Shown here: piece after piece, positions 1 through 64,000 of the stretch
Layout: each line of letters starts with the position of its first letter
Numbering within the stretch: position 1 is the first letter of the stretch
NCBI GenBank assembly: GCA_001793945.1
Contig: MGIW01000006.1
Span: 202,239-266,238 of the forward strand
DNA: 64,000 nucleotides
Reading direction: 5' to 3'
From: Candidatus Wolfebacteria bacterium RIFOXYD12_FULL_48_21
GTDB lineage: Bacteria; Patescibacteriota; Minisyncoccia; UBA6257; UBA9933
Notes under the pieces: generated by a model
The model's database searches: none
What the model saw: the letters and a program-made list of their open reading frames with translations, nothing else
Told to the model about the DNA's origin: nothing
Position numbers and translations under genes: made by a program

Positions 1-2
1 TG

Positions 3-854
3 ATCAAGACCGGCGAAGCCGTCGGTATCATCGCCGCACAATCCATCGGTGAACCGGGAACGCAGCTTACGCTCCGCACTTTCCACAAGGGAGGTATTGC
101 GGGAGTCGACATCACCCACGGTTTGCCGCGTGTACAGGAAATCTTCGAGTGTCGTTTGCCGAAAGGTAAGGCGATTCTTGCGGAAGGCGACGGCGTCGTA
201 GAAGAGATCGAAGACAAGGAAGCCTTGAAAGCGATCCGATTGAAGATCATGAAGGGCAAGAAGGAGAAGGTTGTCGAATACCTCGTACCGCGCAGCATCC
301 GATTGTTCGTGAAGGTTGGCGATGTTGTCGAGCGCGGATTCCAGTTGTGCGAAGGAAGTCTCGACTTGAAGGAGTTGTTTGAATATCGCGGCATCGAAGC
401 GGTAGAACGCTATGCGGTGAACGAGATCCAGCGCATCTATGTGCCGGAAGGTAACACGATCAACAACAAACACATTGAAATGATCGTGAAGCAGATGTTC
501 TCGCGCGTCATGATCAAGGAGTCCGGGGAAACCGACTTTGTTCCGGGAGAGGTGATCGAAAAGTCACGCTTCCTCGAGATCAATCGTGAAACTCGCAAGG
601 CCGGCAAGGCGCCGGCGAAGGCCAAACAGCTCTTGTTGGGCATCACGCGGGTATCGCTTTCCACCGAAAGCTTCCTGTCGAGCGCATCCTTCCAGGAAAC
701 CAACCGTGTACTCGTTGCCGCCGCTACGGAGGGCAAGGAAGACCGTTTGCGTGGCTTGAAGGAAAACGTCATCATCGGTAAGCTCATTCCTGCGGGAACC
801 GGCTATCATTTGACGGGAACCGAGGAGTTCCTCGACGAAGAAGTGTTGGAATGA
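3..854 (+). CDS. rpoC: DNA-directed RNA polymerase subunit beta' (C-terminal part, 5'-truncated by window edge)
   Basis: Translation from nt 3 reads [31 protein letters not shown]...[10 protein letters not shown], the conserved beta' C-terminal region; stop at 854. Confidence 0.9.
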
Positions 855-960
855 GGCAGAAACATGAGATTTGAGGTATGAGGTAAGAGGGGTCGCCGCA
901 CGACGCCCCCCCCATAGATTCGCTTTGACATTCATTGAATTATTTAGTACAGTACACACC

Positions 961-1392
961 ATGGAACAGCAAGTAAAAAAATATGAAATCGGGTTTTTGG
1001 TAAGGGAAGAATCCGAAGTCGACGAGATCAAAAACGCGCTCGCAGCCGCCAAGGCCGAGATCGTGTCCGAAGGTCGACTGAAGAAGATTCGCTTATCCTA
1101 TCCTATTAAAAAGGAGACCGTTGCCCATTTTGGTTACTACTGGTTCAACGCTGATACTCAGGCCATCAAGGAGATGGACGCAAAATTGCGTCTTAACACC
1201 AAGGTGTTGCGACATATCATTATCGCCGCACCGCTTGAGCTCAACGAAGAACGGGTAGCCGGAGTACGGGGCGACAAGACCGAAAGGACTCGAGAGCGAT
1301 CAACCGTCGAAAAGCCTGTAAAGAAATCAGCCGATTTCGGAGCAGTCGATAATGCGGTATTAGAAAAGACGCTCGAGGATATCCTCAAATAA
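961..1392 (+). CDS. rpsF: 30S ribosomal protein S6
   Basis: MEQQVKKYEIGFLVRE...HFGYYWF pattern typical of S6; first gene of the classic rpsF-ssb-rpsR cluster; internal ATG chosen over upstream alternative start. Confidence 0.8.
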   Translation: MEQQVKKYEIGFLVREESEVDEIKNALAAAKAEIVSEGRLKKIRLSYPIKKETVAHFGYYWFNADTQAIKEMDAKLRLNTKVLRHIIIAAPLELNEERVAGVRGDKTERTRERSTVEKPVKKSADFGAVDNAVLEKTLEDILK

Positions 1393-1533
1393 CATACTTC
1401 ATGTGTTTGGCGAGCTGCTGCGTTACGGGGCCCCATTGCCGCGGTCGAAGTGCTACTGCACATCTTCCTTGGCAATTTCCCCGTGCCTTGCATCTCATCC
1501 AAACATAAGAACTATGTATAAATCATCCATCCT

Positions 1534-2013
1534 ATGAATTTAAACAAAGTACTCATAGCAGGGCGTTTGACCGCCGATCCTGTGTTGAAGACCACGCCGC
1601 AAGGCCAGTCTGTCGCAACATTTTCCATTGCGACCAACAGCACATGGACCGATAAAAGCGGCGCACGCAAAGAGGAGGTTGAATACCACAACATCGTGGT
1701 GTGGGGACGCCAAGCGGAAACATCTGCGCAGTTTCTTACCAAGGGTTCGGTCGCACTCGTCGAAGGACGATTAAAGACCCGCTCATGGCAGAACCAGCAA
1801 GGCCAGACCGTAAAGACCACCGAGATCATCGCCGATCGTGTCCAGTTCGGACAGCGGGCGGGCGGGGGAGGCGGTATGGCTCCGCGAGGAGGCAATGTCG
1901 ACCAGCCTGCGCACGATGACTTCGGCTCGGGTCCGTCTTCTCTTGAAGAGGAAGCGCTTCCGCAGATCGATATCGACGAAGAAGATATCAAACCGGAAGA
2001 TCTGCCATTTTAA
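1534..2013 (+). CDS. ssb: single-stranded DNA-binding protein
   Basis: OB-fold N-terminus (LNKVLIAGRLTADPVLKTTPQG...HNIVVWGRQAE), Gly-rich linker, acidic C-terminal tail ending DLPF. Confidence 0.9.
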   Translation: MNLNKVLIAGRLTADPVLKTTPQGQSVATFSIATNSTWTDKSGARKEEVEYHNIVVWGRQAETSAQFLTKGSVALVEGRLKTRSWQNQQGQTVKTTEIIADRVQFGQRAGGGGGMAPRGGNVDQPAHDDFGSGPSSLEEEALPQIDIDEEDIKPEDLPF

Positions 2014-2186
2014 CCGATAACTAATAACCAATAACTAATAACGGAATGCGAAATGCATTTCGAGGTGTCATTCCCGCGCAGGCGGGAATCCAGTATCGGG
2101 TGTTCGAGTTCAGGTGTTGATACGCGTATCTACATAATAAGATCGGATATGTGTCCCACTAACCAATCAACTAACTATTTATCAAT

Positions 2187-2393
2187 ATGATGACCAAACA
2201 GTGTTTCTTCTGTTCACAAAACTTAAAAACGATCGACTATAAAGAAGTCGATTTGCTAAAGCGTTTCATTTCGGGCCAGGCTAAGATCATCGATCCGCGC
2301 CACACCGGAACCTGCGCCAAGCACCAGCGCATGATCGCGTCCGCTGTAAAGCGTTCCCGCTTCATGGCTTTGCTCCCGTTTGTAAAACGGTGA
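2187..2393 (+). CDS. rpsR: 30S ribosomal protein S18
   Basis: [43 protein letters not shown] is the S18 signature. Confidence 0.9.
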
Positions 2394-2399
2394 GCAGAA

Positions 2400-2435
2400 A
2401 CAAAAAAATCGTCTTCGGACGATTTTTTTGGTATA
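2400..2435 (+). terminator. rho-independent terminator after rpsR
   Basis: aaaaaaatcgtcttcggacgatttttttgg: GC hairpin with ttcg loop followed by T-run. Confidence 0.7.
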
Positions 2436-2625
2436 CTGGGCGTATACTTATATGGTCAATTATGTATTGCTAAAGGCATTCGACGCCAAATCAAAGGCGG
2501 AGGAGTTTCGGTTTTTGTTCGAAATGATGGGCCTCGATGTAAAAATTGAAGGCGGCAATTTATTGGTGGCGGAAGAGCATTTACCCAAAGCAAAGGAATT
2601 GGCACAGGATTACTTTAAGGATTGA
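2428..2625 (+). CDS. hypothetical small protein
   Basis: 65-aa ORF only; no recognisable motif. Confidence 0.2.
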   Translation: MVYWAYTYMVNYVLLKAFDAKSKAEEFRFLFEMMGLDVKIEGGNLLVAEEHLPKAKELAQDYFKD

Positions 2626-2800
2626 GGTATGAGGTGTGAGATAAGAGGTATGAGGTGCGAGATATGAGATATGAGGTATGAGCATAAGATATATCTCCCA
2701 TCTCCCACCTCTCATCTCGCATCTCACATCTCCCACCTCTCATCTCGCATCTCCCATCTCCCATCTCCCACCTCTCATCTCGCGTCTCATATCTCACATT
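2626..2800. repeat. strand-asymmetric low-complexity imperfect palindrome (GAGGTATGAG-type units, then CTCCCATCTC-type units)
   Basis: Purine-rich arm 2626-2690 is followed by its approximate reverse complement 2692-2800; ends at the htpX ATG. Confidence 0.7.
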
Positions 2801-2801
2801 C

Positions 2802-3707
2802 ATGACACTATATACGCATAAAGATTCCAATATCAGAAAAACATGGCTTTTGTTCACGATGTTTCTTGTCGTGGTTATCGGCATCGGCTGGTTCTTTTCT
2901 TATCTTTACCAATCTTCCGCCATCTTGTATGGCGTGGTTGCGTTCGCCATCTTCATGAATGTTTTTTCCTATTGGTTTTCTGATAAAATCGTCCTGTCCA
3001 TGGCCCACGCGAAGCCGATAGAGAAAAAAGATCATTTTGAATTATATACCATCGTCGAAAACCTGTGCATTACCGCAGGCTTGCCTATGCCTCGATTGTA
3101 TATCGTGCATGAGGCCCAGCCAAACGCATTTGCCACCGGTCGTGATCCAAAGCATGCGGTCGTCGCCGTTACGCAAGGCTTACTTGATCGGCTTGATCGG
3201 GCGGAGCTTGAAGGCGTCATAGCGCACGAGCTGTCGCATGTCGGCAATCGCGATATGCTGCTTTCGACCGTGGTCGTGGTCCTCGTAGGCTTTATTTCCA
3301 TCATTTCTGACATATTCATGCGCTCCGCACTGTGGGGCAGTTTTTCCCGTCGTGATGATCGAGAGGGCGGGCAGGCGGGAACCGTTTTGTTCATTATTGG
3401 CATTGTTGTTGCTGTGCTTGCCCCGATCTCCGCACAGCTGATGCATTTGGCCATTTCACGCAAGCGCGAGTTTCTTGCCGATGCTTCGGGTGCGCTGTTG
3501 ACCCGTTATCCGGAAGGGCTTGCAAGCGCATTGGAAAAGATATCCAGCTCTGCGACGCCCATGAGTGTGGCGAGCGGAACCACCGCACATTTGTGGCTCG
3601 ATAATCCGTTCAAGGGCCCGCAGAAGACGACATGGTTACAAAAAATGTTCATGTCCCACCCACCGGCCGAGGAGCGCATCAAGGCGTTGCGGAGTATGCC
3701 TTTGTAA
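2802..3707 (+). CDS. htpX: zinc metalloprotease HtpX (peptidase M48)
   Basis: N-terminal TM helices; HELSHV (HEXXH) zinc motif; overall HtpX architecture. Confidence 0.85.
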   Translation: MTLYTHKDSNIRKTWLLFTMFLVVVIGIGWFFSYLYQSSAILYGVVAFAIFMNVFSYWFSDKIVLSMAHAKPIEKKDHFELYTIVENLCITAGLPMPRLYIVHEAQPNAFATGRDPKHAVVAVTQGLLDRLDRAELEGVIAHELSHVGNRDMLLSTVVVVLVGFISIISDIFMRSALWGSFSRRDDREGGQAGTVLFIIGIVVAVLAPISAQLMHLAISRKREFLADASGALLTRYPEGLASALEKISSSATPMSVASGTTAHLWLDNPFKGPQKTTWLQKMFMSHPPAEERIKALRSMPL

Positions 3708-3719
3708 TCAAAAAGATCC

Positions 3720-4379
3720 ATGCAAAAACTCAAATTGGAGATCAAAAAACTCAAGGCGGATATTAGGCAGCTTAAAAAGGAGCTTGTACTTTCCGAACAG
3801 GAGCGATTAGCTTACCAGCGGGTCTCAGAGCGTGATTCGTTGACCGATGTATATAACCGACATGGTTTCATTCGTGAAGCGGAGCGATTTTTGAACGAAA
3901 TGAAAGGAGAGCGACAGCATCCCGGCAAGCGACGATCTTTGGTCGTTGGCAATATAGCAGTCATTTTTATCGATGTGGACGATCTTAAGAAGGCAAATGA
4001 TGTTTTTGGCCATGCGGTCGGCGATCAATATATCAAGTCCTTTGCAGCCGTGCTTACCAAGACGGTGCGATCCATAGATGTAGTCGGCCGCTGGGGTGGA
4101 GATGAATTTGCCATAGCGCTGGTCAATGCCGGAGAGGCTGAGGCACTTAGGGTTGCCAAAAAACTTCAATCGGGGGTTACTAAGATAAAGCTGGGCAAGA
4201 AGACAAAGAATTTTGTTTGCAGTGCAAGTTTTGGATTTATCGCCGTGGATAGTGATTCTCAAAAACGGGTGAACTATAATCTGTTTGACCTGATAGAAAA
4301 AGCTGATAAGGCCATGTATGAGGCAAAGATCAAGCGGGGGAAGGGCGTCATCGTTTCTTTTTCCGATATAATGGAGTAA
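3720..4379 (+). CDS. diguanylate cyclase (GGDEF domain) with N-terminal coiled coil
   Basis: RWGGDEFAI active-site motif, DSLTDVYNRHGF, IFIDVDDLKKANDVFGH. Confidence 0.8.
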   Translation: MQKLKLEIKKLKADIRQLKKELVLSEQERLAYQRVSERDSLTDVYNRHGFIREAERFLNEMKGERQHPGKRRSLVVGNIAVIFIDVDDLKKANDVFGHAVGDQYIKSFAAVLTKTVRSIDVVGRWGGDEFAIALVNAGEAEALRVAKKLQSGVTKIKLGKKTKNFVCSASFGFIAVDSDSQKRVNYNLFDLIEKADKAMYEAKIKRGKGVIVSFSDIME

Positions 4380-4384
4380 AATTA

Positions 4385-4621
4385 TTGCATATGGCTTTTT
4401 CATTTTTTCGCGTCAAATATGTGCCGATCTACACCGTGTTCGATGTAAATAGCGCATGGATCGCGCAGGATACGCTGTTGACCAATGGCATTAAGGCAAA
4501 CATTGAAGTGGAACCGTGTAAACATGCCGAGTTATGCAGCGGCGGGGAATCATACAGCGTGTGCGTTCCCGGGAACGATGCCGAAAAAGCAAAAGAGTTT
4601 GTGTGCAAGAAAATGCAATAA
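4385..4621 (+). CDS. hypothetical protein (DUF2007-like putative signalling domain)
   Basis: 78-aa ORF immediately after GGDEF gene; weak resemblance only. Confidence 0.3.
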   Translation: MHMAFSFFRVKYVPIYTVFDVNSAWIAQDTLLTNGIKANIEVEPCKHAELCSGGESYSVCVPGNDAEKAKEFVCKKMQ

Positions 4622-4624
4622 AAA

Positions 4625-4660
4625 ATCGTCAGCTCACGCTGACTATTTTTTATATAATCC
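4625..4660. terminator. bidirectional terminator between convergent genes
   Basis: aaaaaatcgtcagctcacgctgactatttttt hairpin flanked by A-run and T-run. Confidence 0.6.
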
Positions 4661-4664
4661 CATA

Positions 4665-5201
4665 TCATGCCTCGTCTTTTTTTCGTTTGATCTCTGCCAT
4701 TTCCGAATCCTTGCCGATCAATATCTTGTTCATCTCGGCGAGCTCGTCGTTCCGCTGGCGCATCGCCTGTTCGCGTTTTATGATTTCTGCCTCTGCCTTT
4801 TCTCTGTCCGTTACATCGATCGAATAGAACAAAAGCAGCGTTACCTTATCGCTCTCGTCTTTAATGGGGGATATGATCCCTTCGCACCACTCGTGGTTTG
4901 AGCCTTCTTCCGTGTGCTCCATGACTACGCGTGAGGATACGCCCATGAGACCCTTTTTGAATGCTTCCAGTACATGCGGCCGATACTCCGGCTTGACGGT
5001 GGCGACCCAATCCCATTTTGCAATATCATCCGTATCTTTTATGTCGTGCTCATCCCTGCCGCCCTTGTTTATGAAAATAAGCTTGCCGGCGCTGTCGAAT
5101 ACTTTAATGCAAACAGGAGTCGATTCTACAATCTGTTTGTATTGTGCGAGTTCCTCCTCCGCTACGCGCCTTTCCGGTGAATTGTTGGTTGCGTTGTCCA
5201 T
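4665..5201 (-). CDS. PAS-domain sensor protein with C-terminal coiled coil
   Basis: PAS-like core (STPVCIKVFDSAGKLIFINKGG...EHTEEGSNHEWCEGIISPI), convergent with the GGDEF gene. Confidence 0.55.
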   Translation of the reverse strand: MDNATNNSPERRVAEEELAQYKQIVESTPVCIKVFDSAGKLIFINKGGRDEHDIKDTDDIAKWDWVATVKPEYRPHVLEAFKKGLMGVSSRVVMEHTEEGSNHEWCEGIISPIKDESDKVTLLLFYSIDVTDREKAEAEIIKREQAMRQRNDELAEMNKILIGKDSEMAEIKRKKDEA

Positions 5202-5446
5202 GATAGGGAATTAGGAGATTTGTATTATTATGCATTATTGTATCACATTTTTCCTATTTTTGGGATAGGTGTTTATTTTATTGCCAAAGCCGCCTTTTTC
5301 CCTTACAATACGGAAGTATTTTGAGCCTATGTTATCGGTTATTGGTCATAGATTATCGGTTATTCGGAGGGTCGCATCCAGCCCAAGGCTGGTCCGCCCT
5401 GGGTAGAAGTTGTTATAGGTTATAGGTTATTGGTTATCAGTTATTT

Positions 5447-5533
5447 GGAGGGTTCGCATAGTGGTCGATTGCGCTCGCTTGGAAAGCGGGTATACCGCAA
5501 GGTATCAAGAGTTCGAATCTCTTACCCTCCGCC
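5447..5533 (+). tRNA. tRNA-Ser (anticodon GGA)
   Basis: Acceptor GGAGGGT/ACCCTCC, anticodon loop TTGGAAA, long variable arm, T-arm GAGTTCGAATCTC, discriminator G then CC. Confidence 0.8.
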
Positions 5534-5600
5534 TTCGTCCGCAGTAGCGGACTTCGGCGGACACAGTCCGCAAAGAAGTCTGCGAAGGCGGAATCCGCTT
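5534..5600. repeat. nested hairpin / MITE-related element immediately 3' of tRNA-Ser
   Basis: gccttcgtccgcagtagcggacttcggcggacacagtccgcaaagaagtctgcgaaggcggaatccgc: two tandem GTCCGC/GCGGAC hairpins inside an outer CGCCTTCG/CGAAGGCG stem; shares cgaaggcggaatcc with the MITE core. Confidence 0.5.
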
Positions 5601-5633
5601 GTTGTATCTTTGAGAAAAAAGCATTATAGATTT

Positions 5634-5870
5634 ATGCACACAGTTTACATTTTAAAATGTGCTGATGGAAAGCCATACACAGGTTGTACGGAAAATTTAG
5701 AAGAAAGATTGCAGAGGCATAATAATGGGCATGTTCCGGCCACAGAAAATCGGCGCCCAGTTAAGCTAATTATATACACTGTATTTTTTGATAAATATAA
5801 AGCATTTGAATTCGAGAAGTATTTAAAGTCTGGGTCGGGCAGGGCATTTATAAATAAGCATTTGATCTAA
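5634..5870 (+). CDS. GIY-YIG nuclease superfamily protein (YhbQ/UPF0213-like)
   Basis: VYILKCADGKPYTGCTENLEERLQRHNNG matches the GIY-YIG motif; the 146-aa ORF overlaps the tRNA, so the internal ATG at 5634 is used. Confidence 0.7.
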   Translation: MHTVYILKCADGKPYTGCTENLEERLQRHNNGHVPATENRRPVKLIIYTVFFDKYKAFEFEKYLKSGSGRAFINKHLI

Positions 5871-5957
5871 AGAGAGTCGTCGATGGAGAATTTGTGAAGC
5901 TTGTACTAAGTACTTGAGGAACGCTGAACAACGAGGCAAGAGGAATTCCTCCGCAAT

Positions 5958-5992
5958 AAAACAAACACCCTTAAAGGGTGTTTGTTTTTGGC
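5958..5992 (+). terminator. rho-independent terminator
   Basis: aaacaaacacccttaaagggtgtttgtttttgg. Confidence 0.7.
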
Positions 5993-6070
5993 GGGTAACC
6001 ACTCCACTTGATTTAAATGTTAGAATAATATAACATTATTTATAATAACCAATCATTTTTAACAAACCCT

Positions 6071-6454
6071 ATGACCGCAAAAAGATTTCAGCAAATAAAA
6101 TTGGTTTTCGTGGTTTTGATCGCCATGATCGTCGGGCAATCGATCGTGCGTAATGAATATCTCGTTCCGCTCATCGCGCTTGTCATTAGCGCATTGGTGC
6201 TTATGTATCTGCGCCGAAAGGTCACGGAAGTTGTTACGGACGAGCGCGATCATGCTATTGGCGGCAAAGCCGCGTTTTTAAGCATACAAATATATTCGTG
6301 GATCGCAGTTGTTATCATGCTCGTATTGTTCGGGCTGCGTGCAAGTAACCCCGCATATGAACCAATCGCTACTACTTTGGCCTATTCCACTTGTGCGTTG
6401 ATGTTGATCTATTCGGGATCGTTTCGTTACCTTTGTGGCCGTTGCGATAAATGA
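6071..6454 (+). CDS. small membrane protein (DUF2178-like), partner of XRE regulator
   Basis: Two or three TM helices; overlaps start of downstream HTH gene; DUF2178 assignment is from gene-pair context only. Confidence 0.45.
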
Positions 6455-6654
6455 CGCATATGAAAAATCGGATCAAGGAATCAAGGGCAAAGCTGAATAT
6501 GACGCAAGAAGAACTGGCTCGGCGCGCGGGCGTGCGGCGGGAAACGATTGTTTTCTTGGAGCAGGGGAAATACAACCCATCGTTGCAGTTGGCTCACGAT
6601 GTCGCGGTTGCGCTAGGCACAAGCATAGACGAATTGTTTGTTTTTGCCGGGTAA
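6451..6654 (+). CDS. XRE-family helix-turn-helix transcriptional regulator
   Basis: [49 protein letters not shown] is a Cro/CI-type HTH. Confidence 0.8.
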
Positions 6655-6706
6655 TGAGAAACGAATGCGTGACCGTTGCGCTTTCATAGGGTATACTGTA
6701 AGCAAT

Positions 6707-6961
6707 ATGACTCGTTGGCAAAAACTGGAGGTATTTCTTGAATTGCTTATTTTTGGAATAGTCATCGGCATCATCGAGGATCTGATTGCGATCAAGTTCG
6801 CCACCGGCGAGCCGATAACATGGGGTGTGGTTGGTATCGTTGTTTTGGTGGCGATTCCCTTCGCTATTTTAGGGGAGGTCGTTCTCGATAGAATAGACTT
6901 CGCCAGCATATTACAACGCATGTTCGAGAAAAAGAAGCCCGAGGATGACACTATGCAATAA
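6707..6961 (+). CDS. hypothetical small membrane protein
   Basis: Hydrophobic stretches (LIFGIVIGIIEDLIAIKF, VVGIVVLVAIPFAILG); start uncertain. Confidence 0.3.
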   Translation: MTRWQKLEVFLELLIFGIVIGIIEDLIAIKFATGEPITWGVVGIVVLVAIPFAILGEVVLDRIDFASILQRMFEKKKPEDDTMQ

Positions 6962-7014
6962 AGATAGTGTGGGTGTGTCTGGGTCTATTTATTAAATACT
7001 TTCGATTATGAAGC

Positions 7015-7125
7015 TCGGTATGTCATCCCGAGCGCAGTGAAACGAAGCCGAGGGATCTGCAGTAAAAAACAGATTCCTCGACTACTCCGCCTGCTGGCGT
7101 ATATGCTCGGAATGACAATAGTCAG
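7015..7125. mobile_element. MITE-like palindromic element (gtcatccc...ggaatgac family)
   Basis: tgtcatcccgagcgcagtgaaacgaagccgagggatctgcag...ctcggaatgacaa with terminal inverted repeats. Confidence 0.6.
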
Positions 7126-7164
7126 GCTTATGCCAAGATGAGGGGGTTGCGTAATTCAAAGTAA

Positions 7165-7200
7165 ATACATCTTTTATTTAAAAAGGCCTGCATATGCAGG
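7165..7200. terminator. perfect palindrome aaaaggcctgcatatgcaggcctttt (copy 1)
   Basis: Identical copy at 7717-7745; both flank the 7230-7625 gene. Confidence 0.7.
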
Positions 7201-7229
7201 CCTTTTGGGTGCCGGTTGACGGTCCATTA

Positions 7230-7625
7230 TTACTCACCACCGTACATTTCCGCGAACAATCTTTCCATGGTCCAGCCAATGATGACCGCCCGCAGAATAA
7301 ATCTGACTTCGCGCCCCGGTGAAAAGGGCATCCGGGGCGTTTCCTTAAATGAGATCCTTACCCCGCAGAGCATGTATGCCTCTCCGTTGTGATAGATGCG
7401 GATCTCGGTCAACGCATCTTCATCGTGGGGTGTGGCGATCGTTACCCTGTTGACGCCGCCCTCGCGGAGGATGATCCTTGACCCCATTTCGCGGTACTGC
7501 TCATGGTACTTCACCGGAAGGCGCAATTTCCGGTGAAGCGATTTGTTCGCTTCCTCGAATTGTTTCCATAGGCACCTCATCGGGCCTATGCCAGTGCATG
7601 ATGCTGCCCCTATCTTGGTCGTCAT
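7230..7625 (-). CDS. hypothetical protein
   Basis: 131-aa ORF bracketed by two identical palindromic hairpins. Confidence 0.4.
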   Translation of the reverse strand: MTTKIGAASCTGIGPMRCLWKQFEEANKSLHRKLRLPVKYHEQYREMGSRIILREGGVNRVTIATPHDEDALTEIRIYHNGEAYMLCGVRISFKETPRMPFSPGREVRFILRAVIIGWTMERLFAEMYGGE

Positions 7626-7716
7626 GGCTTTCCCCCCCCTATATTTTTTTGTAAAAGTTAAACTGCTTCTACAATTATATTGAACTACTATTTACTATTT
7701 GTCAAGTTTTGTTGGT

Positions 7717-7745
7717 GTAAAAAAGGCCTGCATATGCAGGCCTTT
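7717..7745. terminator. perfect palindrome aaaaaggcctgcatatgcaggccttttgg (copy 2)
   Basis: Identical to the 7165-7200 hairpin. Confidence 0.7.
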
Positions 7746-7764
7746 TGGCGAACACCTCGGTATT

Positions 7765-8304
7765 TCAGTAGCCGAACACCCGTTCCCAGAAGGAAGGTTT
7801 TCCTTGCTTTATTTTTGGGAGCGTGTCGGTTCGCCGGTCGCTTCGCTTGACGCAAAGGTCAGTATACAATTGGCTGGCGTCCAGTTTAAGGATGATTGCC
7901 TTAAGTACGGATTCAATATCGAGTTCCGGTAGGAAAAGTATCGTAGCCCACCGATCACTTGATTTGGTATCGAATCCGCCTATTTTATACTGCTGTATTT
8001 CGCGATCGTAGGAGATAAGGAGCGTACTGGTCGATCTGTTGGCATTGAGCCAGCTGAGCTGTATGCACCATATCCCGCCATCGATAAGCCTAATTGACTC
8101 AATCGCGTTGGGGTATATCTTTTTAAGGCGAATGTTCGTGGGTAACTTTTCGTTTTCACGCGCGAACCAGCACCATAGATCGCGCATCGGAACGATGCTC
8201 ATATATTCGGCGATCCTTAGCTTTTCTTCTCCTGTATCCTCTACTTGTTTCGCTTTTTGTTCCGCCTCCCATCGTTTGTTTGACTCATTTTCTGCCCATC
8301 CCAT
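7765..8304 (-). CDS. hypothetical protein
   Basis: 179-aa ORF; no motif recognised. Confidence 0.35.
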   Translation of the reverse strand: MGWAENESNKRWEAEQKAKQVEDTGEEKLRIAEYMSIVPMRDLWCWFARENEKLPTNIRLKKIYPNAIESIRLIDGGIWCIQLSWLNANRSTSTLLISYDREIQQYKIGGFDTKSSDRWATILFLPELDIESVLKAIILKLDASQLYTDLCVKRSDRRTDTLPKIKQGKPSFWERVFGY

Positions 8305-8463
8305 AGCGGTTCCTCCCGTGTTATGCAGTTATAAATGTTAGTAATGTCTTCTGCTCCTATACTGCTATTTTATTACTATTTTGTCAAACTTGTTTATTTG
8401 TGCAACGAAGAAAGACTTGTCGCTTTTTGTTATACTACAGACATAATCATTTACCTTATCTTT

Positions 8464-8910
8464 ATGACCACTATAGATAACATTTTGAAGAAAATATCGG
8501 AATCATTGGCCGGGGTCGAGTATGCGTTCATCGGCTCGGTCAATTTGTATATTCAAGGGTTCGCCATTGCTCCGCGAGACATCGATATATTAACGACCCC
8601 CGACGGAATCAAGGAGATCGATCGGCTTTTAGCGGACTATCGAACGAAAGACATTTATTTTGATGAAACAGAAGGAAGGAATTCGTTCCGAAGTTTTTAT
8701 ATGATCGATGGTGTGGAAGTGGAAGTGCTGGGAAATGTAAACAATCTGTATCGGGCCGTTGACGGGTTGCTGTATAAGCGGATCATCCCATTCAAGGATA
8801 TGGGGTTGCCCTGCATACCGCTCGAGGATGAGCTGAACGCATATAAAAATATGGGGAGGACCGAAAAGGCGGAAATGATCGAGAAGTTTTTGAAACAGCG
8901 GGCGTTGTAG
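8464..8910 (+). CDS. nucleotidyltransferase-fold protein
   Basis: FIGSVNLYIQGFAIAPRDIDIL fits the minimal NTase motif [GS]-x9-13-D-h-[DE]. Confidence 0.45.
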   Translation: MTTIDNILKKISESLAGVEYAFIGSVNLYIQGFAIAPRDIDILTTPDGIKEIDRLLADYRTKDIYFDETEGRNSFRSFYMIDGVEVEVLGNVNNLYRAVDGLLYKRIIPFKDMGLPCIPLEDELNAYKNMGRTEKAEMIEKFLKQRAL

Positions 8911-9077
8911 GTGTGGACGGCAAGGGACCATAATCCAAAAGAGGCTATTTATGAGTAAAGGCGCGAAATCCATCGGTGATCGGGTCAACCTGTTCGTTTC
9001 AAGCTGGAAGGTGTAATATAGATACATATAAAATTTGGTTTCAACATTGTAATAATCATTTAACCCAATACGCATAT

Positions 9078-9443
9078 ATGAACACCAAAAATATTATTTT
9101 AGTGGTAGTGGGGGCGGTCATCCTGGGTCTGGTCCTATTTTTCTCGATGCGACAAAAGACCGAAGCGCCTACGGTGCCGTCGGTTCCGGGCGCTTCAGTG
9201 GTCAATATCGATAGTTATAAATTCAATCCGAATACGCTGACGGTCAAGAAGGGGGCGACAGTCACTTGGACGAACAACGATGGTGCAACGCACACCGTCA
9301 CCTCAAATGGAGCTACCGGACCGACAAGCGAAATATTGGCTTCAGGACAAACATATTCGTATATGTTCGACACTGTCGGAACATACGCCTATCATTGCAA
9401 CCTGCATCCGTCGATGAAGGGAACGGTCATCGTAACGGAATGA
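9078..9443 (+). CDS. cupredoxin-like (plastocyanin/amicyanin-type) copper-binding protein with N-terminal membrane anchor
   Basis: TM helix followed by beta-rich domain ending YHCNLHPSMKGTV (Cys-His-Met type-1 copper ligand spacing). Confidence 0.65.
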   Translation: MNTKNIILVVVGAVILGLVLFFSMRQKTEAPTVPSVPGASVVNIDSYKFNPNTLTVKKGATVTWTNNDGATHTVTSNGATGPTSEILASGQTYSYMFDTVGTYAYHCNLHPSMKGTVIVTE

Positions 9444-9450
9444 TCCATCC

Positions 9451-9873
9451 ATGAAACTTTTCACCCAACCGATCAAATTTTGCATCGTTGTTGCCACGGT
9501 CACGCTGGGCATTGATCTGTTTTGGCATACATTTGCAACGCATCCTATGGAATCGTTCGACTATTTCACCGTCAAATGGCTGTTGGCGTTTTTTGTGGCG
9601 ACCGTCTTCATCAACCGGCCCAATGTGGTCATCGGGGCGAAAGCGAACTATTTTCGCAATGCCGCATTCGCGGGCGTGTTCAGCTTCTTGATGAGCTTTT
9701 ATTACCGCTGGTGGGAGTTCGCGATGGGGGCGCCACTCGGGTCCCGGGCGCCCGAGATCAATTTCATAGCGCCGAGCCATATGATTTTGTTCGTTATCGT
9801 GTGGTTTTTGGCGCATGCATCGTTTTTCTTCGTTGGCCTGTGGGTTGCGAATAAGGTGATAAAGAAGGCGTAA
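9451..9873 (+). CDS. hypothetical integral membrane protein
   Basis: Four predicted TM segments; immediately downstream of cupredoxin gene. Confidence 0.45.
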   Translation: MKLFTQPIKFCIVVATVTLGIDLFWHTFATHPMESFDYFTVKWLLAFFVATVFINRPNVVIGAKANYFRNAAFAGVFSFLMSFYYRWWEFAMGAPLGSRAPEINFIAPSHMILFVIVWFLAHASFFFVGLWVANKVIKKA

Positions 9874-9884
9874 ATAAGTACAAG

Positions 9885-9915
9885 TATATGGATAAAACCC
9901 GCCGGTCCAATATTG
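9885..9915 (+). terminator. rho-independent terminator
   Basis: aaaacccgccggtccaatattggcgggtttttg. Confidence 0.7.
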
Positions 9916-9929
9916 GCGGGTTTTTGTTG

Positions 9930-9981
9930 TGTAATATTTTCTTTCATATGTATTGACAGAAAATATTACATTGCATATACT
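9930..9981 (+). promoter_or_regulatory. sigma-70 consensus promoter (TTGACA-17-TATACT) embedded in a 12-bp perfect inverted repeat operator
   Basis: TGTAATATTTTC (9930-9941) and GAAAATATTACA (9959-9970) flank the -35 TTGACA at 9953-9958; -10 TATACT at 9976-9981. Confidence 0.6.
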
Positions 9982-9995
9982 GTAAATATAAACCT

Positions 9996-10784
9996 ATGAC
10001 CACATACTACGGGGCATATATTAAAAAAATGCGTGAGCGGGCGAATCTTTCGCAAGATTTTGTTGCAAAGAAGATTGGCGTCTCCCGCCCGACGATCACT
10101 CAAATAGAAAAAGATGAGCGCGAATTAACGCTTGCAGAAGCACAAGGGCTCGCCGATTTGTTTGATATGCGGATAGAAGAGTTTTTGGCGAAAAAGGATG
10201 CTTCAGAGCCCATTGTTGTTCTATCAAAAGCGGCGGTAAAAAAGAAAGAGGACAAGGCAGATATTCGCATCAATGTCCCACAAAAGAACCTCAAGAAATT
10301 CAAGGAGGTGCTTTTGTATGTGCTCGAGAAGGTCGGCGCAAAGCCCAACATTGGGGAAACGGCAATTTATAAATTGCTCTATTTCATCGATTTTGATTTT
10401 TATGAGAAATATGAGGAGCAGTTGATCGGAGCAACATATATCAAAAACAATTACGGTCCTACGCCCGTTGAATTCGCCAAGATAGTTGAAGATATGGAGG
10501 CAAAGGGCGAGCTGGAGCGCATCAAGAGCAAATACTTTGATTACGAACAGAAGAAGTATCTTCCTCGGCGTTCGTCCGATCTTGCCGTATTATCGGCACT
10601 CGAGATCTCTCATATCGATGATGTCTTGAATCGATTGTCAGACAAGAGCGCAAAGGAATTAAGCGATTACTCGCACGGAGATGTTCCTTGGGCTATCGCG
10701 GAAGATAAAAAAGTGATCAGTTACGAGAGCGTGTTCTATCGGGATAAAAACTATTCGGTGAGAAGTTACGACGATGAACTTTGA
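9996..10784 (+). CDS. HTH (XRE) + Panacea/DUF4065 domain protein (SocA/PanA-type antitoxin)
   Basis: N-terminal HTH (LSQDFVAKKIGVSRPTITQIEKDER); C-terminal KLLYFIDFDFYEKYEEQLIGATYIKNNYGPTPVEF typical of DUF4065. Confidence 0.6.
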   Translation: MTTYYGAYIKKMRERANLSQDFVAKKIGVSRPTITQIEKDERELTLAEAQGLADLFDMRIEEFLAKKDASEPIVVLSKAAVKKKEDKADIRINVPQKNLKKFKEVLLYVLEKVGAKPNIGETAIYKLLYFIDFDFYEKYEEQLIGATYIKNNYGPTPVEFAKIVEDMEAKGELERIKSKYFDYEQKKYLPRRSSDLAVLSALEISHIDDVLNRLSDKSAKELSDYSHGDVPWAIAEDKKVISYESVFYRDKNYSVRSYDDEL

Positions 10785-11103
10785 TATAACGCATGGCTTC
10801 GAGCGCGATTGTAAACGACTGGCCAAGCGGTATCGTTCACTCGAGGAAGACATTGGCGAATTAAAGAAGGTGCTTGCGTTATTCCCGGCCGGAAACGGAA
10901 AGCATTTTGCGACCCTTGTTGAAACGGATATGGTTAAGATTATTAAAGCGCGTTTGTTTTGCCGGTACTTGAAAGGATCTTCATTGCGCGTTATCTATGC
11001 CTATAACGAAGAAGCGGAACAAATCAATTTTATCGAGTTGTATTTTAAGGGCGATCAAGAAACGGAAAATGAAGCGAGAATCAAAGCATATCTAAAGGGA
11101 TAA
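10774..11103 (+). CDS. putative toxin partner of the Panacea antitoxin (RelE/ParE-like fold suspected)
   Basis: 109-aa ORF overlapping the antitoxin stop by 11 nt; ...RVIYAYNEEAEQINFIELYFKGDQ resembles RelE-superfamily C-terminus. Confidence 0.4.
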   Translation: MNFDITHGFERDCKRLAKRYRSLEEDIGELKKVLALFPAGNGKHFATLVETDMVKIIKARLFCRYLKGSSLRVIYAYNEEAEQINFIELYFKGDQETENEARIKAYLKG

Positions 11104-11104
11104 G

Positions 11105-11300
11105 CCCTTGTTGTCATTCCGAGTGAAGCCGTACTCGGCGCAACCGAGGAATCTGTAGTAGTTACCATGTTATTAACATAATCCATGACCCAAAGGTTGT
11201 CATTCCGGACTTGCCTCGCGCTGAGCTTGTCGAAGTGATCCGGAATCCAGAGCCTGTGTCATTCCGGCGGAGGCCGGAATCCAGATTTACTATTTTTTAC
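11105..11300. repeat. cluster of MITE-like hairpin units (gtcattcc...ggaatccag family)
   Basis: ttgtcattccgagtgaagccgtactcggcgcaaccgaggaatctg; gtcattccggacttgcc...atccggaatccag; gtcattccggcggaggccggaatccag. Confidence 0.7.
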
Positions 11301-11313
11301 TGCTAAACCACCC

Positions 11314-11339
11314 ATGACCCAAGACGAAGCATTTGCAAT
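11314..11339 (+). repeat. direct repeat copy of the first 26 nt of the helicase gene (atgacccaagacgaagcatttgcaat)
   Basis: Identical to 12170-12195; ~20 nt upstream also similar. Confidence 0.8.
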
Positions 11340-11393
11340 TTTGTACGAGTAATAAACTCGATACTCTGTATCAGATATTATATAATAAAGCTT

Positions 11394-11879
11394 ATGGTGA
11401 ATAATTATGCGTTTATTGATAGCCAAAATCTGAATCTTGCAATTAAAGACCAAGGATGGAATCTTGATTTTGAACGGTTCAGGATTTATTTAAAAGACAA
11501 ATATAGTGTGACAAAGGCGTTTATTTTTATTGGATATATACCAACGAATCAGCCTCTTTATACGGCTTTACAAAAATATGGATATATATTGGTATTCAAA
11601 CCTACGCTTGAATTGCCTGATGGTAGAGTGAAGGGGAATGTTGATGCCGAAATGGTATTGCATACCATGATCGAATATTCGAATTATGAAAAAGCATTAA
11701 TTGTGACGGGGGATGGTGATTTTTATTGTCTAGTGGATCACTTAAAAAACAATGGGAAATTAGCCGGAGTAATGATACCCAATGGGAAGAAATATTCTTC
11801 ATTGCTCAGAACATTTACTGGAGATACTATTTTTATGAATAATCTCAAGGAGAAGTTGGGATATAATAAAAATATGTAA
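11394..11879 (+). CDS. NYN-domain (LabA/PIN-like) ribonuclease family protein
   Basis: AFIDSQNLNLAI...VDAEMVLHTM...ALIVTGDGDF has the acidic-residue pattern of NYN/LabA domains. Confidence 0.7.
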   Translation: MVNNYAFIDSQNLNLAIKDQGWNLDFERFRIYLKDKYSVTKAFIFIGYIPTNQPLYTALQKYGYILVFKPTLELPDGRVKGNVDAEMVLHTMIEYSNYEKALIVTGDGDFYCLVDHLKNNGKLAGVMIPNGKKYSSLLRTFTGDTIFMNNLKEKLGYNKNM

Positions 11880-12009
11880 AAAAAGAGGCATAGCCGCGGG
11901 ACGGAACCCTTTGGTTAGCCTCTCATCGTGATAGTTAAAGTATAACAATTGGTCAATATATGTCAATATAAATCAATCCCGCACCTGCGGGATTTATGCT
12001 ATTATAGGT

Positions 12010-12140
12010 ACACATTTATGACCCTCGCATTGTCATTCCCGTCCTTCGACAAGCTTAGGATAAAACTTCGAGCGGGAATCCAGAGCCTGTGTCATTCCGA
12101 GCGGAGTGGTACTCCATGTAGTCGAGGAATCTGCAGTATT
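12010..12140. repeat. MITE-like hairpin units
   Basis: cattgtcattcccgtccttcgacaagcttaggataaaacttcgagcgggaatccagagcctgtgtcattccgagcggagtggtactccatgtagtcgaggaatctgcag. Confidence 0.7.
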
Positions 12141-12169
12141 CGTAATTTTTACTACAAACCTTATTACCT

Positions 12170-13894
12170 ATGACCCAAGACGAAGCATTTGCAATCTTAA
12201 AGACCGGACGAAATGTGTTTTTGACAGGAGAGCCGGGGAGTGGCAAGTCCCACATGGTCAATCGCTATGTGGAGTATTTGCGGTCCTGCGGGGTTGAACC
12301 GTCCATTACAGCGTCCACGGGCATTGCCGCCACGCACATCGGCGGCATGACGATCCACTCGTGGAGCGGCATCGGGGTACGGACCCGGCTGACCGACCAC
12401 GACCTTGAATTGATGCTCGACAAGGACCGGCTGGTCAAGCGGCTTCGGGCCGCGCGGGTGTTGATCATCGATGAAGTTTCCATGCTTTCGGGCGACACAC
12501 TGGCGGTGGTGGAGCAGGTTTGTCGCGTCTTGCGCGACTCCATAGAGCCCTTTGGAGGGCTTCAGGTGGTCCTGGTGGGCGACTTTTTTCAACTGCCGCC
12601 CATTATGCCAAAAGCCGACCAAGAGCGTGTAAAAACGATTTCTCTCGATGGGGAAGATCAGTGGTCACCCTTTGCATTCATGGGTACGGCGTGGGCAAAA
12701 GCGGACCCGACCATCTGCTATCTGACCGAACAGCATCGGCAGGAAGACACAGAGTTTTTAAAGGCACTTTCGGCCATCCGTCGCGGGGAGGTTACCGACG
12801 AGGTGCGCGAATGTTTTGCGGGCCGGCGTGTGGAGCCCGCCGTTGCGGACGATCATACCAAACTATATACGCACAATTTCGCGGTCGATAAGCTCAACGA
12901 TGCGCGGCTCGCAAAACTGCCGGGCGAGCGGCGCGACTTCGCGATGAAGAGCGAAGGCGCCCCGACGATCGTGGAGGGGTTGAAGCGTGGATGCTTGTCG
13001 CCCGAAACACTTTCGTTGAAATTGGGGGCGAAGGTCATGTTCACCAAAAACAGCGTCGAGGGAAAGTTCGTCAACGGCACCATCGGCGAGGTGGTCGGAT
13101 TTTCGCCCGTTACGGGCTATCCGCAGATCACGATGCACAACGGCAAGACGATCGAACCCGAGTTGGGCGAATGGAGTATCTATGACGGCATGAAGATGCT
13201 TGGCATGATCAAACAAATTCCGCTTCGCCTTGCCTGGGCCATCACGGTCCACAAGAGCCAAGGCATGTCGCTCGATACTGCAATCATGGATCTTTCACAA
13301 GCGTTTGAATACGGACAGGGGTATGTCGCGCTATCACGCGTGCGTACGCTCGCGGGGTTATATCTGTTGGGGTATAACGAACGGGCACTCGAAGTGCATC
13401 CCGATGTGTTTGCGAAGGATATCCAGTTCCGCGCCGCGTCCGAAAAGGCCCGGTATGACTTCGCCGCACTCGGCGAAGAACAAATCGCCGATCTGCAACT
13501 GCAGTTCATCAACACCATCGGCGGAGCCGTGGGCATGGGCATGCAGGCGCCTGCGCCCAAGGTTTCGACCTACGACGCAACGGCCGAGCTGGTCGCGCAG
13601 AAATTGTCGGTTGCCGACATGGCAGAAAAGCGTGGCGTAACCGAAGCCACGATCATCACGCATTTAGAAAAGCTGGTTGCCAATGGAACCCTCGATCCTG
13701 CAGCCGATTTGGAATACCTAAAGCCCGAACGCCGCCGGTTCGTGACCATGCAGGCAGCACTCGAAAAGACCTATAAAAAGAAGGGGAGCATGCTATTAAC
13801 CCCCGCCCAGTCCCTCCTCGGCCCCGGGTTTACCTTTGAGGAATTGCGGGTTGCGAGGCTGTTTTTGGGGAAAACCGAAGATCCGTCATCCTGA
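12170..13894 (+). CDS. Pif1/RecD2-family ATP-dependent DNA helicase with C-terminal HTH_40-type domain
   Basis: Walker A GEPGSGKSH, Walker B LIIDEVSML, motif QHRQ; C-terminal LSVADMAEKRGVTEATIITHLEKLV helix-turn-helix module. Confidence 0.75.
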   Translation: MTQDEAFAILKTGRNVFLTGEPGSGKSHMVNRYVEYLRSCGVEPSITASTGIAATHIGGMTIHSWSGIGVRTRLTDHDLELMLDKDRLVKRLRAARVLIIDEVSMLSGDTLAVVEQVCRVLRDSIEPFGGLQVVLVGDFFQLPPIMPKADQERVKTISLDGEDQWSPFAFMGTAWAKADPTICYLTEQHRQEDTEFLKALSAIRRGEVTDEVRECFAGRRVEPAVADDHTKLYTHNFAVDKLNDARLAKLPGERRDFAMKSEGAPTIVEGLKRGCLSPETLSLKLGAKVMFTKNSVEGKFVNGTIGEVVGFSPVTGYPQITMHNGKTIEPELGEWSIYDGMKMLGMIKQIPLRLAWAITVHKSQGMSLDTAIMDLSQAFEYGQGYVALSRVRTLAGLYLLGYNERALEVHPDVFAKDIQFRAASEKARYDFAALGEEQIADLQLQFINTIGGAVGMGMQAPAPKVSTYDATAELVAQKLSVADMAEKRGVTEATIITHLEKLVANGTLDPAADLEYLKPERRRFVTMQAALEKTYKKKGSMLLTPAQSLLGPGFTFEELRVARLFLGKTEDPSS

Positions 13895-14170
13895 ACTTGT
13901 TTCAGGATCTGGGCGGGGGTCATTCCCGCGAAGGCGGGAATCCAGTATCCCCGCATTGTCATTCCGGCCTCCGAGCCGGAATCCAGTATTTGTGTCATTC
14001 CCGTGAAAACGGGAATCCAGTATCCCCGTATTGTCATACCGGCCCGTTCGACAGGCTCAGGGTAAAACTCCGGCCGGTATCCAGCGCATTGTCATTCCTG
14101 CAAAAGCAGGAATCTACTTCGCATTTTTCGCATTGTCATTCCGGCCTCCGAGCCGGAATCCATCCCCACT
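13895..14170. repeat. tandem array of about seven MITE-like hairpin units
   Basis: Units gtcattcc-[cgcgaaggcg / ggcctccgagcc / cgtgaaaacg / tgcaaaagca]-ggaatccag separated by tatccccgcatt-like linkers; preceded by tcatcctgaacttgtttcaggat hairpin. Confidence 0.8.
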
Positions 14171-14291
14171 CCATAACCGTGAAAACATGCCATTGTACGG
14201 CCACTTTTCACGGTTATGGACGCAAAACCGTGAATGATCGTTTTCGTGACGTTAGTAAAATGGTTGATGCTTTCCAATCCCTCGTACTAAC

Positions 14292-14321
14292 TTGACAGTT
14301 TATTCATGTGTACGCTATTAT
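14292..14321 (+). promoter_or_regulatory. sigma-70-like promoter TTGACA-18-TATTAT upstream of Phd/RelE pair
   Basis: TTGACA 14292-14297, TATTAT 14316-14321, overlapping gtac...gtac palindrome. Confidence 0.5.
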
Positions 14322-14327
14322 GTACAT

Positions 14328-14687
14328 ATGGATAGCAAGACAACAATTTCAATTTCCGAAGCACGGAAGAAAATATTCGATATTGCCACCGAGGTACAGG
14401 CTCCCGGTAAGCACTATACATTAACTGAAAAAGGCCGACCAAAGGCGGTTATTATGTCTGCCGAAGAGTTTGAATCGTGGACGGAGACCATGGAAATCAT
14501 GCGTGAATTTCCTGACATTAAAAAAGATATTGCCCGTGCCGAGCGGGAATATAAGAGTGGTAATTATATAACCCTTGAAGATCTCTTGGAAAAAGAGGGG
14601 TATGTGTTAGCGGGTAAGACATCTAAAAACTATGCAGTATCGGATCATTCTGCCAAAAAGCGTACAAAAGGAGCTCGAAAAGCTTGA
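14328..14687 (+). CDS. Phd/YefM-family antitoxin
   Basis: ISISEARKKIFDIATEV...HYTLTEKGRPKAVIMSAEEFESWTETMEI is the Phd/YefM fold; unusually long C-terminal extension overlapping the toxin start. Confidence 0.6.
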   Translation: MDSKTTISISEARKKIFDIATEVQAPGKHYTLTEKGRPKAVIMSAEEFESWTETMEIMREFPDIKKDIARAEREYKSGNYITLEDLLEKEGYVLAGKTSKNYAVSDHSAKKRTKGARKA

Positions 14688-14883
14688 TAAGAAGATTAGA
14701 ATGCGGGTGATTGTAACCTTGCAGGAATTAAGCAAAGATCCTTTTGCCGGGAAAAAGTTGCAAGGAGAACACGCAGGCCAGTGGTCGGTACGCGCATGGC
14801 CATATCGGGTCATCTACAGGATAAACAAAGGCGAGCTCGTTGTACTTGTTATTCGCATCGCTCATCGGCAAGGAGCGTATTAA
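14632..14883 (+). CDS. RelE/ParE-family toxin
   Basis: MQYRIILPKSVQKELEKL...YRVIYRINKGELVVLVIRIAHRQ. Confidence 0.65.
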   Translation: MQYRIILPKSVQKELEKLDKKIRMRVIVTLQELSKDPFAGKKLQGEHAGQWSVRAWPYRVIYRINKGELVVLVIRIAHRQGAY

Positions 14884-15150
14884 AAACCCCCCCGCATTGT
14901 CATTCCCGCCCATTCGTCCGCCGGCTGGCGGATCAGGGTAAACTCCGGCGGGAATCCGTGGCCTGTGTCATTCCCGTGAAAACGGGAATCCAGTATCCCC
15001 GCATTGTCATCCCGTGCTCCGACACGGGATCCAGATCATGTGTCATTCCCGTGAAAACGGGAATCCAGTATCCCCGCATTGTCATTCCGGACTTGATCCG
15101 GAATCCAGTATTTGTGTCATTCCCGTGAAAACGGGAATCCAGAGTAGAGG
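14884..15150. repeat. tandem array of MITE-like hairpin units
   Basis: gtcattcccgtgaaaacgggaatccagtatccccgcattgtcat... repeated; includes ccgccggctggcgg core hairpin. Confidence 0.8.
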
Positions 15151-15199
15151 GGAAAATGGTACCCGACCCCTTTAATGACAACAAATTATTTCTAATGCA

Positions 15200-15275
15200 A
15201 ACAGATAAGATCCCTCATCCCTGCGGGATTTTTGGTTGGTTTATAAATGGGGTGGGATTTGGTAAGATTGAGTTG
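15200..15275 (+). promoter_or_regulatory. conserved terminator+leader module (copy b): atccctgcgggatttttggttggtttataaatggggtgggatttggtaagattgagttg
   Basis: Hairpin atccc-tgc-gggat plus T-run, followed by a conserved 40-nt tail; related copies at 19725-19770, 20345-20400, 21265-21325 and a partial one at 11965-11995. Confidence 0.6.
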
Positions 15276-15299
15276 TAGTTGAGGTAGTGACGCGTTAAT

Positions 15300-15653
15300 A
15301 TGGAGAAAATCAAAGCACTTACGCAGAAAATTGTTGCATTTCGAGACGAGCGGGATTGGAAGCAATTTCATAACCCCAAAGACGAGGCGTTGTCTTTGGT
15401 TTTGGAAGCAGCTGAAGTTATGGAGCATTTTCAATGGAAATCCGCCGAAGAAATGCAAAAACATGTCACGGATCAAAAGGAGGAAATCGGAGCAGAGCTT
15501 GCAGATGTCTTTTACTGGGTTTTATTAATGAGTCATGATCTCGACATCAATATCGCAGACGCGCTGGAGAACAAAATTAAGAAAAATGCCGAGAAGTATC
15601 CTGTTGAAAAGTCAAAAGGTAGCCATGCAAAATATATCAGGATAGAAAGCTAA
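15300..15653 (+). CDS. MazG-like nucleotide pyrophosphohydrolase (short single-domain form)
   Basis: LTQKIVAFRDERDWKQFHNPKDEALSLVLEAAEVMEHFQWK...ELADVFYWVLLMSHDLDINI...ENKIKKNAEKYP matches the MazG/NTP-PPase fold. Confidence 0.7.
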   Translation: MEKIKALTQKIVAFRDERDWKQFHNPKDEALSLVLEAAEVMEHFQWKSAEEMQKHVTDQKEEIGAELADVFYWVLLMSHDLDINIADALENKIKKNAEKYPVEKSKGSHAKYIRIES

Positions 15654-15670
15654 TAATATTATTGTGATCC

Positions 15671-16462
15671 ATGCCGAGAGAAATTATCATAACAGCAGAA
15701 TACTTTAAGCAATATCGCCGACGGTTGGGGTTTGCCACTCAGGCCGGAGTTAAAAATTTTTTCGGAGCAAAGGACATCGTTCCAGGCGTAGATTTTGATT
15801 ATGTGCAGTATTTAAACGATAGACTTTACGAGATCATTGATCGTATAAATGATGCGTTAGTTGATAGTATAAAGGTTGACAATGTGGACACATTCAAGCG
15901 GGAGCATGTCGATAGGGTTTTTGAAATAATAAAAGATAATAATATTTTGCCCGTATTGAATAATCAAGGAAGGAGACCCGAGGATGTGTACTTCTCTTGG
16001 ATGAGGGGATATGTTATTTCAAATTTATTTTTAAGGGCACTGGAAAGCATATTCGGTGTCGATGCATCGACCATTGAGCTCATCGGCGACGATGATTTGC
16101 GAAGCGTGGAAACTTTTAAGCGAACGCCAAAAGCCGACTTGGAGATTAATCTCGGGGAAAGGGGGCGAATACGAATAGAAATGCAATCGGGCTTTACAGG
16201 AATCAACGACATTAAGCAACATAAAGTCCTTGAGGCAAAAAGAGTTTTTAGTGATATGGGCGTTCATACATTGGCGGTTCATTTTGACCTGTATAACGGC
16301 CAAGCCGCCTTTGTGATGCTCGATGATGTCAGTGAAGATGATGTAAATTGGATTACAAGGCAACAAATGGAGGGACAAACTGTTTTTAACATAGATCAAA
16401 ATAAATTTATCTGGAAGATTACCGAAGATCCGATCAGGTATGCAGACATAATTTTCGAGTAA
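15671..16462 (+). CDS. hypothetical protein, candidate type II restriction endonuclease partnering the C5 methyltransferase
   Basis: 263-aa ORF ending 10 nt before the MTase start; no known motif; call rests on context. Confidence 0.3.
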   Translation: MPREIIITAEYFKQYRRRLGFATQAGVKNFFGAKDIVPGVDFDYVQYLNDRLYEIIDRINDALVDSIKVDNVDTFKREHVDRVFEIIKDNNILPVLNNQGRRPEDVYFSWMRGYVISNLFLRALESIFGVDASTIELIGDDDLRSVETFKRTPKADLEINLGERGRIRIEMQSGFTGINDIKQHKVLEAKRVFSDMGVHTLAVHFDLYNGQAAFVMLDDVSEDDVNWITRQQMEGQTVFNIDQNKFIWKITEDPIRYADIIFE

Positions 16463-16471
16463 GATTTAACC

Positions 16472-17596
16472 ATGGGAAAGATTAAAGTTGTTGATTTATT
16501 TGCGGGAGTGGGGGGATTGAGCTATGGTTTTGCACATGACCCCCATTTTGAAATTGTTGCAGCAAATGAGATATTGCCGAATATGGCAAAGGCTTATTCT
16601 CTGAACCACCCTGGCGTGCGGGTTTACGCCGAGGACATCAAGGATTTTAGTGCAAAAAAAATAGAAAAAGATTTAAAAATAAAACCCTCCGAGATTGATA
16701 TTATCGTGGGCGGCCCCCCTTGTCAGGCCTATTCGACCGTCGGGAAAAGGCTTATTGGCGATCCTCGAGGGCAACTTTTTCAAGAATATTATCGAGTGCT
16801 GAAGGAATTTAATCCAAAGCTTTTTATCTTTGAAAATGTAAAAGGTCTTTTGTCGATGCAAAACGGTGAATTGTTAAAAGCAATCATTGTCTTATTCGAA
16901 TCACTCGGTTACAGGGTTCAGTATAGAGTTTTAAATGCTGCGGATTACGGAGCGCCGCAAATAAGGGAACGGATTATTATTGTCGGATCAAAATTAAAAT
17001 CCGATTTTATATATCCCAAGCAAACCCATTGTGATCCCGTTCGATTGATGGGATTAGCGGGCGCATCTTTAAAGCCTTACCTAACACTTGGAGAGGCTAT
17101 TGGCGATTTGCCTTTTATGAGAAGCGGGGCGGAGAGCTTTGAGTATGCATCGGATCCGCAGAGTGATTTTCAGAGACTTATGCGAAAAGGTTCTCCCGAC
17201 AGGCTGATGGACCATTGCGCGCCAAATAATAATGCTAAGCTGGTTAACATGATGGAGCTTTTGCCCGATGGAGGTACGCCGGAAGATTTGCCCGAGCACT
17301 TGCGGCCGACATCGGGTTTTAAAAATACCTATTGCCGCTTATGGTGGAAAAGGCCTTCGACGACAATAACTAGGAATTTAAGTACACCCTCTTCGTCGAG
17401 GTGTATTCATCCAAAAGCGCCCCGACCTTTGACGACAAGAGAGGGTGCGAGACTCCAATGCTTTCCCGACTCCTATCAATTTTTTGGTTCTCGCAGCGAT
17501 AGAAATCTTCAAATTGGGAATGCGGTCCCAACTTTTTTGGCGAGCGCTATAGCCGCAGCGATTTTAAAAAATTTTAAAGCCGAAGAGCTCATTTAA
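16472..17596 (+). CDS. DNA (cytosine-5)-methyltransferase
   Basis: Motif I DLFAGVGGLSYGF, motif IV GGPPCQAYS, motif VI ENVKGL, motif X-like GNAVP. Confidence 0.9.
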   Translation: MGKIKVVDLFAGVGGLSYGFAHDPHFEIVAANEILPNMAKAYSLNHPGVRVYAEDIKDFSAKKIEKDLKIKPSEIDIIVGGPPCQAYSTVGKRLIGDPRGQLFQEYYRVLKEFNPKLFIFENVKGLLSMQNGELLKAIIVLFESLGYRVQYRVLNAADYGAPQIRERIIIVGSKLKSDFIYPKQTHCDPVRLMGLAGASLKPYLTLGEAIGDLPFMRSGAESFEYASDPQSDFQRLMRKGSPDRLMDHCAPNNNAKLVNMMELLPDGGTPEDLPEHLRPTSGFKNTYCRLWWKRPSTTITRNLSTPSSSRCIHPKAPRPLTTREGARLQCFPDSYQFFGSRSDRNLQIGNAVPTFLASAIAAAILKNFKAEELI

Positions 17597-17717
17597 AAAT
17601 AGACGGATATTTTCTCCAAGGAAAACCGCAGCGAGATATTGGCTGTAGTAAAGGGGAAGGGAAATATGACCACCGAGATTGCCCTGATAAAAATTCTGCG
17701 GGAGGAGAAAATAACCG

Positions 17718-17987
17718 GTTACCGACATGGCAGAAAAGCGTGGCGTAACCGAAACCACGATCATCGCCCATTTGGAAAAGCTGGTTGCCAATGGAACCCT
17801 CGATCCTGCAGCCGATTTGGAATACCTAAAGCCCGAACGCCGACGATTTGTAACTATGCAAGCCGCGCTTGAAAAGACCTACAAAAAGAAGGGGAGCATG
17901 CTATTAACCCCCGCCCAGGCACTCCTTGGGCCTAGTTTTACATTTGAGGAGTTGAGGGTGGCACGGTTGTTTTTAATTACCCCGTGA
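17718..17987 (+). pseudogene. duplicated 3' fragment of the Pif1-like helicase gene (HTH_40 tail), displaced copy
   Basis: MAEKRGVTETTIIAHLEKLVANGTLDPAADLEYLKPERRRFVTMQAALEKTYKKKGSMLLTPAQALLGPSFTFEELRVARLFL is about 95% identical to helicase residues encoded at 13611-13880; lacks the helicase core. Confidence 0.75.
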
Positions 17988-18077
17988 TGAGCGGAGCAGA
18001 TTTTATGGGAGGAGAAAGAGTGGATGAGTTTTTTGAAAATACCTTTTAGCATATTTAGGTAGTTTAACAGCACCTAT

Positions 18078-18110
18078 TGACACCATTATTCATGGTGTTA
18101 TTATTAGTAT
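18078..18110 (+). promoter_or_regulatory. candidate promoter TTGACA-18-TATTAG with caccattattcatggtg palindrome
   Basis: cctattgacaccattattcatggtgttattattagtatgc just upstream of the first small HTH gene. Confidence 0.4.
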
Positions 18111-18145
18111 GCAAGTTAAAAGAAATACTTAATAAAAATAAACAC

Positions 18146-18391
18146 ATGGAAAAATCTGAGGGACTATCTGAACTTAAAGAGCTTAACAAGAAGATTGAGG
18201 TAGTGATTGCTCTGCTTCTTAAAATGTTACCTAAAGATAATCAGGGAATTTCACTTAAAGATCAAATTAAATTGTTGGATAGTCTCCATATTCGGCCAAG
18301 TGAAATAGCTGAAATTATCGGACGAACTCAGAGCTATGTGAGTAAAGAGCTTGTGTACATCCGAAAGGATAAAAAACAAAAAATTAACTAA
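18146..18391 (+). CDS. small HTH protein, paralog 1 of 4
   Basis: MEKSEGLSELKELNKKIEVVIALLL...SEIAEIIGRTQSYVSKEL (sigma-70 region 4 / LuxR-like HTH pattern). Confidence 0.5.
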   Translation: MEKSEGLSELKELNKKIEVVIALLLKMLPKDNQGISLKDQIKLLDSLHIRPSEIAEIIGRTQSYVSKELVYIRKDKKQKIN

Positions 18392-18403
18392 TAATATATC
18401 TAT

Positions 18404-18619
18404 ATGAGTGAAAATGAAATTTTGTCATCAGTGTCAAAAAAGCTAGGAGTTTTAATTGCTTTGAATTTGATGACGCTTAATAGCAAGGCAACTGTAATTG
18501 ACAATGTTGCTCTACTTGATCGTTTTGGTTTATCTACTACTGAAATTTCGGAAATATTAAATACCTCTAAAGGTACGGTCGATGTTACGAAAAGTAGAAT
18601 TAAAAAAGGAAAAAAATAA
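18404..18619 (+). CDS. small HTH protein, paralog 2 of 4
   Basis: ...LGVLIALNLMTLNSKATVIDNVALLDRFGLSTTEISEILNTSKGTV. Confidence 0.5.
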   Translation: MSENEILSSVSKKLGVLIALNLMTLNSKATVIDNVALLDRFGLSTTEISEILNTSKGTVDVTKSRIKKGKK

Positions 18620-18623
18620 TAAT

Positions 18624-18806
18624 ATGGAAAGTAAAGAACTTATTAAAGAGTTAAAATCTTTAAATAAAACAATAAAAGATCAGTTCATCTTCCTTTTATG
18701 CCGAGAAGGTTATACTAAAGAACAAATTAGGATAATTATCGGAAGTATTGATAATACTAGGATAACCCAGATTAGTTCTGGGCTTAAAAAAATAAATAAA
18801 AAATAA
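18624..18806 (+). CDS. small HTH protein, paralog 3 of 4
   Basis: MESKELIKELKSLNKTIKDQFIFLLCREGYTKEQIRIIIGSIDNTRITQISSGL. Confidence 0.45.
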   Translation: MESKELIKELKSLNKTIKDQFIFLLCREGYTKEQIRIIIGSIDNTRITQISSGLKKINKK

Positions 18807-18808
18807 TC

Positions 18809-18979
18809 ATGACGAAACAGAAAGAGCAAAAGTTGGATACTTTGGAACAGATCAAGCGACTACTCATTCTTGCCCTAGTGCATCAAGGTGTCCAAGGGAA
18901 GGATGTTGCTGCGGTGCTCGGCGTTGATCCGGCGGTTGTCAGCCGTATGGTTCCAACTCGGCAAATAAAGAAGAAATAA
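18809..18979 (+). CDS. small HTH protein, paralog 4 of 4 (56 aa, below ORF-track cutoff)
   Basis: Own translation: MTKQKEQKLDTLEQIKRLLILALVHQGVQGKDVAAVLGVDPAVVSRMVPTRQIKKK; same architecture as the other three. Confidence 0.45.
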   Translation: MTKQKEQKLDTLEQIKRLLILALVHQGVQGKDVAAVLGVDPAVVSRMVPTRQIKKK

Positions 18980-18983
18980 TGAT

Positions 18984-19709
18984 ATGGCCCGCCCTCGCAT
19001 CCTTGATTTAAAACTAATGGTAAAAATTGCCAAAAAACTTGGCAAAAAGGATACTATTTCTATAAATAAGATGGTAAGTAGAAAAGCATCAAAACTTGGC
19101 ATATCTGCCGAGTCGGCTTTGATACTTTTAGCGAAGGAGTATGGGATAGGTGCATCTACATATCAGCGTAATCTTGGTGTTACGAAACAAGCGGAGGTGC
19201 GAGATGCATTGCCATCTATTTTTATACAAGCGCGGGCGATGAGTCATGAGAATAAGACAAAAAATAATAGCGAGGTAAAACCGTCTATTAGTAAAAAAAC
19301 AGCACTGAAGCTTACAATAGAGTATTTAATCGAGGATCAGGAATTACGAAGTAGATGTCAGGATATTCTTATGGCTTCTGCAAATTTTGATAGACCTATT
19401 AACCAAGCAACTTTAGTACTTGAGGATAGAATAAGGAAAAAAGCAAAACCTCTTACGAAAATGGTTGGGGAAAATTTAGTGGGGTATGCTTTTAATGAAG
19501 AAATTTCCAAAACAGTTCTTCGCGTTGCGAGTAATGATGCTGATGATCAGCGTGGATTTGCACAAATTTTGAGAGGTATTGTACCTGCATTTCGAAATAA
19601 AACACATCATCATATTGTTGAACATTTTTCTAGAGAAGAGGCAATCAGAGTTTGTGGGTTTATCGATGTTTTGTTACGAGTTGTAGATAATTCTGTAAAA
19701 ATAAAATAA
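18984..19709 (+). CDS. hypothetical protein with C-terminal CHP02391 (Hypoth_Ymh)-like domain
   Basis: C-terminal ...GFAQILRGIVPAFRNKTHHHIVEHFSREEAIRVCGFIDVLLRVV resembles the TIGR02391 family seen in defence contexts; assignment tentative. Confidence 0.35.
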   Translation: MARPRILDLKLMVKIAKKLGKKDTISINKMVSRKASKLGISAESALILLAKEYGIGASTYQRNLGVTKQAEVRDALPSIFIQARAMSHENKTKNNSEVKPSISKKTALKLTIEYLIEDQELRSRCQDILMASANFDRPINQATLVLEDRIRKKAKPLTKMVGENLVGYAFNEEISKTVLRVASNDADDQRGFAQILRGIVPAFRNKTHHHIVEHFSREEAIRVCGFIDVLLRVVDNSVKIK

Positions 19710-19779
19710 GCTTAATAGTCACTCCTGCGGGATTTTTGGTTGGTTTCTAAATAAGGTGGAATTTGGTAAAATTTTAAAA

Positions 19780-20280
19780 ATGCCGTATAAAGATCCAGCA
19801 AAATTTAAGGAGTTAAATTTTTTGTTTAAAGAAATAATAGACCGGATTATGATCGCTGATATCTTGCGATTAAAAGAACTTGACCCACTATTAAGATTTC
19901 ATGGTTCCGAATATTATGGTGGACGCGGGACGACTCCCATGGTTCTTTATATTTTTGTTTGCATGGAATTTTTGGGTTCTTTAATAATGGAAGTTGAAGC
20001 TAAGGGTTCCGGTAGTACACAGAAAAAAGTTTTGGCGTATATGGAGATGACTTTTGGTCCCGATATGGATTTGTTTATTACACACAGAAGGTTGTTTATT
20101 AAATTTTATCGCAACGCATTAGCTCACGGATTTTTTCCTGGAGGAGGGGGTATAAGTCGGGGCGGCTCGCAAGTATTAGGAGTAACAGCGAGAGGGGATT
20201 TAATTCTTGACGCTGATATTTTGCAGATATGTTTGTTAGGTCGGTGTGGCGTTTTAAACGGCTATTTCGTTCTCGGATAG
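19780..20280 (+). CDS. hypothetical protein
   Basis: ORF preceded by conserved module copy c; the ORF-track start at 19756 is a GTG inside the module, so the ATG at 19780 is used; no motif recognised. Confidence 0.35.
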   Translation: MPYKDPAKFKELNFLFKEIIDRIMIADILRLKELDPLLRFHGSEYYGGRGTTPMVLYIFVCMEFLGSLIMEVEAKGSGSTQKKVLAYMEMTFGPDMDLFITHRRLFIKFYRNALAHGFFPGGGGISRGGSQVLGVTARGDLILDADILQICLLGRCGVLNGYFVLG

Positions 20281-20420
20281 GCTTGACTACATATCCTTAT
20301 TTGGTAAATCAAGTTGTCGATAGATTTTTAAAAATACAGCAGAGATAACCCTGATCCTTTATAATTTATAAATGGGTCAGAATTTGGTAAGATTGAGTTG
20401 AAATGGGGTGTAATTATTAA

Positions 20421-21257
20421 ATGGAGAATACAATCGTGGAAATGTTAATACCGCATAATGATCCGAATGGACTTCGGATTATTAAGCTTGCTGGGTGGAT
20501 CGGAAGGGCATTTGTTATTCCTCGTGCAGATATTAAAGAGATAAAAGCATTAAAGGAGGCGAGTCATCCTGCTGTGTATTTTCTTATTGGAGAAGAGGAT
20601 GGTAAGGCAACTGTTTACATAGGACAAACTGATAATTTTGAGCGTCGACTTAATCAGCAGGTGGTAGCAAAAAATTATTGGGATATCGCCATGGTATTTA
20701 CCGGCGAATTGGATATTGATGTTCAATATTTAGAATATATTTGCACAAAAGAAGCAAGAGAGTCTGGTAGATATGAAATAAAAAATGCAACAGGAACGCC
20801 TGGGCGGAATATATCTGATTTTCAACGAGTTGCGAATAATAAGTTTTTTGAAAATATAAAGTTCGTTGTCTCATTGTTAAGTTACCCGATTTTCCAGGAA
20901 GTTCCGAAGGAGCAGCAGGCTGATAAAATCTATCACCTTAAACTTTCGAGGAGTAATGATGTTTTAGGAAGGGGTGCACTGCTTTCAAGCGGTGAGTTTG
21001 TAGTATACGCAGGATCTATGGCTCGAATAGTCGAAGCAAAAAGCTTTCAGGGAAGGAAGGGGTCTGGGCTTCGCAAACAACTTATCGATGAAGGTGTTTT
21101 GCAGAATCAAGATGGTATTTCTTATATTTTTACAAAAGATTATATTTTTGGAAGTCCAAGCGCAGCTGGTTATGTTATCACTGGTATGTCGACAAATGGG
21201 TGGACGAGCTGGAAAGACAAGAATGGAAAGACCCTCGATGAGAATGTGAGGAAATAA
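20421..21257 (+). CDS. GIY-YIG nuclease domain + DUF4357 protein
   Basis: PAVYFLIGEEDGKATVYIGQTDNFERRLNQ (GIY-YIG); C-terminal YIFTKDYIFGSPSAAGYVITGMSTNGWTSWKDKNGKTL (DUF4357-like). Confidence 0.65.
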   Translation: MENTIVEMLIPHNDPNGLRIIKLAGWIGRAFVIPRADIKEIKALKEASHPAVYFLIGEEDGKATVYIGQTDNFERRLNQQVVAKNYWDIAMVFTGELDIDVQYLEYICTKEARESGRYEIKNATGTPGRNISDFQRVANNKFFENIKFVVSLLSYPIFQEVPKEQQADKIYHLKLSRSNDVLGRGALLSSGEFVVYAGSMARIVEAKSFQGRKGSGLRKQLIDEGVLQNQDGISYIFTKDYIFGSPSAAGYVITGMSTNGWTSWKDKNGKTLDENVRK

Positions 21258-21363
21258 CTTGTAAAAATCCCGCATTCCTGCGTGATTTTTAGTTGGTTTA
21301 TAAATAGGGTGGAATTTGGTAAGCTTGGGAGTAATAAAGGTTACCCATGAAATTATTGGAATT

Positions 21364-23763
21364 ATGAGTCTCTACGAGAAATTACAAAAAGCTACGAGTG
21401 AAGAGGATGTTAAAGATATCTATATAAAAGCACTTGGGCTAAAGGAATATCAGAAAAATCTTATAGATATTCAAACGAAAGAAGTTTGGTTCGAAGCCAA
21501 GCAGAATTCTAAGCTGTCGACTTATGCCATGTTCACCCAGCTACTGCATTATGTGCAGGAGGCACTGGATAAGGGAGGATATGTTCCTCCATTTTTGGCC
21601 GTAATTGATACGCAAAAGGCAGCTATAATGAAAAGTGTCGATATTATTCCCTTTCTCGAAAAGAAAACTATTAAGTGGGGCAAGTCAGCAAGTAGTTATA
21701 CACAGGAAGCTCTCGATATTGTATCTGCGTATATTGGCACGCACTTTGTTTCTTTTAAGATTGAAACGCACGAGGAAGAATTTATACAAGCAATTAAAGG
21801 CGCTATTAAAAATGGCGATATTATTAGAACTCAAATTACCCCAGACAATTTAAAACAAGTTTTCGATAAGTGGGTACAGATGATCGGGCGAGAAATAAGG
21901 GATGTTAAAGAGGAGGATTATGTGCTGCTATTTTTTGCTGATATTATGCATGACGGTACTGTTTCTACGCATAATGATCTTCCTGCAGAGTTATTACACA
22001 AAAATAATGCTCCGGTATTTAGTCTGGGCGGGAAAATTTATGAACTCGGAAATAAAGAAGGTTATCGACAATTCTGGGCAATTTATCACAAACCGCCAAA
22101 AGCAGAATATCGCGATTATTTATTAGAACGGAGAGACAGTCTAATCCCAATTGATGAAAGAAGTTTTAAAGGTGCCTATTACACACCGCTCCAAGTGGTG
22201 GATAAGGCTTATGATAAACTTCTAGAAACCTTAGGAGATAATTGGCAAAAAGAGTATATCGTATGGGATATGTGTTGTGGCGTTGGAAATTTAGAGGTTA
22301 AACATAGTAATCCTCGCAATATTTACATGTCTACATTAGACAGTGAAGATGTGGATGTGATGAAAGCTACTAAAACCTGCGTAGCGGCGCAGCGGTTTCA
22401 ATACGATTATTTGAATGATGATATTGCTGATGATGGTAAAATAGATTACACACTAACTAATAAAGTGCCTGAAGGTTTACGCAAGGCTATTGCTGACGGC
22501 AAAAAGATTTTAGTGCTGATCAATCCGCCATATGCGGAAGCTATGAGTGCTGATAATATATCAAATAATGAAAAGGCGGAAAGTAAGTTAGGCGTTTCTA
22601 AGACTCGGGTTGCGTCAATAATGGATACTCAGGGTTATGCAACTAGGGAGTTATTCGTGCAATTTCTCGTGAGATTATCGCTTGAGATACCAAGTGCTAC
22701 CTTGGCGATGTTTAGCAAATTAAAATATGTAAATGCCCCTAATTTTGAGAAATTTAGAGAAACCTGGAATGCGAAATATAAGGGTGGTTTTATCGTGCAC
22801 AGCAAGGCTTTTGATGGATTAAAGGGTGATTTCCCAATTGGCTTTTTAGTGTGGCAAACAGATCAAAATGCAAAAGTGAAAACACCGATAATTGAATTAG
22901 TGGCTGAAGTGCTGGATAAAAATGCTAATCCAATTGGGGAGAAATATTTTTATAATCTATCAAACGACAAGCTTCTTGGAGATTGGATAAAAAGACCCAA
23001 AGCAAATAAGATCGATGTTGTGCCATTAAAAAATACAGTTACTCCAGCTACGGTTAGTAAAGATTTACGAGGAACAAAATGGTCCGATAATGCAATTGGT
23101 TGCATGATTTTTCAGGGTAGTGATGTTCAACATTCAAAAACAACCGCAATACTGTCCTCGGGTTTTGGTAGTGCGGGGAGTATATTTATCAATCCGGAAA
23201 ATCTTTGGCAAGCCTCGATCATTTTTGCTGTTCGCCGTCTCATTAAGCCTACTTGGGTGAACGATCGGGATCAATTTTTGCAACCAACAGAACCACTTAC
23301 CGATGAGTTTAAAAATGATTGTCTTGTATGGATGCTTTTTAATGGAAGTAATCTTACCGCCAGCGCAAATGATCTCGAGTGGAATGGTAAGAAATGGTCA
23401 ATTGTTAATCATTTTATCCCGTATACCGAGGAAGATGTAAACGCTCCAGAACGCTTTGAATCAGATTTTATGGTGCGGTATTTAGCTGGTAAGCAGTTCT
23501 CGCCTGAAGCGGTCGCAGTATTGAGAGAAGGAAAGTTGTTGTGGCAAGCATATTTTGCGAATACAGACACCAGAACGGTTCGAGATGAATTGATGTTGAA
23601 TCGTCCTGATGTGGGGTGGTATCAAATCAGAAAAGCGATCCAAGCGCGAAATGCGATTAGTGATTCTTCTCCAGTTAGTTTAGAATCTTTTGAAAAGGAG
23701 TACGGCGCTTTAACCGAAAAGCTAAAACCTCAAGTATATGCGTTAGGATTTTTAAAAATCTAA
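21364..23763 (+). CDS. Type IIG restriction-modification enzyme (MmeI-like: N-terminal PD-ExK nuclease + gamma-class N6-adenine MTase + target-recognition domain)
   Basis: N-terminal D-x8-E-A-K (LIDIQTKEVWFEAKQ) like the MmeI catalytic triad; MTase motif IV VLINPPYAEA; large C-terminal region. Confidence 0.7.
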   Translation: MSLYEKLQKATSEEDVKDIYIKALGLKEYQKNLIDIQTKEVWFEAKQNSKLSTYAMFTQLLHYVQEALDKGGYVPPFLAVIDTQKAAIMKSVDIIPFLEKKTIKWGKSASSYTQEALDIVSAYIGTHFVSFKIETHEEEFIQAIKGAIKNGDIIRTQITPDNLKQVFDKWVQMIGREIRDVKEEDYVLLFFADIMHDGTVSTHNDLPAELLHKNNAPVFSLGGKIYELGNKEGYRQFWAIYHKPPKAEYRDYLLERRDSLIPIDERSFKGAYYTPLQVVDKAYDKLLETLGDNWQKEYIVWDMCCGVGNLEVKHSNPRNIYMSTLDSEDVDVMKATKTCVAAQRFQYDYLNDDIADDGKIDYTLTNKVPEGLRKAIADGKKILVLINPPYAEAMSADNISNNEKAESKLGVSKTRVASIMDTQGYATRELFVQFLVRLSLEIPSATLAMFSKLKYVNAPNFEKFRETWNAKYKGGFIVHSKAFDGLKGDFPIGFLVWQTDQNAKVKTPIIELVAEVLDKNANPIGEKYFYNLSNDKLLGDWIKRPKANKIDVVPLKNTVTPATVSKDLRGTKWSDNAIGCMIFQGSDVQHSKTTAILSSGFGSAGSIFINPENLWQASIIFAVRRLIKPTWVNDRDQFLQPTEPLTDEFKNDCLVWMLFNGSNLTASANDLEWNGKKWSIVNHFIPYTEEDVNAPERFESDFMVRYLAGKQFSPEAVAVLREGKLLWQAYFANTDTRTVRDELMLNRPDVGWYQIRKAIQARNAISDSSPVSLESFEKEYGALTEKLKPQVYALGFLKI

Positions 23764-23847
23764 TCATTTTAACCTTAGGAGGTGGTCGTGGTATTGCCAG
23801 AGATAATATAATTAACAAAGGAAATTGATAAAAATTAATATTTAATT

Positions 23848-24330
23848 ATGGACCCACAAAACAAAGATTTTATAAAGCATCTTATTAAGGGGAAGATTGC
23901 AGAGATTATATTTGAGCAGATGTTTCGAGAATCGGGGAAGTATACCATCCTTCGTTCTGGTTATGAATACACGCTTCCTGAGCTTGCGCAGTACCAACAT
24001 ATTGCTGAGATTAAAGCCGTTATGGAAAATATTCGTAATGCACCCGATTTCATACTTGTTTCCCAGGATAAAACCGAAGTACATTTGGTTGAAGTTAAAT
24101 ATCGCGCTAACCGATATACAAATGAAGTAAATGAGCTTGCTACTAATCTGCTCGTACGATGGAATCCTTCTTGGCTTTTTGTCGCTTGCCCTGATGGATT
24201 CTTCTTTGAGCCGTGTAATACGATTGCCAATAAAGAAGGAGAGATTGGTCCGCTTTTTGAAAAATGGGTAGCCCCTGAAATTCAAGCTGAGTATTTAAAA
24301 CTACTTAATGAATTCGAGCCGAAGGGGTGA
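23848..24330 (+). CDS. PD-(D/E)xK nuclease-like protein
   Basis: NAPDFILVSQDKTEVHLVEVKYR gives PD...E-V-K spacing typical of the restriction-endonuclease fold. Confidence 0.4.
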   Translation: MDPQNKDFIKHLIKGKIAEIIFEQMFRESGKYTILRSGYEYTLPELAQYQHIAEIKAVMENIRNAPDFILVSQDKTEVHLVEVKYRANRYTNEVNELATNLLVRWNPSWLFVACPDGFFFEPCNTIANKEGEIGPLFEKWVAPEIQAEYLKLLNEFEPKG

Positions 24331-24345
24331 TATTTGATATAAATA

Positions 24346-24963
24346 ATGCTTGATATTGAAAATCTTCTCAAGGAATTATCTAAGAAGCGCCCGGTCTTTC
24401 ATTCGGAGGCTGATTTTCAGCATGCGCTTGCTTGGGGAATTCATGAAGCTTATCCGGACTATAAAATTCGACTGGAGATTCGGCCCGGGAATTCCAAAGA
24501 AAAGGAATATCTTGATATATTCATTGAATATAAAGGGATAAATTGTTTTATCGAATTAAAATATAAAACTAAGAAATATAGCGTAGAATTTGATCGTGAA
24601 AATTTTTCTCTCGCAGGACATAGTGCTCATGATATTGGGAGATACGATTTTATTAAAGATATTCAGCGGGTAGAAAAATTTTTGGGGAAAGATGACATGG
24701 CCGAGGGTTATGCGATTCTGTTGACCAATGACAGGGCTTATTGGTCCGAATCGTATCGCATGACCGTCGATAAGGATTTTCGTGTTCATGAGGGTAGAAT
24801 TTTACAGGGTCGCCTTGTATGGGATCAAAGGGCATCAGAGGGTACAAGGAAGGGGAGAAACAAAGAGCTTCATTTACGAGGGACTTATGAGTGTAATTGG
24901 AATGATTTTTCAAATATTGATTCTGAGAGTTTTCGATACTTGTTAATTAAGGTTAGAAATTAA
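24346..24963 (+). CDS. PD-(D/E)xK nuclease-like protein (second, unrelated in sequence)
   Basis: YLDIFIEYKGINCFIELKYK gives D...E-L-K; upstream acidic residues HSEADFQHALAWGIHEAYPD. Confidence 0.35.
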   Translation: MLDIENLLKELSKKRPVFHSEADFQHALAWGIHEAYPDYKIRLEIRPGNSKEKEYLDIFIEYKGINCFIELKYKTKKYSVEFDRENFSLAGHSAHDIGRYDFIKDIQRVEKFLGKDDMAEGYAILLTNDRAYWSESYRMTVDKDFRVHEGRILQGRLVWDQRASEGTRKGRNKELHLRGTYECNWNDFSNIDSESFRYLLIKVRN

Positions 24964-24978
24964 TGCTATAATTACCCC

Positions 24979-25560
24979 ATGAACCTCAAACCCCTCATAC
25001 AACTGACCATTGCAATTGCAATAGCCGAACTCGCGGGGATCATTGGGTCATTTTTTACTGTGGGTGCTATAGATACTTGGTATGCGGGGATCGTTAAGCC
25101 TGCGTGGAATCCGCCCGCTTGGGTGTTTGGGCCGGTGTGGGTGGTGTTGTATGCGATGATGGGGGTTGCGGTTTGGTTGGTGTGGAGGAAGATGGATTCC
25201 CGGCGCATTGCAAGGAGCGGGGAGATCCTGAAACAAGTTCAGGATGACAATGCAAGCGGGAATGACAAACTAATAAAGGCAGCACTCTGGGTTTTTGGGG
25301 TGCAGTTGGGTTTGAACGCCCTGTGGTCCACCATCTTCTTTGGCTTGCACAGCCCGGGATGGGCTTTTGTAGAGATCGTTCTGTTGTGGGCCGCCATCGT
25401 CGGTACGATCGGCGTGTTTTGGCGCATCTCGAAGCCTGCGGCGTTGCTGTTGGTCCCTTACATTTTGTGGGTCAGTTTTGCAGGGTATTTGAACTACACC
25501 ATTTGGGATTTGAACAAGATCGACGAGCAAATGGTGTTTTGCACTGCCGATGCCATGTAA
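24979..25560 (+). CDS. tspO: TspO/MBR tryptophan-rich sensory protein, carrying an in-frame MITE-derived insertion
   Basis: KPAWNPPAWVFGPVWVVLYAMMG...WSTIFFG...LVPYILWVSFAGYLN; the inserted segment SRRIARSGEILKQVQDDNASGNDKLIK is encoded by atcctgaaacaagttcaggatgacaatgcaagcgggaatgacaa. Confidence 0.8.
   Translation: MNLKPLIQLTIAIAIAELAGIIGSFFTVGAIDTWYAGIVKPAWNPPAWVFGPVWVVLYAMMGVAVWLVWRKMDSRRIARSGEILKQVQDDNASGNDKLIKAALWVFGVQLGLNALWSTIFFGLHSPGWAFVEIVLLWAAIVGTIGVFWRISKPAALLLVPYILWVSFAGYLNYTIWDLNKIDEQMVFCTADAM
25222..25268 (+). mobile_element. MITE-family element inserted in-frame within tspO
   Basis: gatcctgaaacaagttcaggatgacaatgcaagcgggaatgacaa matches the intergenic copies at 30130-30175 and 13895-13925. 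Confidence 0.7.
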
Positions 25561-25711
25561 TGCCCGGACGGAACATTCGTAGGCCGCACCGGCCCAAACT
25601 GCGAGTTCCAATGCCCTTGAATTCCCCCCCCCATTTTTCTCATCTAACCCATCTAATCTAATTCATCCAACCCACCCAACCAACCCATTCAACCCTACCC
25701 CACAAAAATGC

Positions 25712-25750
25712 TTAATAATATTGCTATAGCAATATTATTAAGCGTTTTCT
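25712..25750. repeat. perfect palindrome gcttaataatattgctatagcaatattattaagc (copy 1)
   Basis: 17-bp arms; identical copy at 26446-26480; the two bracket the 25789-26418 gene. Confidence 0.8.
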
Positions 25751-25788
25751 ATAATGAATATAATACACATGCGCATGAAGTGTGAAAT

Positions 25789-26418
25789 ATGAAAAAAAGG
25801 GTGGATGGCAAACAAAGGCGAATCAGTGGGGCTTCGAGGAGGGATAAGGCCAAGGATCTGACGGGGAAGATTCTTCGGTTCTTGCTAATTAGTGGAGGCA
25901 TCGCTATTGCGATGACTTCGCCGTATTTTGTTACCAAAGTCGTCTACCCTGCGCTTGGCAAGTTGTTGTCCGGGGATGATTCGCTTAGCGATCCGGAGAA
26001 GAAGGCTCAGCTGCGCAATACATTTTACTATCTTCGGAGTAAGGGCTTTATTGAATTTGAGGATAGGAATGGGCAGGTGTTCATTTCTTTGACCGGAGAA
26101 GGCAAACGGATGGCCGGTAAGTATCAGATCAACGACTTAAAGATCAGGAAAGATAAGAAGTGGGATAAAAAGTGGCGCATATTGATCTTTGATATCGCCG
26201 AAAAGCATAAGATCAAGCGGGAGGCGCTGCGGGGCAAATTAAGAGAGCTGGGGTTTTATCAGTTGCAGAAAAGCGTGTGGGTGTATCCGTATGATTTTGA
26301 GCGGGAGGCCGTGCTTCTGCGGGATTTTTTTGGCCTTGCCGTGAAAGAAATGACGATCATTGCGGAGGCGAAGATCGAGGAGGATGACAACCTTCGGAAA
26401 TTTTTTGATGTTGCGTAA
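25789..26418 (+). CDS. PaaX-like regulator family protein (tentative)
   Basis: WDKKWRILIFDIAEKHKIKREALRGKLRELGFYQLQKSVWVYP resembles the PaaX C-terminal W-x-W-x5-D-[IL]-PE...R...LR..L...GF..LQ.SVW segment; N-terminus contains a hydrophobic helix. Confidence 0.35.
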   Translation: MKKRVDGKQRRISGASRRDKAKDLTGKILRFLLISGGIAIAMTSPYFVTKVVYPALGKLLSGDDSLSDPEKKAQLRNTFYYLRSKGFIEFEDRNGQVFISLTGEGKRMAGKYQINDLKIRKDKKWDKKWRILIFDIAEKHKIKREALRGKLRELGFYQLQKSVWVYPYDFEREAVLLRDFFGLAVKEMTIIAEAKIEEDDNLRKFFDVA

Positions 26419-26445
26419 TATTTATAGTGTACGCAAGGAATTAAA

Positions 26446-26480
26446 AACGCTTAATATTATTGCTATAGCAATATTATTAA
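26446..26480. repeat. perfect palindrome gcttaatattattgctatagcaatattattaagc (copy 2)
   Basis: See copy 1. Confidence 0.8.
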
Positions 26481-26614
26481 GCGTTTTTGTAGGGTGCGAT
26501 AACGATGCGATTTGTGTGGTGTATGTGATATACTTGATGTAGTTGCCCGTTGGATGCTGGTTGGCAGATGGGGTAGGGGTTATGGTTTGGGAATTTTAAA
26601 ATAGTAGATTCGTT

Positions 26615-27025
26615 ATGGCGTCATCTATGCAAGAAATGATTAATGTTCCTTTAGTTGGTTCCGCTCCGTGCGGGGCGCCGCTTTTTGCGGAAGAGAATGT
26701 TGAGAAAATGATACCCGTGGCAAAGGAAAAGTTGCAGGGAGGTTTGCAGTATTTCATATTGCGCGCAACCGGGGATTCTATGGATGCGGCGGGGATTAAC
26801 GACGGTGATCTTATTTTGTGCAAGCAAAAGCTGACGGCGCGGGAGAACGATCTCGTCGTCGCGCTGATCGATGATGAAGCTACGGTTAAGGAGTTTCATC
26901 GGGAGGGAGATAAAATTGTGCTTAAACCGCGCTCGACAAATCCGGAGCATCAGCCGCGCTATCTTACCGAAGGAGTGCAGATACAGGGGATCGTGCAGGA
27001 GGTTGTGCGTCCACTTGAGAACTGA
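26615..27025 (+). CDS. UmuD-like S24 peptidase (LexA/UmuD C-terminal domain only, no HTH)
   Basis: Candidate Cys-Gly cleavage site (SAPCGAPLF), catalytic Ser in ATGDSMDAAGINDGD, Lys in DEATVKEF. Confidence 0.65.
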   Translation: MASSMQEMINVPLVGSAPCGAPLFAEENVEKMIPVAKEKLQGGLQYFILRATGDSMDAAGINDGDLILCKQKLTARENDLVVALIDDEATVKEFHREGDKIVLKPRSTNPEHQPRYLTEGVQIQGIVQEVVRPLEN

Positions 27026-27039
27026 TAGAGGGGATACGG

Positions 27040-27230
27040 TATAGGGTATAGGGTATATGGTATAGGGTATGGGAGGGGAGAGGAGAGGAGAGGAGGTATA
27101 AAGTATAAAGTATACGGTATATGGTTGGTATGGGAGAGGAGAGGAGGTATAAAGTATAAAGTATACGGTATATGGTATAGGGTATGGGAGGGGGATTTCA
27201 AATTTCAAATTTCAAATTTCAAATTAAAAT
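27040..27230. repeat. tandem low-complexity repeats (GGTATAGGGTAT-type, GGAGAGGAGAGGAGG, and (GATTTCAAAT)4)
   Basis: Direct duplication ggtataaagtataaagtatacggtatatggt x2; four GATTTCAAAT repeats at about 27198-27230. Confidence 0.8.
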
Positions 27231-27231
27231 A

Positions 27232-27345
27232 CTGGATTCCCGTCGGATCCGCCGGCTGGCGGACCCGTGCTGCGACACGGGGCCCGCAGTTTGGGAATGA
27301 TAGAACTCTGGATACCGGCCTCCGCCGGTATGACAATGCGGGATG
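27232..27345. mobile_element. MITE-like element (ggattcccgtcgg...ccggcctccgccggtatgacaat family)
   Basis: ctggattcccgtcggatccgccggctggcggacccgtgctgcgacacggggcccgcagtttgggaatgatagaactctggataccggcctccgccggtatgacaatgc. Confidence 0.7.
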
Positions 27346-27399
27346 CTAACCGATGACCGATGACTAATAACCAATAACGGGATGCGGGGGTATTGGTGT

Positions 27400-27430
27400 A
27401 TTGACATTGTATATACATTGTATATACTAC
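27400..27430 (+). promoter_or_regulatory. promoter TTGACA + tandem attgtatatac operator repeats upstream of dinJ-yafQ
   Basis: ttgacattgtatatacattgtatatactac. Confidence 0.5.
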
Positions 27431-27434
27431 TGAT

Positions 27435-27686
27435 ATGACTACTTTAACCGTGCGGATCGATGAAAAAATAAAGGCGAAGGCGAACAAGGCATTTGAAAAG
27501 CTTGGGCTTGATATGTCTGGCGCGATAAAGATCTTCCTCAATCAGGTCATCAAGGAAGATGGTCTTCCGTTTACGCCTACCAATAACGATGCCGTTATTA
27601 AGGCTCGTTGGGATAAGCAGGTTGCTGAAGCGAAAAAACGGCCTGGCTTTAAAACTGCGCACGAAGCGCTTAAGGATCTTTTATAA
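27435..27686 (+). CDS. dinJ: DinJ/RelB-family antitoxin
   Basis: LTVRIDEKIKAKANKAFEKLGLDMSGAIKIFLNQVIKEDGLPF matches DinJ. Confidence 0.75.
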   Translation: MTTLTVRIDEKIKAKANKAFEKLGLDMSGAIKIFLNQVIKEDGLPFTPTNNDAVIKARWDKQVAEAKKRPGFKTAHEALKDLL

Positions 27687-27697
27687 TTTATCTACCA

Positions 27698-27982
27698 ATG
27701 TACATCATTAAACGTACGAGAGATTTTGATAAATCTTTTACGAAGCTTGTTCGTGCGGGAATTACTGATAAACAGATTGGGGCGATCAAACTCGTGATTG
27801 ACACGCTTGCTATAGGGCAAATATTAGATAAGAAATACAGAGATCATCAGCTAAAAGGGAAGCTCGGAGATTATCGAGAATGCCATGTTTTAAATGATCT
27901 TTTACTTATGTATAGAATTGAAGAGGATGAATTATTATTAACATTGATCGATATCGGCAGTCATTCGCAATTGTTTGGGTAA
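27698..27982 (+). CDS. yafQ: YafQ-family mRNA interferase toxin
   Basis: ...LKGKLGDYRECHVLNDLLLMYRIEEDELLLTLIDIGSHSQLFG matches the YafQ C-terminus. Confidence 0.75.
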   Translation: MYIIKRTRDFDKSFTKLVRAGITDKQIGAIKLVIDTLAIGQILDKKYRDHQLKGKLGDYRECHVLNDLLLMYRIEEDELLLTLIDIGSHSQLFG

Positions 27983-27984
27983 GC

Positions 27985-28020
27985 GCAAAAATCCCATTGT
28001 TATGGGATTTTTGTCATATT
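27985..28020 (+). terminator. rho-independent terminator
   Basis: aaaaatcccattgttatgggatttttg. Confidence 0.7.
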
Positions 28021-28063
28021 GTATAGCCATTAAATAAATCGGATTATTTGGTATACTGAGCAC

Positions 28064-29356
28064 ATGGAACAGAAGATCGGCATGGAACAATCGGGTGAAA
28101 ATGACCATTATAAGGAATTCGCCGAGGGGCGTAAGCGGTTCGCCGGGGAAATAGGCGAGCGTACTTTGGATGTCGCAAAAGAGGGAAAGGAGGATAAGGA
28201 GCGCGATCTTGAAATGGCGCAACAACATGTTGAAGCATATAAGAAAAAGGCGGAGCAACTGCGCGATGCTATTGATGCGAAGAAAAGGGGCCTGATAGCA
28301 AAGATCATAAACTACAAACAGCTAAAGGAATTAAGAAAAGATCTGAGCCGGAATGAAGATGTTCTGCGCGAGCGCGAGGAAGAGCAACAATGGCGAACGG
28401 AGATGATTGGCTATTACGATCGTTTGATCGAGGAAGAAGAGCAGATGGGCGAGCTTATGGAAGAAGCGTATGCGGACAATGCACTGTTTGATGAGGCAAA
28501 GAAGCAGGAACTCATAATGGAAGAACAAGGGCGGAGCGTGATGGAGCAGGCAAAGAAACATAATGTATTTTTTGTGAGCGATATTGTTACCGCCGATTGG
28601 AAGCCAAGCGCGAACAACTATGTCATTGATACAAAAAAGCTTGATTTTGAAGATCAGCTTAATATCGTGTTAGGGTTTGAGCCCACGATAGCGGTTTCTA
28701 CACTGAGCCCTGATTCACCCAACCGGACATTCGGAACGGGGGCGTGGGGCGTGTTGCTTGCGGGTGGTCGGATTGTTGGGGGTGCAGAAAGTGACGCCGG
28801 GACCGTAGCAAAAGGATTGCGTAGCAGGTATATTGATCCGCGAAGGCGAAGTGTGAAGGCGATCGATGCGGCCATTGAGCGGCCATGGGGCGGCGGTAAG
28901 GAGGCGTCTACGAGCTATAACGAACTGGTTGTAGAGAAGCCCGAGGTTGCCGGAGTATATTTTAAACTTGAATCGGAAGATATTCCGCAAGATATGCAAC
29001 AAGGTAAAGAGATTACCCTCCCTAAGAACTATGGAGATATGTGGTGGGGGCAGGTTGGCCAAATCATGAAGACGGGGACTCCGTTGTTTGTCATAGAAAG
29101 AAACAACAATACGGTACGGATGATCTATGATGTCGATCTGGAAAATCGGTCGTTCAAGATGACCCCGGCGTATGATCCGGAAAATCTGACCAATATGCCG
29201 GGTGTCTATAAACAGCATACAGACGAGGCGCATCGACGGGATGCGGTGGGTAAGGTGTTTGATAAGGCGTCTCACCTGTTGACCGAAGAAGAGCGCGAGC
29301 AACATGAGCGTGAAAAGGACAAGGGAGATGCCAGTAATTTTATCAATGTGTATTAG
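28064..29356 (+). CDS. hypothetical protein (coiled-coil N-terminal third, globular C-terminus)
   Basis: 430-aa ORF, charged KE-rich N-terminus; no recognisable catalytic motif. Confidence 0.45.
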   Translation: MEQKIGMEQSGENDHYKEFAEGRKRFAGEIGERTLDVAKEGKEDKERDLEMAQQHVEAYKKKAEQLRDAIDAKKRGLIAKIINYKQLKELRKDLSRNEDVLREREEEQQWRTEMIGYYDRLIEEEEQMGELMEEAYADNALFDEAKKQELIMEEQGRSVMEQAKKHNVFFVSDIVTADWKPSANNYVIDTKKLDFEDQLNIVLGFEPTIAVSTLSPDSPNRTFGTGAWGVLLAGGRIVGGAESDAGTVAKGLRSRYIDPRRRSVKAIDAAIERPWGGGKEASTSYNELVVEKPEVAGVYFKLESEDIPQDMQQGKEITLPKNYGDMWWGQVGQIMKTGTPLFVIERNNNTVRMIYDVDLENRSFKMTPAYDPENLTNMPGVYKQHTDEAHRRDAVGKVFDKASHLLTEEEREQHEREKDKGDASNFINVY

Positions 29357-29382
29357 GTCTATTTTGTGCTACCATTTAAACC

Positions 29383-30090
29383 ATGAACAAGCTTATTTTT
29401 CTTGATACGGAGACGACGGGGAATGATGTGACCAGGGACCGGCTGTGTCAGGTGTGCTACAAAACGACTGATGGCATACGCACGGAGTTTTTCAAGCCGC
29501 CGATTCCGATTTCCGTGGAATCGATGAGCATTACGCACATTACCAATAAAATGGTCGCGGACAAGGCTCCGTTTGCGGGAAGCGCGATGGCGGGCGAGCT
29601 GGGGGCGTTGTTGAACGAAGGTATTTTGGTGGCGCATAATGCGGTGTTTGACAAGGCAATACTCGAAGCGGAGGGGCTTGCTGTACCAAAATACATTTGC
29701 ACATTGCGTGTTGCGCGCGCGCTTGATCCGGAAGGGGTTTTGCCGCAGTACAAACTGCAGTTTTTGCGGTATTACCTCGACCTTGATGTCGATGCGCATG
29801 CGCACGATGCGGAGGGCGATGTGAAGGTTTTAGTGGCGGTGTTTGATCGGCAATTTGCAAAACTGAAGCAGGAAGGGTTGAGCGATGATGAAGTCGTCGA
29901 AAAGATGCTGCATATTTCTACTACGCCGATGCTGTTCAAGAAGTTCACATTTGGAAAGCATATCGGCAAGGATATTGCCGAAGTGGCAAAAATCGACAAA
30001 GGATATTTACAGTGGCTCTTGGGGCAAAAAATGGCAGAGGCCATTCCGGACGAGGATTGGGTGCATACGCTGAATACATATTTGAAATAA
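29383..30090 (+). CDS. DEDDh 3'-5' exonuclease (DnaQ-like) with exonuclease-X-type C-terminal domain
   Basis: Exo I FLDTETTG, Exo II VAHNAVFDKAIL, Exo III HDAEGD; C-terminal KKFTFGKHIGKDIAEVAKIDKGYLQWLL. Confidence 0.8.
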   Translation: MNKLIFLDTETTGNDVTRDRLCQVCYKTTDGIRTEFFKPPIPISVESMSITHITNKMVADKAPFAGSAMAGELGALLNEGILVAHNAVFDKAILEAEGLAVPKYICTLRVARALDPEGVLPQYKLQFLRYYLDLDVDAHAHDAEGDVKVLVAVFDRQFAKLKQEGLSDDEVVEKMLHISTTPMLFKKFTFGKHIGKDIAEVAKIDKGYLQWLLGQKMAEAIPDEDWVHTLNTYLK

Positions 30091-30099
30091 TAAAAGGAG

Positions 30100-30175
30100 T
30101 GGATTCCGGCCTCCGCCGGAATGACAATACGGGAATTCAGATCCTGAAACAAGTTCAGGATGACAATTTATCCAC
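30100..30175. mobile_element. MITE-like element
   Basis: tggattccggcctccgccggaatgacaatacgggaattcagatcctgaaacaagttcaggatgacaat. Confidence 0.7.
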
Positions 30176-30500
30176 GCATTTTTATTTTGGTTGTTCGTTG
30201 GGCGAGGTCGCCGTGGGCGGGATGATGCGTATGTTTTCCGGCAATTGTTCCTCAATTTTCCACAAAAGTAGGACGACGATGATTATGATCAGCCCGATGA
30301 TGATATGAACCGACCATTTGAAATAGTGTTTCATGGGGTATGTGTTTAGTAGATCTTTCCTATAATGATACACCTCACAGGGGGGTGCAGTACAGGTTGG
30401 ATTTTGAGCGCTTGTTGACAAGAAGTGCTTTTATGGTAAAGTTTGTCTTAGTTGCCATATGATGTGGTGATACAGAACCTTTACTTTGTGAGGAAATACG

Positions 30501-30980
30501 ATGGAAAAAGACAGCAAGATGAGCATCGAGGAACTCTTGGTCGGTACCCCGCTCCTTATGTTTTTGCAGGAGCTGGCGGCGATCAAGGACGAAGAGATCG
30601 TGGACGATCTCCCCCCGATCAAAGAGGGTGAGATTCCCCTTGGTGATATGACGCCGTTTGAAAAGCGGCTCAACCTTTGGGTTGATCGGAGAGCCGAAAA
30701 AGAAGATTCTATCCGCGCCGAGGCTTTGTCTGGCGATGGCGGCACGATGTGCTTGTCGGCGTATGAGTTTGGCGCCGAAACAAGCAGGCGGTTTGCCTTG
30801 TTGGGGGAATCTGTTCCGGTGCGCTATCCGCAGATAAAAACTACGAACTGTGCCCTCAGGCAAGGATTCAAGATCGTGACCAATGTGCGCGCGGAAAACC
30901 CGCTGGCCACGGAGTTTGACATCGCTCATGTGCTCGCAATATTTACCGGGCATGATTTGAGCGGTAGAAAGCCTCGCTAA
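30501..30980 (+). CDS. hypothetical protein, tandem paralog A
   Basis: SIEELLVGTPLLMFLQELAAIKDEEIVDDLPPIKEGEIPLGDMTPFEKRL...LRQGFKIVTNVR; paralogous to 31136-31669. Confidence 0.5.
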   Translation: MEKDSKMSIEELLVGTPLLMFLQELAAIKDEEIVDDLPPIKEGEIPLGDMTPFEKRLNLWVDRRAEKEDSIRAEALSGDGGTMCLSAYEFGAETSRRFALLGESVPVRYPQIKTTNCALRQGFKIVTNVRAENPLATEFDIAHVLAIFTGHDLSGRKPR

Positions 30981-30994
30981 ACTTTCTCTCTGTT

Positions 30995-31050
30995 TGTTAT
31001 AAAGCCCGTTCGTCCATCCGCCAACTGGCGGATGGACGAACGGTATTTTT
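30995..31050 (+). terminator. terminator after paralog A
   Basis: cccgttcgtccatccgccaactggcggatggacgaacggtatttttttg. Confidence 0.7.
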
Positions 31051-31135
31051 TTGACAAAAAAATACCGTGTGGTACATTTTATCTTAGTTGCCATATGGCA
31101 TGGCGATACAGAACCTTTACTTTGGGAGGAATACG

Positions 31136-31669
31136 ATGGAGAACGCGATAAAAAAATCGGTAAGCATCGAGGAGCTGTTGGTGGGCATGTCGTTGCTGAC
31201 ATTTTTTCAGGAGCTGGTGGCGATCAAGGATGAGGAGCTTGTTGATAAGTTGCCGCCGATTAAGGAGGGCGAGATCCCCCTCGGCGATATGACGCCGTTT
31301 GATAAGCGGCTTAGCCATTGGTTTGATCTGAAGGCAAGCGAGATCGTGGCATGGGGCGAAGAGATGCAGGAATCCATCTGCGTCACATGCAAAGTATGTG
31401 GTACTGCAGATGCGGAAATGGCTCCGTGCGCCGATATGTTCAAGCTGGGCGATTATGTTAGCGAGCGGTTCCATTCATTTATAAGCGAATCGGTCAGCGA
31501 GCGATTCCCGCGCGCAAAAGGAGACATAGCCTTGCGCCAAGGATTCAAGATCGTGACGAATGTCCGTGAAAAACCTGAAAATCATTTTGTTTGCATTGGC
31601 AATTTCGAGGATATCGCTGAACTGCTCGGCCCGTTGTCTATGCAAATGTCCGGCAAAAAGCCTCATTGA
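31136..31669 (+). CDS. hypothetical protein, tandem paralog B (with Cys-rich insert CVTCKVCGTADAEMAPC)
   Basis: SIEELLVGMSLLTFFQELVAIKDEELVDKLPPIKEGEIPLGDMTPFDKRL...LRQGFKIVTNVR. Confidence 0.5.
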   Translation: MENAIKKSVSIEELLVGMSLLTFFQELVAIKDEELVDKLPPIKEGEIPLGDMTPFDKRLSHWFDLKASEIVAWGEEMQESICVTCKVCGTADAEMAPCADMFKLGDYVSERFHSFISESVSERFPRAKGDIALRQGFKIVTNVREKPENHFVCIGNFEDIAELLGPLSMQMSGKKPH

Positions 31670-31689
31670 TCTTTACCTCTTGAGGCGAT

Positions 31690-31730
31690 ACAGCGCCCGT
31701 CCGCCAGTTAGCGGACGGGCTTTTTTGTTT
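31690..31730 (+). terminator. terminator after paralog B
   Basis: cgcccgtccgccagttagcggacgggcttttttgtttg. Confidence 0.7.
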
Positions 31731-31765
31731 GTCGGAACGGATGGGGTATACTTTTTATACAAATC

Positions 31766-32326
31766 ATGCCGAAACAGAAAAAGACAATTCTTTTATGCGA
31801 TCGAGCTATCGCATATGACCTGAAGAAAAGCAGTCGCGCAAAGCGGATGCGGATCGCCGTTTCTGCGGGTGGTGTGCTTTCTGTTACCGTGCCATATCGG
31901 TTCCCCGACATGTTCGTGGAGCGGTTTTTACATGAAAAGGCGGAATGGATCCTGCGGCAAATGGACCACATGCGCCAGCGGGGTGGACTACTTGCGCGCT
32001 ATGGCCGTGCGCACTATTTTGAACACAAGGAAGCCGCTCGGGCATTGGTGCATGCACGGCTCGCACACTTCAATCAATTTTATGATTTTGATTATGGTGC
32101 CATTAGCATTCGCGATCAAAAGACGCGCTGGGGGAGTTGTTCCCGCTCGGGCAACCTGAACTTCAACTATAAACTTGCCGTTGTGCCCGAACATGTTGCC
32201 GATTATGTCATCGTGCATGAGCTGTGTCATTGCAAGGAGTTCAACCACTCCAAAGCGTTTTGGAAACTGGTCGAGCGGACTGTTCCGAACCATCGGGAGA
32301 TCAGAAAACAGTTGAATCGCCTATAA
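31766..32326 (+). CDS. YgjP-like metal-dependent hydrolase (DUF45 / M48-related, HExxH)
   Basis: YVIVHELCHCKEFNHSKAFWKLV. Confidence 0.7.
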   Translation: MPKQKKTILLCDRAIAYDLKKSSRAKRMRIAVSAGGVLSVTVPYRFPDMFVERFLHEKAEWILRQMDHMRQRGGLLARYGRAHYFEHKEAARALVHARLAHFNQFYDFDYGAISIRDQKTRWGSCSRSGNLNFNYKLAVVPEHVADYVIVHELCHCKEFNHSKAFWKLVERTVPNHREIRKQLNRL

Positions 32327-32381
32327 ATCGCCGAAACGGTTTATTGCGATATGCCCTGTGAATTGCTATAATAACCGCACT

Positions 32382-33416
32382 ATGTCAGACAAACTTTCCG
32401 GCATCAAATCGGCTTTTGAAACCGATATTCGCATGGTTGCGGACCTCGACCAGTGGGAAGCGGTGCGGGTGGCCTATCTTGGCCGCAAAAGCGCGCTGAG
32501 CGAAGTCATGGCGGCCATGAAGGACCTTTCCGTCGAGCAGAAGCGTACGCTCGGTAAAAAGGCAAACGAGGTCCGGACCTTTTTGGAAACGGCGCTTGCG
32601 CAAAAGCGCATCGAGCTTGAAGCAAAGGGAACGCATGCGAATTTGATCGATGTAACCCGACCGGGTGTCAAGCGACACGCGGGGCATTTACATCCGCTGA
32701 CGCGCGTTGAAGAAGAGATCAAGCAGATCTTTTTGGCCATGAACTTTTCGGTCGTGGAGGGACCCGAAATCGAAACCGAGCATTATAACTTTGACGCATT
32801 GAACATTCCGGCGAGCCATCCGGCGCGCGAGATGTGGGATACATTTTGGGTCAAAGATACGGAAAAAGGAAAAAGGAAAAAGGAAAAAGGAGTCGGGGAT
32901 AGCGTGCGGCATTTGTTGCGCACGCATACCAGCCCGATGCAGATTCGCTACATGGAAAACCACCGGCCGCCGTTTCAGATCATCGTACCGGGGCGCGTGT
33001 TTCGCTATGAAGCGACCGATGCTTCGCATGAAATAAACTTTTATCAAATGGAGGGGTTGATGGTCGGCACGAATGTTTCTTTGGCGAATTTCAAATATGT
33101 TATCGAAGAATTTTTCAAAAAGTTCTTCAATGATCCCGACATGCAGTTTCGTTTTCGCCCGAGTTATTTCCCATTTGTGGAGCCGGGCGTGGAGGTGGAC
33201 ATCAAGCGCAAGGGGGATTCGAAATGGCTTGAGGTCATGGGTGCCGGCATGGTGCACCGCAATGTGCTCAAAGCGACCGGGTATAATCCTGACGAAGTGC
33301 AGGGGTTTGCATTTGGCATGGGCACCGATCGGCTTGCCATGTTGAAGTATAAAATACCGGACATACGATTCTTCTATAATGGGGATCTGCGGTTTGTAAG
33401 ACAATTTAAGAAATAA
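32382..33416 (+). CDS. pheS: phenylalanine--tRNA ligase alpha subunit
   Basis: HPLTRVEEEI, LLRTHTSP, FRPSYFPFVEPG, AFGMGTDRLAML class II motifs; contains (AAAAAGG)4 microsatellite at 32868-32895. Confidence 0.9.
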   Translation: MSDKLSGIKSAFETDIRMVADLDQWEAVRVAYLGRKSALSEVMAAMKDLSVEQKRTLGKKANEVRTFLETALAQKRIELEAKGTHANLIDVTRPGVKRHAGHLHPLTRVEEEIKQIFLAMNFSVVEGPEIETEHYNFDALNIPASHPAREMWDTFWVKDTEKGKRKKEKGVGDSVRHLLRTHTSPMQIRYMENHRPPFQIIVPGRVFRYEATDASHEINFYQMEGLMVGTNVSLANFKYVIEEFFKKFFNDPDMQFRFRPSYFPFVEPGVEVDIKRKGDSKWLEVMGAGMVHRNVLKATGYNPDEVQGFAFGMGTDRLAMLKYKIPDIRFFYNGDLRFVRQFKK

Positions 33417-33429
33417 CGATACGATTGCT

Positions 33430-33475
33430 GGATACCGGCCTCCGCCGGTATGACACAAAGAAAAGGCGAGGATGA
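33430..33475. repeat. MITE fragment
   Basis: ctggataccggcctccgccggtatgacac. Confidence 0.5.
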
Positions 33476-33584
33476 TAGAAGAGCGGGATGAATGACAGAA
33501 GAAGATCAGAATGACAGAAAAACGCGGGGGGTGGCACAAGAAGAACGGGGTGACAGAAGAAATAGTAGATAGCAGAAATATTGC

Positions 33585-35618
33585 ATGAAATTTTCCTATA
33601 CCTTATTAAAAAAACTGGTTCCTGAAATAAAAAATGCCAAGGCGCTTGAGCAGCATCTTTCGTTGTATGCGTTTGAAGTGGACAGCGTAGAAGGCAAGAC
33701 ATTCGACATTAAGCTGCCGGCAAACCGGTATGGTGATGCCGCATCGCATTGGGGTGTTGCCCAAGAAATTGCCGCCACCATGGGGGTGAAGTTTGGTGAA
33801 CAGCGCGCCATTGCATCTTTGCTCAGCAAACAGGTAGCGACCACGGGCAAGCAGCCGCTGAAGATTACCGTAGAAGATAAAGAGCTATGTCCGCGTTATA
33901 TCGGCGCTTATTGTGAAAATGTTAAGGTGGGGGAATCGCCGAAGTGGATCAAGGATGTGTTGATCGAATGCGGCATGCGACCGATTAACAATGTCGTTGA
34001 CATCATGAATTATGTCATGCTTGAAACAGGTCAGCCGTTGCATGCGTTCGACTACGATAAACTGCAGGGAGGAACGCTTGTGGTCCGACGCGCAAAAGAC
34101 GGAGAGAAGATTACGACGCTTGATGATCAGCATGTTTCTTTGACGCCTGACATGCTGGTAATAGCTGATGCGAAACATCCGCTCGCCATTGCCGGCATCA
34201 AAGGCGGCAAGCTGGCCGAAGTAGATAAGCACACAAAACGCATCGTTATCGAGGCGGCCAATTTTGAGGCGGTCAGTATTTATAAAACATCCCGCGCCGT
34301 GAATATATTGACCGATGCATCGGCCCGTTTTTCACGCACACTGAGCCCCGAGCTTGCAACGCTTGGCGCTATCCGCGCGAAAATGCTTTTGCAGTCCATT
34401 ATGGGTATGACGCAAAAAGGCGTCGTGGATATCTATCCGAAAAAGCAGGCAAAGCGCATGGTAAAGTTCGAGCTTGCGAAGTGCAATGCGTTTTTGGGTA
34501 CGCAATTCGACGCGAAGACCGTGCGTACTTATTTTGAGCTACTTGGTTTTGTGATTGCGCCTATCGATAAAAAAATGCCGGTTTCGACGGGTATGTTTTT
34601 GGTGACCGTTCCGCCGTTGCGCACCGACATCGAACATCCGCATGACCTATATGAAGAAGTGGTGCGATTGCACGGGTTCGGGAATCTGCGTTCTTCCGCG
34701 CCGCACATCCATCTGGTTCCATCCGGTTTTGAAGATGAGATCATCTTGAAAGATAAAATTCGCAGGGAACTCGTTTCGCTTGGCATGGACGAAATGTACA
34801 ATCATTCGTTCGTAGGCGAGCACTTTGGCGCGCACGATGCGGACATTCGCAAGGAGCTGGTAGAACTGGAAAACCCGATCAGTAAGGATTATGTATTCAT
34901 GCGTTCGACGCTTGCCGCGGGGTTGCACGAGAATGTTGCGTCGAACAGTCGTTATTTTGACGCGGTTGCCGCGTTCGAGATCGGGCGGGTGTTTGCGAAA
35001 TACAATAAAGACATCAAAGAAAGCAACATGCTTGGCATCGTATTGGCAGGGAAGGGCAAGGAGCAATTTTTTGAATTGAAAGGATCGTTGTCGGAATTGT
35101 TCGCGCGTATCGGTCTGCGTGATGTTGCGTTCGTGGAAGACACCGAGCGGGAGCCGCGATTTGCCGGTCCGTATGTTAGCGAACGGGAAATGCTTTGCAT
35201 CGAATCTGCCGGTGAACATGTTGGATATATGGCAAAGATGAAGCATGTACCGGCGAAATGGCACGGCAGCATTGCAGAGCTCGACATGGCGGTTTTGACC
35301 AAGTTGATTGTTGCGGAACATGAATACCTGCCGCTGTCGAAATATCCGTCGATCGCGCGGGACCTTTCTATTTTGGTGAGCGTCGATGCGCGCGTTGGCG
35401 ATATCATGCAGGAGATCCAAGGCGTGGACATGCATCTTATCGAAGATGTCGACTTGATCGACGAATACGAAAACGAGAAATTGGATCGCAAGCGCAGTCT
35501 TACATTCAGGATCATTTTTCAATCTACCAATCGTACATTGACCGATGCGGAGGTAAATGGAGATATGGAACGCATTGCGGCGGTTCTGCATAAAAAGTTT
35601 TCCGCCGAGGTTAGGTAA
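33585..35618 (+). CDS. pheT: phenylalanine--tRNA ligase beta subunit (short form lacking N-terminal tRNA-binding extension)
   Basis: MKFSYTLLKKLVP... B3/4 and B5 regions, C-terminal FDVN-like domain. Confidence 0.85.
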   Translation: MKFSYTLLKKLVPEIKNAKALEQHLSLYAFEVDSVEGKTFDIKLPANRYGDAASHWGVAQEIAATMGVKFGEQRAIASLLSKQVATTGKQPLKITVEDKELCPRYIGAYCENVKVGESPKWIKDVLIECGMRPINNVVDIMNYVMLETGQPLHAFDYDKLQGGTLVVRRAKDGEKITTLDDQHVSLTPDMLVIADAKHPLAIAGIKGGKLAEVDKHTKRIVIEAANFEAVSIYKTSRAVNILTDASARFSRTLSPELATLGAIRAKMLLQSIMGMTQKGVVDIYPKKQAKRMVKFELAKCNAFLGTQFDAKTVRTYFELLGFVIAPIDKKMPVSTGMFLVTVPPLRTDIEHPHDLYEEVVRLHGFGNLRSSAPHIHLVPSGFEDEIILKDKIRRELVSLGMDEMYNHSFVGEHFGAHDADIRKELVELENPISKDYVFMRSTLAAGLHENVASNSRYFDAVAAFEIGRVFAKYNKDIKESNMLGIVLAGKGKEQFFELKGSLSELFARIGLRDVAFVEDTEREPRFAGPYVSEREMLCIESAGEHVGYMAKMKHVPAKWHGSIAELDMAVLTKLIVAEHEYLPLSKYPSIARDLSILVSVDARVGDIMQEIQGVDMHLIEDVDLIDEYENEKLDRKRSLTFRIIFQSTNRTLTDAEVNGDMERIAAVLHKKFSAEVR

Positions 35619-35639
35619 TAGGAATGAAATAAAAAAAGC

Positions 35640-35672
35640 GCCCCCGATGTGGGGGCGTTTTACGGAGGCGAG
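35640..35672. terminator. bidirectional terminator
   Basis: aaaaaagcgcccccgatgtgggggcgtttta. Confidence 0.7.
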
Positions 35673-35679
35673 TCCTCGC

Positions 35680-36060
35680 CTATTTTTGAAAATCGCGGAC
35701 AGCCTGCCGCGCGAGATTTTTGACCGTGCGCCATTCACTTTTTGGGAGTTGCTTTTGCTCAAGGGCGCAGGGTCCCAAGCCCAGGTCGATGCCGCTACCG
35801 TCGAGTTTGATCACGATTTGTACGATGTACTTATTTTTGATCGCCTCCCGTTCGGTAGGGAAGTCGATATCGATCCGGTACTCGCCGGGGATGTCGACCT
35901 GTTTCGTGATGTACAGCATGTGCCGGGGTGGCTGTTTACCGATGTTGGCAATATTCTTGATGTCGACCACCTCCGCCAATATGCGGTACATTACTTCGGC
36001 GATATCCTGAATGCTTGCCGGTTCGGTTTTTACTTCCGCCATCACTGCCTGCTGGGTCAT
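35680..36060 (-). CDS. hypothetical protein
   Basis: 126-aa ORF; preferred over the overlapping + strand ORF on compositional grounds only. Confidence 0.25.
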   Translation of the reverse strand: MTQQAVMAEVKTEPASIQDIAEVMYRILAEVVDIKNIANIGKQPPRHMLYITKQVDIPGEYRIDIDFPTEREAIKNKYIVQIVIKLDGSGIDLGLGPCALEQKQLPKSEWRTVKNLARQAVRDFQK

Positions 36061-36134
36061 AAGTGCACCTCCTGAGAAAAAGTTAATTTGCTGACTTTTT
36101 TATAACATGGATATGGCGCGTCTGTCAATTATTT

Positions 36135-36390
36135 CTCTGCTAACGCACATTTCGGACAAAAAAAGAAGCGCAACGCTTGATGGTTATGAGGGGGTTTGTC
36201 ATTCCGAGCGCAGCGGAGCGGAGCCGAGGAATCTGCTGTCACTAACAGCTACAGATCCCTCGTCCGCCAACCCTGCCTGCCGGCAGGCAGGTGGCGGATC
36301 GGGATGACACAAGCCACATCACTTCTCAGCTAAAGACAGATTTCATGCGAATTGCAGTCCGAATTTGTCCGAAATGTGCGTTAGCGGAGC
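36135..36390. mobile_element. ~255-bp element bounded by 26-bp terminal inverted repeats, with a nested MITE-family core
   Basis: ctctgctaacgcacatttcggacaaa (36135-36160) and tttgtccgaaatgtgcgttagcggag (36365-36390) are reverse complements with one mismatch; interior carries gtcattccgagcgcagcggagcggagccgaggaatctg...cgggatgacac. Confidence 0.65.
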
Positions 36391-36394
36391 AATT

Positions 36395-36420
36395 ATAAAA
36401 AAGCCTTTTGGGGCTTCTTG
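36395..36420 (-). terminator. terminator of the minus-strand tRNA operon
   Basis: On minus strand: caagaagccccaaaaggctttttt. Confidence 0.6.
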
Positions 36421-36423
36421 GTG

Positions 36424-36510
36424 TGGTGCCCAGAGCCGGACTCGAACCGGCACGACTTTTTAGGTCAGGGGATTTTAAGTCCCCCGTGTCTACCATTCCA
36501 CCATCCGGGC
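36424..36510 (-). tRNA. tRNA-Leu (anticodon TAA), CCA encoded
   Basis: Reverse complement GCCCGGATGGTGGAATGGTAGACACGGGGGACTTAAAATCCCC...long variable arm...GCCGGTTCGAGTCCGGCTCTGGGCACCA. Confidence 0.85.
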
Positions 36511-36522
36511 GTTATTTATTTG

Positions 36523-36594
36523 AGGTCCGGGCGGGAATCGAACCCACTCATAGCGGTTTTGCAGACCGCCGGCTTCCCATTTGCCTACCGGACC
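36523..36594 (-). tRNA. tRNA-Cys (anticodon GCA)
   Basis: Reverse complement GGTCCGGTAGGCAAATGGGAAGCCGGCGGTCTGCAAAACCGCTATGAGTGGGTTCGATTCCCGCCCGGACCT; anticodon stem GCGGT/ACCGC. Confidence 0.8.
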
Positions 36595-36639
36595 GGCACG
36601 CTCATTAGTATATCGCACAATGAGCGTTTGAAAAAGAGG

Positions 36640-36984
36640 TTACTTATCTTCCGTTAGGCCTTCTTCCAATAAGATCTTCTCTACCTTCTGTGCCTTTTCC
36701 AGGCCCGGGTCGTATTCGAACCGAATGTAGGGGATGCTGCGCATGGACAGCTTTCTGATGAGCAGGCGCTGCAGGTGTCCGGCATTTTGATCGAAGACCT
36801 TGGACACTTCCTTTGCCTTGGTCGACGGAATAACGCTGAACTTTACATCCGCGAAATCTGCGTCGTGCGAGATGCCTACATCGGTGATGGTTACCAGTGC
36901 ACCATCAAACTCAAGCTCGCGAACAATGAGCTTCGAGAGTTCTTCCGCTATGAGATTACTGAGCCGTTCTTTTCTGTACTTCAT
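36640..36984 (-). CDS. rbfA: ribosome-binding factor A
   Basis: [22 protein letters not shown]...VTITDVGISHDADFADVKFSV...IPYIRFEYDP. Confidence 0.85.
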   Translation of the reverse strand: MKYRKERLSNLIAEELSKLIVRELEFDGALVTITDVGISHDADFADVKFSVIPSTKAKEVSKVFDQNAGHLQRLLIRKLSMRSIPYIRFEYDPGLEKAQKVEKILLEEGLTEDK

Positions 36985-38434
36985 GTGATAATAGATCTCC
37001 TATTTGTATGTCTACACTTGATTCGAACACCATGCCGAATTCCATGGGGAACTCCACTTGGGTCACATCGCGCTTTGATGATTGGAGATTGGTCAATTTG
37101 CCCGTGCCGAGCACTTCGCCTGCTCGCGTTACGGCCAGGGTAGTATTGTTCTTTATGATGCCGTTGGTTATTTTTCCACCGATGACCTGCTTTTTTCCTT
37201 TTTGGCTGTAGGTCGCCATGATCTCTGCGATGCCGAGTGGAGCCGGTTCTTCGATCGCTTTGATTTCTTCTTCGATCGTTTCTACCAGTTTATAGATGAT
37301 GTTTCCGGTTATGATGCGGATCTTTTTTATCTGCGCCATTTGTTCGGCAGACTTGGATACCTTTGCGTTGAATCCGATGATAATCGCATCGCCTGACGCC
37401 GCTGCCTTTACATCGCTGTCGGATATTTCGCCGACCGATTCACCCATGATACGGATGTTGACCGTGGTCTGGTTGAGGCTTTTTACGATGGCGGCGAACG
37501 CTTCAAGCGAACCGCTTACATCCGCCTTTAGAATAAGGCGCAGTTCCGGATTGCCGGTTTCCTTGATGAGCGATTTTTGCATCGTCGGGGGAACTATGAT
37601 CGCCGCTGCGTATTTGTCGAACACCGCAAGCTCGATGTCTCCGCTGACGAATTTTTCGCCAACCTTTGGCAGGGTATCAAAGCCCATAATAACTACCGGC
37701 GCCGATGGTTCCATTTTAGTCGCACGCTTGCCGAGAAAATCTTCAAGCAGTTTTATTTTGCCGCAAGCACTATCGGTTTCGATGTTCTTGCCGGTCTTGA
37801 GCGTGCCGTTTTTGATGATGCCGGTCGCTATGATACCTCGTTGTTTATCGAGCTTTGATTCGAGAATGATGCCTTCCGCATTTGCATGCGGATCGTAGGT
37901 AAAGTTTTCGAGTTCTGCGGCGAGCAAAAGTAGATCGAGCAGTTCGTCTACGCCTGTGCCTTGTTTTGCCGATATCTTTTGCCAGCTGATGTTTCCACCG
38001 GCTCCTTCCAAATAAACGCCATGTTGCATAAGACTTGCCTTGGTCTTTTCAATGTCGGCATTTGCTTTGTCTATTTTATTGATTGCCACTACGAACGGAG
38101 TGTTCGAGCCGATGAGCGTCTCGATTGATTCCTTGGTCTGTGGCTGGACGCCGTCGTCTGCGGCAACAATAAGGATCGCGAGATCCGCTACATGTGCGCC
38201 GCGGGTGCGCATGTGGGTAAATGCTTCGTGCCCTGGGGTGTCGATGAATGTCATCTTTTTCCCTGCGTGCACTATTTCATATGCACCGATGGCCTGCGTA
38301 ATACCGCCCGCTTCGCGTGCCGCAATCTGGGTCTTTTTGATGGTGTCGAGTAATGTGGTCTTGCCATGGTCTACATGGCCCATGACGACGACGATCGGGG
38401 GACGGGGGAGGAGTTTGTTCTTTGTATGTGGCAT
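36956..38434 (-). CDS. infB: translation initiation factor IF-2 (compact form: G domain plus C-terminal domains)
   Basis: [34 protein letters not shown] GTPase motifs; overlaps rbfA start by 29 nt. Confidence 0.9.
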
Positions 38435-38585
38435 GGTGGTGGAAATTAAAAATTAGGGTAGCGGATGGTGCTCTTTTTCGACTGAAATGCGAGCAGATGG
38501 CGCAAATGCGTGTTTTTTGCACCCATGTTTTCATACCATACCAAAAAAAGGCCTAAAACGCAAGGAATAATCGGCAAAGAACCGT

Positions 38586-39065
38586 TCAGAAATAATTACC
38601 GATGAATGTTATCTGGTAAGCCTTTGGAACGCGCTTTTGCACATCCTCAAGCTTTTCCCTGATAACTCCCTTTGCTGATTGCGCATGGATGATCTCATTT
38701 GTTTCTTTGATGTAAATGCCAACATGCCCTATGAGAATTTCGCGACCGTTAAAAAGATTGTCGTTATAGTGTCCGCGGTCGCCGCGAAAGAACAATAGGT
38801 CCCCGGTTTGCGCTTCGCTTAACTGTTTGACTTCCCGCTGGCCGGTAAATGCTTCCGCTGCTTGTTCGAGCGAAGATAGCGGGAGGCTTTTTTCGATCGC
38901 TTGGTTGAATACATAATGGGTAAAAAATGAACAATCGAAACCCTTCGGATCTTCTCCTAACTTTGCGTCACGGTATGCACCGTATGCATATGGGAAGCCG
39001 ACATATTTCTCTGCGGTGGCGATCAATTTAGCTGTTTGTTCTGCTCGATTCATTACTTGTAGCAT
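38586..39065 (-). CDS. NlpC/P60 (C40) family peptidase
   Basis: GFDCSFF catalytic Cys context and downstream GHVGIY His. Confidence 0.7.
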   Translation of the reverse strand: MLQVMNRAEQTAKLIATAEKYVGFPYAYGAYRDAKLGEDPKGFDCSFFTHYVFNQAIEKSLPLSSLEQAAEAFTGQREVKQLSEAQTGDLLFFRGDRGHYNDNLFNGREILIGHVGIYIKETNEIIHAQSAKGVIREKLEDVQKRVPKAYQITFIGNYF

Positions 39066-39165
39066 AGGCGATATTGATCGACTTCGTCAACGCAGCTTTT
39101 CGGAAGCGCTCTTTACAAAAGGAAGGCGTATTTGCTATACTAACAAAACTGTGTTACCAGTGCAT

Positions 39166-39239
39166 CGCGGGTTAGAGGAACGGTTACCTCGTAAGGCTCA
39201 TAACCTTGAGAACCGGGTTCGACTCCCGGACCCGCAACC
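39166..39239 (+). tRNA. tRNA-Met (anticodon CAT), initiator-like (C1-A72 mismatch, A73)
   Basis: CGCGGGT...anticodon loop CTCATAA...T-arm CCGGGTTCGACTCCCGG...ACCCGCA A CC. Confidence 0.7.
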
Positions 39240-39244
39240 GCGTA

Positions 39245-39295
39245 AAAACAAAAATGCCTCTCTATACTACATAGAGAGGTATTTTTGTTCACGCG
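39245..39295 (+). terminator. rho-independent terminator
   Basis: aaaaatgcctctctatactacatagagaggtatttttg. Confidence 0.7.
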
Positions 39296-39387
39296 GCGAG
39301 CCGTTTTTACGAAACACATTTCTTAGACTAAGATTATTTACTTGATAAAAGGTCTATTTTTTGTTTAAATTATGACCGTAGTGCCTC

Positions 39388-39459
39388 GCCTCCGTAGTTC
39401 AAGGGTTAGAACGGATCACTCATAACGATCAGACAATGGTTCGACTCCATTCGGAGGCA
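39388..39459 (+). tRNA. tRNA with CAT anticodon (elongator Met or lysidine-modified Ile)
   Basis: GCCTCCGTAGTTCAAGGGTTAGAACGGATCACTCATAACGATCAGACAATGGTTCGACTCCATTCGGAGGCA. Confidence 0.7.
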
Positions 39460-39461
39460 CA

Positions 39462-39520
39462 AATAGAAATAAACACAAACACCGTCCGCCAATTTGGCGG
39501 ACGGTGTTTGTGTTTTGTGG
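39462..39520 (+). terminator. rho-independent terminator (long stem)
   Basis: acacaaacaccgtccgccaatttggcggacggtgtttgtgttttg. Confidence 0.7.
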
Positions 39521-39535
39521 TATCATAAAGAGAAT

Positions 39536-40390
39536 ATGGAAATCGTATTTTTATTCGCGATAGTGCTTAGTATGGCCGCCATTGGCGGATTGCTTTATTT
39601 TCAGAACAAGGAGCTTGTGTTGAGCAGGCATACGATCGGGTCTGAATTTCTGCCGAAAGAATTCGACGGGTTTACTATCGTGCATTTGTCCGACCTGCAC
39701 AACAAGCAATTTGGCAAAGGGCAGTGGCGGCTTATAGGCATGGTACGCAAGGCAAGGCCCGACATTATCGTGATGACGGGGGATATGGTGGATTCGACAT
39801 TTTATCATTCCGAGCCTACTGTCGAACTCATGCGTGGTTTGCGCGAGATGGCCCCTATCTATTATGTAACGGGGAATCATGAGTGGTCCCGGCCTGAACT
39901 CGGCGAGCTATTGCGGCAATTCGCCGAGCTCGGCGTAAGCGTGCTTGATAACCGCGTGGAAATCATTACACGAGGCGATAAGGAATTTGCCATTGCGGGA
40001 ATTGATGACCGTGCGCGATATGTGGGAGAAGAAGATTCGCGACAGACGCTTCATCGGGAGCTCGACCGGGTGCGTCATTCCATCGACGAACGCGCATTCA
40101 AGATATTGCTGGCCCATCGCCCCGAGCTGTTGCATGAATATATGCAGCATCATTTCAGTATTGTTTTTTCGGGGCATGCGCATGGCGGTCAGTGGGACCT
40201 TCCGGTGATTGGCCCGGTGTTTGCTCCCGGGCAAGGTCTGTTTCCTAAATTGGTTTCCGGTGTTCATAAGCGACACAATACGCACATCGTGATCAGTAGG
40301 GGGATCGGCAATAGCGGTATTGCGTTTCAGCGGTTGTTTAATAAGCCCGAAGTTGTCGTGGTCGTGTTGAAAAATCTTGCAGGCAAATAA
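39536..40390 (+). CDS. calcineurin-like metallophosphoesterase (YkuE-like) with N-terminal TM anchor
   Basis: IVHLSDLHN, IVMTGDMVDS, YVTGNHE, FSGHAHGGQ motifs. Confidence 0.8.
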   Translation: MEIVFLFAIVLSMAAIGGLLYFQNKELVLSRHTIGSEFLPKEFDGFTIVHLSDLHNKQFGKGQWRLIGMVRKARPDIIVMTGDMVDSTFYHSEPTVELMRGLREMAPIYYVTGNHEWSRPELGELLRQFAELGVSVLDNRVEIITRGDKEFAIAGIDDRARYVGEEDSRQTLHRELDRVRHSIDERAFKILLAHRPELLHEYMQHHFSIVFSGHAHGGQWDLPVIGPVFAPGQGLFPKLVSGVHKRHNTHIVISRGIGNSGIAFQRLFNKPEVVVVVLKNLAGK

Positions 40391-40394
40391 AAAA

Positions 40395-40438
40395 GCCGTG
40401 CGTCCGCCAGCTGGCGGACGCACGGCTTTTGCCGTCGA
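40395..40438 (+). terminator. rho-independent terminator
   Basis: aaaaagccgtgcgtccgccagctggcggacgcacggcttttgcc. Confidence 0.75.
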
Positions 40439-40483
40439 GATTGTTCAGATCCTCTCGCTTGTCATAAGGGTCTGTTTTTTTGA

Positions 40484-41344
40484 TCACACGGCATATTTTG
40501 AGTTCATCAAATACCCGAGCTTGCCCTTTTGTGAAGGATGGCGCAGTTTTTGCAGTGCGCTCGCTTCGATCTGCCGTACGCGCTCTTTGGATATGTTCAG
40601 CGCATCCGCTATCTGCTGCAGTGTTTGCGCTTCGCCTTTCCTCCCGATGCCGAAGCGCAGTCGTATGACTTTTGCTTCGCGCGCGGCGGGGAGTGTTTTC
40701 AGCACTTGGTCGATATATTGATGGGCGGTAGGCGACCATCGGGGCGCGATGTACCTGCGGAGCGCGTTCGCGGTGTATGCGGCAAAGCCTTTTTCCATCT
40801 CTGCGGTGTTTTTGGGCGGCAAGATGCGTTCGGTGGCTATATCTGAAAGATAATTGTACCAAAGGCTCTTTGCGGACAAGCGTGCTTCGATCATTTTGTT
40901 GCTAAACACCTCCTTTAAGAGCTCGACATATCTGCGTTGCTCTGGCGCGTGATCCGGCAGGCGCAGCGCAGCGGTCAACATATCCAGCGATCTGAATGTC
41001 GCCGTGACCGCTTCGACTCCCAGCCATTCTTCGATTAGTTTTTTTGCCCACTGGATTTCCCGATCTTTTTTGTTTTGGAAGTCGTAGTTTGCATAATGCC
41101 AGAGTACTTTTTGAAATGCTTTTCCTCCCATGGGGGGTCTTCCGCGCGCGCTTTTATCGCCAAGCCGCGCAACGGTTCTGGGATTGATCCCCAGTTGCAT
41201 TGCAATCCAGTTCGTCGGGATGCCCGACAGGTGAAGCGTTTTGGCGATTCGTTTGCGTTTCTCGTGCTCTTTCTGGTCGAAATTTCTCACAGGCCACCTC
41301 GTTGATGAATGGAATTGATAAGGATACTGAAAGCAACATAGCAA
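40484..41344 (-). CDS. sigma-70 family protein (clear region 4; divergent N-terminal part)
   Basis: C-terminal AREAKVIRLRFGIGRKGEAQTLQQIADALNISKERVRQIEASALQKLRHP = sigma-70 region 4.2; start codon uncertain. Confidence 0.5.
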   Translation of the reverse strand: MLCCFQYPYQFHSSTRWPVRNFDQKEHEKRKRIAKTLHLSGIPTNWIAMQLGINPRTVARLGDKSARGRPPMGGKAFQKVLWHYANYDFQNKKDREIQWAKKLIEEWLGVEAVTATFRSLDMLTAALRLPDHAPEQRRYVELLKEVFSNKMIEARLSAKSLWYNYLSDIATERILPPKNTAEMEKGFAAYTANALRRYIAPRWSPTAHQYIDQVLKTLPAAREAKVIRLRFGIGRKGEAQTLQQIADALNISKERVRQIEASALQKLRHPSQKGKLGYLMNSKYAV

Positions 41345-41426
41345 TAAAGTTTGACTTTTGTCAAACGGTGTTATTTCGCTGCGTGTTTATTTTTTGTCCG
41401 ACATGTGGTATAAAAAAGTTACTTAT

Positions 41427-42704
41427 ATGCGTCAATCACACCTGTTCACTAAAACGAGAAAGGAGGCACCAAAGGACGAAGAGGCAAAAAATGCCCAGCT
41501 ACTTATTCGCGCCGGCTATCTGGATAAACTGATGGCAGGAGTGTATACCTATCTGCCCTTGGGCTTGCGAGTATTCAAGAACATTGAGACTATTATTCGC
41601 GAAGAGATGGAAGCGTTAGGAGCGCAGGAGATCCTGATGCCGTCCTTGCAGCCGAAAGAAAATTGGCAGACAACCGGGCGCTGGGAAGGGCTAGACAATC
41701 TGTTCCGTTTTACCAGTCATTACTCGAAGATCGACTACGCGCTTGGCGCAACGCATGAAGAGATTGTGACCCCGTTGATGAGTAGTTTCATTTTTTCATA
41801 CAAGGATATGCCGAAAGCGGTGTTTCAGTTCCAGAACAAGTTTCGCGACGAGAAGCGCGCTAAGTCCGGCATTTTGCGTGCGCGAGAATTTGTCATGAAG
41901 GATCTGTATTCGTTCCATACGGATGAGGCTGACATGGACGCATATTATTTGAAGGTAAAGGAGGCTTATGTGCGCATTTTTGAACGCGCAGGGCTTGGCG
42001 ACATTACCTATTATACATACGCATCAGGTGGGACATTCTCAAAATATTCACACGAGTTTCAGACATTGACCGATGCGGGCGAGGACATCATCCATATTTG
42101 CGACAAGTGTCACATTGCCATCAATGAAGAGATCATTGCAGACCAGCCGAATTGTCCCGAGTGTGGCAATACCGAACTACACGCAGAAAAGGCAGTGGAG
42201 GTTGGCAATATCTTTAAACTGAAGACAAAGTATTCTACGGCATTCAACCTTTCCTATAAGGATGCGGAAAATGTAGAGCAAGAGGTGATTATGGGTTGTT
42301 ATGGTATCGGCCTGGGCCGATTGCTTGGTACGATTGTCGAGGCCTATCATGACGACAATGGCATCATTTGGCCGGAAGGCGTAGCGCCCTATCGCGTGCA
42401 TTTAGTCAACTTGCATGCGCAAAATGAAGAGGTTTCCGCGCTTGCGGACGAAGTATATGCTGCTTTACAGGGTGCAGGCGTTGCGGTATTATATGATGAC
42501 CGTAGAGAAGCGGGCATCGGAGAGAAATTAAAGGATAGCGACCTTGTCGGCATTCCGCTTCGGGCCATTATTAGTGAAAAAAATGGCGCACAGATCGAAG
42601 TGAAGAAGCGCAAGGAAAAAGATGCCCATTTGGTGTCGAAAGAGCAGTTGCTTGGATTGTTTACAGTTGATGGCCAACAGTCAGCAGTTCACGGTTCACA
42701 GTGA
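41427..42704 (+). CDS. proS: proline--tRNA ligase
   Basis: Class II aaRS motifs (FRDEKRAKSGILRAREFVMKDLYSFH; GCYGIGLGRLLG) and zinc-binding CxxC...CxxC in the C-terminal domain. Confidence 0.85.
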   Translation: MRQSHLFTKTRKEAPKDEEAKNAQLLIRAGYLDKLMAGVYTYLPLGLRVFKNIETIIREEMEALGAQEILMPSLQPKENWQTTGRWEGLDNLFRFTSHYSKIDYALGATHEEIVTPLMSSFIFSYKDMPKAVFQFQNKFRDEKRAKSGILRAREFVMKDLYSFHTDEADMDAYYLKVKEAYVRIFERAGLGDITYYTYASGGTFSKYSHEFQTLTDAGEDIIHICDKCHIAINEEIIADQPNCPECGNTELHAEKAVEVGNIFKLKTKYSTAFNLSYKDAENVEQEVIMGCYGIGLGRLLGTIVEAYHDDNGIIWPEGVAPYRVHLVNLHAQNEEVSALADEVYAALQGAGVAVLYDDRREAGIGEKLKDSDLVGIPLRAIISEKNGAQIEVKKRKEKDAHLVSKEQLLGLFTVDGQQSAVHGSQ

Positions 42705-42802
42705 ACTGTTAACTAATAACTGTGAACGATATATGAGCGCAGCGCCTTATTTTGGGAAACGGCAGACGGGCGGAAATTATAATCAGTCAGTGAAATAAAA
42801 AA

Positions 42803-43846
42803 ATGGGCTTGTTCAATTATTTTGTAAAAGATATCGGAATCGATCTGGGAACCGCAAATTCATTGGTGTATATCAAGGAGCGGGGCATTGTCATCAATGA
42901 ACCATCCATTGCGGCAACGAACAATAAGACGGGGCAGATACTCGCCATCGGTGATGAGGCCAAAAAAATGCTCGGCCGTACGCCTGCACACATTACCGTC
43001 ATCAAGCCGTTGGTCAATGGCGTTATTTCCGATTTCGAAATGGCACAGGAAATGCTGCGCTATTTTTTGAAGCGCGTAAACAACGATCGCATGTTCAGCT
43101 ATTACCGCGCGGTCATCGGCATCCCGCCGAACTTGACCGAAGTGGAGCGCAAGTCCGTTGAGGACGCGGCGATCAACGCTGGTGCGGCAAAGGCTTTTCT
43201 TGTTGAGGAGCCGGTTGCCGCCGCATTGGGCGCGCGTCTTCCCATACAGGAAGCCATGGCGACTATGGTGGTCGACATCGGTGGCGGCACTACGGACATT
43301 GCAATTATTTCCATGGGGAGTAGCGTCATCAGCCGCAGCCTGAAGGTTGCGGGCGATAAGCTGAACGATGATATCATCAAATTCGTCCGGGAAGAGTTCA
43401 AGCTCATGATCGGCGAACCGACTGCGGAAGAATTGAAGAAGACGATCGGTTCTGCTATTCCGACGGAAGAACGCATGGAATTCGCTGTTCGCGGACGCGA
43501 TATGGGCACCGGGCTGCCGCGGGAAGTTATCGTTAAAAACACCCAGGTCCGTGCTGCCATCGGACGATCATTGAGACAGATCGTGGAATGCATTAAGGAA
43601 ACCATCGAGAAGGCCCCGCCTGAGTTGGTGGGTGACATCTATGATCGGGGTATCTATTTGTGTGGTGGCGGCAGCTTGTTGCGCGGCATCGATCAATTGA
43701 TTGCAAAGGAAGTTACCGTGCCGGTTACCGTTATCGATGACCCGCTTACGGCGGTCGTGCGAGGAACCGGCGTGATTGCCGAAAATATCGAGGCTCATGC
43801 GCAGCTGTTTGTTACTTCGCTTAAACCGCTGGACATCAACATCTAA
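42803..43846 (+). CDS. mreB: rod shape-determining protein MreB
   Basis: DIGIDLGTANSLVYIKERGIVINEPS, MVVDIGGGTTDIAIIS, LCGGGSLLRGID. Confidence 0.95.
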   Translation: MGLFNYFVKDIGIDLGTANSLVYIKERGIVINEPSIAATNNKTGQILAIGDEAKKMLGRTPAHITVIKPLVNGVISDFEMAQEMLRYFLKRVNNDRMFSYYRAVIGIPPNLTEVERKSVEDAAINAGAAKAFLVEEPVAAALGARLPIQEAMATMVVDIGGGTTDIAIISMGSSVISRSLKVAGDKLNDDIIKFVREEFKLMIGEPTAEELKKTIGSAIPTEERMEFAVRGRDMGTGLPREVIVKNTQVRAAIGRSLRQIVECIKETIEKAPPELVGDIYDRGIYLCGGGSLLRGIDQLIAKEVTVPVTVIDDPLTAVVRGTGVIAENIEAHAQLFVTSLKPLDINI

Positions 43847-44004
43847 CAAAATCCATTCCTTTGGCGAATTACTTTGTTGCGGGTCCCCATTGCCTCGGTC
43901 GGAGTACTGCTGTACACCTTCCTCGACAATTTCCCCCGCGCCGCGTACTTCGCTCAAAGGAATGAATTTTGACTCTAAAAAGATATGTTTTATGTAATAA
44001 CGCC

Positions 44005-44688
44005 ATGCAAAGAATCGCTCTTATAAGCATTACCATCATCATTCTTGTCGTAACATTCTTTTCGGGTATTTTTATCCCGAAGCAGGCGTTGGTTGCTTCT
44101 TCGAATTTTGTGCGGCAGTATTTTAAGATCGATTTTTATCAGGAGAATGTATTGTTGAAATTGCAGAATGAAAACCTGAAGGCCCAGCTGCAACGGGCAA
44201 AAGATGGCGTCGTCGCTCCTGTTGGCACGCCCGACGGTCATTCGCAAACAGAAGCGCGAATCTTTTCCACTTACCCGTTCAATATGAAGGATACGATTAC
44301 CGTCGATCGGGGAGCCGCCGATGGTATCGTGTCGACGATGATTGCGACCGTTTCTGATTCCATTTTGCTCGGGCAGGTCGTGGGCGTCGAGGAACATTCC
44401 GCCGTCGTTCGCACCATTTTCGATTCTCATTGGCAACTGCCGGTGAAGATCGGCTCTGATCATATCAATGGATTATTCGAAGGAGGCAATGACCCAAAGG
44501 TCATTCTTGTCGAGCAGTCTATTAAGGTGGGTGATGGCGTGTTCTCCGCGGCAAAAGAGTTTCCGATGGGCATCAAGATCGGCGAGATCAAAGAAATAAA
44601 AGAAGACGCCGGAGGCATTTTCAAAGAAGCGACCATACGGACGCCGTACGCCATTGGCGACATAGCAACTGTCTATCTTTCCCAATAA
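44005..44688 (+). CDS. mreC: rod shape-determining protein MreC
   Basis: N-terminal TM helix, coiled coil LKLQNENLKAQLQRA, downstream beta domain; follows mreB. Confidence 0.7.
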   Translation: MQRIALISITIIILVVTFFSGIFIPKQALVASSNFVRQYFKIDFYQENVLLKLQNENLKAQLQRAKDGVVAPVGTPDGHSQTEARIFSTYPFNMKDTITVDRGAADGIVSTMIATVSDSILLGQVVGVEEHSAVVRTIFDSHWQLPVKIGSDHINGLFEGGNDPKVILVEQSIKVGDGVFSAAKEFPMGIKIGEIKEIKEDAGGIFKEATIRTPYAIGDIATVYLSQ

Positions 44689-44758
44689 CGGCACGCTATT
44701 GACAGAAGTACATTCATTTTTATAATCAAAAGCAAACTCTAAAATATTCATACGCATT

Positions 44759-45253
44759 ATGGAAGATAACACACAGCAGAACGCGGAACCTCAGGAGTAT
44801 GTGGCCGCTGAAGGCGGCGACATCGAGCAGCTTACCAAAGAGCGCGATGAGTACCTCGACGGGTGGCAGCGCGCGCGGGCGGATCTGGTAAACTATAAGC
44901 GCGACGAATCAAAACGGGCGGACGATCTGATGAAATTTGCCAATGGGGCGCTCATCCGGGAATTGATCGCGGTCGTTGATAATTTCGAACTTGCCATTGC
45001 GGCAATGGAACGGCAAGGCGCGGTAGAAAAAGGAATCTATCTCATCAAGGCGCAGCTGGAAGATATCCTCAAGCAATATGGACTTGAAAAGGTTCCTGTT
45101 GCTATCGGGCAGGAATTTGATCCTTCACTGCACGACGCGATCGCGTCGGTTGCGTCGGAGCTTCCTTCCGGGGCTATCGCAGAAGAGGTTGAACGGGGAT
45201 ATTATCTGCACGGTAAACTTCTGCGGCCTTCCCGCGTGAAGGTTGCACAATAA
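44759..45253 (+). CDS. grpE: nucleotide exchange factor GrpE
   Basis: RARADLVNYKRD...LIAVVDNFELA; immediately upstream of dnaK. Confidence 0.9.
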   Translation: MEDNTQQNAEPQEYVAAEGGDIEQLTKERDEYLDGWQRARADLVNYKRDESKRADDLMKFANGALIRELIAVVDNFELAIAAMERQGAVEKGIYLIKAQLEDILKQYGLEKVPVAIGQEFDPSLHDAIASVASELPSGAIAEEVERGYYLHGKLLRPSRVKVAQ

Positions 45254-45317
45254 CCAACAACTTATAACTTATAACAAAAATTCAGACAATTTTTTTAAAA
45301 ATATTTAATTAAACATT

Positions 45318-47201
45318 ATGGCAAAGATTCTTGGTATTGATTTAGGAACGACCAACTCCGCAATGGCGATCATCGATGGCGGTGAGCCGCGTGTGTTGGA
45401 AAATCATGAAGGAAACAGAACAACCCCTTCTATCGTGGCTGTTAGCAAGGCGGGCGAGCGCCTCGCAGGATTGCTTGCAAAGCGACAGGGTGTGGTCAAT
45501 CCGAAAAATACTATTTTTTCGGTGAAGCGTTTTATCGGTCGCAAATTCAGCGATCCGGAAGTACAGCATGATAACGCATGGCTTCCGTTCGACATGCGGG
45601 AGTCTTCTACAGGCGGCGTAGAAGTACAAATGGGGGACCGCTGGTACAAGCCGGAAGAGATATCCGCGATGATCCTTTCAAAATTGAAGGCTGATGCGGA
45701 AGCGAAGGTCGGGGAAACCATCAACGAGGTGGTCATTACGGTGCCCGCGTATTTTGACGATTCCCAGCGCCAGGCGACAAAAAATGCCGGCGAAATCGCA
45801 GGTTTTACCGTAAAGCGCATCATCAACGAGCCGACTGCGGCTGCGCTTGCATATGGATTGAACAAGCAAAAGAATGAAAAGATTGTAGTATACGATTTTG
45901 GCGGCGGAACATTTGATGTTTCGGTATTGGAGATCGAGGGCGGTGAAGACGGACTGGTCAAGGTGTTGGCGACCGGGGGCGATACGCACCTCGGCGGTGA
46001 CGATTTCGACAAGACCATCATCGAGTATCTGGTGAGCGAATATAAAAAGCAGGACGGGATCGATCTTTCAGGCGATTCGCTCGCGTTACAGCGGTTGAAA
46101 GAAGTTGCCGAGCGCGCAAAGCATGAATTGTCAACTGCGTTTGAAACGGAGATCAACATCCCGTATATCACTTCCGACGCATCGGGTCCGAAGCACTTTT
46201 TGATGAAGATGACCCGTGCGAAGCTTGAAGAGCTTGTTGGGCCGCATATCGACAAGTCTATCGAGATAGCCAAGCGCATCGTAAAGGATGCAGGGTTGCA
46301 GATTTCAGATATCAATGAAGTCGTGCTTGTCGGCGGACAGATCCGCATGCCGAAGATCCATGAAGCGGTAAAAAACCTATTCGGCAAGGAGCCACACAAA
46401 GGCATCAACCCCGACGAAGTGGTCGCGATCGGTGCGGCAGTGCAAGCCGGCATTTTTCAGGGAGACATAAAGGATGTATTGTTGCTTGATGTTACCCCGT
46501 TGTCTTTTGGCATCGAAACGATGGGTGGCGTATTCACGCCATTGATCGAAAAGAACACGACCATCCCAACCCAAAAGTCGCAGGTGTTTTCGACCGCGGC
46601 GGACAATCAGACTTCCGTTGAGATACATATTTTGCAGGGCGAGCGGCCGATGGCTACCGACAATAAAACATTGGGTCGGTTTATGCTCGACGGTATTCCG
46701 CCGGCACCGCGCGGTATTCCGCAAGTTGAAGTTTCGCTTGATATCGATGCAAACGGCATCTTGAATGTTTCTGCAAAAGACAAGGCGACCGGAAAGGCAC
46801 AGTCGGTACGCATTGAAGCGTCAACTCAGCTGTTCAAGGAAGAAATAGAAAAATTGAAACAGGAAGCGGCGGTACATGCCGAGGAAGACGCAAAAAAGCG
46901 AGCCTTGATAGAGGCGCGCAATCATGCCGAGCAGCTGTTGTATACCGCCGAGAAGTCGCTCAAAGATGTGGGCGATAAAATTTCCGATGATATTAAACAG
47001 GGTGTGCAAGCCGCCATCGATGCATTGAAGGCCGCAAAGGACGGCGAGGACAGCGAAGCCATCGTTGTGAAGACGGAAGCGCTTTCTACCGAGCTTCAAA
47101 AAATAGGCTCCGCGATGTATACTCAAAAGGATGCATCCGCCCCACAAGAACCGGGCGAAACACCTAACGAAGGCGATACCACTCATGGATCTGACCAATA
47201 A
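45318..47201 (+). CDS. dnaK: chaperone DnaK (Hsp70)
   Basis: [42 protein letters not shown]. Confidence 0.95.
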
Positions 47202-47220
47202 TCAAAAGGGGAATGCCGAC

Positions 47221-48174
47221 ATGATCGGCATTCCCGGATTGGTAAAAATAGGACTGTTGGCCCTTGCGGGAATATTTTTTGCGCTGGGGTTTAGCTGGTT
47301 CCTGCGTTCCTTTTTGTTGGCCGGCGAATGGCGCAGCCTTATCGTGAGTACGGGCTTGGCGATCGGTTTTTTGGTCGTGTTCACGCTGCAAACTTTTTTC
47401 ATGCGTTCGAATATGCATTTTGCGATCGCATTTTTTCTGCAAAGCCTTGCGCTTACGGCATTCTTTTTCTCGTTTACCGCGCCGGTCATGACATTGTTCG
47501 TTACCGTATATTTGCTTCTGTTGACCGCGAGTTATGGCGGACGCAAGATACTTGATAATACGCTCAAGATCGATTTTTGGAACATCAGTAAGCTGGTCGC
47601 GCCTAAAGGCATTATCGCTGTTACGCTGTTGGTCAGCGTGTTCATTCCGTTGCATCTGCAGGAGCACCGCGATGAACTTCCACTTTCGCTGGCAACATTC
47701 GACAAGGTGCTTGCATCGAGTAATGTGTTTATTCGTCGCTTTTATCAGGATTTTGATTCCTCGCAGAGCGTCGAACAAATGGCTCGTGCGGCGACCGAAC
47801 GCCAGCTTGCAACCATTCCGCAGGCAAAGAACTTAAGTCCGCGCGAACGCGAACTGTTGATCGGCAATGCCATGCAGGATTTTTATGATCAGTTGTTCGG
47901 ATATACCGGCGTGAAGATTGATCCGAAAAGCCCCATATCCGTTGCGGCATACGGCGTATTGCAGGAAAAGTTTACCGGAATGGGAGACAATGCAAAATTG
48001 TGGATCTATATCATTTTCGGAAGCATCGTATTCGTTTCCATTGCAAGCATCATGATGCCTATTCGCATTCTTGTGGCACTGCTTGCATGGGTCATATACG
48101 GGATGTTGATCGCGCTTGGCTTCGCGCGTGTTTCCATAGTGAGCCGGTCAAAAGAAATCTTGTTATTGGACTAA
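47221..48174 (+). CDS. hypothetical integral membrane protein
   Basis: Multiple TM helices; ATG at 47221 chosen to avoid overlap with dnaK. Confidence 0.4.
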   Translation: MIGIPGLVKIGLLALAGIFFALGFSWFLRSFLLAGEWRSLIVSTGLAIGFLVVFTLQTFFMRSNMHFAIAFFLQSLALTAFFFSFTAPVMTLFVTVYLLLLTASYGGRKILDNTLKIDFWNISKLVAPKGIIAVTLLVSVFIPLHLQEHRDELPLSLATFDKVLASSNVFIRRFYQDFDSSQSVEQMARAATERQLATIPQAKNLSPRERELLIGNAMQDFYDQLFGYTGVKIDPKSPISVAAYGVLQEKFTGMGDNAKLWIYIIFGSIVFVSIASIMMPIRILVALLAWVIYGMLIALGFARVSIVSRSKEILLLD

Positions 48175-48196
48175 AAAAATGAAATGATAAAAACAC

Positions 48197-49300
48197 ATGA
48201 GCAACGATTATTATAAGATACTCGGCGTCGAGAAGAATGCTTCCGATGACGACATAAAAAAAGCCTATCGGAAACTTGCCCATCAGCATCATCCCGACAA
48301 AAAGGGAGGCGATGAAAAAAAATTCAAGGAGATCAACGAGGCATATCAAACGCTTTCTAATAAGGATAAGCGCGCCCAGTATGATCGCTTTGGTAATACT
48401 ACGCATGGCGGTGCGGGCGGCCCCGGCGGATTTGGCGGGTTTTCACAGGGCGGTTTCGGCTTTGATTTTCAAGGAGGCGATTTTGGCGACCTTGGCGATA
48501 TTTTTGAGGCCTTTTTTGAAGGCATGAACGGGCAGAAGCGTCGTACTTATGCGCATGGTTCGGACATGGAAATGACCCAGGAAATCACGCTGGAAGAAGC
48601 ATATGCGGGAGTTGAAAAAACCGTTTCCTACAAGGTTAATGTGCGGTGTGCTTCTTGCAATGGATTGGGGCATGATACGAAGGCGACATTTTTACAGTGC
48701 AAAAAGTGCGACGGACGCGGAGAGGTGCGCGAAACACGCAGTACATTCTTCGGCAATTTTGCGCAGGTCAAGGCATGCGTTGAGTGTCATGGCGTTGGAC
48801 AGGTGCCCGATAAGCGTTGCGCGACCTGTTCCGGGTCGGGCGTCGTTCGCGGCGATAAAAAGATTGCCGTCAAAATATTGCCTGGCATCGCCGATGGACA
48901 GATCATCAAGATGGTCGGCGCCGGTGAGGCGGGAGAGCGCGGCGCGCAGGAGGGCGATCTGTTCTTGCATGTGCGCGTTCGGCCGCATGCGACATTCGCC
49001 CGACAGGATGATCATTTGATCGTGGAAAGGGAAATAGCACTTATTGATCTGTTGGCCTATGTTGCCGATCGCGAGGCGCATCCTATTGCGATTACCACGA
49101 TCGCAGGCAAAAAACTAAGCTTGGATATTTCGTCCGACTTTGCCTTCAATAAGCCGCTCAAGGTGCCTGGCGAGGGTATGCCGCATTTTAACCGCACGGG
49201 AAAGGGCGACCTGTTCGTACATTTCAAAGTCGTGCAACCGCATAAAATGAACAAAGACGCAAAGCGTCTCTTGGAGGAGTTGCGCAAAGAAATGCGGTAA
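48197..49300 (+). CDS. dnaJ: chaperone DnaJ
   Basis: J domain [34 protein letters not shown] region, four CxxCxGxG zinc-finger repeats. Confidence 0.95.
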
Positions 49301-49314
49301 ACCGCTCGATCACG

Positions 49315-49794
49315 ATGCGCATCACCACTGTCCAGCACATGAACAAAGAAACCCTGCGATTTTCCATACTCGGTGCCGCGCTTTTTGTTGCGGGTCTGTT
49401 GCAGTTTTCCGGCATTGCGATCTTGGGGGTGGCGCCCAATTTTGTCTTGGTCGTCATCGTCATGGCATCCCTTTTGTTGCGCGATTTTTGGCATATACTT
49501 TTTTTGCTTTCCATCGCCGCGTTTTCCTTGAAGTTTTCGCCGTCCGCGGAACGGGACATTGTTGCGTTCTTTTTAATCGGGCTGGCGCTTGTTGTCGGTG
49601 AGCGGAAACTGCCGTGGCATACGCTGGTAAACGGGATCTTTTTGATACTGTGCGCGACGACGGCGTTGTACTTGTTCGTAGATCGCATGGCCATCGTTTC
49701 CCTTATGTTTGCGTTGGAATTGGGATATAATGTGATATTGACCTACGCGTTATATCACGGACTCACCTCATTCCGATTGTTCCGTCATCGCTGA
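49315..49794 (+). CDS. hypothetical membrane protein
   Basis: Four or five TM helices. Confidence 0.35.
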   Translation: MRITTVQHMNKETLRFSILGAALFVAGLLQFSGIAILGVAPNFVLVVIVMASLLLRDFWHILFLLSIAAFSLKFSPSAERDIVAFFLIGLALVVGERKLPWHTLVNGIFLILCATTALYLFVDRMAIVSLMFALELGYNVILTYALYHGLTSFRLFRHR

Positions 49795-49840
49795 CGGGTC
49801 TACTTGTTTGGCTGGCCTATTTTATTTTTATATACACATC

Positions 49841-50512
49841 ATGGAAACTCATTATAACGAACTGACTGATGCGTTGATGCAGGATGGTTATCTGAAGACA
49901 CAAGAGATCATTGACGCGTTTGATCGCATAGACCGAGCCGATTTTGTTCCCGATGATCAAAAGGAACATGCCCATCAGAATGTGCCGCTTTCGATCGGTT
50001 TTGACCAGACCATTTCACAGCCGCTTTCCGTGGCATTCATGCTTGAGTTGTTGCAGCCCAAGGCAGGGGAACGCGTGCTTGATGTCGGTTCGGGCAGCGG
50101 ATGGCAGACTGCCATTCTTGCGGACATCGTCAGTAAAAAAATGTCCGATGGAAAAGAGAGCGAAGAGGAGGCGTCTCGGGGTTCGGTGGTCGCCGTTGAG
50201 CGCATTCCCGAATTGCAGGCCATCGCCAATGCGAATCTTGAACGGTATGGATTTGTAGGACAGGGCGTCGTATCGGTCGTCGTAGGGGACGGAACAAAAG
50301 GATTTAAAAAAGGCGCGCCCTACGACAAGATCATTGCATCGGCGAGTTCCGAGGGTGAGGTGCCAGTGGCATGGAAGCGACAGCTGAAGATCGGCGGAAG
50401 AATCGTAGCACCGGTTGGTAGTAGCATTGTGGTCATCGATAAGGTTTCAAAAATGAAGTATGTCAAAAAAGAGCATTTTGGATTCAATTTTTCGCCGTTG
50501 ATCGTGCCATGA
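49841..50512 (+). CDS. pcm: protein-L-isoaspartate O-methyltransferase
   Basis: QTISQPLSVAFMLELL, VLDVGSGSGWQTAILA SAM motif, with an acidic insertion. Confidence 0.8.
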   Translation: METHYNELTDALMQDGYLKTQEIIDAFDRIDRADFVPDDQKEHAHQNVPLSIGFDQTISQPLSVAFMLELLQPKAGERVLDVGSGSGWQTAILADIVSKKMSDGKESEEEASRGSVVAVERIPELQAIANANLERYGFVGQGVVSVVVGDGTKGFKKGAPYDKIIASASSEGEVPVAWKRQLKIGGRIVAPVGSSIVVIDKVSKMKYVKKEHFGFNFSPLIVP

Positions 50513-50521
50513 TTTGAGCAT

Positions 50522-50548
50522 AAAAAGCGCCTTTTGGGCGTTTTTTTG
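50522..50548 (+). terminator. rho-independent terminator
   Basis: aaaaagcgccttttgggcgtttttttg. Confidence 0.75.
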
Positions 50549-50644
50549 TTGTTTTGGATGGAACGGGAACAGGCTTGACAACTTTTGTCAAATATGTTAA
50601 CTATATATCAGAACCTAATTCAAAACTTTATTGGAGGTAGTCCC

Positions 50645-51550
50645 ATGAGACGGACGGTAATCGCAGTAATAGTAGCGGCAGCAGTGGCCATTTTGGCTTC
50701 CGGTTGTGCAACCAATCACCCGAGGTCGATCGTAACGCATGTGCAGTATGTGCAGTTGCCTTCGGCCCCTCCTGTCGATCAGTATGCGGCTCCGCCGCAA
50801 CCTGCGCCGCAAATGGTGCAGGCGGGCAAGCCAGTTGAGGTGCGCAAGTACCTCAACATCGGAGCAAATCCGGTGGACGAGAAGCGGCCGACGCGCCCAA
50901 ACGAGCGCGTGCTGATTCTTGCGGATGACGCATATGTCGTTACGCGAGATCGGGCGGGGAAGATTTCCGAGGGGTGGATCAAGGCGGGCGAACAGGTGTT
51001 CGCCGTGCCGGCAAGCGATCCGCGGTATTGGGAAGCCATTGCGATCAAACGCTGTGGCAACCCGATCTTGAATCGCTTGCATGGCGTGGCGCCGATCTGG
51101 ATCTTTGATCCTTCGGCGCAACCGCAGCCCGTGGTGCAGCAATCTATTGCGCCGCAGGTCGTGGGCCAGCAGCAGCTCGCTGCCGTTCCTGTGCCAGCTC
51201 CCGTTTCTTCGGAACCGGTCCCGTGCGCCCAGCGTAAAAGCGGCTGGGGTTCGGTAATCGGCGGTGCGGTCGGTTTCGTGGGTGGCTTGATCACCCGGAA
51301 GCCTGCCCTTGCTGCTGCAACAGCAGCAGGGGGCGCACTGATCGGCGGGTGGTTCGACGGCGAATGCCTCGAACCGCAAGATGTTGCGGTCGCGGCGGGT
51401 TGGGGTATTGCAGGCTACGGCCTGACTAAGCCCCGTTCGCACGGCGGCGGCCCTGCCACCTCGTCTTCCTCCGGCTCCGGCTCTGGCTCCGGCCCGGCCT
51501 CGCTTCCGTCAAACGGCGGTGGTGGCCCCGGGGGCATCCCCGGGAATTGA
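50645..51550 (+). CDS. lipoprotein, Pro/Gln-rich with Gly/Ser-rich C-terminal tail
   Basis: Signal peptide plus lipobox (ILASGC); low-complexity tail SSSSGSGSGSGPASLPSNGGGGPGG; SD ggaggtag upstream. Confidence 0.55.
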   Translation: MRRTVIAVIVAAAVAILASGCATNHPRSIVTHVQYVQLPSAPPVDQYAAPPQPAPQMVQAGKPVEVRKYLNIGANPVDEKRPTRPNERVLILADDAYVVTRDRAGKISEGWIKAGEQVFAVPASDPRYWEAIAIKRCGNPILNRLHGVAPIWIFDPSAQPQPVVQQSIAPQVVGQQQLAAVPVPAPVSSEPVPCAQRKSGWGSVIGGAVGFVGGLITRKPALAAATAAGGALIGGWFDGECLEPQDVAVAAGWGIAGYGLTKPRSHGGGPATSSSSGSGSGSGPASLPSNGGGGPGGIPGN

Positions 51551-51773
51551 GCCTATCGGCTCGACCTCACAGAGGGGTGAAGCAATTCACCCCCCTCTTC
51601 TACAGCGCCTTGATTGCAAGACATTGTAGAAGGGGAAGCCCTTGTTAATCCACCCATTCAATTGCGTGTATTGACAAACATAACAATAATTTCTTTACTG
51701 TACAGATCGCATTGCCTGTGTTTCGATATACGGAGCAGCGCATATTCACATCAATCATTTATTATTCAAACAC

Positions 51774-53903
51774 ATGACGAACATCATAAAAAAAATCACG
51801 GTCGCCCTTTTGAGCCTCGTTGTCGTAGCGGGTGCTTTTGCGCCGGCTGCAAGCGTACTTGCGGCGACATTCAATAACGATGCGCAGGATTATTCGACGA
51901 TTCAGGTTTCCAACTATACGCGAAACCCGGGAAGCAATGCCAATTGGTCCAATTCCGTTTCCGCAAATGCGGGTGAAATAGTGAGCTTTTTGGCTTACTA
52001 CCACAATACCGCTTCTGATGTCGCGCAGGGAACCACCGTGCGCGTGCAGTTGCCGACGGGCTCGTTTACATCTACGACCGTAAGTGGCGAGGTTCGCTCG
52101 TCCAACGCGGCTTCGGCGACGGGCATTGTTTCCGTCAACCTTTCTTCTACGCAGACATTGACCTATGTACCTGGCTCTTTGAGCTGGTATCCCGATAAAA
52201 GCGCAACTCCGCGTGCATTGTTGAATGGCCAGAATGGAAGCGAAATCGTTTCGAACGGGCTCGTTGTCGGCGATATCGCCGGTGGATGGGCTACTCAAGG
52301 ATATGTAGTGTTCCGTGCGCAGGTGAATAACACCGGCGGCACCGGAACCATTATAACTCCGGGAACGAATGGAGCGGTACCGGCGGCGATAACCAATTCC
52401 GTCTATTCCGTTACGCAAAGTTCCGCAGTGCTGCAGGGAACGGTAAATCCGAACAATGCCAATGCAGTCGCATGGTTTGAATATGGAACGACCCAGTCGT
52501 TCGGTTCTACCGCAGGCAATCAGACCGTTGGCACGGGCAATTCCGCCACGAACATTTCGGGCTACCTGTCCAACCTTTCTCCGAACACGACCTATTACTA
52601 TCGCGCCGTCGCGCAAAATGTATATGGTACCACTTATGGCACCACGATGAGTTTTGCGACCCAAGCGGCCAATTACGGATATGGTTCGAACAACAATGCT
52701 CCGTCCGTATACACCAATACTGCAAGCTCCATAGCCGCCAATTCTATGACCCTTAATGGTTCCGTGAATCCGAACGGCAATGCGACCAATGCATGGTTTG
52801 AATACGGAACGACTCAGTCGTTGGGATATACCGCCGGTTATCAGACCATCGGATCGGGGAATTATGTATCGACATTGACATCGACCGTGTATACTCTTGC
52901 GCCGAACACGACCTATTATTATCGCGCCGTTGCGCAGAACGCATATGGCACGACCTATGGCACCATCATGAGCGTTACGACTGGAGGAACTTCTGTAAAT
53001 AGTTACGGTAATACTCCGTATGTCACGACCCATGCCGCACAATCCGTGTTTCGCAATTCCGCGTTGATCAATGGCAATGTGAACCCGAATGGATCCCTTA
53101 CAACCTCATGGTTTGATTGGGGAACCACGACAGGCTTCGGCAATCGCACCATCGTTATGCCGGTAGGGCAAGCTTCCTATGTAAGCAGCTATTCCGCGGT
53201 ATTGAGCGGATTGCAGGTGAACACGACCTATTACTACCGCGCAGTTGCGCAGAATGCATATGGCACGACCTATGGTAATACATTGAGCCTTACCACAGGG
53301 GGAGCGACCATTATTCCGACGGTCGTGATCGGTACCACTCCGGTGGCACCGCGCGTCATTGTGATACAACAGCCGTCGGAATCCGTTTCAGTTGTCACGC
53401 TGACTCCGTCGATAGATAAAAAGAATCCGAATGCAGGTGATACGGTCGAATATTCGATCCAGTATCGCAACGAATCCAAGAGCCCGATTACCGGCGCAAC
53501 GCTAAAGATCGAGCTGCCGAGTGAGGTAACATTCGAAAGCGCATCATTGCGCGCGAGCACATCGACCGATGGCATGGCCATATTCGATCTCGGCACCATA
53601 GCCGGAAACACACAGGGTGTGATTACTATCAAGGCGACTATCGACCGCAGTGTTGATGCGGATGATGCATTGATCTTTGGCGCGACCATGACCTACACCA
53701 ACGCACAGAAGCAATTCCAGTCGACGACCGCCTATCTGACCGTTGTGGTTGGTTCGGGTGTCGCAGGATTGGCATCGTTGCTGAGCGTTCTCGGTGATTT
53801 GTTCACTAATTGGTTCGTCGATCTCATCCTCGGATTGCTTATCGGTTTCGGTATCTATCATTTCTTCGTACGACAGAAGGAAGAAGAGGTCATCATCAAG
53901 TAA
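51774..53903 (+). CDS. cell-surface protein with three tandem ~107-aa repeats, flanking DUF11-like domains and a C-terminal TM anchor
   Basis: Signal peptide; 321-nt DNA repeats encoding WFEYGTTQS.G.TAG.QT.G.GN...L.PNTTYYYRAVAQN.YGTTYG starting at about 52474, 52795 and 53110; C-terminal hydrophobic helix then KEEE. Confidence 0.65.
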   Translation: MTNIIKKITVALLSLVVVAGAFAPAASVLAATFNNDAQDYSTIQVSNYTRNPGSNANWSNSVSANAGEIVSFLAYYHNTASDVAQGTTVRVQLPTGSFTSTTVSGEVRSSNAASATGIVSVNLSSTQTLTYVPGSLSWYPDKSATPRALLNGQNGSEIVSNGLVVGDIAGGWATQGYVVFRAQVNNTGGTGTIITPGTNGAVPAAITNSVYSVTQSSAVLQGTVNPNNANAVAWFEYGTTQSFGSTAGNQTVGTGNSATNISGYLSNLSPNTTYYYRAVAQNVYGTTYGTTMSFATQAANYGYGSNNNAPSVYTNTASSIAANSMTLNGSVNPNGNATNAWFEYGTTQSLGYTAGYQTIGSGNYVSTLTSTVYTLAPNTTYYYRAVAQNAYGTTYGTIMSVTTGGTSVNSYGNTPYVTTHAAQSVFRNSALINGNVNPNGSLTTSWFDWGTTTGFGNRTIVMPVGQASYVSSYSAVLSGLQVNTTYYYRAVAQNAYGTTYGNTLSLTTGGATIIPTVVIGTTPVAPRVIVIQQPSESVSVVTLTPSIDKKNPNAGDTVEYSIQYRNESKSPITGATLKIELPSEVTFESASLRASTSTDGMAIFDLGTIAGNTQGVITIKATIDRSVDADDALIFGATMTYTNAQKQFQSTTAYLTVVVGSGVAGLASLLSVLGDLFTNWFVDLILGLLIGFGIYHFFVRQKEEEVIIK

Positions 53904-54050
53904 TGCAGGACATATGGGTTACAAAAGCCTCGCGCATCGCGCGGGGCTTTTGTTTTTACCAGTATCACTGCGAACATTGCTTTTTGTTTTGTCGCGTGGT
54001 TGAATGGGTTTAGTAGTTTATCATGTCATTGACAAAAGGAGGGTGCGGAC

Positions 54051-54629
54051 ATGGACAAGAGAATTATTGGCGTATTGGTTGTTCTGGCGGTATGCATGGT
54101 TTCGAATGTGCAGGCGGAAACGAACGGGCAAAAGCGACCCGTGCACACCATTGCCATAGCGTTTGCCGATCGCATGCTGCGCGTATACGACCCCGTGGGA
54201 AATGAGCTGTTTTCCTGCAAGGTGTCTGTGCCTCGGGTCCCAATGCGACTTCCTATCAAAGGGAAAGTCGTTGCGATTGAACGAGATCCACGGTGGACGC
54301 CTCTTCCGGGAGTGCGGGAATATGTGTTAGATACCGAAGGGAGGATGCTTCCTGAGACGGTGCCGCCCGGGCCGGATAACCCGATGGGGTCGGTAAGGTT
54401 CGCACTTGCGTTTGATGCTCCTGATGCCGCGCGGGTAAGCAATCTGCATGGTACCAACCATCCGGAACTTATCGGGAAGCGGGCGACTAGCGGATGTATC
54501 CATCTTCGCAATGAGCGGATACTTGCGCTTGCTGATGTTATCGAACCGCTGTTCCGGGCAGGGTCCGAGATCAGGGTGGTGTATACGATAACCCTTAAGG
54601 GGGAGTGGGTTGCGGTGGCGAGTCAGTGA
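54051..54629 (+). CDS. L,D-transpeptidase (YkuD-like)
   Basis: NLHGTNHPELIGKRATSGCIHLRN matches the catalytic H-G-[ST]...S-x-G-C-[IV]-R motif; N-terminal signal peptide. Confidence 0.75.
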   Translation: MDKRIIGVLVVLAVCMVSNVQAETNGQKRPVHTIAIAFADRMLRVYDPVGNELFSCKVSVPRVPMRLPIKGKVVAIERDPRWTPLPGVREYVLDTEGRMLPETVPPGPDNPMGSVRFALAFDAPDAARVSNLHGTNHPELIGKRATSGCIHLRNERILALADVIEPLFRAGSEIRVVYTITLKGEWVAVASQ

Positions 54630-54711
54630 CGGTTTGTAGGCAGCGGGCGGGGGAAAATCCCCGCCCTATTTTTTTGAAAGTGGGCACCGTTTATTGTATA
54701 GTGTTCGTATC

Positions 54712-55413
54712 ATGCGATTACATCGATTTATTGGAAACTTTGATTGTTCCGGCGAACGCATCGAGATCACCGATGCGGATGTTGTGAACCAGATCTTGCG
54801 CGTATTGCGGCTTGGCGTTGGCGATCGCCTTATTTTGAGTGATGGTGTTGGAAATGAATGTATTGGCGAGATTGCGGACCGGCAAAAGGAGCGATTGACC
54901 ATACATGTTGTTGAACGATACAAGAATGCCAATGAGCCTGCCGTTACGAGCGTGCTGTATTGCGCCATTTTGAAGCGCGAGAACTTCGAGCTTGTTGTGC
55001 AAAAGGCCACGGAAATCGGCGTAAGCGAGATTGTTCCGCTTATTACGGAGCGTACGGTCAAGCTGGATATCAAGGAAGATCGTTTGCGAAAAATAATCGC
55101 GGAGGCCGCCGAGCAATCGGGACGCGGGCGCTTGCCGATATTGCATGCCCCGATGCAGTTTGCGGATGCGCTCAGCGATGCAAAGCGCAATGTCGTCAAC
55201 CTATTTTTTGCCCTGAGCGAAGCGACCATTGAAACCGTCGACCTGCATGGCAAGCAGAGTAGGGGAATCTTCATTGGACCGGAAGGCGGGTGGACCGAAG
55301 AAGAAACGGCGGCCGCCCGTGGTGCGGGGTGCGCCGTTGTATCGGTGGGTCCGTTGACATTGCGCGCGGAAACCGCCGCAATCGTTGCGGCATATATTGC
55401 GACCCGGGAGTAA
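54712..55413 (+). CDS. rsmE: 16S rRNA (uracil1498-N3)-methyltransferase RsmE
   Basis: PUA-like N-terminus, SPOUT knot region GPEGGWTEEE. Confidence 0.75.
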   Translation: MRLHRFIGNFDCSGERIEITDADVVNQILRVLRLGVGDRLILSDGVGNECIGEIADRQKERLTIHVVERYKNANEPAVTSVLYCAILKRENFELVVQKATEIGVSEIVPLITERTVKLDIKEDRLRKIIAEAAEQSGRGRLPILHAPMQFADALSDAKRNVVNLFFALSEATIETVDLHGKQSRGIFIGPEGGWTEEETAAARGAGCAVVSVGPLTLRAETAAIVAAYIATRE

Positions 55414-55494
55414 TGCATGCATTGTGAAAACTAAAACAGGAAGCGTAGAAAACTTTGCATTACGAAGCTCATTTTGCTGCTTTAAAATAGCGCT

Positions 55495-55580
55495 GTCATC
55501 CTGAATTTATTTCAGGATCTCTTGGTGATATCAAACAGATTCTGAATCCGCCGGCTGGCGGATCAGAATGACAAATCGAG
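55495..55580. mobile_element. MITE-like element
   Basis: gctgtcatcctgaatttatttcaggatctcttggtgatatcaaacagattctgaatccgccggctggcggatcagaatgacaaatcg. Confidence 0.7.
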
Positions 55581-55653
55581 TTTCGTAATTCAAAGTAGAA
55601 AAGCCCCGGCGGGGCTTGCGTTCCGTGGTATACTGTTGTATAGATAGTTTGCT

Positions 55654-57501
55654 ATGGGCATTTTTAATCTCACATCCGAATACGGGCCGTCGGGCGACCA
55701 GCCGGAGGCGATCGAGCAACTGAAGGCAGGGCTTGATCGGGGCGAGCAATATCAGACCTTGCTTGGCATTACCGGGTCAGGAAAAACTTTTACGGTCGCC
55801 AATGTAATCCGGCATTTTAATAAGCCGGTTCTTGTGATTGCGCCAAACAAGGCGCTTGCCGCTCAGTTGTATCGGGAATATAAGAATTATTTTCCCGAGC
55901 ATTCGGTGAATTATTTTGTTTCCTATTACGACTATTATCAGCCTGAGGCGTATATGCCGGGGACCGATACCTATATTGAAAAGGAGGCTATGATCAACCA
56001 AGAGATCGATCGGTTGCGCCATCAGGCTACATCCGCATTGTTGACCCGCAAGGATGTGATCGTGGTCGCGTCGGTTTCGTGCATCTATGGTCTTGGCGTG
56101 CCGATGAATTATTTTGCATCCGCAATCCACTTGGCGGTCGGGCAACAGATCACCCGCGGCGACCTCATCAGCCAATTGATCAAGATCCAATTTACCCGTA
56201 CGGCAGGTGTGTTGAAGCGCGGCGAGTTTCGCGTGCGCGGGGATGTATTTGAAATCATGCCCGCATCCGAGACCATGAGCTATGCGATTGAGCTCGGACC
56301 TGATCAGACCGTTACGGACATCGCGATCATCGATCCGGTGACGCGGACCATGATCGATCACCCGCAGGATGTCGCCCTGTTCCCGCCGAAGCATTTTATT
56401 TCAAGCGCGCCCGAGATTGCGCGTGCGGTAAAGGATATCAAGACCGAGCTGGACGACCGACTTGCGTATTTTAACGAACACAAGCTGTATCTTGAGGCTC
56501 AGCGTTTGGAGCGACGCGTGCGCTATGACATGGAGATGCTGAAGAGCCTCGGTTTTTGTCATGGCGTGGAAAACTATTCGCGCCATTTGAGTGGCAAGCT
56601 TGTCGGCGAAGCACCCGATACATTGCTGGATTATTTTCCGCGCGACAAACAGGGCAAGCCCGACTTTTTGTTGGTCATGGACGAATCTCACATTGGCGTA
56701 CCGCAGGTGCGTGGCATGTACGCGGGCGATCGAAGCCGCAAGGATACTTTGGTGAAATATGGCTGGCGTTTGCCGTCGGCAATGGATAACCGGCCGCTTA
56801 TGTTCAAAGAATTCGAACAGCGCATCGGGCAGACGATCTTTGTGTCGGCAACGCCGGGCGATTGGGAACTGGAACATTCGAAGACCGTCGTAGAGCAGGT
56901 CATTCGGCCGACCGGGTTGATCGATCCGCCTATTACAGTGCGTCCGGTATTTGATAAAGACAAGAACCGCAGTCAGATCATCGATGTCATGGAGGAATTG
57001 CATGGCGTGGTCAAAAAAGGGGAGCGCGCATTGGTCATCACGCTTACGAAAAAGCAGGCCGAGGATCTGAACGATCATTTGACGAACGAAGGATTCAAAT
57101 CGCGCTACATCCATTCTGAAGTAAAGACCTTCGAGCGCACGGAGATATTGATGGATTTTCGCAGGGGAATATTCGATGTGCTGATCGGCGTGAACCTTTT
57201 GCGTGAAGGGCTCGACCTGCCGGAGGTAACCTTGGTCGCCATTTTGGATGCGGACCGGGAAGGGTTTTTGCGCAGTGAAACATCGTTGATACAGACCATG
57301 GGACGCGCGGCTCGGAATGTGAGCGGAACGGTTATTCTGTATGCAGATAAGGTAACGGGTTCCATGCAACGCGCCATGGATATTGTCGACAAGCGAAGAA
57401 AATTGCAAATGGCGTACAATAAAAAGCACGGCATTACGCCGAAGACCATTCATAAGGCCATCGAATACATGCTTGATTTTAGCGGGTCCGCGGGCGAATG
57501 A
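55654..57501 (+). CDS. uvrB: excinuclease ABC subunit B (compact form)
   Basis: PSGDQPEAIEQL, LLGITGSGKTF Walker A, helicase motifs, VLIGVNLLREGLDLPEV. Confidence 0.9.
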   Translation: MGIFNLTSEYGPSGDQPEAIEQLKAGLDRGEQYQTLLGITGSGKTFTVANVIRHFNKPVLVIAPNKALAAQLYREYKNYFPEHSVNYFVSYYDYYQPEAYMPGTDTYIEKEAMINQEIDRLRHQATSALLTRKDVIVVASVSCIYGLGVPMNYFASAIHLAVGQQITRGDLISQLIKIQFTRTAGVLKRGEFRVRGDVFEIMPASETMSYAIELGPDQTVTDIAIIDPVTRTMIDHPQDVALFPPKHFISSAPEIARAVKDIKTELDDRLAYFNEHKLYLEAQRLERRVRYDMEMLKSLGFCHGVENYSRHLSGKLVGEAPDTLLDYFPRDKQGKPDFLLVMDESHIGVPQVRGMYAGDRSRKDTLVKYGWRLPSAMDNRPLMFKEFEQRIGQTIFVSATPGDWELEHSKTVVEQVIRPTGLIDPPITVRPVFDKDKNRSQIIDVMEELHGVVKKGERALVITLTKKQAEDLNDHLTNEGFKSRYIHSEVKTFERTEILMDFRRGIFDVLIGVNLLREGLDLPEVTLVAILDADREGFLRSETSLIQTMGRAARNVSGTVILYADKVTGSMQRAMDIVDKRRKLQMAYNKKHGITPKTIHKAIEYMLDFSGSAGE

Positions 57502-57800
57502 TTTTGTGTTGCAGTTATTATTCCCGTCTGCCAGCTGGCGGAGGAGTCCGCTTCTATTTTAAAATAAATGTTTTTCCACTTTTTTTATAAAAAGTGGAGT
57601 AAAAAATCACGAACCGGGAATAGTTCGGGGTCGCCTCCAAAAAGGCTGAAACTCCGAACTCGCGCGCTTTGCATAAGCGCACTCAAACAACGGAGTTTCT
57701 TCCGTTCTTTTTTCGGCTCCCTTTATCCGAACTATTCTCCATGTTCGTAAAAAGTATTTGACCTTCCATTCTCACAGGCTTGCATGACCCTTAACCCAAT

Positions 57801-58153
57801 AAAAAAGCCGGGATAAATCCCGGCGTTGGTAAAACATTCGCTCGCCCCGAGCCCTTTTGGTAATCCCGGTGCCTGACGCGCGATATCCGCGTTTTCTTCC
57901 GGTTTTTCTCCCAGGTAGGAGAGGTATCTCACTGGCGGCTCCATCCCAACCGGAGTCGGAACTTCATAGCCTCCCTCCTATACTGCGCACTACCTTCGCC
58001 TTGGGGCGAAACAGGGCGGATTCGAACCACCAGCAAATAAGGGATGCGTGCCTCCTATGCGTTTCGTTGGTCAGTGCCAAGCGAAACAGGATCATCTCAT
58101 ATCTGCCAAGCCAACTTCAGCTTCAGGGCGAGCGAAATCCGTATCAATGTAAC
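57801..58153 (-). ncRNA. putative ~350-nt non-coding (or dual-function) RNA with its own promoter and terminator
   Basis: Minus strand: -35 TTGACT (58190-58185), 18-nt spacer, -10 TATGAT (58166-58161); intrinsic terminator CGCCGGGATTTATCCCGGCTTTTTT at 57825-57801; contains T-arm-like GGTGGTTCGAATCCGCC and a 12-codon ORF with SD AGGAGGGAGG (57967-57929). Confidence 0.45.
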
Positions 58154-58184
58154 TGCGTGTATCATATACTAATAGGGATAAACA

Positions 58185-58199
58185 AGTCAATCGGTTGAC
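58185..58199. promoter_or_regulatory. palindromic shared -35 region of divergent promoters (AGTCAATCGGTTGACA)
   Basis: TTGACT on minus strand and TTGACA on plus strand are arranged back-to-back upstream of uvrA. Confidence 0.4.
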
Positions 58200-58237
58200 A
58201 AACCTTTTCTACGGTGTCATAAGTAAGTACTAACGAC

Positions 58238-60742
58238 ATGGAAGACAAAATAAGCATCAAGGGCGCGCGCGTCCATAATTTAAAGAATATCAACCTCGAG
58301 ATACCAAAAAACAAGTTGGTGGTATTTACGGGTGTTTCGGGTAGCGGCAAATCGTCGCTTGCGTTTGATACCATTTTTGCCGAAGGACAACGCCGGTATA
58401 TCGAATCATTGTCGCCGTACGCCCGACAGTTTTTGGGCCAAATGGAACGCGCCGATGTGGATGAGATTGTCGGCCTGTCGCCGGCCATCGCCATCGACCA
58501 ACGGGCGCTTTCGCACAACCCGCGTTCGACCGTGGGAACGCTGACGGAGATCTATGATTATTTGCGCATTTTGTTCGCGCGCTTGGGTGATGTACATTGT
58601 CCAAATGACGGCACGAAAATAGAAAAATTGTCCGTCGATGAAATGATCGACATCGTAATCGCGCGCGCAAAAAAAGCGAAGCAGAGTATGGTCACCGTGC
58701 TTTCGCCAGTGGTGCGCGGACGCAAGGGGGAGTACTATCAACAGTTGTACGATTATCTTGGACTCGGATTTTCACAGGTGCGCATTGATGGCGTCATGCA
58801 TTCGTTGCACGAAAAGATCGAGTTGTCGCGCTACAAGGAGCATTCGATCGATCTGGTCATCGACAAGGTTCTTTTGACGGATGTCGCGCGCTTGCACGAG
58901 GCCGTTGAAAGCGCACTTGATCAAAGCAAAGGGCTGGCCACCATTTTAATGGGCGAGCAGACGGAAGCTCCGGAGGAGTTCATGCTTTCTTCGAAGTGGA
59001 CCTGTCCGGTGGATAATTTTGTGTTTCCCGATATCGAGCCGCGGCTGTTTTCTTTCAATAGTCCGCATGGCGCATGCGAGACCTGTTCCGGACTTGGCAA
59101 GACCGACCTGTTCTTAAAGACCATCTGCCCCGATTGTAAGGGGAAGCGATTGCGCCCCGAAGCATTGTCCATTCGCATCGACGGGAAAAATATTTATGAA
59201 GTGGCTTCCATGACCAACGCCGATTCGCATGCATTTTTTACGGCGTATGAAAAAAAGATGACCGAGCGTGAAAAAACCATCGCCGCGACCGTAGTAAAGG
59301 AGATCACGGATCGGCTGCACTTTTTACTTGAAGTGGGGCTTGATTATTTGACCATGACGCGCGAAGCGGAAACATTGTCGGGTGGTGAAGCACAGCGCAT
59401 CCGGCTTTCTTCGCAAATAGGCTCCCAGCTTTCCAATACGCTCTATGTGCTTGATGAGCCGACAATTGGTCTGCACGAACGCGATACCGACCGGCTGGTG
59501 GGAATATTAAAGAAACTTAAGGCGCAGAACAACACCGTGATCATTGTCGAGCACGACGAACTGACCATCCTTGAATCTGACCACTTGGTCGACTTCGGGC
59601 CGTTTGCCGGCAAACATGGCGGCGAGGTCGTCGCACATGGCGATACGGCAAAACTGTTGAAGAATCCGGGCGAAATGAACTCCATGACCGTGCAATATTT
59701 GCGTGAAGAACGGAAGATCGCGGTGCCTGAGCGGCGGAGTAAGATAGCCGAAAAGTTGTCGATCGTCGGCGCGACCGCGCATAATTTGAAAAATGTGAAT
59801 GTGGATATTCCGTTGCGCAAGCTGGTGTGTGTTACAGGTGTCTCGGGTAGTGGTAAATCGACTTTGATACAGGATGCGCTGTATGAAAATTTGAATTCGT
59901 TGAAGTCGCGCATGAACGAACCGCTTACGGGCGTCGCGAACATTACCGGTTCCGAATATATCGACCGGGTCATTGCGGTCGACCAGGCGCCGATCGGGCG
60001 CACTCCGCGTTCCAATCCTGCCACTTACACGGGTATCCTTACGCCGGTCCGTGAGTTCTATGCGCAATTGCCCGAAGCGCGCGAACGGGCCTATACCGCG
60101 TCGCGGTTTTCATTCAATGTGGCGGGTGGCCGATGCGAGTCGTGCCAAGGGGCGGGACATAACTTGATCGAGATGCACTTTTTGCCGCCGGTATTGGTGG
60201 AGTGTGAAGTGTGTCACGGCAAGCGATACAACCGCGAAACATTACAGGTAAAGCACAACAAGAAAAGCATCAGCGATGTGCTCGCCATGACCATCGATGA
60301 AGCGGCGGAATTTTTTGACGGCATATGGCAGATTACCGACAAACTGAAGGTACTGCAATCCGTGGGATTGGGTTATCTGCAGTTGGGTCAAAGTGCCACC
60401 ACGCTTTCGGGCGGGGAAGCGCAGCGCATCAAGTTGGCGCGCGAATTGACGCACCCGCTGGGCAAGCGTGTGTTGTATTTGCTCGACGAACCTACCGTTG
60501 GGTTGCATTACTATGATGTCGAACTGCTGTTGACCGTACTGAACAAGCTGGTAGACAAAGGACACTCCGTTGTGGTGATCGAGCATAATATGCACCTCAT
60601 CAAATCGGCCGACTATGTCATCGACCTCGGGCCGGAAGGAGGCGAGCGGGGAGGTTCCATCGTTGCCAAGGGCACGCCCGAAGAGGTCGCCGCAAACAAA
60701 CACAGTATTACCGGCAGTTACCTGAAGCATTTTCTGAAATAA
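58238..60742 (+). CDS. uvrA: excinuclease ABC subunit A (compact form)
   Basis: Two ABC modules ([15 protein letters not shown] and [15 protein letters not shown] Walker A; LSGGEAQRI signature twice), zinc-finger Cys clusters. Confidence 0.95.
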
Positions 60743-60754
60743 TACGAGCGATGT

Positions 60755-60960
60755 GCCAAAATAGCATTGCCTCCGTCAACCCGCTCACGGACTTCGTCCT
60801 GCGCTTTCGTTTGGGTTTCCGGGAGGCAATTCTATTTTGCATCGCGTATTAAAAAATAATGCAAGATGCATGCCAAAATCGCAAGTGGCATCAGGAGGAG
60901 GGCTCTTTCTATCCTCCTAATACCACTTGCGATTTTGGCTTGTTGTCTTGTATCTGGTAT
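60755..60960. repeat. nested inverted repeats / complex hairpin between uvrA and the transporter gene
   Basis: gccaaaatagcattgcctcc...ggaggcaattctattttgc, then gccaaaatcgcaagtggcatcaggaggagggctctttctatcctcctaataccacttgcgattttggc (17-bp perfect arms with inner aggagga/tcctcct palindrome). Confidence 0.7.
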
Positions 60961-61008
60961 TATATTGCAGTGATCTTATCATTACGAAAACGATATTTTG
61001 AAGGGGAT

Positions 61009-62181
61009 ATGGCGCGGGGGTTCATGGCGCTGTATACCGGTAAAACGATTTCCAATATTGCGGTAAATCTGTTGGGGATGTTTTTGCCTATTTTTTTGTA
61101 CACCCTGTTTGACGGCAATTTTACCTTGGTCGCGTTGCAATTTTTGCTTGGGTATTTGGCCTATGGTCTTTCCGTTCCGATCGGTGGTTTCTTTTTGAAC
61201 CGCTACGGATTCAATCATTCGCTTCGTTTGAGTACATTCTTTGCGGCGTCATCGTTTGCCTTTTTGTATTTTATGCGGCCGGACAATGTGCTGTATCTGT
61301 TGCCATTTCAAATAGCCGCGACCACCTTGTATCGGCTGTTGTTCTGGCTGCCGTTCCATGTCGACTTTGCGGAGTTTTCCGATGCGAGCAAGCGCGGAAG
61401 CGAGATCAGTTTTTTTGACGCGACGGTCAATGTTATCGGAATCGCTACACCAATCTTGGCCGGGTTCATCATTACGCGCTACGGATATGATGCGCTCTTT
61501 GCGCTTGCGATGATCATCTTCCTTATGGCACTGGTACCGTACCATTTCATTCCCGAGATCGGAGAGCGGTTCAGCTGGTCATATCGGAGAACGGTTCGCG
61601 AGCTGTTTGTAAAACGCAATCGCAAACCGACCTTGGCATTCATGGCCGATGGCGCGGAGGAGATCGTTGGGTATCTTGTGTGGCCTATTGTAATCTATCA
61701 ACTTCTCCACGGTGATCTTTTGAAGGTCGGCATCATTTCCACCGTTATTGTTGGTGCGACGGTCATATTGGAATTGGCGGTAGGGAAGTATACTGACAGC
61801 CGTTTTGGGAAAGAAAAGTTGGTAAAGTATGGCAGTATCCTGTCTGCGATCGGATGGATCATAAAGATATTTATCGCCACGGCGTTTCAGATATTTATTG
61901 TGGACACCTACCATAAGTTCACCAAGATCATCATGCGCATTCCGTTTGCGGCCATGGCGTATGAACGCGCCGCCGATCGCGGGCATTACATCGATGAATA
62001 TACCGTCTTATATGAAATGGCGATCAACATGGGGCGCGTGCTTATGATCCTTGCGGTCATGGTCGCCGCACTGTTCATATCGTTGCAATGGACATTCCTC
62101 TTTGGCGCGTTCGCCTCGGTCTTTCTTAATCTCTTGCGCGTAAAGCATCATCCGCATGCGTTGCGCCCGATCGCAGCGTAA
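61009..62181 (+). CDS. MFS-type membrane transporter
   Basis: About 12 predicted TM helices in two halves; start chosen at ATG 61009 (MARGFMALYTGK). Confidence 0.55.
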   Translation: MARGFMALYTGKTISNIAVNLLGMFLPIFLYTLFDGNFTLVALQFLLGYLAYGLSVPIGGFFLNRYGFNHSLRLSTFFAASSFAFLYFMRPDNVLYLLPFQIAATTLYRLLFWLPFHVDFAEFSDASKRGSEISFFDATVNVIGIATPILAGFIITRYGYDALFALAMIIFLMALVPYHFIPEIGERFSWSYRRTVRELFVKRNRKPTLAFMADGAEEIVGYLVWPIVIYQLLHGDLLKVGIISTVIVGATVILELAVGKYTDSRFGKEKLVKYGSILSAIGWIIKIFIATAFQIFIVDTYHKFTKIIMRIPFAAMAYERAADRGHYIDEYTVLYEMAINMGRVLMILAVMVAALFISLQWTFLFGAFASVFLNLLRVKHHPHALRPIAA

Positions 62182-62184
62182 TTT

Positions 62185-62230
62185 TATGGGAATAAAAAAG
62201 CCGGTCCGTTACATAACGGACCGGTTTTGC
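62185..62230. terminator. bidirectional terminator
   Basis: aaaaaagccggtccgttacataacggaccggttttgcttcg. Confidence 0.7.
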
Positions 62231-62251
62231 TTCGACTATCGTCGAAGCAGT

Positions 62252-62555
62252 TCAGTTTTTGATGAGCGCGAGAAACTGCGTCGCGACCTTCGTCATGACA
62301 TTATACTCCTCGCGCGATATGCGGGTGTTCTCCGCATATTTTGGGGACCTGCGCATGATCTTTTCCATGAGGTGGTTCATGAGCGCCGCCCCCATGGCCG
62401 TCAGGGGCATGTCCTTTGGGTCGCTCGTGTCTTTGAAGAGCGAACCAGCCGCATCCATGTACTGGACTTGGCCCAGTAGAATGGAACAGAACCGGTAGAA
62501 CTCCCATATTTCATCAGCATCTTTCGGAAACTCTTGCTTCTCTGGTTTCGCCACA
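62252..62555 (-). CDS. hypothetical protein (GTG start with AAGGAG Shine-Dalgarno)
   Basis: In-frame GTG at 62555 preceded by aaggag 6 nt upstream; the ORF-track start further upstream gives an implausible basic N-terminus. Confidence 0.35.
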
Positions 62556-62579
62556 GTAAATCTCCTTTTCGTAAAATTT

Positions 62580-62891
62580 TTAGTTGTCCTTCTTTTCGAA
62601 TATGGCGAGGAATTCTTCCGCAGCATGGAGCGTGGCGTGCACATCATCAATATTGGTCAGGTTGTGGCTCGCGAAGTCGCCGCTTAGGCCCATCTGCAGG
62701 CTCGGGTGGTTTAGGATGCCGGCGCTTAATACCGATAGGGTGTAGAACGCGCTACTCCCTTCTTTTGGCTCATAAAGTCGCTCGGCTTCCTGCAATTCCT
62801 GCGCTTTTGCGAAAAGCGCCTGCATAAAATTGAAATTGAAACCGACGATCGTTTCCGTCGGGTCTATCGCCATTTTTTGGGATTGATCCAT
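62580..62891 (-). CDS. hypothetical protein
   Basis: 103-aa ORF forming a two-gene minus-strand unit with 62252-62555. Confidence 0.35.
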   Translation of the reverse strand: MDQSQKMAIDPTETIVGFNFNFMQALFAKAQELQEAERLYEPKEGSSAFYTLSVLSAGILNHPSLQMGLSGDFASHNLTNIDDVHATLHAAEEFLAIFEKKDN

Positions 62892-62962
62892 GACATGCCT
62901 CTTTGTGTGGAAGGTTGTAGGGTTGAATGTGAGCTGAAAATAGAGTACATTATTTGTGTATA

Positions 62963-64000
62963 TATGTCAAATCTTCTCGAACAGGTAAAGCAATTTCCGG
63001 ATAGCCCCGGAGTTTATCGATTCCTTGATGCAAAAGGGGGTATTTTGTATATCGGCAGGGCTACATCGCTGCGCAAGCGGGTGGGGAATTATTTTACCAA
63101 GCGCATCGATGCGCGCATTGCGGAAATGGTATCGCTTGCACGGGATGTGCTGTATGAGCAGACCGATACTGTATTGGAAGCAGTCATCCTTGAGGCTAAC
63201 CTTATAAAAAAGCATTGGCCGAAATACAATGTAAAGGACAAGGACAATCGGTCATTTCTTTATATCGTAATTCCGAAAGCGGGGATAGATTCCCGCCGGA
63301 GTTTACCCCGTGCTGTGACACGGGGCCCGCAATTTCGGAATGACAGAGGGGGCTCGGCCGATTATCCGAAACCGCTCATCGTGCGGCATCGTGAATTGGA
63401 AAAGTTTTCCGCGGTCAAGGCGGATATCTTTGGACCGTATCAAAGCGTTACATTGATCAAAAACGCATTGAAGATCATTCGCAGAATATTTCCGTACGGC
63501 ACCTGTACGCCCCATAGTGCCTCTGTAAAGTCGCCGGCGGGCGACCGCGTTGCAGGTAAGCCCTGCTTTGATTATCAGATCGGATTGTGCCCGGGTGCAT
63601 GTGTTGGGGCTATTTCAAAAAAAGAGTATCAAAAAAATATTCGCAACATTGTACTCCTGTTGTCGGGTAAAAAGGAGCTGCTGCTCAAGCGGCTTGCCAA
63701 GGCGCATCCTGAAAAGGCGGTGAGCTTGAAGCATATTCAGGATGTTTCATTGATCACGCGGGACGAACTGGTGCGCAGACAGGTGGACGCGCATCGCATC
63801 GAAGGATATGACATATCGCATTTGACCGGTAAGGAAACATATGGCTCGATGGTCGTGTTCACCGATGGTGAACCAGACAAGGAGGCCTATCGGTTGTTTG
63901 CCATAAAAGAAGCCGTGGCGGGCGACGATTTGCATGCACTCGAGGAAATGCTGGTGCGACGATTTCGCCACGCAGAATGGGACATGCCCGATTTGGTCAT
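62963..64000 (+). CDS. uvrC: excinuclease ABC subunit C (N-terminal part, runs off window), with in-frame MITE insertion
   Basis: Own translation: MSNLLEQVKQFPDSPGVYRFLDAKGGILYIGRATSLRKRVGNYF (GIY-YIG)...EANLIKKHWPKYNV..., Cys-rich region, then continuous reading frame to the window end; not in the ORF track because there is no in-window stop. Confidence 0.85.
63286..63352 (+). mobile_element. MITE-family element inserted in-frame within uvrC
   Basis: gatagattcccgccggagtttaccccgtgctgtgacacggggcccgcaatttcggaatgacag closely matches the intergenic copy at 27232-27300; encodes IDSRRSLPRAVTRGPQFRNDR inside UvrC. Confidence 0.7.

Follow-up and report, generated by a model that had tools for sequence, protein, structure and literature searches.

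Both ends of a Pif1-like helicase gene in a Rifle-aquifer (groundwater) Candidatus Wolfebacteria genome are repeated nearby, and the repeats are probably scars left by 'terminal displacement', a process that would act at a recombination hotspot beside the helicase, apparently without an integrase. Incoming DNA would bring a complete new gene end, keeping the helicase intact, and the resident end would be shoved outward as a dead stub. The locus is a clear instance of an already known type of recombination scar and not a new type of mobile element; what is new about terminal displacement at a helicase is the setting, its kind being ordinary. Positions are those of the window, the whole 64-kb stretch of DNA that was analysed, and the helicase, its displaced ends, the cassettes, the intervening module and spacer, the palindromic arrays and the low-GC cargo are all on the + strand. 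Assemblies made independently from different samples (L001, L003, L038 and L027, the last with ~4x coverage and with codons 1-190 resembling a non-Wolfebacteria allele) show the same arrangement, and it is therefore not an assembly artefact of the window contig. The comparison loci are from metagenome assemblies throughout, and assembly may have produced chimeras at shared sequence in L002 and L027.

Both ends of the helicase gene are duplicated

The intact helicase (574 aa, 12170-13894; Pfam PIF1, AAA_30 and HTH_40) has thousands of full-length homologues across Parcubacteria at 50-60% identity, and is a conserved chromosomal gene across related CPR (candidate phyla radiation) bacteria, lying between two variable regions. 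Its HTH_40-coding end, still attached to the gene (copy 1, 13608-13866), aligns without gaps to 17716-17974 at 230 of 259 nt (88.8%; BLAST E 2e-93), confirming the 3′ repeat described in a first-pass annotation of this DNA; the nucleotide identity of ~95% given there is in fact that of the protein (79/83 residues). Copy 2, the displaced 3′ end (17716-17987), consists of codons 481-566 followed by a private ending, ITP*. The differences between the tails are unevenly spread: the first 116 nt past the shared ATG contain 4 and the last 133 nt contain 25 (binomial P = 2e-4), and a block of 68 nt has no mismatch (13667-13734 and 17775-17842). The spacer that runs from the Dcm methylase stop to copy 2 (17597-17715) ends at a sharp junction, 17715/17716, and its similarity to the helicase is not significant (973 of 1000 shuffles scored at least as high as the observed alignment). 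At the border of copy 2, positions 17705-17715 hold a microhomology, CGGTTNCCGAC (10/11 match), which is suggestive, but not proof, of an illegitimate joint.

Upstream of the gene, helicase nt 1-29 (12170-12198) recur at 11314-11342 with 28 of 29 nt identical. This displaced 5′ end comprises leader sequence plus the first 29 nt of the ORF (11285-11342); it has an ATG at 11314 and reads MTQDEAFAILYE*, with the stop at 11352. Some 20 nt of the leader upstream of the helicase start are repeated with a small indel, and the pair of palindromic units that normally precedes the helicase (GTCATTCC...GGAATC) is also doubled, the distal copy located by pattern scan at 11199-11281 corresponding to 12032-12131 (~73% over 125 nt, E 1.5e-12). 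The proximal units and the leader of the intact helicase (12032-12169) are collinear with L023 9863-10000. The 5′ repeat reported earlier is thus real, and includes the leader and palindromic repeats.

Cargo between and beyond the repeats

The gene content first assigned to the intervals between the repeats was upheld by Pfam and, for the restriction endonuclease, by annotated homologues. On the 5′ side is an NYN-domain nuclease cassette (11343-11950; gene at 11394-11879, Pfam NYN 2.7e-14) with its own promoter-like site in a promoter scan (11358-11386). On the 3′ side, a Phd/YefM antitoxin gene (14328-14687) and a ParE-family toxin gene (14632-14883) form a cassette at 14292-14883 (Pfam PhdYeFM and ParE_toxin, RelE/ParE superfamily) that has a promoter-like site at 14292-14321 in the same scan and is shared with L023 at 95%. 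A hairpin and promoter-like module detected by nhmmer (15197-15298) is followed by a MazG-like gene (15300-15653; Pfam), the restriction endonuclease (263 aa, 15671-16462) and a Dcm methylase (C-5 DNA methylase by Pfam, 16472-17596). The module repeated between cassettes consists of a 5-bp hairpin and promoter-like sequence, and every cassette has a promoter-like site of its own, unlike copy 2. The lower-GC island annotated directly after copy 2 is present (GC 0.33-0.39 at 18-25 kb); it is older cargo (18046-24963), with four small HTH genes, Hypoth_Ymh, a DUF4357/PDC-S14 gene and an 815-aa protein, and extends up to a conserved TspO gene (24979-25560).

An integron consists of an intI integrase, an attI site and promoterless cassettes bounded by attC. 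The locus was rejected as an integron, as no integrase was found in the scanned ORFs, the cassettes have their own promoter-like sites and the inter-cassette module is not attC.

Palindromic units

The elements previously called MITEs are hairpins of 24-49 nt in head-to-tail arrays, with array 1 at 13885-14162 and array 2 at 14890-15142. Exact matches to ATTCCC(N8)GGGAAT, a pattern taken from PMC3898611, occur six times in the window compared with 0.00 expected, and a looser palindrome pattern occurs 18 times compared with 0.02 expected; 13 of these 18 units are within 11.1-15.2 kb, on either side of the helicase and around Phd/ParE. The units fit the description of dRS3/NIME-like or REP-like sequences, that is, short palindromes in intergenic arrays. 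They had no Rfam match, and neither a transposase gene nor a RAYT-like (REP-associated tyrosine transposase) gene was found in the window. Strictly defined, a MITE has the terminal inverted repeats of a parent transposon as well as target-site duplications; 'REP-like' is a safer label for the units than 'MITE'. The first, degenerate unit of array 1 (13885-13909) encodes the final helicase codons and the stop, and in L004 the helicase C-terminus is encoded by another palindromic unit. L038, which is otherwise 99.9% identical, does not have array 2, and Phd/ParE and MazG are contiguous there.

Related loci include empty sites on both sides

Comparison with related genomes, which had been proposed with the first reading, revealed empty sites at both ends of the helicase. 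Neither the NYN gene nor the 5′ stub is present in L023, L006 or L010, a different 140-aa gene being in the NYN place in L023, while the 5′ stub is found in L002 and L004. The 3′ stub is missing from L004, L005/L026, L028 and L029, in which other cargo lies between the helicase and TspO. This interval has different defence cargo in each Wolfebacteria locus examined: Dcm and a restriction endonuclease in the window, a D12 methyltransferase and EcoRI in L004, Mrr in L005/L026, an N6_N4 methyltransferase and MjaI in L028, and Vsr, Dcm and HATPase in L029. In L004 the small HTH genes directly follow the helicase, which matches the junction between copy 2 and the small HTH genes being the old one. 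A helicase ending in ...RLFLITP and followed directly by small HTH genes was absent among 20 close alleles, and no parental sequence, donor or recipient, was found.

In L031-L033, the end of Dcm, an identical 119-nt spacer and the identical junction are followed by a different tail allele (P0121, ending LYGS) and by different downstream cargo (Fic). Another, shorter and independent 3′ stub is present in L002, L023, L006 and L015; it starts at helicase nt 1603, compared with nt 1439 for copy 2 of the window. This stub retains its own stop, palindromic unit, linker and promoter module, followed in L023 by its own next gene, and is therefore an intact old gene end that has moved downstream. L002 is of window type on the left and of L023 type on the right, with the switch within the common Phd/ParE cassette.

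Origin of the duplicated ends

Between copy 1 and copy 2, dS is 0.59, dN is 0.024 and dN/dS is 0.04, and synonymous changes make up 24.5 of the 29 differences; the orthologous tails of other strains are equally diverged (dS 0.45-0.61). Dating by synonymous divergence, also suggested with the first reading, thereby showed the tails to be two lineages' alleles, which diverged as working genes under purifying selection, and not a local duplication. The tail alleles are visibly mosaic, and tail dS is up to ~6x that of the helicase body (window-L004, 0.51 vs 0.089; window-L023, 0.45 vs 0.28); together with the clustered differences between the copies and the 68-nt identical block, this marks the tail as a recombination-prone segment. 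Copying of the helicase or its ends in place, with decay of the copies and insertion of cassettes between them, was implicit in the first-pass annotation and would account for direct repeats near each other in the same orientation. Decay in place would, however, give a dN/dS near 1 and indels, and the distance between the copies equals that to other strains' tails, such that local duplication is largely refuted by the substitution pattern and is highly improbable. The low dN/dS of copy 2, part of which could be due to gene conversion by working alleles, is also what would be seen if copy 2 were a working small gene, either a stand-alone HTH_40 regulator of the restriction-modification cassette or a silent cassette for swapping the C-terminus. 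Copy 2 is called as an intact 86-aa ORF (17727-17987; Pfam HTH_40, 9e-9), and its HTH_40 score rises from 35.9 to 42.6 bits when a 1-nt repair joins it to an upstream ATG at 17666. Against this, of the two strains with the well-placed ATG at 17666 neither has it in frame, no ribosome-binding site was seen by eye upstream of 17727, the promoter scan gave no promoter-like site for copy 2, and the spacer lacks significant helicase similarity. No intact stand-alone homologue was present among 5.8 billion proteins, the restriction endonuclease-Dcm pair of a distant Patescibacterium (L039) is without such a gene, and, as the tails are 95% identical in protein, swapping would alter almost nothing; a function for copy 2 is very unlikely.

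The first-pass annotation had read the repeats as footprints of cargo insertion, by site-specific integration into a gene or by repeated MITE-mediated recombination. The footprints at both helicase ends stand, given the empty sites, whereas neither of the two routes is supported. In phage 21 and e14, which integrate in icd, and in islands that target tRNA genes, the element carries a replacement 3′ end for the target gene and the original end survives on the other side of the element, where it forms a direct repeat of ~80-90% identity. The 13.6-17.7 kb region could likewise be an integrative island with a replacement helicase 3′ end in its attachment site, and its inserter would be a tyrosine or serine recombinase, since lost or acting in trans, perhaps from elsewhere in the genome. 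As with phage 21 and e14, the gene is kept intact by the incoming 3′ end, direct repeats flank the cargo and relatives have empty sites; the 68-nt block without mismatch might be taken for a core, two strains have the same Dcm-tail junction, and in L039 a homologous restriction endonuclease-Dcm pair is near a large serine recombinase. Elements of the phage 21/e14 type, however, have an integrase and one fixed core, whereas the ORFs scanned in the 64-kb window (its large ORFs and the called genes of 2-24 kb) gave no integrase or recombinase Pfam domain, no tRNA gene is at the borders, and the second 3′ stub begins at nt 1603 and not 1439, although different elements could carry att sites of unequal length. 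Elements of the att type do not produce a mirror-image 5′ scar, and the cargo is a mosaic with parts that vary independently; site-specific integration is unlikely. It is quite improbable that insertion of the cassettes and duplication of the adjacent gene ends were the work of the palindromic arrays or of an enzyme that acts on such units. Such a role would fit the concentration of 13 of the 18 units around the helicase and Phd/ParE, the six matches to the dRS3 pattern and the polymorphism of the arrays among strains; in Neisseria, the Nf1 phage integrase is proposed to act on dRS3 repeats, and arrays of the dRS3 type are credited with promoting exchange at neighbouring loci (PMC3898611). The duplication junctions 11342/11343 and 17715/17716 are, however, neither in nor beside a unit, no transposase or RAYT-like gene turned up in the window, and the arrays vary independently of the cassettes, Phd/ParE and MazG being contiguous without an array in L038.

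Proposed mechanism of terminal displacement

In terminal displacement, new cargo would arrive as DNA from a related strain in which it is already beside the helicase. One homologous crossover inside the helicase would serve as the anchor, and the other end would be closed by an illegitimate joint; where a flanking repeat is already present, a second homologous crossover, in the tail, could close it instead. Alternatively, a circular [tail + cargo] molecule could enter through one crossover. With the outer joint lying within the end of the resident gene, the incoming DNA would have supplied a complete gene end. On the 3′ side, copy 1, Phd/ParE and MazG-REase-Dcm would have entered, and copy 2 would have remained joined to the older cargo with the small HTH genes; on the 5′ side, in a mirror-image event, the NYN cassette would have entered and left the 29-nt start stub. 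The stubs show that clean double crossovers do not explain the founding events at least. The helicase anchor, the illegitimate first joint, the directions of the events and DNA uptake (natural transformation, or conjugation) as the entry route in this uncultivated organism are what we infer; the mosaic tails, the raised tail dS and the switch inside Phd/ParE in L002 lend support to recombination.

Relationship to known systems

The published displacement models (PMC2935791, PMC5361080) have the same form as the terminal displacement proposed for the helicase. C-terminal displacement and orphan tips are described for rhs, and also for cdiA, mafB and fhaB (Jackson et al. 2009, PMC2935791); new rhs ends arrive on a core fragment and the old end is displaced downstream with its genes, through homologous recombination with a proposed circular intermediate (PMC2935791). 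The helicase locus works like such a C-terminal displacement array, in that loose 3′ fragments come after a full-length gene, still bearing conserved sequence and still followed by genes of their own. It is not a member of the Rhs/CdiA type because its tail is an HTH_40 domain, 95% identical, and not a polymorphic toxin: Rhs tips are polymorphic toxins with an immunity gene, whereas the displaced end here encodes conserved DNA-binding HTH_40 (dN/dS 0.04) and the locus varies in the cargo behind the end. The mirror-image 5′ scar and the CPR host are further differences from Rhs.

The locus also resembles the minimal mobile elements of Neisseria, whose cassettes are exchanged by homologous recombination and which occur together with NIME/dRS3 arrays (review PMC3898611), in having a site bounded by conserved genes, strain-specific whole-gene cassettes, no mobility genes, and arrays of ~20-bp palindromic ATTCCC(N8)GGGAAT units beside variable loci. 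Duplicated ends of flanking genes, as seen at the helicase locus, do not figure in descriptions of minimal mobile elements, and the Wolfebacteria host is phylogenetically very distant from Neisseria. Here, as in core defence hotspots between conserved genes such as the cDHS of Pseudomonas aeruginosa (PMC10250203), defence systems pile up at one fixed place in the chromosome with core genes on either side; the core-gene scars at both ends are a local detail of the helicase locus that goes unmentioned in the abstract of that paper. In Vibrio cholerae, homology-facilitated illegitimate recombination displaces T6SS effector-immunity modules one after another (Kirchberger et al. 2017, PMC5361080), and terminal displacement at the helicase would have in common with it a conserved upstream anchor, an illegitimate other joint, older modules pushed downstream and the absence of an integrase. 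The Vibrio loci keep a functional orphan immunity gene, whereas the helicase stub looks non-functional, and the cargo here consists of restriction-modification, toxin-antitoxin and other defence genes.

The helicase gene lies between two variable regions

The helicase gene (12170-13894, 574 aa) encodes a protein identical to that of Wolfebacteria RIFOXYD12_FULL_48_21, the Rifle aquifer Candidatus Wolfebacteria (Parcubacteria, candidate phyla radiation, CPR) from which the window derives. Pfam analysis identified PIF1, AAA_30 and C-terminal HTH_40 domains, and full-length homologues (PIF1 plus HTH_40, ~570 aa) with 50-60% identity are found Parcubacteria-wide; the helicase is a conserved chromosomal gene rather than cargo. 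In Wolfebacteria it is flanked by a variable region on either side. The content of the interval between the helicase and the conserved TspO gene (24979-25560) differs from locus to locus in every Wolfebacteria locus compared: the window carries Dcm and a restriction endonuclease, small HTH genes, Ymh, a DUF4357/PDC-S14 gene and a gene for an 815-aa protein, and the related loci carry a D12 methylase and EcoRI (L004), Mrr alone (L005/L026), an N6_N4 methylase, MjaI and a HEPN protein (L028), or Vsr, Dcm and HATPase (L029). The upstream side also varies between loci, and the remainder of the window is housekeeping (PheRS, IF-2, MreB, DnaK/J, UvrA/B). The ORFs scanned in the 64 kb contained no integrase or recombinase domain, no tRNA gene was found at the island borders, and an Rfam scan of 10.5-26 kb returned nothing relevant. 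The sole strong PADLOC match, DUF4357 as PDC-S14, is uninformative on the repeats.

At 9996-11103 an antitoxin-like gene with HTH_3 and SocA/Panacea domains overlaps a gene for a 109-aa protein without a family match; this pair is kept in L023 with 91% DNA identity, and is probably a further toxin-antitoxin pair at the edge of the 5′ variable region. Four consecutive small genes that look alike (18146-18979; 56-81 aa), with weak HTH or sigma-70 region 4 matches, adjoin the displaced helicase tail, have a near-consensus promoter upstream (18077-18104), and are also present in L004 with 78% DNA identity.

Both ends of the helicase gene are repeated, and empty sites exist in related genomes

The two repeats reported in the first-pass annotation are real. 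At the 3′ side, the attached tail (copy 1, 13608-13866) matches the displaced tail (copy 2) at 17716-17974 without a gap, with the qualification that the reported 95% is the protein identity; the nucleotide identity is 88.8% (230/259). At the 5′ side, a copy of nt 1-29 of the ORF (12170-12198) lies at 11314-11342 (28/29 nt), and the repeat also takes in the leader and the upstream pair of palindromic units. Gene content between the repeats is as described, with an NYN gene on the 5′ side, and Phd/ParE, MazG-like, restriction endonuclease and Dcm methylase genes on the 3′ side. The same arrangement was present in independent assemblies from other samples (L001, L003, L027, L038), and is therefore no assembly artefact. 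When all collected loci with a near-complete helicase gene were scanned against themselves, such displaced gene ends (stubs) were seen only in the Rifle clade, whose helicases are at least 95% identical, and stubs as a CPR-wide trait of this helicase were rejected on that basis.

Sites without the insertions, which the annotation had proposed looking for, are present in relatives on both the 5′ side (L023/L006/L010) and the 3′ side (L004, L005, L026, L028, L029), so the objection that related genomes might offer no empty site does not apply. L023, L006 and L010 (helicase 95% identical) are without the 5′ stub and NYN, and carry a different 140-aa gene between the SocA-type toxin-antitoxin pair and the pre-helicase palindromic units. 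In L004 (98% identical) the 5′ stub and NYN are present, Phd/ParE, MazG-REase-Dcm and copy 2 are missing, and the helicase leads through 2-3 palindromic units straight to the small HTH genes that in the window lie just past copy 2. The more distant Wolfebacteria L005, L026, L028 and L029 have no stubs.

The two tails are diverged alleles

Comparison of copy 1 with copy 2 over 83 shared codons gave 29 differences, 24.5 of them synonymous (dS 0.59, dN 0.024, dN/dS 0.04). This distance matches that between orthologous tails of other strains (dS 0.45-0.61). The substitution pattern is unlike decay after duplication in place, and on this sequence comparison the two tails are to be regarded as different alleles. 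The ending of copy 2, ITP*, is private, being absent from 20 related helicases.

Between strains the gene diverges most in its tail, with dS in tail and body of 0.51 vs 0.089 for window and L004, and 0.45 vs 0.28 for window and L023. Tail alleles are visibly mosaic, and the differences between copies 1 and 2, which share a 68-nt identical block, cluster towards the end of the repeat, where the last 133 nt hold 25 of them, against 4 in the first 116 nt (P = 2e-4). The mosaic alleles, raised tail dS and clustered differences therefore indicate that the tail has recombined repeatedly with diverged DNA. Beyond the conserved …RLFL, the helicase alleles all differ. In the window, the last codons and the stop come from a degenerate palindromic unit at 13885-13909 (GTCATCCTGAACTTGTTTCAGGATC), and in L004 another palindromic unit (2607-2647) gives a different, longer C-terminus (…SGACHSGLDPESR).

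The 3′ junction is shared by strains with different tails

The left end of copy 2 is sharp, and the 119-nt spacer between it and Dcm has no significant similarity to the helicase at the DNA or peptide level; a reading of the spacer as a diverged first HTH_40 helix was rejected for that reason. An HTH gene of the restriction-modification cassette as the source of the spacer likewise found no support, the REase-Dcm pair of L039 being followed by an unrelated 87-aa ORF. L031-L033 have the same Dcm end, spacer and junction as the window; the tail allele beyond is another one (P0121, ending LYGS*), and after it come a palindromic unit and a Fic gene. One junction is thus common to strains that differ in the rest of the tail and in the downstream genes. 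Both window junctions lie outside palindromic units and do not adjoin them.

A second type of 3′ stub, starting at helicase nt 1603, was found in L002/L023/L006/L015. It still ends in its own stop codon and has kept its palindromic unit, a short linker motif and the promoter-like module in front of the next gene, and is an intact old gene end displaced ~3 kb downstream by other cargo. At L023 14854-14875, just 5′ of this short stub, is a 13-nt exact match (ACGGCCGAGCTGG) to helicase nt ~1411-1423, with a score reached in 2/1000 shuffles; the L023 stub may therefore be a longer remnant that starts near the start of copy 2 and has lost 173 nt from its interior.

Origin of the displaced gene ends

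Terminal displacement is the simplest account of the helicase scars, and we consider it somewhat probable. The donor would be DNA of a related strain in which cargo already adjoined the helicase; one crossover would occur within the helicase, and the outer end of the incoming DNA would join inside the end of the resident gene. The complete incoming end would preserve helicase function, and the resident end would stay as a stub past the new cargo. The founding outer joint would be illegitimate, as in homology-facilitated illegitimate recombination. In later transfers the tail copies would serve as homology, via two crossovers or an excised circle, which would account for the occurrence of one junction with different tail alleles. 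The 5′ stub would be the mirror image of the 3′ event and is older than the split between the window lineage and L004. Neither the donor nor the recipient sequence was found, and the predicted recipient allele, a helicase ending …LFLITP, did not occur among 20 close alleles. Models proposed for Rhs C-terminal displacement (PMC2935791) and for the T6SS effector-immunity arrays of Vibrio cholerae (PMC5361080) follow the same logic, and the overall setting resembles Neisseria minimal mobile elements and NIME repeat arrays (PMC3898611). The usual gene for such scars is a polymorphic toxin, whereas here it is a conserved helicase.

The annotation had read the repeats as footprints of insertion, and footprints they are; the agents that it named fare less well. 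Site-specific integration is unlikely, requiring an integrase that is absent from the scanned ORFs of the window and leaving the 5′ mirror scar and the unequal stub boundaries unexplained. Joining through the palindromic arrays is more doubtful still, given the positions of the junctions outside the units and the independent variation of arrays and cassettes (L038 is without array 2, at 14890-15142 in the window), although the arrays may raise the rate of exchange. The picture of local duplication is the least probable reading, as the substitution pattern of the tails argues against it.

It is also very improbable that copy 2 is a functional gene. A 1-nt repair lifts its Pfam score slightly, which would be in keeping with a complete but diverged HTH_40 gene that has a start codon of its own. 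This candidate was rejected: the spacer has no significant similarity to the helicase, the ATG upstream of copy 2 is not in frame with it in either of the two strains that carry this codon, and no intact stand-alone homologue was found among 5.8 billion proteins. In addition, copy 2 has no promoter-like site, inspection by eye showed no ribosome-binding site, and its protein differs little from the attached tail.

The sequences compared all come from metagenome assemblies, and the main argument rests on neither of two loci, L002 and L027. L002 agrees with the window (99.9% identity) as far as the ParE stop and with L023 (99.7-100%) from mid-Phd on, switching strain type within the shared Phd/ParE cassette (L002 12156-12500, window 14325-14670; window-type left, L023-type right); it could be either a true recombinant or a chimeric scaffold. 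In L027 the first 190 helicase codons (353-920) are ~55-70% identical in DNA to the window and closest to non-Wolfebacteria Parcubacteria alleles (70% protein identity), and from window position 12723 through the entire cargo the identity is 100%. L027 was set aside as proof of a crossover within the helicase because its coverage is ~4x and the first third of its helicase foreign; like L002, it could be a true recombinant or a chimeric contig.

Cassette turnover at the helicase

The locus gives a sequence-level picture of the turnover of defence and toxin-antitoxin genes in a small-genome, uncultivated CPR bacterium, which appears to proceed via recombination anchored in a conserved neighbour gene rather than via integrases or transposons. 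More tentatively, cargo bracketed by tails could carry a built-in pair of homology arms, by which relatives with an intact helicase could acquire the whole defence block through homologous recombination or a circle and single crossover; cassettes might thus spread through a CPR population in an integrase-free, self-targeting manner, with the helicase tail as landing pad and the promoter module and arrays as further exchange points. Stubs mark relative age: cargo beside the gene is newer, cargo beyond the stub is older, and the order of acquisition can be reconstructed from them. The 86-aa ‘HTH_40’ and 74-aa ORFs in public records are remnants of gene ends, not genes. As a recombination scar the locus is of a known kind, clean and two-sided, with an unusual host and an unusual gene, and is not categorically new; it opens no new class of mobile element and answers no long-standing question.

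Palindromic units and other repeats

The ‘MITEs’ of the first-pass annotation, including the arrays at 13885-14162 and 14890-15142, are 24-49 nt hairpin units (GTCATTCC...GGAATC) with stems that vary between units yet stay self-complementary. The window contains 18 (0.02 expected), 13 of which cluster around the helicase (11113-15139), all on the + strand; the others include those at 2067, 7072, 30102 and 36198. Six units have the exact Neisseria dRS3 pattern ATTCCC(N8)GGGAAT, and no Rfam family was found for the hairpin units as a whole.

Unrelated genes are preceded by a conserved module of 60-100 nt, in which a small hairpin (ATCCCTGCGGGAT) comes before a promoter-like sequence (TTGGTTTATAAATGGGGTGGRATTTGGTAAGATTGAG); in the window it lies at 15197-15298, 19706-19803, 20337-20424 and 21255-21352 (+ strand), with 5 copies in L002/L023, 3 in L004, 2 in L028 and 1 in L029. 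It is confined to the helicase-TspO island, is always on the + strand, and is 85-93% identical even between Wolfebacteria with helicases ~20% apart in DNA; its role may be that of a portable promoter or of a point of exchange between cassettes. A short linker motif, GGTACCYGACCCCWTTA, is found repeatedly 5′ of this module, after a palindromic array or the ParE stop (window 15158-15177; L004 ~2740; L038 ~925; L023 ~15085). A 51-nt imperfect palindrome at 14170-14220 (CCATAACCGTGAAAA…TTTTCACGGTTATGG), 5′ of the Phd/ParE promoter, may be an operator. Beyond TspO, a 45-nt perfect palindrome (AAAAAYGCTTAATAWTATTGCTATAGCAATATTATTAAGCGTTTT) at 25704-25748 and 26443-26487 flanks a PaaX_M-domain gene, with the same layout in L004, and a G-rich tandem repeat tract of GGTATAG / GGAGAG-type units (27010-27193) lies 3′ of an S24 peptidase gene.

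Follow-up and report, generated by a model that had tools for sequence, protein, structure and literature searches.

Two arrays of short hairpins flank a toxin-antitoxin cassette in Candidatus Wolfebacteria bacterium RIFOXYD12_FULL_48_21. The question raised by this locus is what kind of element these hairpins are, and whether they act as DNA or as RNA. The window is the whole analysed stretch of 64,000 nucleotides from contig MGIW01000006.1; the host genome is roughly 0.9 Mb in size.

Arrays and their surroundings

The two arrays are found where a sequence-only reading of the locus had placed them, and each contains six units. The features of this region are as follows.

13885-13909, + strand: sister-subtype hairpin GTC-ATCCTGAA-cttgt-TTCAGGAT-C (GTCATCCTGAA-cttgt-TTCAGGATC), preceding array 1 (z -3.4)
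13919-14160, + strand: array 1, six head-to-tail units (13919-13942, 13958-13983, 13994-14017, 14033-14081 with a long insert, 14091-14114, 14135-14160)
14170-14220, + strand: inverted repeat with perfect 16-bp arms (TCCATAACCGTGAAAA / TTTTCACGGTTATGGA) around a 19-nt loop
14328-14687, + strand: Phd/YefM antitoxin, in the cassette between the two arrays
14632-14883, + strand: ParE/RelE-type toxin, in the same cassette
14885-15157, + strand: array 2 block of 273 nt, made up of AACCCCCCCGCATT, six units (14899-14956 with a long insert, 14967-14990, 15006-15031, 15042-15065, 15081-15105, 15116-15139) and AGAGTAGAGGGGAAAAT

Positions 14960-15090 of array 2 are 86% identical to positions 13912-14042 of array 1. 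The linkers are nearly constant, as noted from the sequence alone. They are 7-12 nt long and read TATCCCCGCATT or TATCCCCGTATT behind the 'A' units, which have 4-nt loops, and TATTTGT, ATCATGT or GGCCTGT behind the 'B' units. Start-to-start spacing is 36-40 nt and the A/B dimers recur with a period of 74-75 nt. The units are too divergent for Tandem Repeats Finder to pick up the arrays.

The hairpin that precedes array 1 overlaps the final codons and the stop codon of a PIF1-like helicase, and its GTCATCCTGAA-cttgt subtype recurs at 25224 (-), 30140 (-) and 55495 (+). The inverted repeat at 14170-14220 sits between array 1 and a promoter-like site of Phd (14292-14321). It is probably a derived unit, because its arm is 87% identical to the arm of an A unit. 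The 3' end of the helicase gene is duplicated (13608-13866 and 17716-17974, 88.8% identical), and the two copies bound a segment. The arrays bracket the Phd/ParE cassette, as proposed, and array 1 lies at the edge of this segment; array 2 is internal to it, so that the boundary position claimed for both holds for array 1 only. The arrays punctuate an accessory island that contains a SocA/Panacea toxin-antitoxin system, NYN, the PIF1 helicase, Phd-ParE, MazG and Dcm.

Unit architecture and folding

Each unit is composed of (T)GTC, a perfect stem of 8-9 bp that opens with AT(T/C/A)C and encloses a loop of 4-6 nt or a long insert, and a 3' C(CAG). The short units are self-complementary when folded, each forming an 8-bp DNA hairpin with z scores of -3.2 to -4.9 relative to shuffles. 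The two long-insert units of the arrays keep a 9-bp closing stem, and their interior is only partly paired (z -0.9 and -2.5).

Among the 19 short units in the window, all 152 of the 152 stem cells are Watson-Crick pairs and none is G-T. Both sides change at five of the eight stem pairs. Compensatory cells number 33, compared with 7.9 ± 2.2 in shuffles, and this value is reached by 0 of 500 shuffles. The GTC 5' of the stem and the C 3' of it are invariant (19 of 19), and the invariant columns across short units are GTC-AT.C...G.AT-C. Members of the 'GAGCG...CCGA' subtype (7022, 7071, 11113, 12091, 36198) retain this head and tail. Three of these five were folded (11113, 12091 and 36198), with results no better than shuffles.

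The sequence-only reading described conserved ATTCC/GGAAT arms around a varying inner stem. The inner stem does vary; the outer arms covary too (ATACC/GGTAT, ATCCC/GGGAT). The compensatory variation that it reported is present in excess of shuffles, and most of it comes from the co-occurrence of different unit subtypes that are found again in other phyla, not from orthologous sites that have drifted. Its further suggestion that these are not decayed transposons stands: they are structure-constrained hairpin repeats.

Distribution in the window and in other taxa

The family is wider than the two arrays to which it had been assigned. Approximately 32 units are present in the window, about 20 of them beyond the arrays. 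Strict units number 25, compared with 0.01 expected from shuffles, and GTCATHCC occurs 30 times against an expectation of 5.25. Of 32 units, 31 are intergenic and the sole exception is in frame within TspO. The further units are listed below.

2067-2090, + strand: single unit just downstream of ssb
7022-7058 (+) and 7071-7116 (-): convergent doublet of the 'GAGCG..CGA' subtype
11113-11281, + strand: three head-to-tail units (11113, 11199, 11258) upstream of an NYN-domain gene
12032-12132, + strand: two-unit cluster (12032, 12091) between the NYN gene and the helicase
25195-25266, - strand: nested composite unit of 72 nt, in frame within the TspO gene at 24979-25560 (z -4.8)
27311-27334, - strand: single unit with covarying ATACC/GGTAT arms
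30102-30164, - strand: two head-to-tail units (30102, 30140) between convergent genes
33431-33454, - strand: single unit between pheS and pheT
36198-36234 (+) and 36253-36308 (-): convergent doublet adjoining tRNA-Leu
55495-55519 (+) and 55538-55572 (-): convergent doublet
63287-63344, - strand: long-insert unit

The composite unit at 25195-25266 houses a GTCATCCTGAA unit in the loop of an ATTCCCG unit. In related lineages, the same TspO loop is occupied by three different unit-derived inserts. Units also account for recurrent spurious ORFs, with peptides such as WIPAFAGMT and LDSRFHGND. For annotation, the same units explain why genuine proteins show 'extra loops'.

At least 118 genome stretches, drawn from more than 15 phyla, contain the exact 28-mer TGTCATTCCCGTGAAAACGGGAATCCAG; many lineages of the candidate phyla radiation (CPR) and Rickettsia endosymbionts (L055, L080, L099, L105) are among them. 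Adjacent units in the 118 loci of other taxa are convergent in 47 cases, divergent in 5 and tandem in 2; tight tandem arrays are atypical for the family. A phmmer comparison of all window ORFs with the ORFs of these loci identifies no recurrent neighbour family, and the NYN protein matches one locus only. A scan of viral contigs for the repeat gives three matches and is uninformative.

Identity with the NTS and SRM hairpins

The hairpins of the Neisseria Transformation Sequence (NTS) and of the Ssn-related motifs (SRM) are described together with SsnA, a GIY-YIG nuclease specific for ssDNA, by Chenal et al. (Nat Commun 2025, PMC11893778). The published NTS query is CGTCATTCCCGCGMAVGCGGGAATCYRG, searched with at most one mismatch, and the published SRM pattern is HGTCWYN(0-2)YYVSBRHN(0-5)WNVSBRGN(0-2)RNCYNB (PMC11893778). 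With one mismatch each, within that limit, the NTS query matches the window at 2066-2093 (TGTCATTCCCGCGCAGGCGGGAATCCAG) and 13918-13945 (GGTCATTCCCGCGAAGGCGGGAATCCAG). The SRM pattern has seven matches in the window, compared with 0.22 ± 0.44 in dinucleotide shuffles. Six of the seven fall in units (2066, 13993, 14966, 15005, 15041, 15115), and four units of array 2 fit the pattern. The exact dRS3 formula, ATTCCC-N8-GGGAAT, is present in six units (2067, 13919, 13994, 14967, 15042, 15116). Between about half of the units and roughly 25 of them fall outside the strict SRM pattern and share the head and tail; the types that fail it are GGCC-CTCCGA-GGCC, long-insert and GAGCG. Judged by these motif matches, the units belong to the NTS/dRS3 SRM family and are not a new kind of element.

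[quoted passage not shown] The invariants of the units, the 5' GTC and the 3' C that flank the stem, coincide with these positions. SsnA binds the motif as ssDNA and leaves dsDNA, RNA and the reverse strand unbound; the cut falls a few nucleotides upstream (PMC11893778). In N. meningitidis, 2% of the motif copies lie within genes (PMC11893778).

The favoured reading, with a probability of about 0.68, is that the units are oriented DNA palindromes of the SRM family that act as ssDNA cut sites when the GTCAT-bearing strand is single-stranded. A unit would fold into an 8-9 bp hairpin, and a small Ssn-family nuclease with a single GIY-YIG domain would recognise this hairpin together with the 5' GTC and the 3' C. 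The single strand would then be cut a few nucleotides upstream, which here falls within the constant linkers. A head-to-tail array would amount to a battery of ssDNA cut sites, because each unit would be cut nearby upstream. We infer that an Ssn nuclease is present in this genome and cuts these units, with a presumed biological effect on ssDNA recombination or uptake. The effect of such sites in Neisseria is that transforming DNA entering the cell offers a shorter stretch of homology and is integrated less (PMC11893778). One enzyme may not serve all subtypes, because changes to the N. meningitidis palindrome sequence that keep the structure abolish SsnA activity (PMC11893778). Other points against the favoured reading are the units outside the strict SRM pattern, the atypical tight tandem packing, the negative search for a cognate nuclease in the 74 kb examined, and the proposed check for strand bias, which, counted by cluster, shows none with respect to GC skew or to the direction of genes.

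Search for a partner nuclease

A cognate Ssn is a single-domain cd10448 GIY-YIG protein of less than 150 aa and is usually SRM-flanked (PMC11893778). The window contains one candidate partner.

5634-5870, + strand: gene for a 78-aa single-domain GIY-YIG nuclease (Pfam E 1.4e-16)

This protein is a member of a tRNA-Ser-linked subfamily; no PDB relative turns up beyond the UPF0213 proteins 1zg2 and 1ywl. No canonical unit occurs within 500 bp of the gene and no units flank it in three homolog loci. Across 80 metagenome loci of the subfamily, two carry any unit (2 GTCAT units and 1 SRM-pattern match in 415 kb). The association test is against this gene as the cognate Ssn, and the subfamily is not repeat-associated. 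The window and the 10 kb that follow it downstream contain no other small GIY-YIG gene. In the 118 genome loci, a GIY-YIG gene lies beside the 28-mer in only two (L067, L094). The L067 protein, used as a query, gives 48 matches, none of them on the Wolfebacteria contig.

Strain variation

The array 2 block is absent from the strain variants L010 and L001. It is a clean 273-nt indel, with flanks that are 99.9-100% identical between strains. In L001, different cassettes begin exactly at the array 2 junction. L001 and L010 have their breakpoints at the edge of the array and at GGTACCYGACC, never inside a unit. The arrays coincide with strain-variable cassette boundaries and are gained or lost as blocks between strains. 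GGTACCYGACC was considered as a general cassette junction and rejected, as it occurs once in the window.

Alternative explanations

The GTCAT hairpins could be an autonomous, actively spreading family without a canonical SRM-flanked Ssn, the A/B arrays having formed through an amplification or insertion process of their own and serving as recombination substrates at cassette boundaries. This is unlikely. Nesting of units in loops, in-frame insertions, the three TspO-loop inserts and the gain or loss of whole arrays are observations that would fit it.

The units could also act in RNA, as 3'-UTR hairpins that stabilise, attenuate or terminate the transcripts of preceding genes. The hairpins are stable, and every unit of the island (11113-15139) points the same way as the gene upstream and follows closely on a stop codon. 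Against this, no T/U tracts or T-run terminators are seen behind the units. There are zero G-U pairs in the 152 stem cells, and therefore either strand folds equally well. About a third of the clusters either run counter to the genes or occupy divergent promoter regions (25195, 27311, 33431, 36198, 55495/55538). The unit within TspO is translated. No Rfam family matches the units at gathering thresholds or at E ≤ 10, and SsnA shows no binding to the motif as RNA (PMC11893778). Identical 28-mers in more than 15 phyla are hard to square with local regulatory selection. An RNA-level role is thus quite improbable, and the earlier suggestion of a transcript stabiliser has no specific support. The constraint works at the DNA level, because pairing is Watson-Crick only, T-tracts are missing, both orientations relative to genes occur and one unit is in frame; of the RNA- or DNA-hairpin function first proposed, it is the DNA alternative that is favoured.

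REP/BIME-type repeats or REPINs, mobilised by RAYT (a domesticated IS200/IS605 Y1 transposase), were also among the first candidates. In REPs, an imperfect palindrome is preceded on its 5' side by a conserved GTAG/GGAG head, and the RAYT gene is typically flanked by repeats. The units resemble them as intergenic palindromes with an oriented 5' head. The three convergent doublets in the window (7022/7071, 36198/36253, 55495/55538) and the convergent orientation of 47 of 54 adjacent pairs in other taxa are REPIN-like, and nesting and in-frame insertion suggest mobility. However, the head here is GTC-AT followed by a perfect stem rather than the REP tetranucleotide, and the NTS/SRM definition is matched with at most one mismatch. 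The gene search prompted by the REP candidate yields no Y1_Tnp, RAYT or other transposase among the Pfam matches of the window and the 10 kb downstream (approximately 74 kb). Mobilisation by RAYT is therefore very doubtful, and the comparison is fair as an analogy of lifestyle; the family is NTS/dRS3/SRM, with an Ssn GIY-YIG ssDNA nuclease as its known partner.

Integron-like recombination sites that fold as single strands and delimit gene cassettes, analogous to attC, are extremely unlikely. Structure is kept while sequence varies, same-orientation clusters part successive cassettes (toxin-antitoxin, NYN, helicase, Phd-ParE, MazG), and it is exactly at these junctions that strains differ in their cassettes. 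Integron attC sites are about 57-141 bp long and have R''/L''-L'/R' boxes, extrahelical bases and an adjacent IntI tyrosine recombinase. The units, in contrast, are perfect stems of 24-28 nt without R/L boxes or extrahelical bases, and Pfam detects no tyrosine recombinase or integrase in the window. Units also occur beside housekeeping genes (ssb, pheS/pheT, tRNAs) and within TspO, and the strain breakpoints described above avoid the units. CRISPR is dismissed, since the 'repeats' vary, the 'spacers' are constant and there are no cas genes.

Comparison with known systems

Rickettsia palindromic elements (RPEs) are about 100-150 bp long and have their own consensus sequences. The composite unit resembles them in being inserted in frame in TspO and translated as an extra loop, and the units differ from them in both length and consensus.

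REPs, BIMEs and REPINs are likewise palindromes scattered between genes, and a 5' head gives them an orientation; they too occur in clusters and convergent doublets and presumably act as ssDNA hairpins. They differ in head motif and in partner, which is an HUH Y1 enzyme rather than the GIY-YIG of SRMs; no RAYT is found here.

The dRS3 element is a 20-bp palindrome, ATTCCC-N8-GGGAAT, and Neisserial intergenic mosaic elements (NIMEs) are mosaic arrays of 50-150 bp RS elements flanked by dRS3. Like NIMEs, which border minimal mobile elements, the arrays described here border genes that vary between strains. NIMEs carry RS elements of 50-150 bp between dRS3 copies, whereas the spacing, linker lengths and dimer period given above are too short for mosaic arrays of the NIME type. 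A NIME-like array that repeats about every 250 nt does occur outside the window, in a Bdellovibrionales locus (L125).

The closest counterparts are the NTS and SRM hairpins, a system characterised mainly in Neisseria, from RefSeq genomes, with SRMs reported to be widely distributed across taxa (PMC11893778). The likeness extends to sequence match, GTC head and 3' C, intergenic position, many copies, clustering near particular genes and occurrence in a wide range of phyla. The units described here differ in their CPR host, in head-to-tail packing with an alternating A/B dimer and in their many stem subtypes, and no SRM-flanked ssn gene is found in the 74 kb examined. New here are the CPR host (Wolfebacteria), the 74-75-nt A/B dimer arrays, the 273-nt array 2 indel and the in-frame TspO composite. 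SRM multiplication, the pairing of subtypes with nucleases and a role outside naturally transformable pathogens were left open in 2025 (PMC11893778). The same motif, down to an identical 28-mer, is dense in a CPR genome, and its compact arrays mark toxin-antitoxin and defence cassettes that vary between strains. The small size of CPR genomes could make this one a compact natural system for SRM multiplication, for subtype-specific nucleases and for the role of the repeats outside naturally transformable pathogens.

Hairpin units in the window

The two arrays of hairpin units described in a sequence-only reading of 13895-15150 are present, with six units each. Array units share the architecture (T)GTC-[stem]-loop-[stem]-C(CAG). 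'A' and 'B' units alternate with a higher-order period of 74-75 nt. 'A' units have a loop of 4 nt followed by TATCCCCGCATT, and 'B' units have a loop of 5-6 nt or a long insert, followed by TATTTGT or a similar sequence. Positions 14960-15090 in array 2 are a copy of 13912-14042 in array 1 (86% identical). When folded, each of the ten short array units forms an 8-bp DNA hairpin (z -3.2 to -4.9 versus dinucleotide shuffles). Both long-insert units retain a closing stem of 9 bp, within which the interior is only partly paired.

The family extends beyond the two arrays to a total of approximately 32 units in the window, all but one of them intergenic. When these are counted by cluster, neither strand nor flanking-gene direction is favoured. 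A strict unit detector finds 25 units in the window versus 0.01 in shuffles, and GTCATHCC occurs 30 times versus 5.25 expected.

Hairpin units and clusters in the window
13919-14160, + strand: array 1, six head-to-tail units
14899-15139, + strand: array 2, six head-to-tail units
11113-11281: three head-to-tail units, upstream of the NYN-domain gene
11394-11879: NYN-domain (PIN-like nuclease) gene, with unit clusters on both sides
12032-12132: two head-to-tail units, downstream of the NYN-domain gene
2067: single unit, 3' of ssb
27311: single unit
33431: single unit, between pheS and pheT
30102 and 30140: two head-to-tail units
63287: long-insert unit
7022/7071, 36198/36253 and 55495/55538: three convergent doublets
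13885, 25224, 30140 and 55495: sister subtype GTC-ATCCTGAA-cttgt-TTCAGGAT-C

Five units of a 'GAGCG...CGA' subtype retain the head and tail. The three of these that were folded (11113, 12091 and 36198) fold no better than shuffles.

In an alignment of 19 short units drawn from the whole window, all 152 stem cells are Watson-Crick paired and there are no G-T pairs. Changes on both sides occur in five of the eight stem pairs. There are 33 compensatory cells versus 7.9 +/- 2.2 in shuffled alignments, and the observed value is reached in none of 500 shuffles. Pairing drops to 14-56% when the partner column is slid. The invariant columns are GTC-AT.C...G.AT-C. The arms thought to be conserved covary as well (ATACC/GGTAT, ATCCC/GGGAT). 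Constraint at the DNA rather than the RNA level is favoured because there are no wobble pairs, no T-tracts are seen 3' of units in the window, and Rfam gives no match.

Accessory island and strain variation

The arrays sit inside an accessory island. Its gene order is an HTH-SocA/Panacea pair, NYN, a PIF1-like helicase (carrying an HTH_40 domain at the C terminus), array 1, the Phd-ParE pair, array 2, a MazG-like gene, an unknown gene and a Dcm methylase. After these comes a diverged 259-bp copy of the helicase 3' end (17716-17974), 88.8% identical to 13608-13866. The duplicated part corresponds to the last ~86 codons (the HTH_40 domain), and the copy lies 3.8 kb downstream. In L001, a near-identical strain variant, a further helicase-3'-end fragment at 6431-6535 is followed by two units. 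Because the helicase 3' end is duplicated in the window and again in L001, repeated cassette acquisition through recombination at this gene end is suggested. A search with the helicase gene finds near-identical contigs in anammox-reactor and groundwater metagenomes.

Array 2 is wholly missing from L001 and from a second strain variant, L010, with flanks that are 99.9-100% identical. In both variants, the ParE stop codon directly abuts GGTACCTGACC, where the window has a 273-nt block (14885-15157). The downstream cassettes of L001 differ from those of the window. With just 86% identity between the two arrays, the array 2 polymorphism is not a recent local duplication; array 2 was either cleanly deleted in the variants or acquired from a diverged lineage.

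L001 also contains a second NYN-like gene (6680-7462), 3' of a unit. Separately, a module of ~60 nt (GGTTTATAAATGGGGTGGGATTTGGTAAGATTGAGT...) repeats 5' of consecutive island genes (MazG-like, 19756 and 21316), with sites at 15238-15255, 19742-19759 and 21295-21312; 15207-15270 resembles 19724-19773 and 21264-21327. The module may serve these genes as a common promoter or leader.

A unit within a TspO gene

A 72-nt composite unit (25195-25266; z -4.8) consists of an ATTCCCG unit whose loop holds a nested GTCATCCTGAA unit. It lies in frame within a genuine TspO/MBR gene (24979-25560; Pfam E 6.9e-53), in the TM2-TM3 loop, and adds ~21-24 residues. Two relatives that are 88% identical (P0132 and P0133) are without the insert. 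Two others (P0130 and P0131) carry different inserts in the same loop (PRQARNDR; DSRLRGND...GLRRYDN). These peptides resemble translated units, and the inserts are apparently unit-derived. The gene stops early (CAA>TAA, 25558-25560), and homologs run on ...MQCPDGTFVGRTGPNCEFQCP.

Relation to the NTS/SRM family

The Neisseria Transformation Sequence (NTS) is defined as CGTCATTCCCGCGMAVGCGGGAATCYRG, and the classical dRS3 palindrome (ATTCCC-N8-GGGAAT) lies within it; the same study also defines a degenerate pattern, the Ssn-related motif or SRM (Chenal et al. 2025, PMC11893778). SsnA is a GIY-YIG protein of 94 aa with a single domain (CDD cd10448). It binds the motif as ssDNA only, cuts a few nt upstream and is inactive on dsDNA, RNA and the reverse strand (PMC11893778). 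The three nt 5' of the palindrome govern cleavage, the C immediately on its 3' side matters most for binding, and SsnA reduces integration of NTS-bearing transforming DNA (PMC11893778).

With the published queries of that study, the units at 2066 and 13918 each fit the NTS except for one mismatch. Seven matches to the SRM pattern lie in the window, six of them within units, versus 0.22 in shuffles. An exact 28-mer, TGTCATTCCCGTGAAAACGGGAATCCAG, recurs without a single base change in genomes of more than 15 bacterial phyla (at least 118 genome stretches). Among the matches listed, hosts include many candidate phyla radiation (CPR) groups, Desulfobacterota, Nitrospirota, Chloroflexota, Bacteroidota, Verrucomicrobiota, Planctomycetota and Rickettsia endosymbionts. 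Adjacent units in these other taxa are convergent in 47 cases, divergent in five and tandem in two, and the window's linkers are absent from the matches listed. The compact tandem A/B arrays look lineage-specific for these two reasons. A Bdellovibrionales locus has an array like Neisserial intergenic mosaic elements with a period of ~250 nt. There is no general association of units with NYN genes; in a quick homology screen, an NYN ORF is near the 28-mer in one of 118 loci listed.

Candidate partner nuclease and other window features

The sole small GIY-YIG gene in the window (5634-5870; 78 aa; Pfam E 1.4e-16) encodes a product most closely related, among solved structures, to the UPF0213 proteins 1zg2 and 1ywl. 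As in the ssnA test of PMC11893778, its homologs were inspected for flanking motifs. Three homolog loci have no flanking units, and of the 80 metagenome loci sampled for the subfamily (415 kb in total), only two contain a GTCAT unit. The SRM pattern has one match in these 415 kb versus 183 in 835 kb of 28-mer loci. The lack of motif flanking among its homologs speaks against this gene as the partner nuclease of the units. Among the ORFs examined in the window and 10 kb downstream, Pfam results include no further small GIY-YIG, RAYT/Y1 transposase, IS110 or integrase.

Of 76 evaluable subfamily genes, 43 lie within 250 nt 3' of a tRNA-Ser gene, with four anticodons represented. The subfamily is 60-90% identical across Patescibacteria (window 5447-5870; L004 9834-10237; L006 9831-10243; L132-L211). 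In the window, L004 and L006, a spacer of ~100 nt between tRNA-Ser and the GIY-YIG gene is conserved. Its inner hairpin covaries (TCCGC/GCGGA, CTCGC/GCGAG, CCCGC/GCGGG), and its outer stem pairs the tRNA 3' acceptor end with a downstream complement; the spacer is not a GTCAT-type unit. Together, gene and spacer may represent a homing element, or one linked to tRNAs, that brings its own structured DNA or RNA.

A (GTTATAG)n array lies 5' of tRNA-Ser. Long heptanucleotide tandem arrays occur at 2011-2042, 2623-2799, 5412-5445 and 27029-27225, the last comprising (AGGGTAT), (AGGTATA) and (ATTTCAA). At 2623-2682, (TGAGGTA)~8.6 abuts (ATCTCCC)~15 at 2693-2799; these two arrays, which look like approximate reverse complements of each other, lie shortly 5' of an M48 peptidase gene. 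The product of the DnaK gene at 45318-47201, like that of the TspO gene, is identical to a protein of Candidatus Wolfebacteria bacterium RIFOXYD1_FULL_48_65 / RIFOXYD12_FULL_48_21.

Proposed mechanism and comparison with known elements

An Ssn-type GIY-YIG nuclease would recognise the ssDNA hairpin and nick close to it, and nicking would modulate recombination at accessory-cassette borders. Judged by motif homology, this is the most likely mechanism for the units of this genome. Readings of the units as REP/RAYT elements, as RNA elements or as attC-like sites are each disfavoured on the basis of specific tests.

The units belong to a recently described repeat family and are in this respect a rediscovery. 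What is new is limited to the occurrence in a CPR host, the compactness of the tandem arrays, the block-level polymorphism and the in-frame gene insertion. The invariant GTC and 3' C of the window units are the positions that are functionally critical in the NTS/SRM system (PMC11893778).

Follow-up and report, generated by a model that had tools for sequence, protein, structure and literature searches.

Four co-oriented copies of a ~60-base unit (15207-15280, 19711-19784, 20365-20402 and 21264-21337) separate the defence genes of an island in the chromosome of a Candidatus Wolfebacteria (CPR) bacterium, of which a stretch of 64 kb (the window) was analysed. Judged from its sequence, the unit is probably an insulating terminator joined to an extended -10 promoter, which doubles as a homology patch for the exchange of cassettes in a manner resembling the promoter-early stem-loops (PeSLs) of T4-like phages. 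The repeat itself is not a chance similarity. With up to 3 mismatches allowed, its 19-nt core GGTGGAATTTGGTAAGATT has exactly four matches in the 64 kb, all on the plus strand (15251, 19755, 20376 and 21308), compared to 0.02 expected from shuffled sequence, and the hairpin/T-run half CCTGCGGGATTTTTGGTTGGTTT has three (15220, 19724 and 21277; 0.00 expected). An nhmmer profile trained on the four copies recovered only these when searched against the window (E 5e-20 to 4e-12); a fifth copy was not found, the next-best match having an E-value of 1.4. The same families (D5 and D6) were recovered by a repeat-finding search. These scans bear out the repeated segment that the initial annotation had described upstream of four defence-island genes, yet the partial copy it had placed at 11965-11995 is a lone hairpin, AATCCCGCA-cc-TGCGGGATT (11975-11994), with a stem as in the units and no tail, and was missed by the profile.

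The island is bounded on the left by a gene for a PIF1-like helicase with a C-terminal HTH_40 domain (12170..13894) and on the right by a TspO/MBR gene (24979..25560); both anchors and all cassettes are encoded on the plus strand, and every copy of the unit in the window has the orientation of the gene downstream. Cassette A (15300..17596) comprises a MazG-like gene (15300-15653), a gene for a 263-aa protein, possibly a restriction enzyme (15671-16462), and a C5 cytosine DNA methyltransferase gene (16472-17596), as assigned with Pfam and PADLOC; it is followed by a vsr remnant (17593-17726). Cassette B (19780..20280) encodes a 166-aa protein without a family match, and cassette C (20421..21257) a GIY-YIG/DUF4357 protein of the PADLOC candidate defence family PDC-S14. 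Cassette D (21364..24963) starts with a gene for a 799-aa protein (21364-23763), followed by genes for 160-aa and 205-aa proteins without an assigned family; the Type IIG label given earlier to the 799-aa protein is not established, as only weak matches to an adenine-methyltransferase region were obtained. The GC content of all cassettes is 32-42%, compared to 46-57% in the flanks, which indicates that the cassettes were imported. The island consists of two accretion blocks, separated by a second copy of the helicase 3' end (17709..17974, plus strand; 88% identical to 13601-13866). Repeated short palindromes of the ATTGTCATTCC type are also abundant nearby (15 matches, 1.9 expected).

The same locus is a defence hotspot in related genomes, with variable defence content between core genes and no island at all in one complete relative. 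On the two sides of the island, window segments 3376-14884 and 24963-31834 share 82-95% identity with contig Ga0208958_1000336 / MGIT01000001.1. The ~10 kb enclosed by these flanks in the contig are entirely different, with no protein match to the window island at E<0.004, and contain five copies of the unit (R1-R5). In the complete genome CP011209.1, the helicase gene is located ~1.1 kb from the right flank, and island and unit are both absent. Relatives whose helicase is 78-84% identical hold other defence sets; the unit is present in the islands of L026, L027, L029 and L033 and absent from that of L031, so an island can exist without it. Taken together, the hotspot is occupied by different defence genes in six other lineages, five of which carry the unit before unrelated genes, with four to five copies per island, each directly upstream of a gene. 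As no fewer than five further lineages of Wolfebacteria have it at this locus, the unit did not arise by a single recent tandem duplication, and copies located beside unrelated genes are 80-93% identical although core DNA is only 72-84% identical between these genomes. In ~554 kb of loci compared, all profile matches with E<1e-3 are located in the hotspot or in an RM cluster abutting it in L033, with a short 24-nt match in L007 as the sole exception. Confinement of the copies to this island, which the initial annotation, in combination with a lack of promoter activity, had regarded as evidence against a portable module, thus holds within the 64 kb; across genomes they are confined to the hotspot, yet in several lineages, which suggests a locus- and lineage-specific rather than a genome-wide element. 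A scan of viral contigs yielded 0 matches and others 2 matches at chance level. An HNH gene found beside the unit in Wolfebacteria has no unit next to it in Yonathbacteria and in one other lineage, indicating that the unit does not travel with its cargo across phyla.

The 5' half of the unit is a hairpin (AAATCCCGCA-n4-TGCGGGATTTTT; consensus AAAATCCCGCA-n4-TGCGGGATTTT) with a stem of 6-13 bp and a loop of 3-4 nt, followed by a T-run. It is best developed in unit D (AAAAATCCCGCA-ttcc-TGCGTGATTTTT, 21262-21291; -12.6 kcal/mol, z -3.4), weak in unit A (15210-15233; -10.5 kcal/mol, z -0.9), reduced to the right arm and T-run in unit B (19724-19738) and missing from unit C. The lack of the hairpin half before the GIY-YIG/DUF4357 gene had been recognized before, whereas the view that each of the other copies opens with a hairpin and T-run holds well for D but not for A, where the fold is weak, or B, where the left arm is lost. 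Hairpins with both an A-tract and a T-tract, found in D, L027 and L029, fold with -12.6 to -20.2 kcal/mol (z -3.4 to -5.7). A G+C-rich stem-loop directly followed by a T-run, as in Rho-independent terminators, is present in D, L027a, L027b, L029a, R3 and R4 (-8.8 to -20.2 kcal/mol); in B, C, R1, R2 and R5 the hairpin is missing or degenerate, and termination is thus not a universal property of the unit. In the alignment, 87.5% of stem cells are paired, compared to 32-53% with partners slid, while covariation of the stem was not above that of shuffle controls. In several copies, the left arm varies and the right arm is conserved. Searches with Rfam covariance models gave only two sub-threshold chance matches (E 0.7-0.9).

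The best-conserved portion of the unit, however, is its non-palindromic tail. An alignment of 14 copies from the window and from relatives' islands shows a common layout 3' of the hairpin, namely TTTATA, a 17-nt spacer and TGG-TAAGAT, with GGTGGRATTTGGTA nearly invariant. A hexamer of the form T-A-n-n-n-T (TAAGAT, TAAAAT, TAAGCT, TAGGAT or TAAACT) is kept in 12 of the 14 copies, the exceptions being L029b and L033a, and in all 12 it is directly preceded by TGG. TTTATA or TTTCTA is located 17 nt upstream of the hexamer. By sequence, 12 copies thus contain the elements of an extended -10 promoter (TGn plus TAnnnT, with an optional -35 at 17 nt). Of the 12 positions in the two hexamers, however, only 8 agree with the sigma-70 consensus, and a simple scan for this consensus did not pick up the unit promoters. 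In addition, the spacer AATGGGGTGGAATT is more conserved than a plain promoter requires, which hints at an additional binding factor.

In the window, the putative -35 and -10 elements are TTTATA (15240-15245) and TAAGAT (15263-15268) in unit A, with a 17-nt spacer ending in TGG; TTTCTA (19744-19749) and TAAAAT (19767-19772) in unit B; TTTATA (20365-20370) and TAAGAT (20388-20393) in unit C; and TTTATA (21297-21302) and TAAGCT (21320-21325) in unit D. They precede the start codons at 15300 (the MazG-like gene), 19780, 20421 and 21364 (all ATG) by 31, 7, 27 and 38 nt, respectively. Counted from the -10 hexamer, the distance between tail and start codon is therefore 7-38 nt rather than the 10-45 nt originally given. 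It had also been noted that the starts in the ORF track, GTG 19756 and TTG 21316, fall within the unit; this is indeed the case, ATG 19780 and ATG 21364 are the plausible starts, and gene callers disagree likewise on these start codons when identical contigs are compared. The description of the tail as a transcribed leader, in contrast, does not fit the alignment, because similarity among the 14 copies collapses 5-10 nt past the hexamer, where transcription should start, which places the tail upstream of the transcript. The spacing between -10 element and start codon in cassette B (7 nt) and in the cassette downstream of R1 (5 nt) fits that of leaderless host genes: the TspO gene (TGCTATAAT) and a gene for a 430-aa protein (ATTTGGTATACT) have these motifs 6 nt before the ATG, and in the Phd, RelB, NYN and ExoX genes a -10 box is located 6-7 nt upstream of the ATG.

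Comparison of the islands shows that homology breaks at the edges of the unit, which supports the notion of a repeated module at cassette boundaries whose terminator and expression functions are predicted from sequence. Between contig Ga0208958_1000336 and L029, the HNH gene and the unit following it are 86% identical over 608 nt including the unit; homology stops right past the -10 hexamer, where a ParB-like gene follows in one genome and an N4/N6 methyltransferase gene in the other. In L027, the HNH gene starts just downstream of a unit, and the MazG-like gene is preceded by a unit in two different islands. Between strain L001 and the window there are 13 differences, all of them in 15226-17293 (cassette A) and none in the other 7.6 kb; a 334-nt indel ends at the left edge of unit A. 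At the two left-most of these positions, L001 agrees with other copies of the unit (R2/D type), which makes its unit chimeric. This unit is located beside a separately diverged allele of cassette A. Indels or replacements between close relatives that are bounded by the unit are few (the HNH block and L001). The informative junctions behind the proposed role in recombination number three or four, in addition to a single strain variant, and crossovers may simply be more conspicuous where a conserved stretch borders on unrelated sequence.

According to the explanation we favour, the 5' half of the unit would act as a Rho-independent terminator closing the upstream cassette, and the 3' half as a sigma-70-type extended -10 promoter driving the next one, with transcription starting 5-10 nt past the hexamer and some cassettes being transcribed as leaderless mRNA. 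In this way, every defence cassette would be an insulated, self-expressed transcription unit. As unrelated cassettes are flanked by the same ~60 nt, a portable homology patch would be available, through which general recombination of the host could insert, delete or replace cassettes without harm to their neighbours. The unit thus looks like a shared plug for both the expression and the swapping of defence genes.

Conservation of the tail could alternatively result from protein binding rather than from recombination. GGTGGRATTTGGTA and the spacer would then be bound, as operator or recognition sequence, by a host-encoded regulator or an alternative sigma factor that switches all hotspot cassettes on or off together, an explanation that is compatible with the predicted promoter and replaces only the homology patch. 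We regard this as unlikely but deserving serious consideration, as the spacer is conserved far beyond the needs of sigma-70 and as conserved candidates for DNA binding are encoded beside the hotspot of every lineage, namely the helicase with its HTH_40 domain, a PaaX_M protein and an S24 peptidase. Because no protein is common to the two alternative islands, any such factor must be encoded in the core genome. However, no candidate is linked to the motif, which shows no operator-like dyad or direct-repeat symmetry (TTTATAAA is palindromic in some copies only), the host gene for the 430-aa protein uses ATTTGGTATACT as an ordinary -10 region, and the breakpoints at the unit edges are left unexplained. 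It is somewhat less probable that the units are passive copies of a good local terminator and promoter, duplicated or co-inherited with Wolfebacteria cassettes and without any role in recombination, so that boundaries coincide with the unit for no other reason than that nothing else is conserved in the DNA between unrelated genes. The HNH block, in which the unit is conserved no better than the adjacent gene, and the L031 island without a unit are in line with this, but neither the identity of units beside unrelated genes in otherwise more divergent genomes, nor the chimeric unit in L001, nor its repetition five or more times in an island otherwise unlike that of the window would be expected.

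We give little credence to a model in which these CPR bacteria have a gene-capture platform of their own that works without a recombinase, and in which the unit, beyond being a passive homology patch, is the site recognized by it. The PIF1-type helicase, which is always adjacent and has a DNA-binding HTH_40 tail, would act on the unit. The latter would supply a hairpin as well as a non-template strand rich in G-runs (GGTTGG...GGGGTGG...TTTGG), and template switching or the break-induced insertion of incoming cassettes would be promoted there; the helicase 3' end is repeatedly duplicated inside islands. If true, helicase and terminator-promoter repeat would be a functional analogue of the integron. 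A dedicated site-specific system, with the hairpin unit as an attC-like or Xer/dif-like site, is very improbable, even though co-oriented unrelated cassettes are separated by a ~60-nt repeat with an inverted repeat whose left arm, unlike the conserved right one, varies in several copies. No tyrosine or serine recombinase was detected in the islands, in ~10 kb of flanks or in the larger ORFs across the entire window, and the integron-type integrase suggested by the initial annotation was not found in or near any island among the island and flank proteins and gene tables of the window and its relatives. A regex scan for the attC boxes R'' (RYYYAAC) and R' (GTTRRRY) found no RYYYAAC...GTTRRRY pair at any unit; the short stem and loop with a T-run correspond to a terminator rather than to a bipartite attC or an 11-6-11 dif site, copies without a hairpin (C, R1 and L026) still mark cassette starts, and the conserved part is the promoter half. 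Least probable of all, the units could be scattered MITE or IS ends, as the neighbourhood is rich in other short palindromes, but they lack terminal inverted repeats and target duplications, always have one orientation with a gene directly downstream, and consist internally of a predicted terminator and promoter.

Integron arrays, including CALINs and sedentary arrays with uniform repeats such as the Vibrio VCRs, have a comparable layout (Mazel 2006; Cury et al. 2016). Both systems are strain-variable reservoirs of adaptive genes, arranged as co-oriented, unrelated one- to three-gene cassettes with a repeated element, itself containing an inverted repeat, between them. The attC-like site proposed initially is nevertheless not what we found: the islands contain no IntI, no attI/Pc, no R''/L''-L'/R' architecture and no long imperfect bipartite palindrome, the best-conserved part of the unit is not a palindrome, and each unit carries its own predicted -35/-10, unlike integron cassettes, which are mostly promoterless and share Pc.

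PeSLs are composites of a sigma-70-like promoter and a terminator stem-loop, through which cassettes are inserted, deleted or replaced in hyperplastic regions of T4-like phages, and for which mini-circles and promoter and terminator activity have been shown experimentally (Arbiol et al. 2010, PMC2839356; Comeau et al. 2014, PMC4122927). By sequence, the Wolfebacteria unit is a comparable intergenic composite (~60-100 nt), which recurs before accessory genes unrelated to one another and is clustered in a hypervariable region; indels and replacements that distinguish close relatives start or end in the motif, each flanked gene would be an insulated transcription unit, and no dedicated recombinase is known in either case. 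It is an analogue and not a member of this family, as it resides in a bacterial chromosome rather than a T4-like phage, shows no sequence similarity to PeSLs, always has its stem-loop upstream of the -35 element (PeSLs occur in five arrangements), has a modest predicted promoter of the extended -10 type instead of a very strong early promoter, and carries defence and RM genes. Gene modules bounded by short repeats and without a module-encoded recombinase are also found in Acinetobacter plasmids, where pdif modules (toxin-antitoxin and resistance genes among them) are delimited by XerC/XerD sites (11-6-11) in alternating orientation; the Wolfebacteria units, in contrast, are all direct and terminator-like. 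With respect to its location, the island resembles core defence hotspots such as the cDHS of Pseudomonas aeruginosa (PMC10250203) and the P2/P4 hotspots (PMC9122126), where a fixed site between core genes holds strain-variable defence systems and is empty in some genomes. The host here, however, is an ultra-small CPR bacterium. We know of no description of a shared internal terminator-promoter repeat between the systems of cDHS or P2/P4 hotspots. Phage morons, which bring a promoter and a terminator of their own, are likewise autonomous transcription units inserted into a conserved backbone, but they have no conserved flanking sequences in common (PMC2839356), whereas in Wolfebacteria the flanks are themselves a conserved element.

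A unit of about 60 nt, made up of a hairpin with a T-run and a promoter-like tail, precedes four genes in the variable island between the PIF1/HTH_40 helicase gene (12170-13894), its left border, and the TspO gene (24979-25560), its right border. The copies (A, 15207-15280; B, 19711-19784; C, 20365-20402; D, 21264-21337) are followed by cassettes A to D (15300-17596, 19780-20280, 20421-21257 and 21364-24963, respectively). In the 64-kb window the 19-nt core of the unit has four matches, all on the plus strand (15251, 19755, 20376, 21308), against 0.02 expected from shuffles, and the hairpin/T-run half has three (15220, 19724, 21277; 0.00 expected). A profile made from the four copies recovers those four alone (E 5e-20 to 4e-12), with the next-best match in the window at E=1.4, and repeat finding returned the same repeat families. 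Core, hairpin-half and profile searches thus agree on the repeated module that the initial annotation had described upstream of four genes, including the lack of the hairpin half in copy C. It had also rightly placed two mechanical ORF starts, GTG 19756 and TTG 21316, inside the unit; the plausible starts are ATG 19780 and ATG 21364. The supposed partial copy at 11965-11995, however, is just a hairpin with the same stem (AATCCCGCA-cc-TGCGGGATT, 11975-11994) from which the tail is absent.

Fourteen copies of the unit, aligned on the invariant ATTTGGTA, yield the consensus (A)AAATCCCGCA-n4-TGCGGGATTTTT-GGTTGG-TTTATA-AATGGGGTGGAATTTGG-TAAGAT. Its 5' part is a hairpin between an A-tract and a T-tract, with folding energies of -12.6 to -20.2 kcal/mol (z -3.4 to -5.7) in copy D and in three copies from other loci (L027a, L027b, L029a); it is weaker in A and in R3 and R4 of the five copies (R1-R5) in the island of a close relative, and missing or degenerate in B, C, R1, R2 and R5. 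Pairing is found for 87.5% of the stem cells, compared to 32-53% with the partners slid; covariation in the stem is too sparse to be distinguished from shuffle controls. The 3' part consists of TTTATA (or TTTCTA, TTTCAA), a 17-nt spacer ending in TGG and a hexamer (A, 15263-15268; B, 19767-19772; C, 20388-20393; D, 21320-21325), of which the T, the A and the final T are retained in 12 of the 14 copies (TAAGAT, TAAAAT, TAAGCT, TAGGAT, TAAACT); L029b, a degenerate copy, deviates, as does copy L033a, where TATACT follows TGA one base further downstream. Judged by its motifs, this part reads as a promoter of the extended -10 form; the two hexamers agree with the consensus at 8/12, and a simple promoter scan flagged neither. 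A sigma-54 or ECF-type motif was rejected by eye, its GG/GC spacing being satisfied in copy D alone.

The same promoter grammar is found at core genes of the host, such as TspO (TGCTATAAT-6-ATG) and a gene for a 430-aa protein (ATTTGGTATACT-6-ATG), and the -10 box of Phd, RelB, NYN and ExoX lies 6-7 nt 5' of the ATG. Host-gene spacing between hexamer and ATG is also seen in cassette B (7 nt) and in the first cassette of the relative (5 nt); cassettes A, C and D have leaders of 27-38 nt. Similarity among the copies stops 5-10 nt past the hexamer, where transcription is expected to start, and the conserved tail thus belongs to the DNA ahead of the transcript rather than being the transcribed leader that it had been taken for. 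A structured RNA or leader is likewise rejected, as no Rfam family matches the unit and conservation ends before the expected transcript start. As a separate observation, -10 boxes 6-7 nt before the ATG combined with the absence of a Shine-Dalgarno sequence (ATG 24979, 28064, 29383, 14328, 27435 and 11394) suggest that leaderless mRNAs are widespread in this genome.

The explanation we favor, with moderate confidence, is that the unit combines an insulating terminator with an extended -10 promoter and at the same time provides a handle of about 60 nt for recombination of cassettes. Terminator and promoter would make each imported defence cassette insulated and self-expressed, and the shared unit would allow general recombination to add, remove or swap cassettes in the helicase-TspO hotspot. 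The PeSLs of T4-like phages follow the same modular logic, and for them promoter activity, terminator activity and excision as mini-circles have been demonstrated (PMC2839356, PMC4122927); the unit would be an analogue on a bacterial chromosome rather than a member of the phage family. PeSL functions were shown by experiment, whereas we infer all functional steps of the Wolfebacteria unit.

The window derives from Candidatus Wolfebacteria (CPR/Parcubacteria), and its helicase is identical to a protein assigned to Ca. Wolfebacteria bacterium RIFOXYD12_FULL_48_21. All four units of the window lie in a low-GC stretch (33-42% in the island compared to 46-57% in its flanks), and the island genes are defence-like or without assigned function: Phd/ParE, a MazG-like protein with a 263-aa protein without known function and a C5 DNA methyltransferase, four small HTH proteins with a Hypoth_Ymh/HEPN-like protein, a 166-aa orphan, a GIY-YIG/DUF4357 protein (PADLOC PDC-S14), a 799-aa protein and two further orphans. 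The assignment of the 799-aa protein to Type IIG is not established; its adenine-methyltransferase region is weak, and structural/PDB annotation gave no relative by sequence whose structure has been solved. A metagenome scan with the unit core led to a 57-kb contig (L006+L009; sequence identical to L005, L008 and L010) of the type of MGIT01000001.1 (RIFOXYB1_FULL_54_12), which together with the complete genome CP011209.1 (GW2011_GWB1_47_1) represents the close relatives. The flanks of this contig are syntenic with window positions 3376-14884 and 24963-31834 (82-95% identity), but the approximately 10 kb between ParE and TspO are completely unlike those of the window. The island of the relative (R) encodes NYN, HNH, ParB-like and Dam-type methyltransferase proteins, small orphans, a GHKL ATPase and a 901-aa MmeI-like protein; protein comparison revealed none shared with the window island, and each of its five units is located just upstream of a gene. 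In CP011209.1 the helicase and right-flank genes are about 1.1 kb apart, and both island and unit are absent. Helicase homologues with 78-84% identity gave access to further lineages, in which units accompany Vsr, Dcm, HATPase, MazG, an SLFN-like helicase and RNase H (L026), an M16 peptidase, HNH, NERD and an N6 methyltransferase (L027), DUF5343, a HEPN protein, HNH, an N4/N6 methyltransferase and MjaI (L029), or an RM cluster adjoining a second TspO copy (L033), and are absent beside Dcm, HinP1I and Vsr (L031).

Several junctions coincide with the unit. R and L029 share an HNH gene together with the unit 3' of it (86% identity over 608 nt), the homology ending immediately past the -10 hexamer, where a ParB-like gene follows in R and the N4/N6 methyltransferase gene in L029. 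In L027 a unit lies about 10 nt ahead of this HNH gene, and the gene that comes next is a different one, not preceded by a unit. The MazG-like gene with its upstream unit occurs in two different islands with differing neighbours. L001, a contig from the strain background of the window, matches it without difference over 924 nt at the left and over the final 7.6 kb of island; its 13 differences all fall within 15226-17293, that is, in cassette A. An indel of 334 nt has one end precisely at the left border of unit A, and the two left-most differences convert this border to the variant of other copies (TGCGTGATTTTTTG), so that L001 carries a chimeric unit beside a separately evolving cassette. 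Finally, copies of the unit are 80-93% identical across genomes, the same as within one genome, whereas identity of the core DNA falls to 72-84% in the more distant relatives. This evidence fits recombination through the unit, with few informative junctions and with the bias that crossovers are easier to see at the sole conserved DNA between unrelated genes.

The main alternative, which is compatible with the favored explanation and which we regard as rather unlikely, is that a core-encoded regulator binds the conserved spacer and core (GGTGGAATTTGGTA) and thereby controls the cassettes jointly. The unusual conservation of this part of the unit speaks for it; an island-encoded regulator common to the alternative islands does not exist, given that there is no protein similarity between the window and R islands. 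The suggestion that the unit marks cassette boundaries and drives expression held up, but its comparison to attC sites fails on the defining features, because neither a tyrosine or serine recombinase (in any island, about 10 kb of flanks or the larger window ORFs) nor a RYYYAAC...GTTRRRY pair (at any unit) was found and the palindrome is a short hairpin of the terminator type; copies without a hairpin still mark cassette starts. An integron-type reading is thus rejected. On inspection of the sequence, a dif/Xer-like site is likewise rejected for its arm and spacer geometry and the uniform orientation of the copies, and the units show no MITE features.

In about 554 kb of fetched DNA all profile matches with E<1e-3 fall in the hotspot, with the exception of one 24-nt match, and homologous HNH genes in a Yonathbacteria island and in an island of another lineage lack the unit. 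Within this DNA the unit is therefore specific to locus and lineage, neither genome-wide nor bound to cargo, and its spread with HNH genes into other phyla is rejected. The exceptional match is an exact 24-25-nt copy of the unit core (TATAAATGGGGTGGAATTTGGTAA) at 1623-1646 of L007, a 1.9-kb contig from Trout Bog Lake, a different environment; the contig is unrelated and too short to judge true kinship. A strict 30-nt degenerate pattern found no matches in genomes and viral contigs, its 3' end being too specific, and missed even MGIT01000001.1 with its five copies. A relaxed 20-nt core gave two matches in viral contigs, without surrounding similarity and in about the number expected by chance, which lends no support to a phage origin. 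Our incomplete coverage of the literature yielded no description of such a unit in defence islands or CPR genomes.

To our knowledge, the assembly of defence islands and the neighbour-safe expression of newly acquired systems are poorly understood, and most hotspots known to us are defined by conserved flanking genes alone. The helicase-TspO locus appears to be a CPR chromosomal hotspot with a standard connector that unites termination, initiation and a recombination handle in about 60 nt. Such connector logic has been documented so far for the hyperplastic regions of T4-like phages (PMC2839356, PMC4122927); the unit would carry modular shuffling of the PeSL type over to a defence hotspot of a cellular genome, in an ultra-small bacterium. 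If true, cassette-style exchange without a dedicated recombinase occurs in cellular genomes too, and the unit would offer a simple sequence tag to mine defence and orphan genes in Wolfebacteria metagenomes. It would also add a compact expression unit with natural insulation, and a first candidate promoter/terminator pair, from a lineage for which characterised promoters are not known.

Other features of the hotspot were noted in passing. The 3' end of the helicase gene (about 266 nt of the HTH_40 part, 13601-13866) is duplicated in the island at 17709-17974 (88% identity), where it keeps an 86-aa ORF (17727-17987) and truncates a vsr (very-short-patch repair) remnant (17593-17726), which lies just 3' of the Dcm methyltransferase gene and shares 69% identity with the Vsr gene found in L031. 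Extra helicase 3' fragments are present in three other lineages (R, 10560-10747; L027, 5693-5845; L031, 11655-11699). These duplications, at which no integrase is in sight, have the appearance of either recurrent insertion with a long target duplication or integration of the Campbell type at the 3' end of the helicase gene. The four tandem HTH paralogues (81, 71, 74 and 56 aa; 18146-18979), with weak matches to Sigma70_r4_2 and HTH_23, and the Hypoth_Ymh/HEPN-like gene directly after them (18984-19709) are driven from position 18077 by a promoter of canonical form (TTGACA-16-TATTAT), not by the unit, and possibly form a small regulatory or abortive-infection module. In L033 (ACD_81-type lineage) TspO genes flank the helicase gene on both sides (8875-9945 and 12680-13753) and the RM cluster lies upstream of the first, which suggests that the hotspot was rearranged or duplicated in this lineage. 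TspO has 193 aa in the window and 196 aa in the close relative, compared to 338-357 aa in more distant Wolfebacteria (L027, 10488-11558; L029, 16835-17884); window and relative cease to align at 25204-25294, and a palindromic-repeat-like segment lies there inside the gene region.

Variable DNA is also found elsewhere in the window. In Wolfebacteria genomes a second variable region extends from 3' of tRNA-Ser (5447-5533) to about 12000; it carries DUF2178, cupredoxin, HTH-SocA/Panacea antitoxin-like and NYN genes, and no integrase was found in it. REP/MITE-like palindromic repeats (CGCATTGTCATTCC-n-GGAATCCAG, in tandem pairs of about 75 nt) surround the helicase and Phd/ParE genes (11100-11290, 12010-12140, 13900-14170 and 14890-15145), with scattered copies at 7109, 25259, 27327, 30118 and 36195, and the 11-mer ATTGTCATTCC occurs 15 times compared to 1.9 expected. 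The strain variant L001 lacks the entire block between ParE and unit A.
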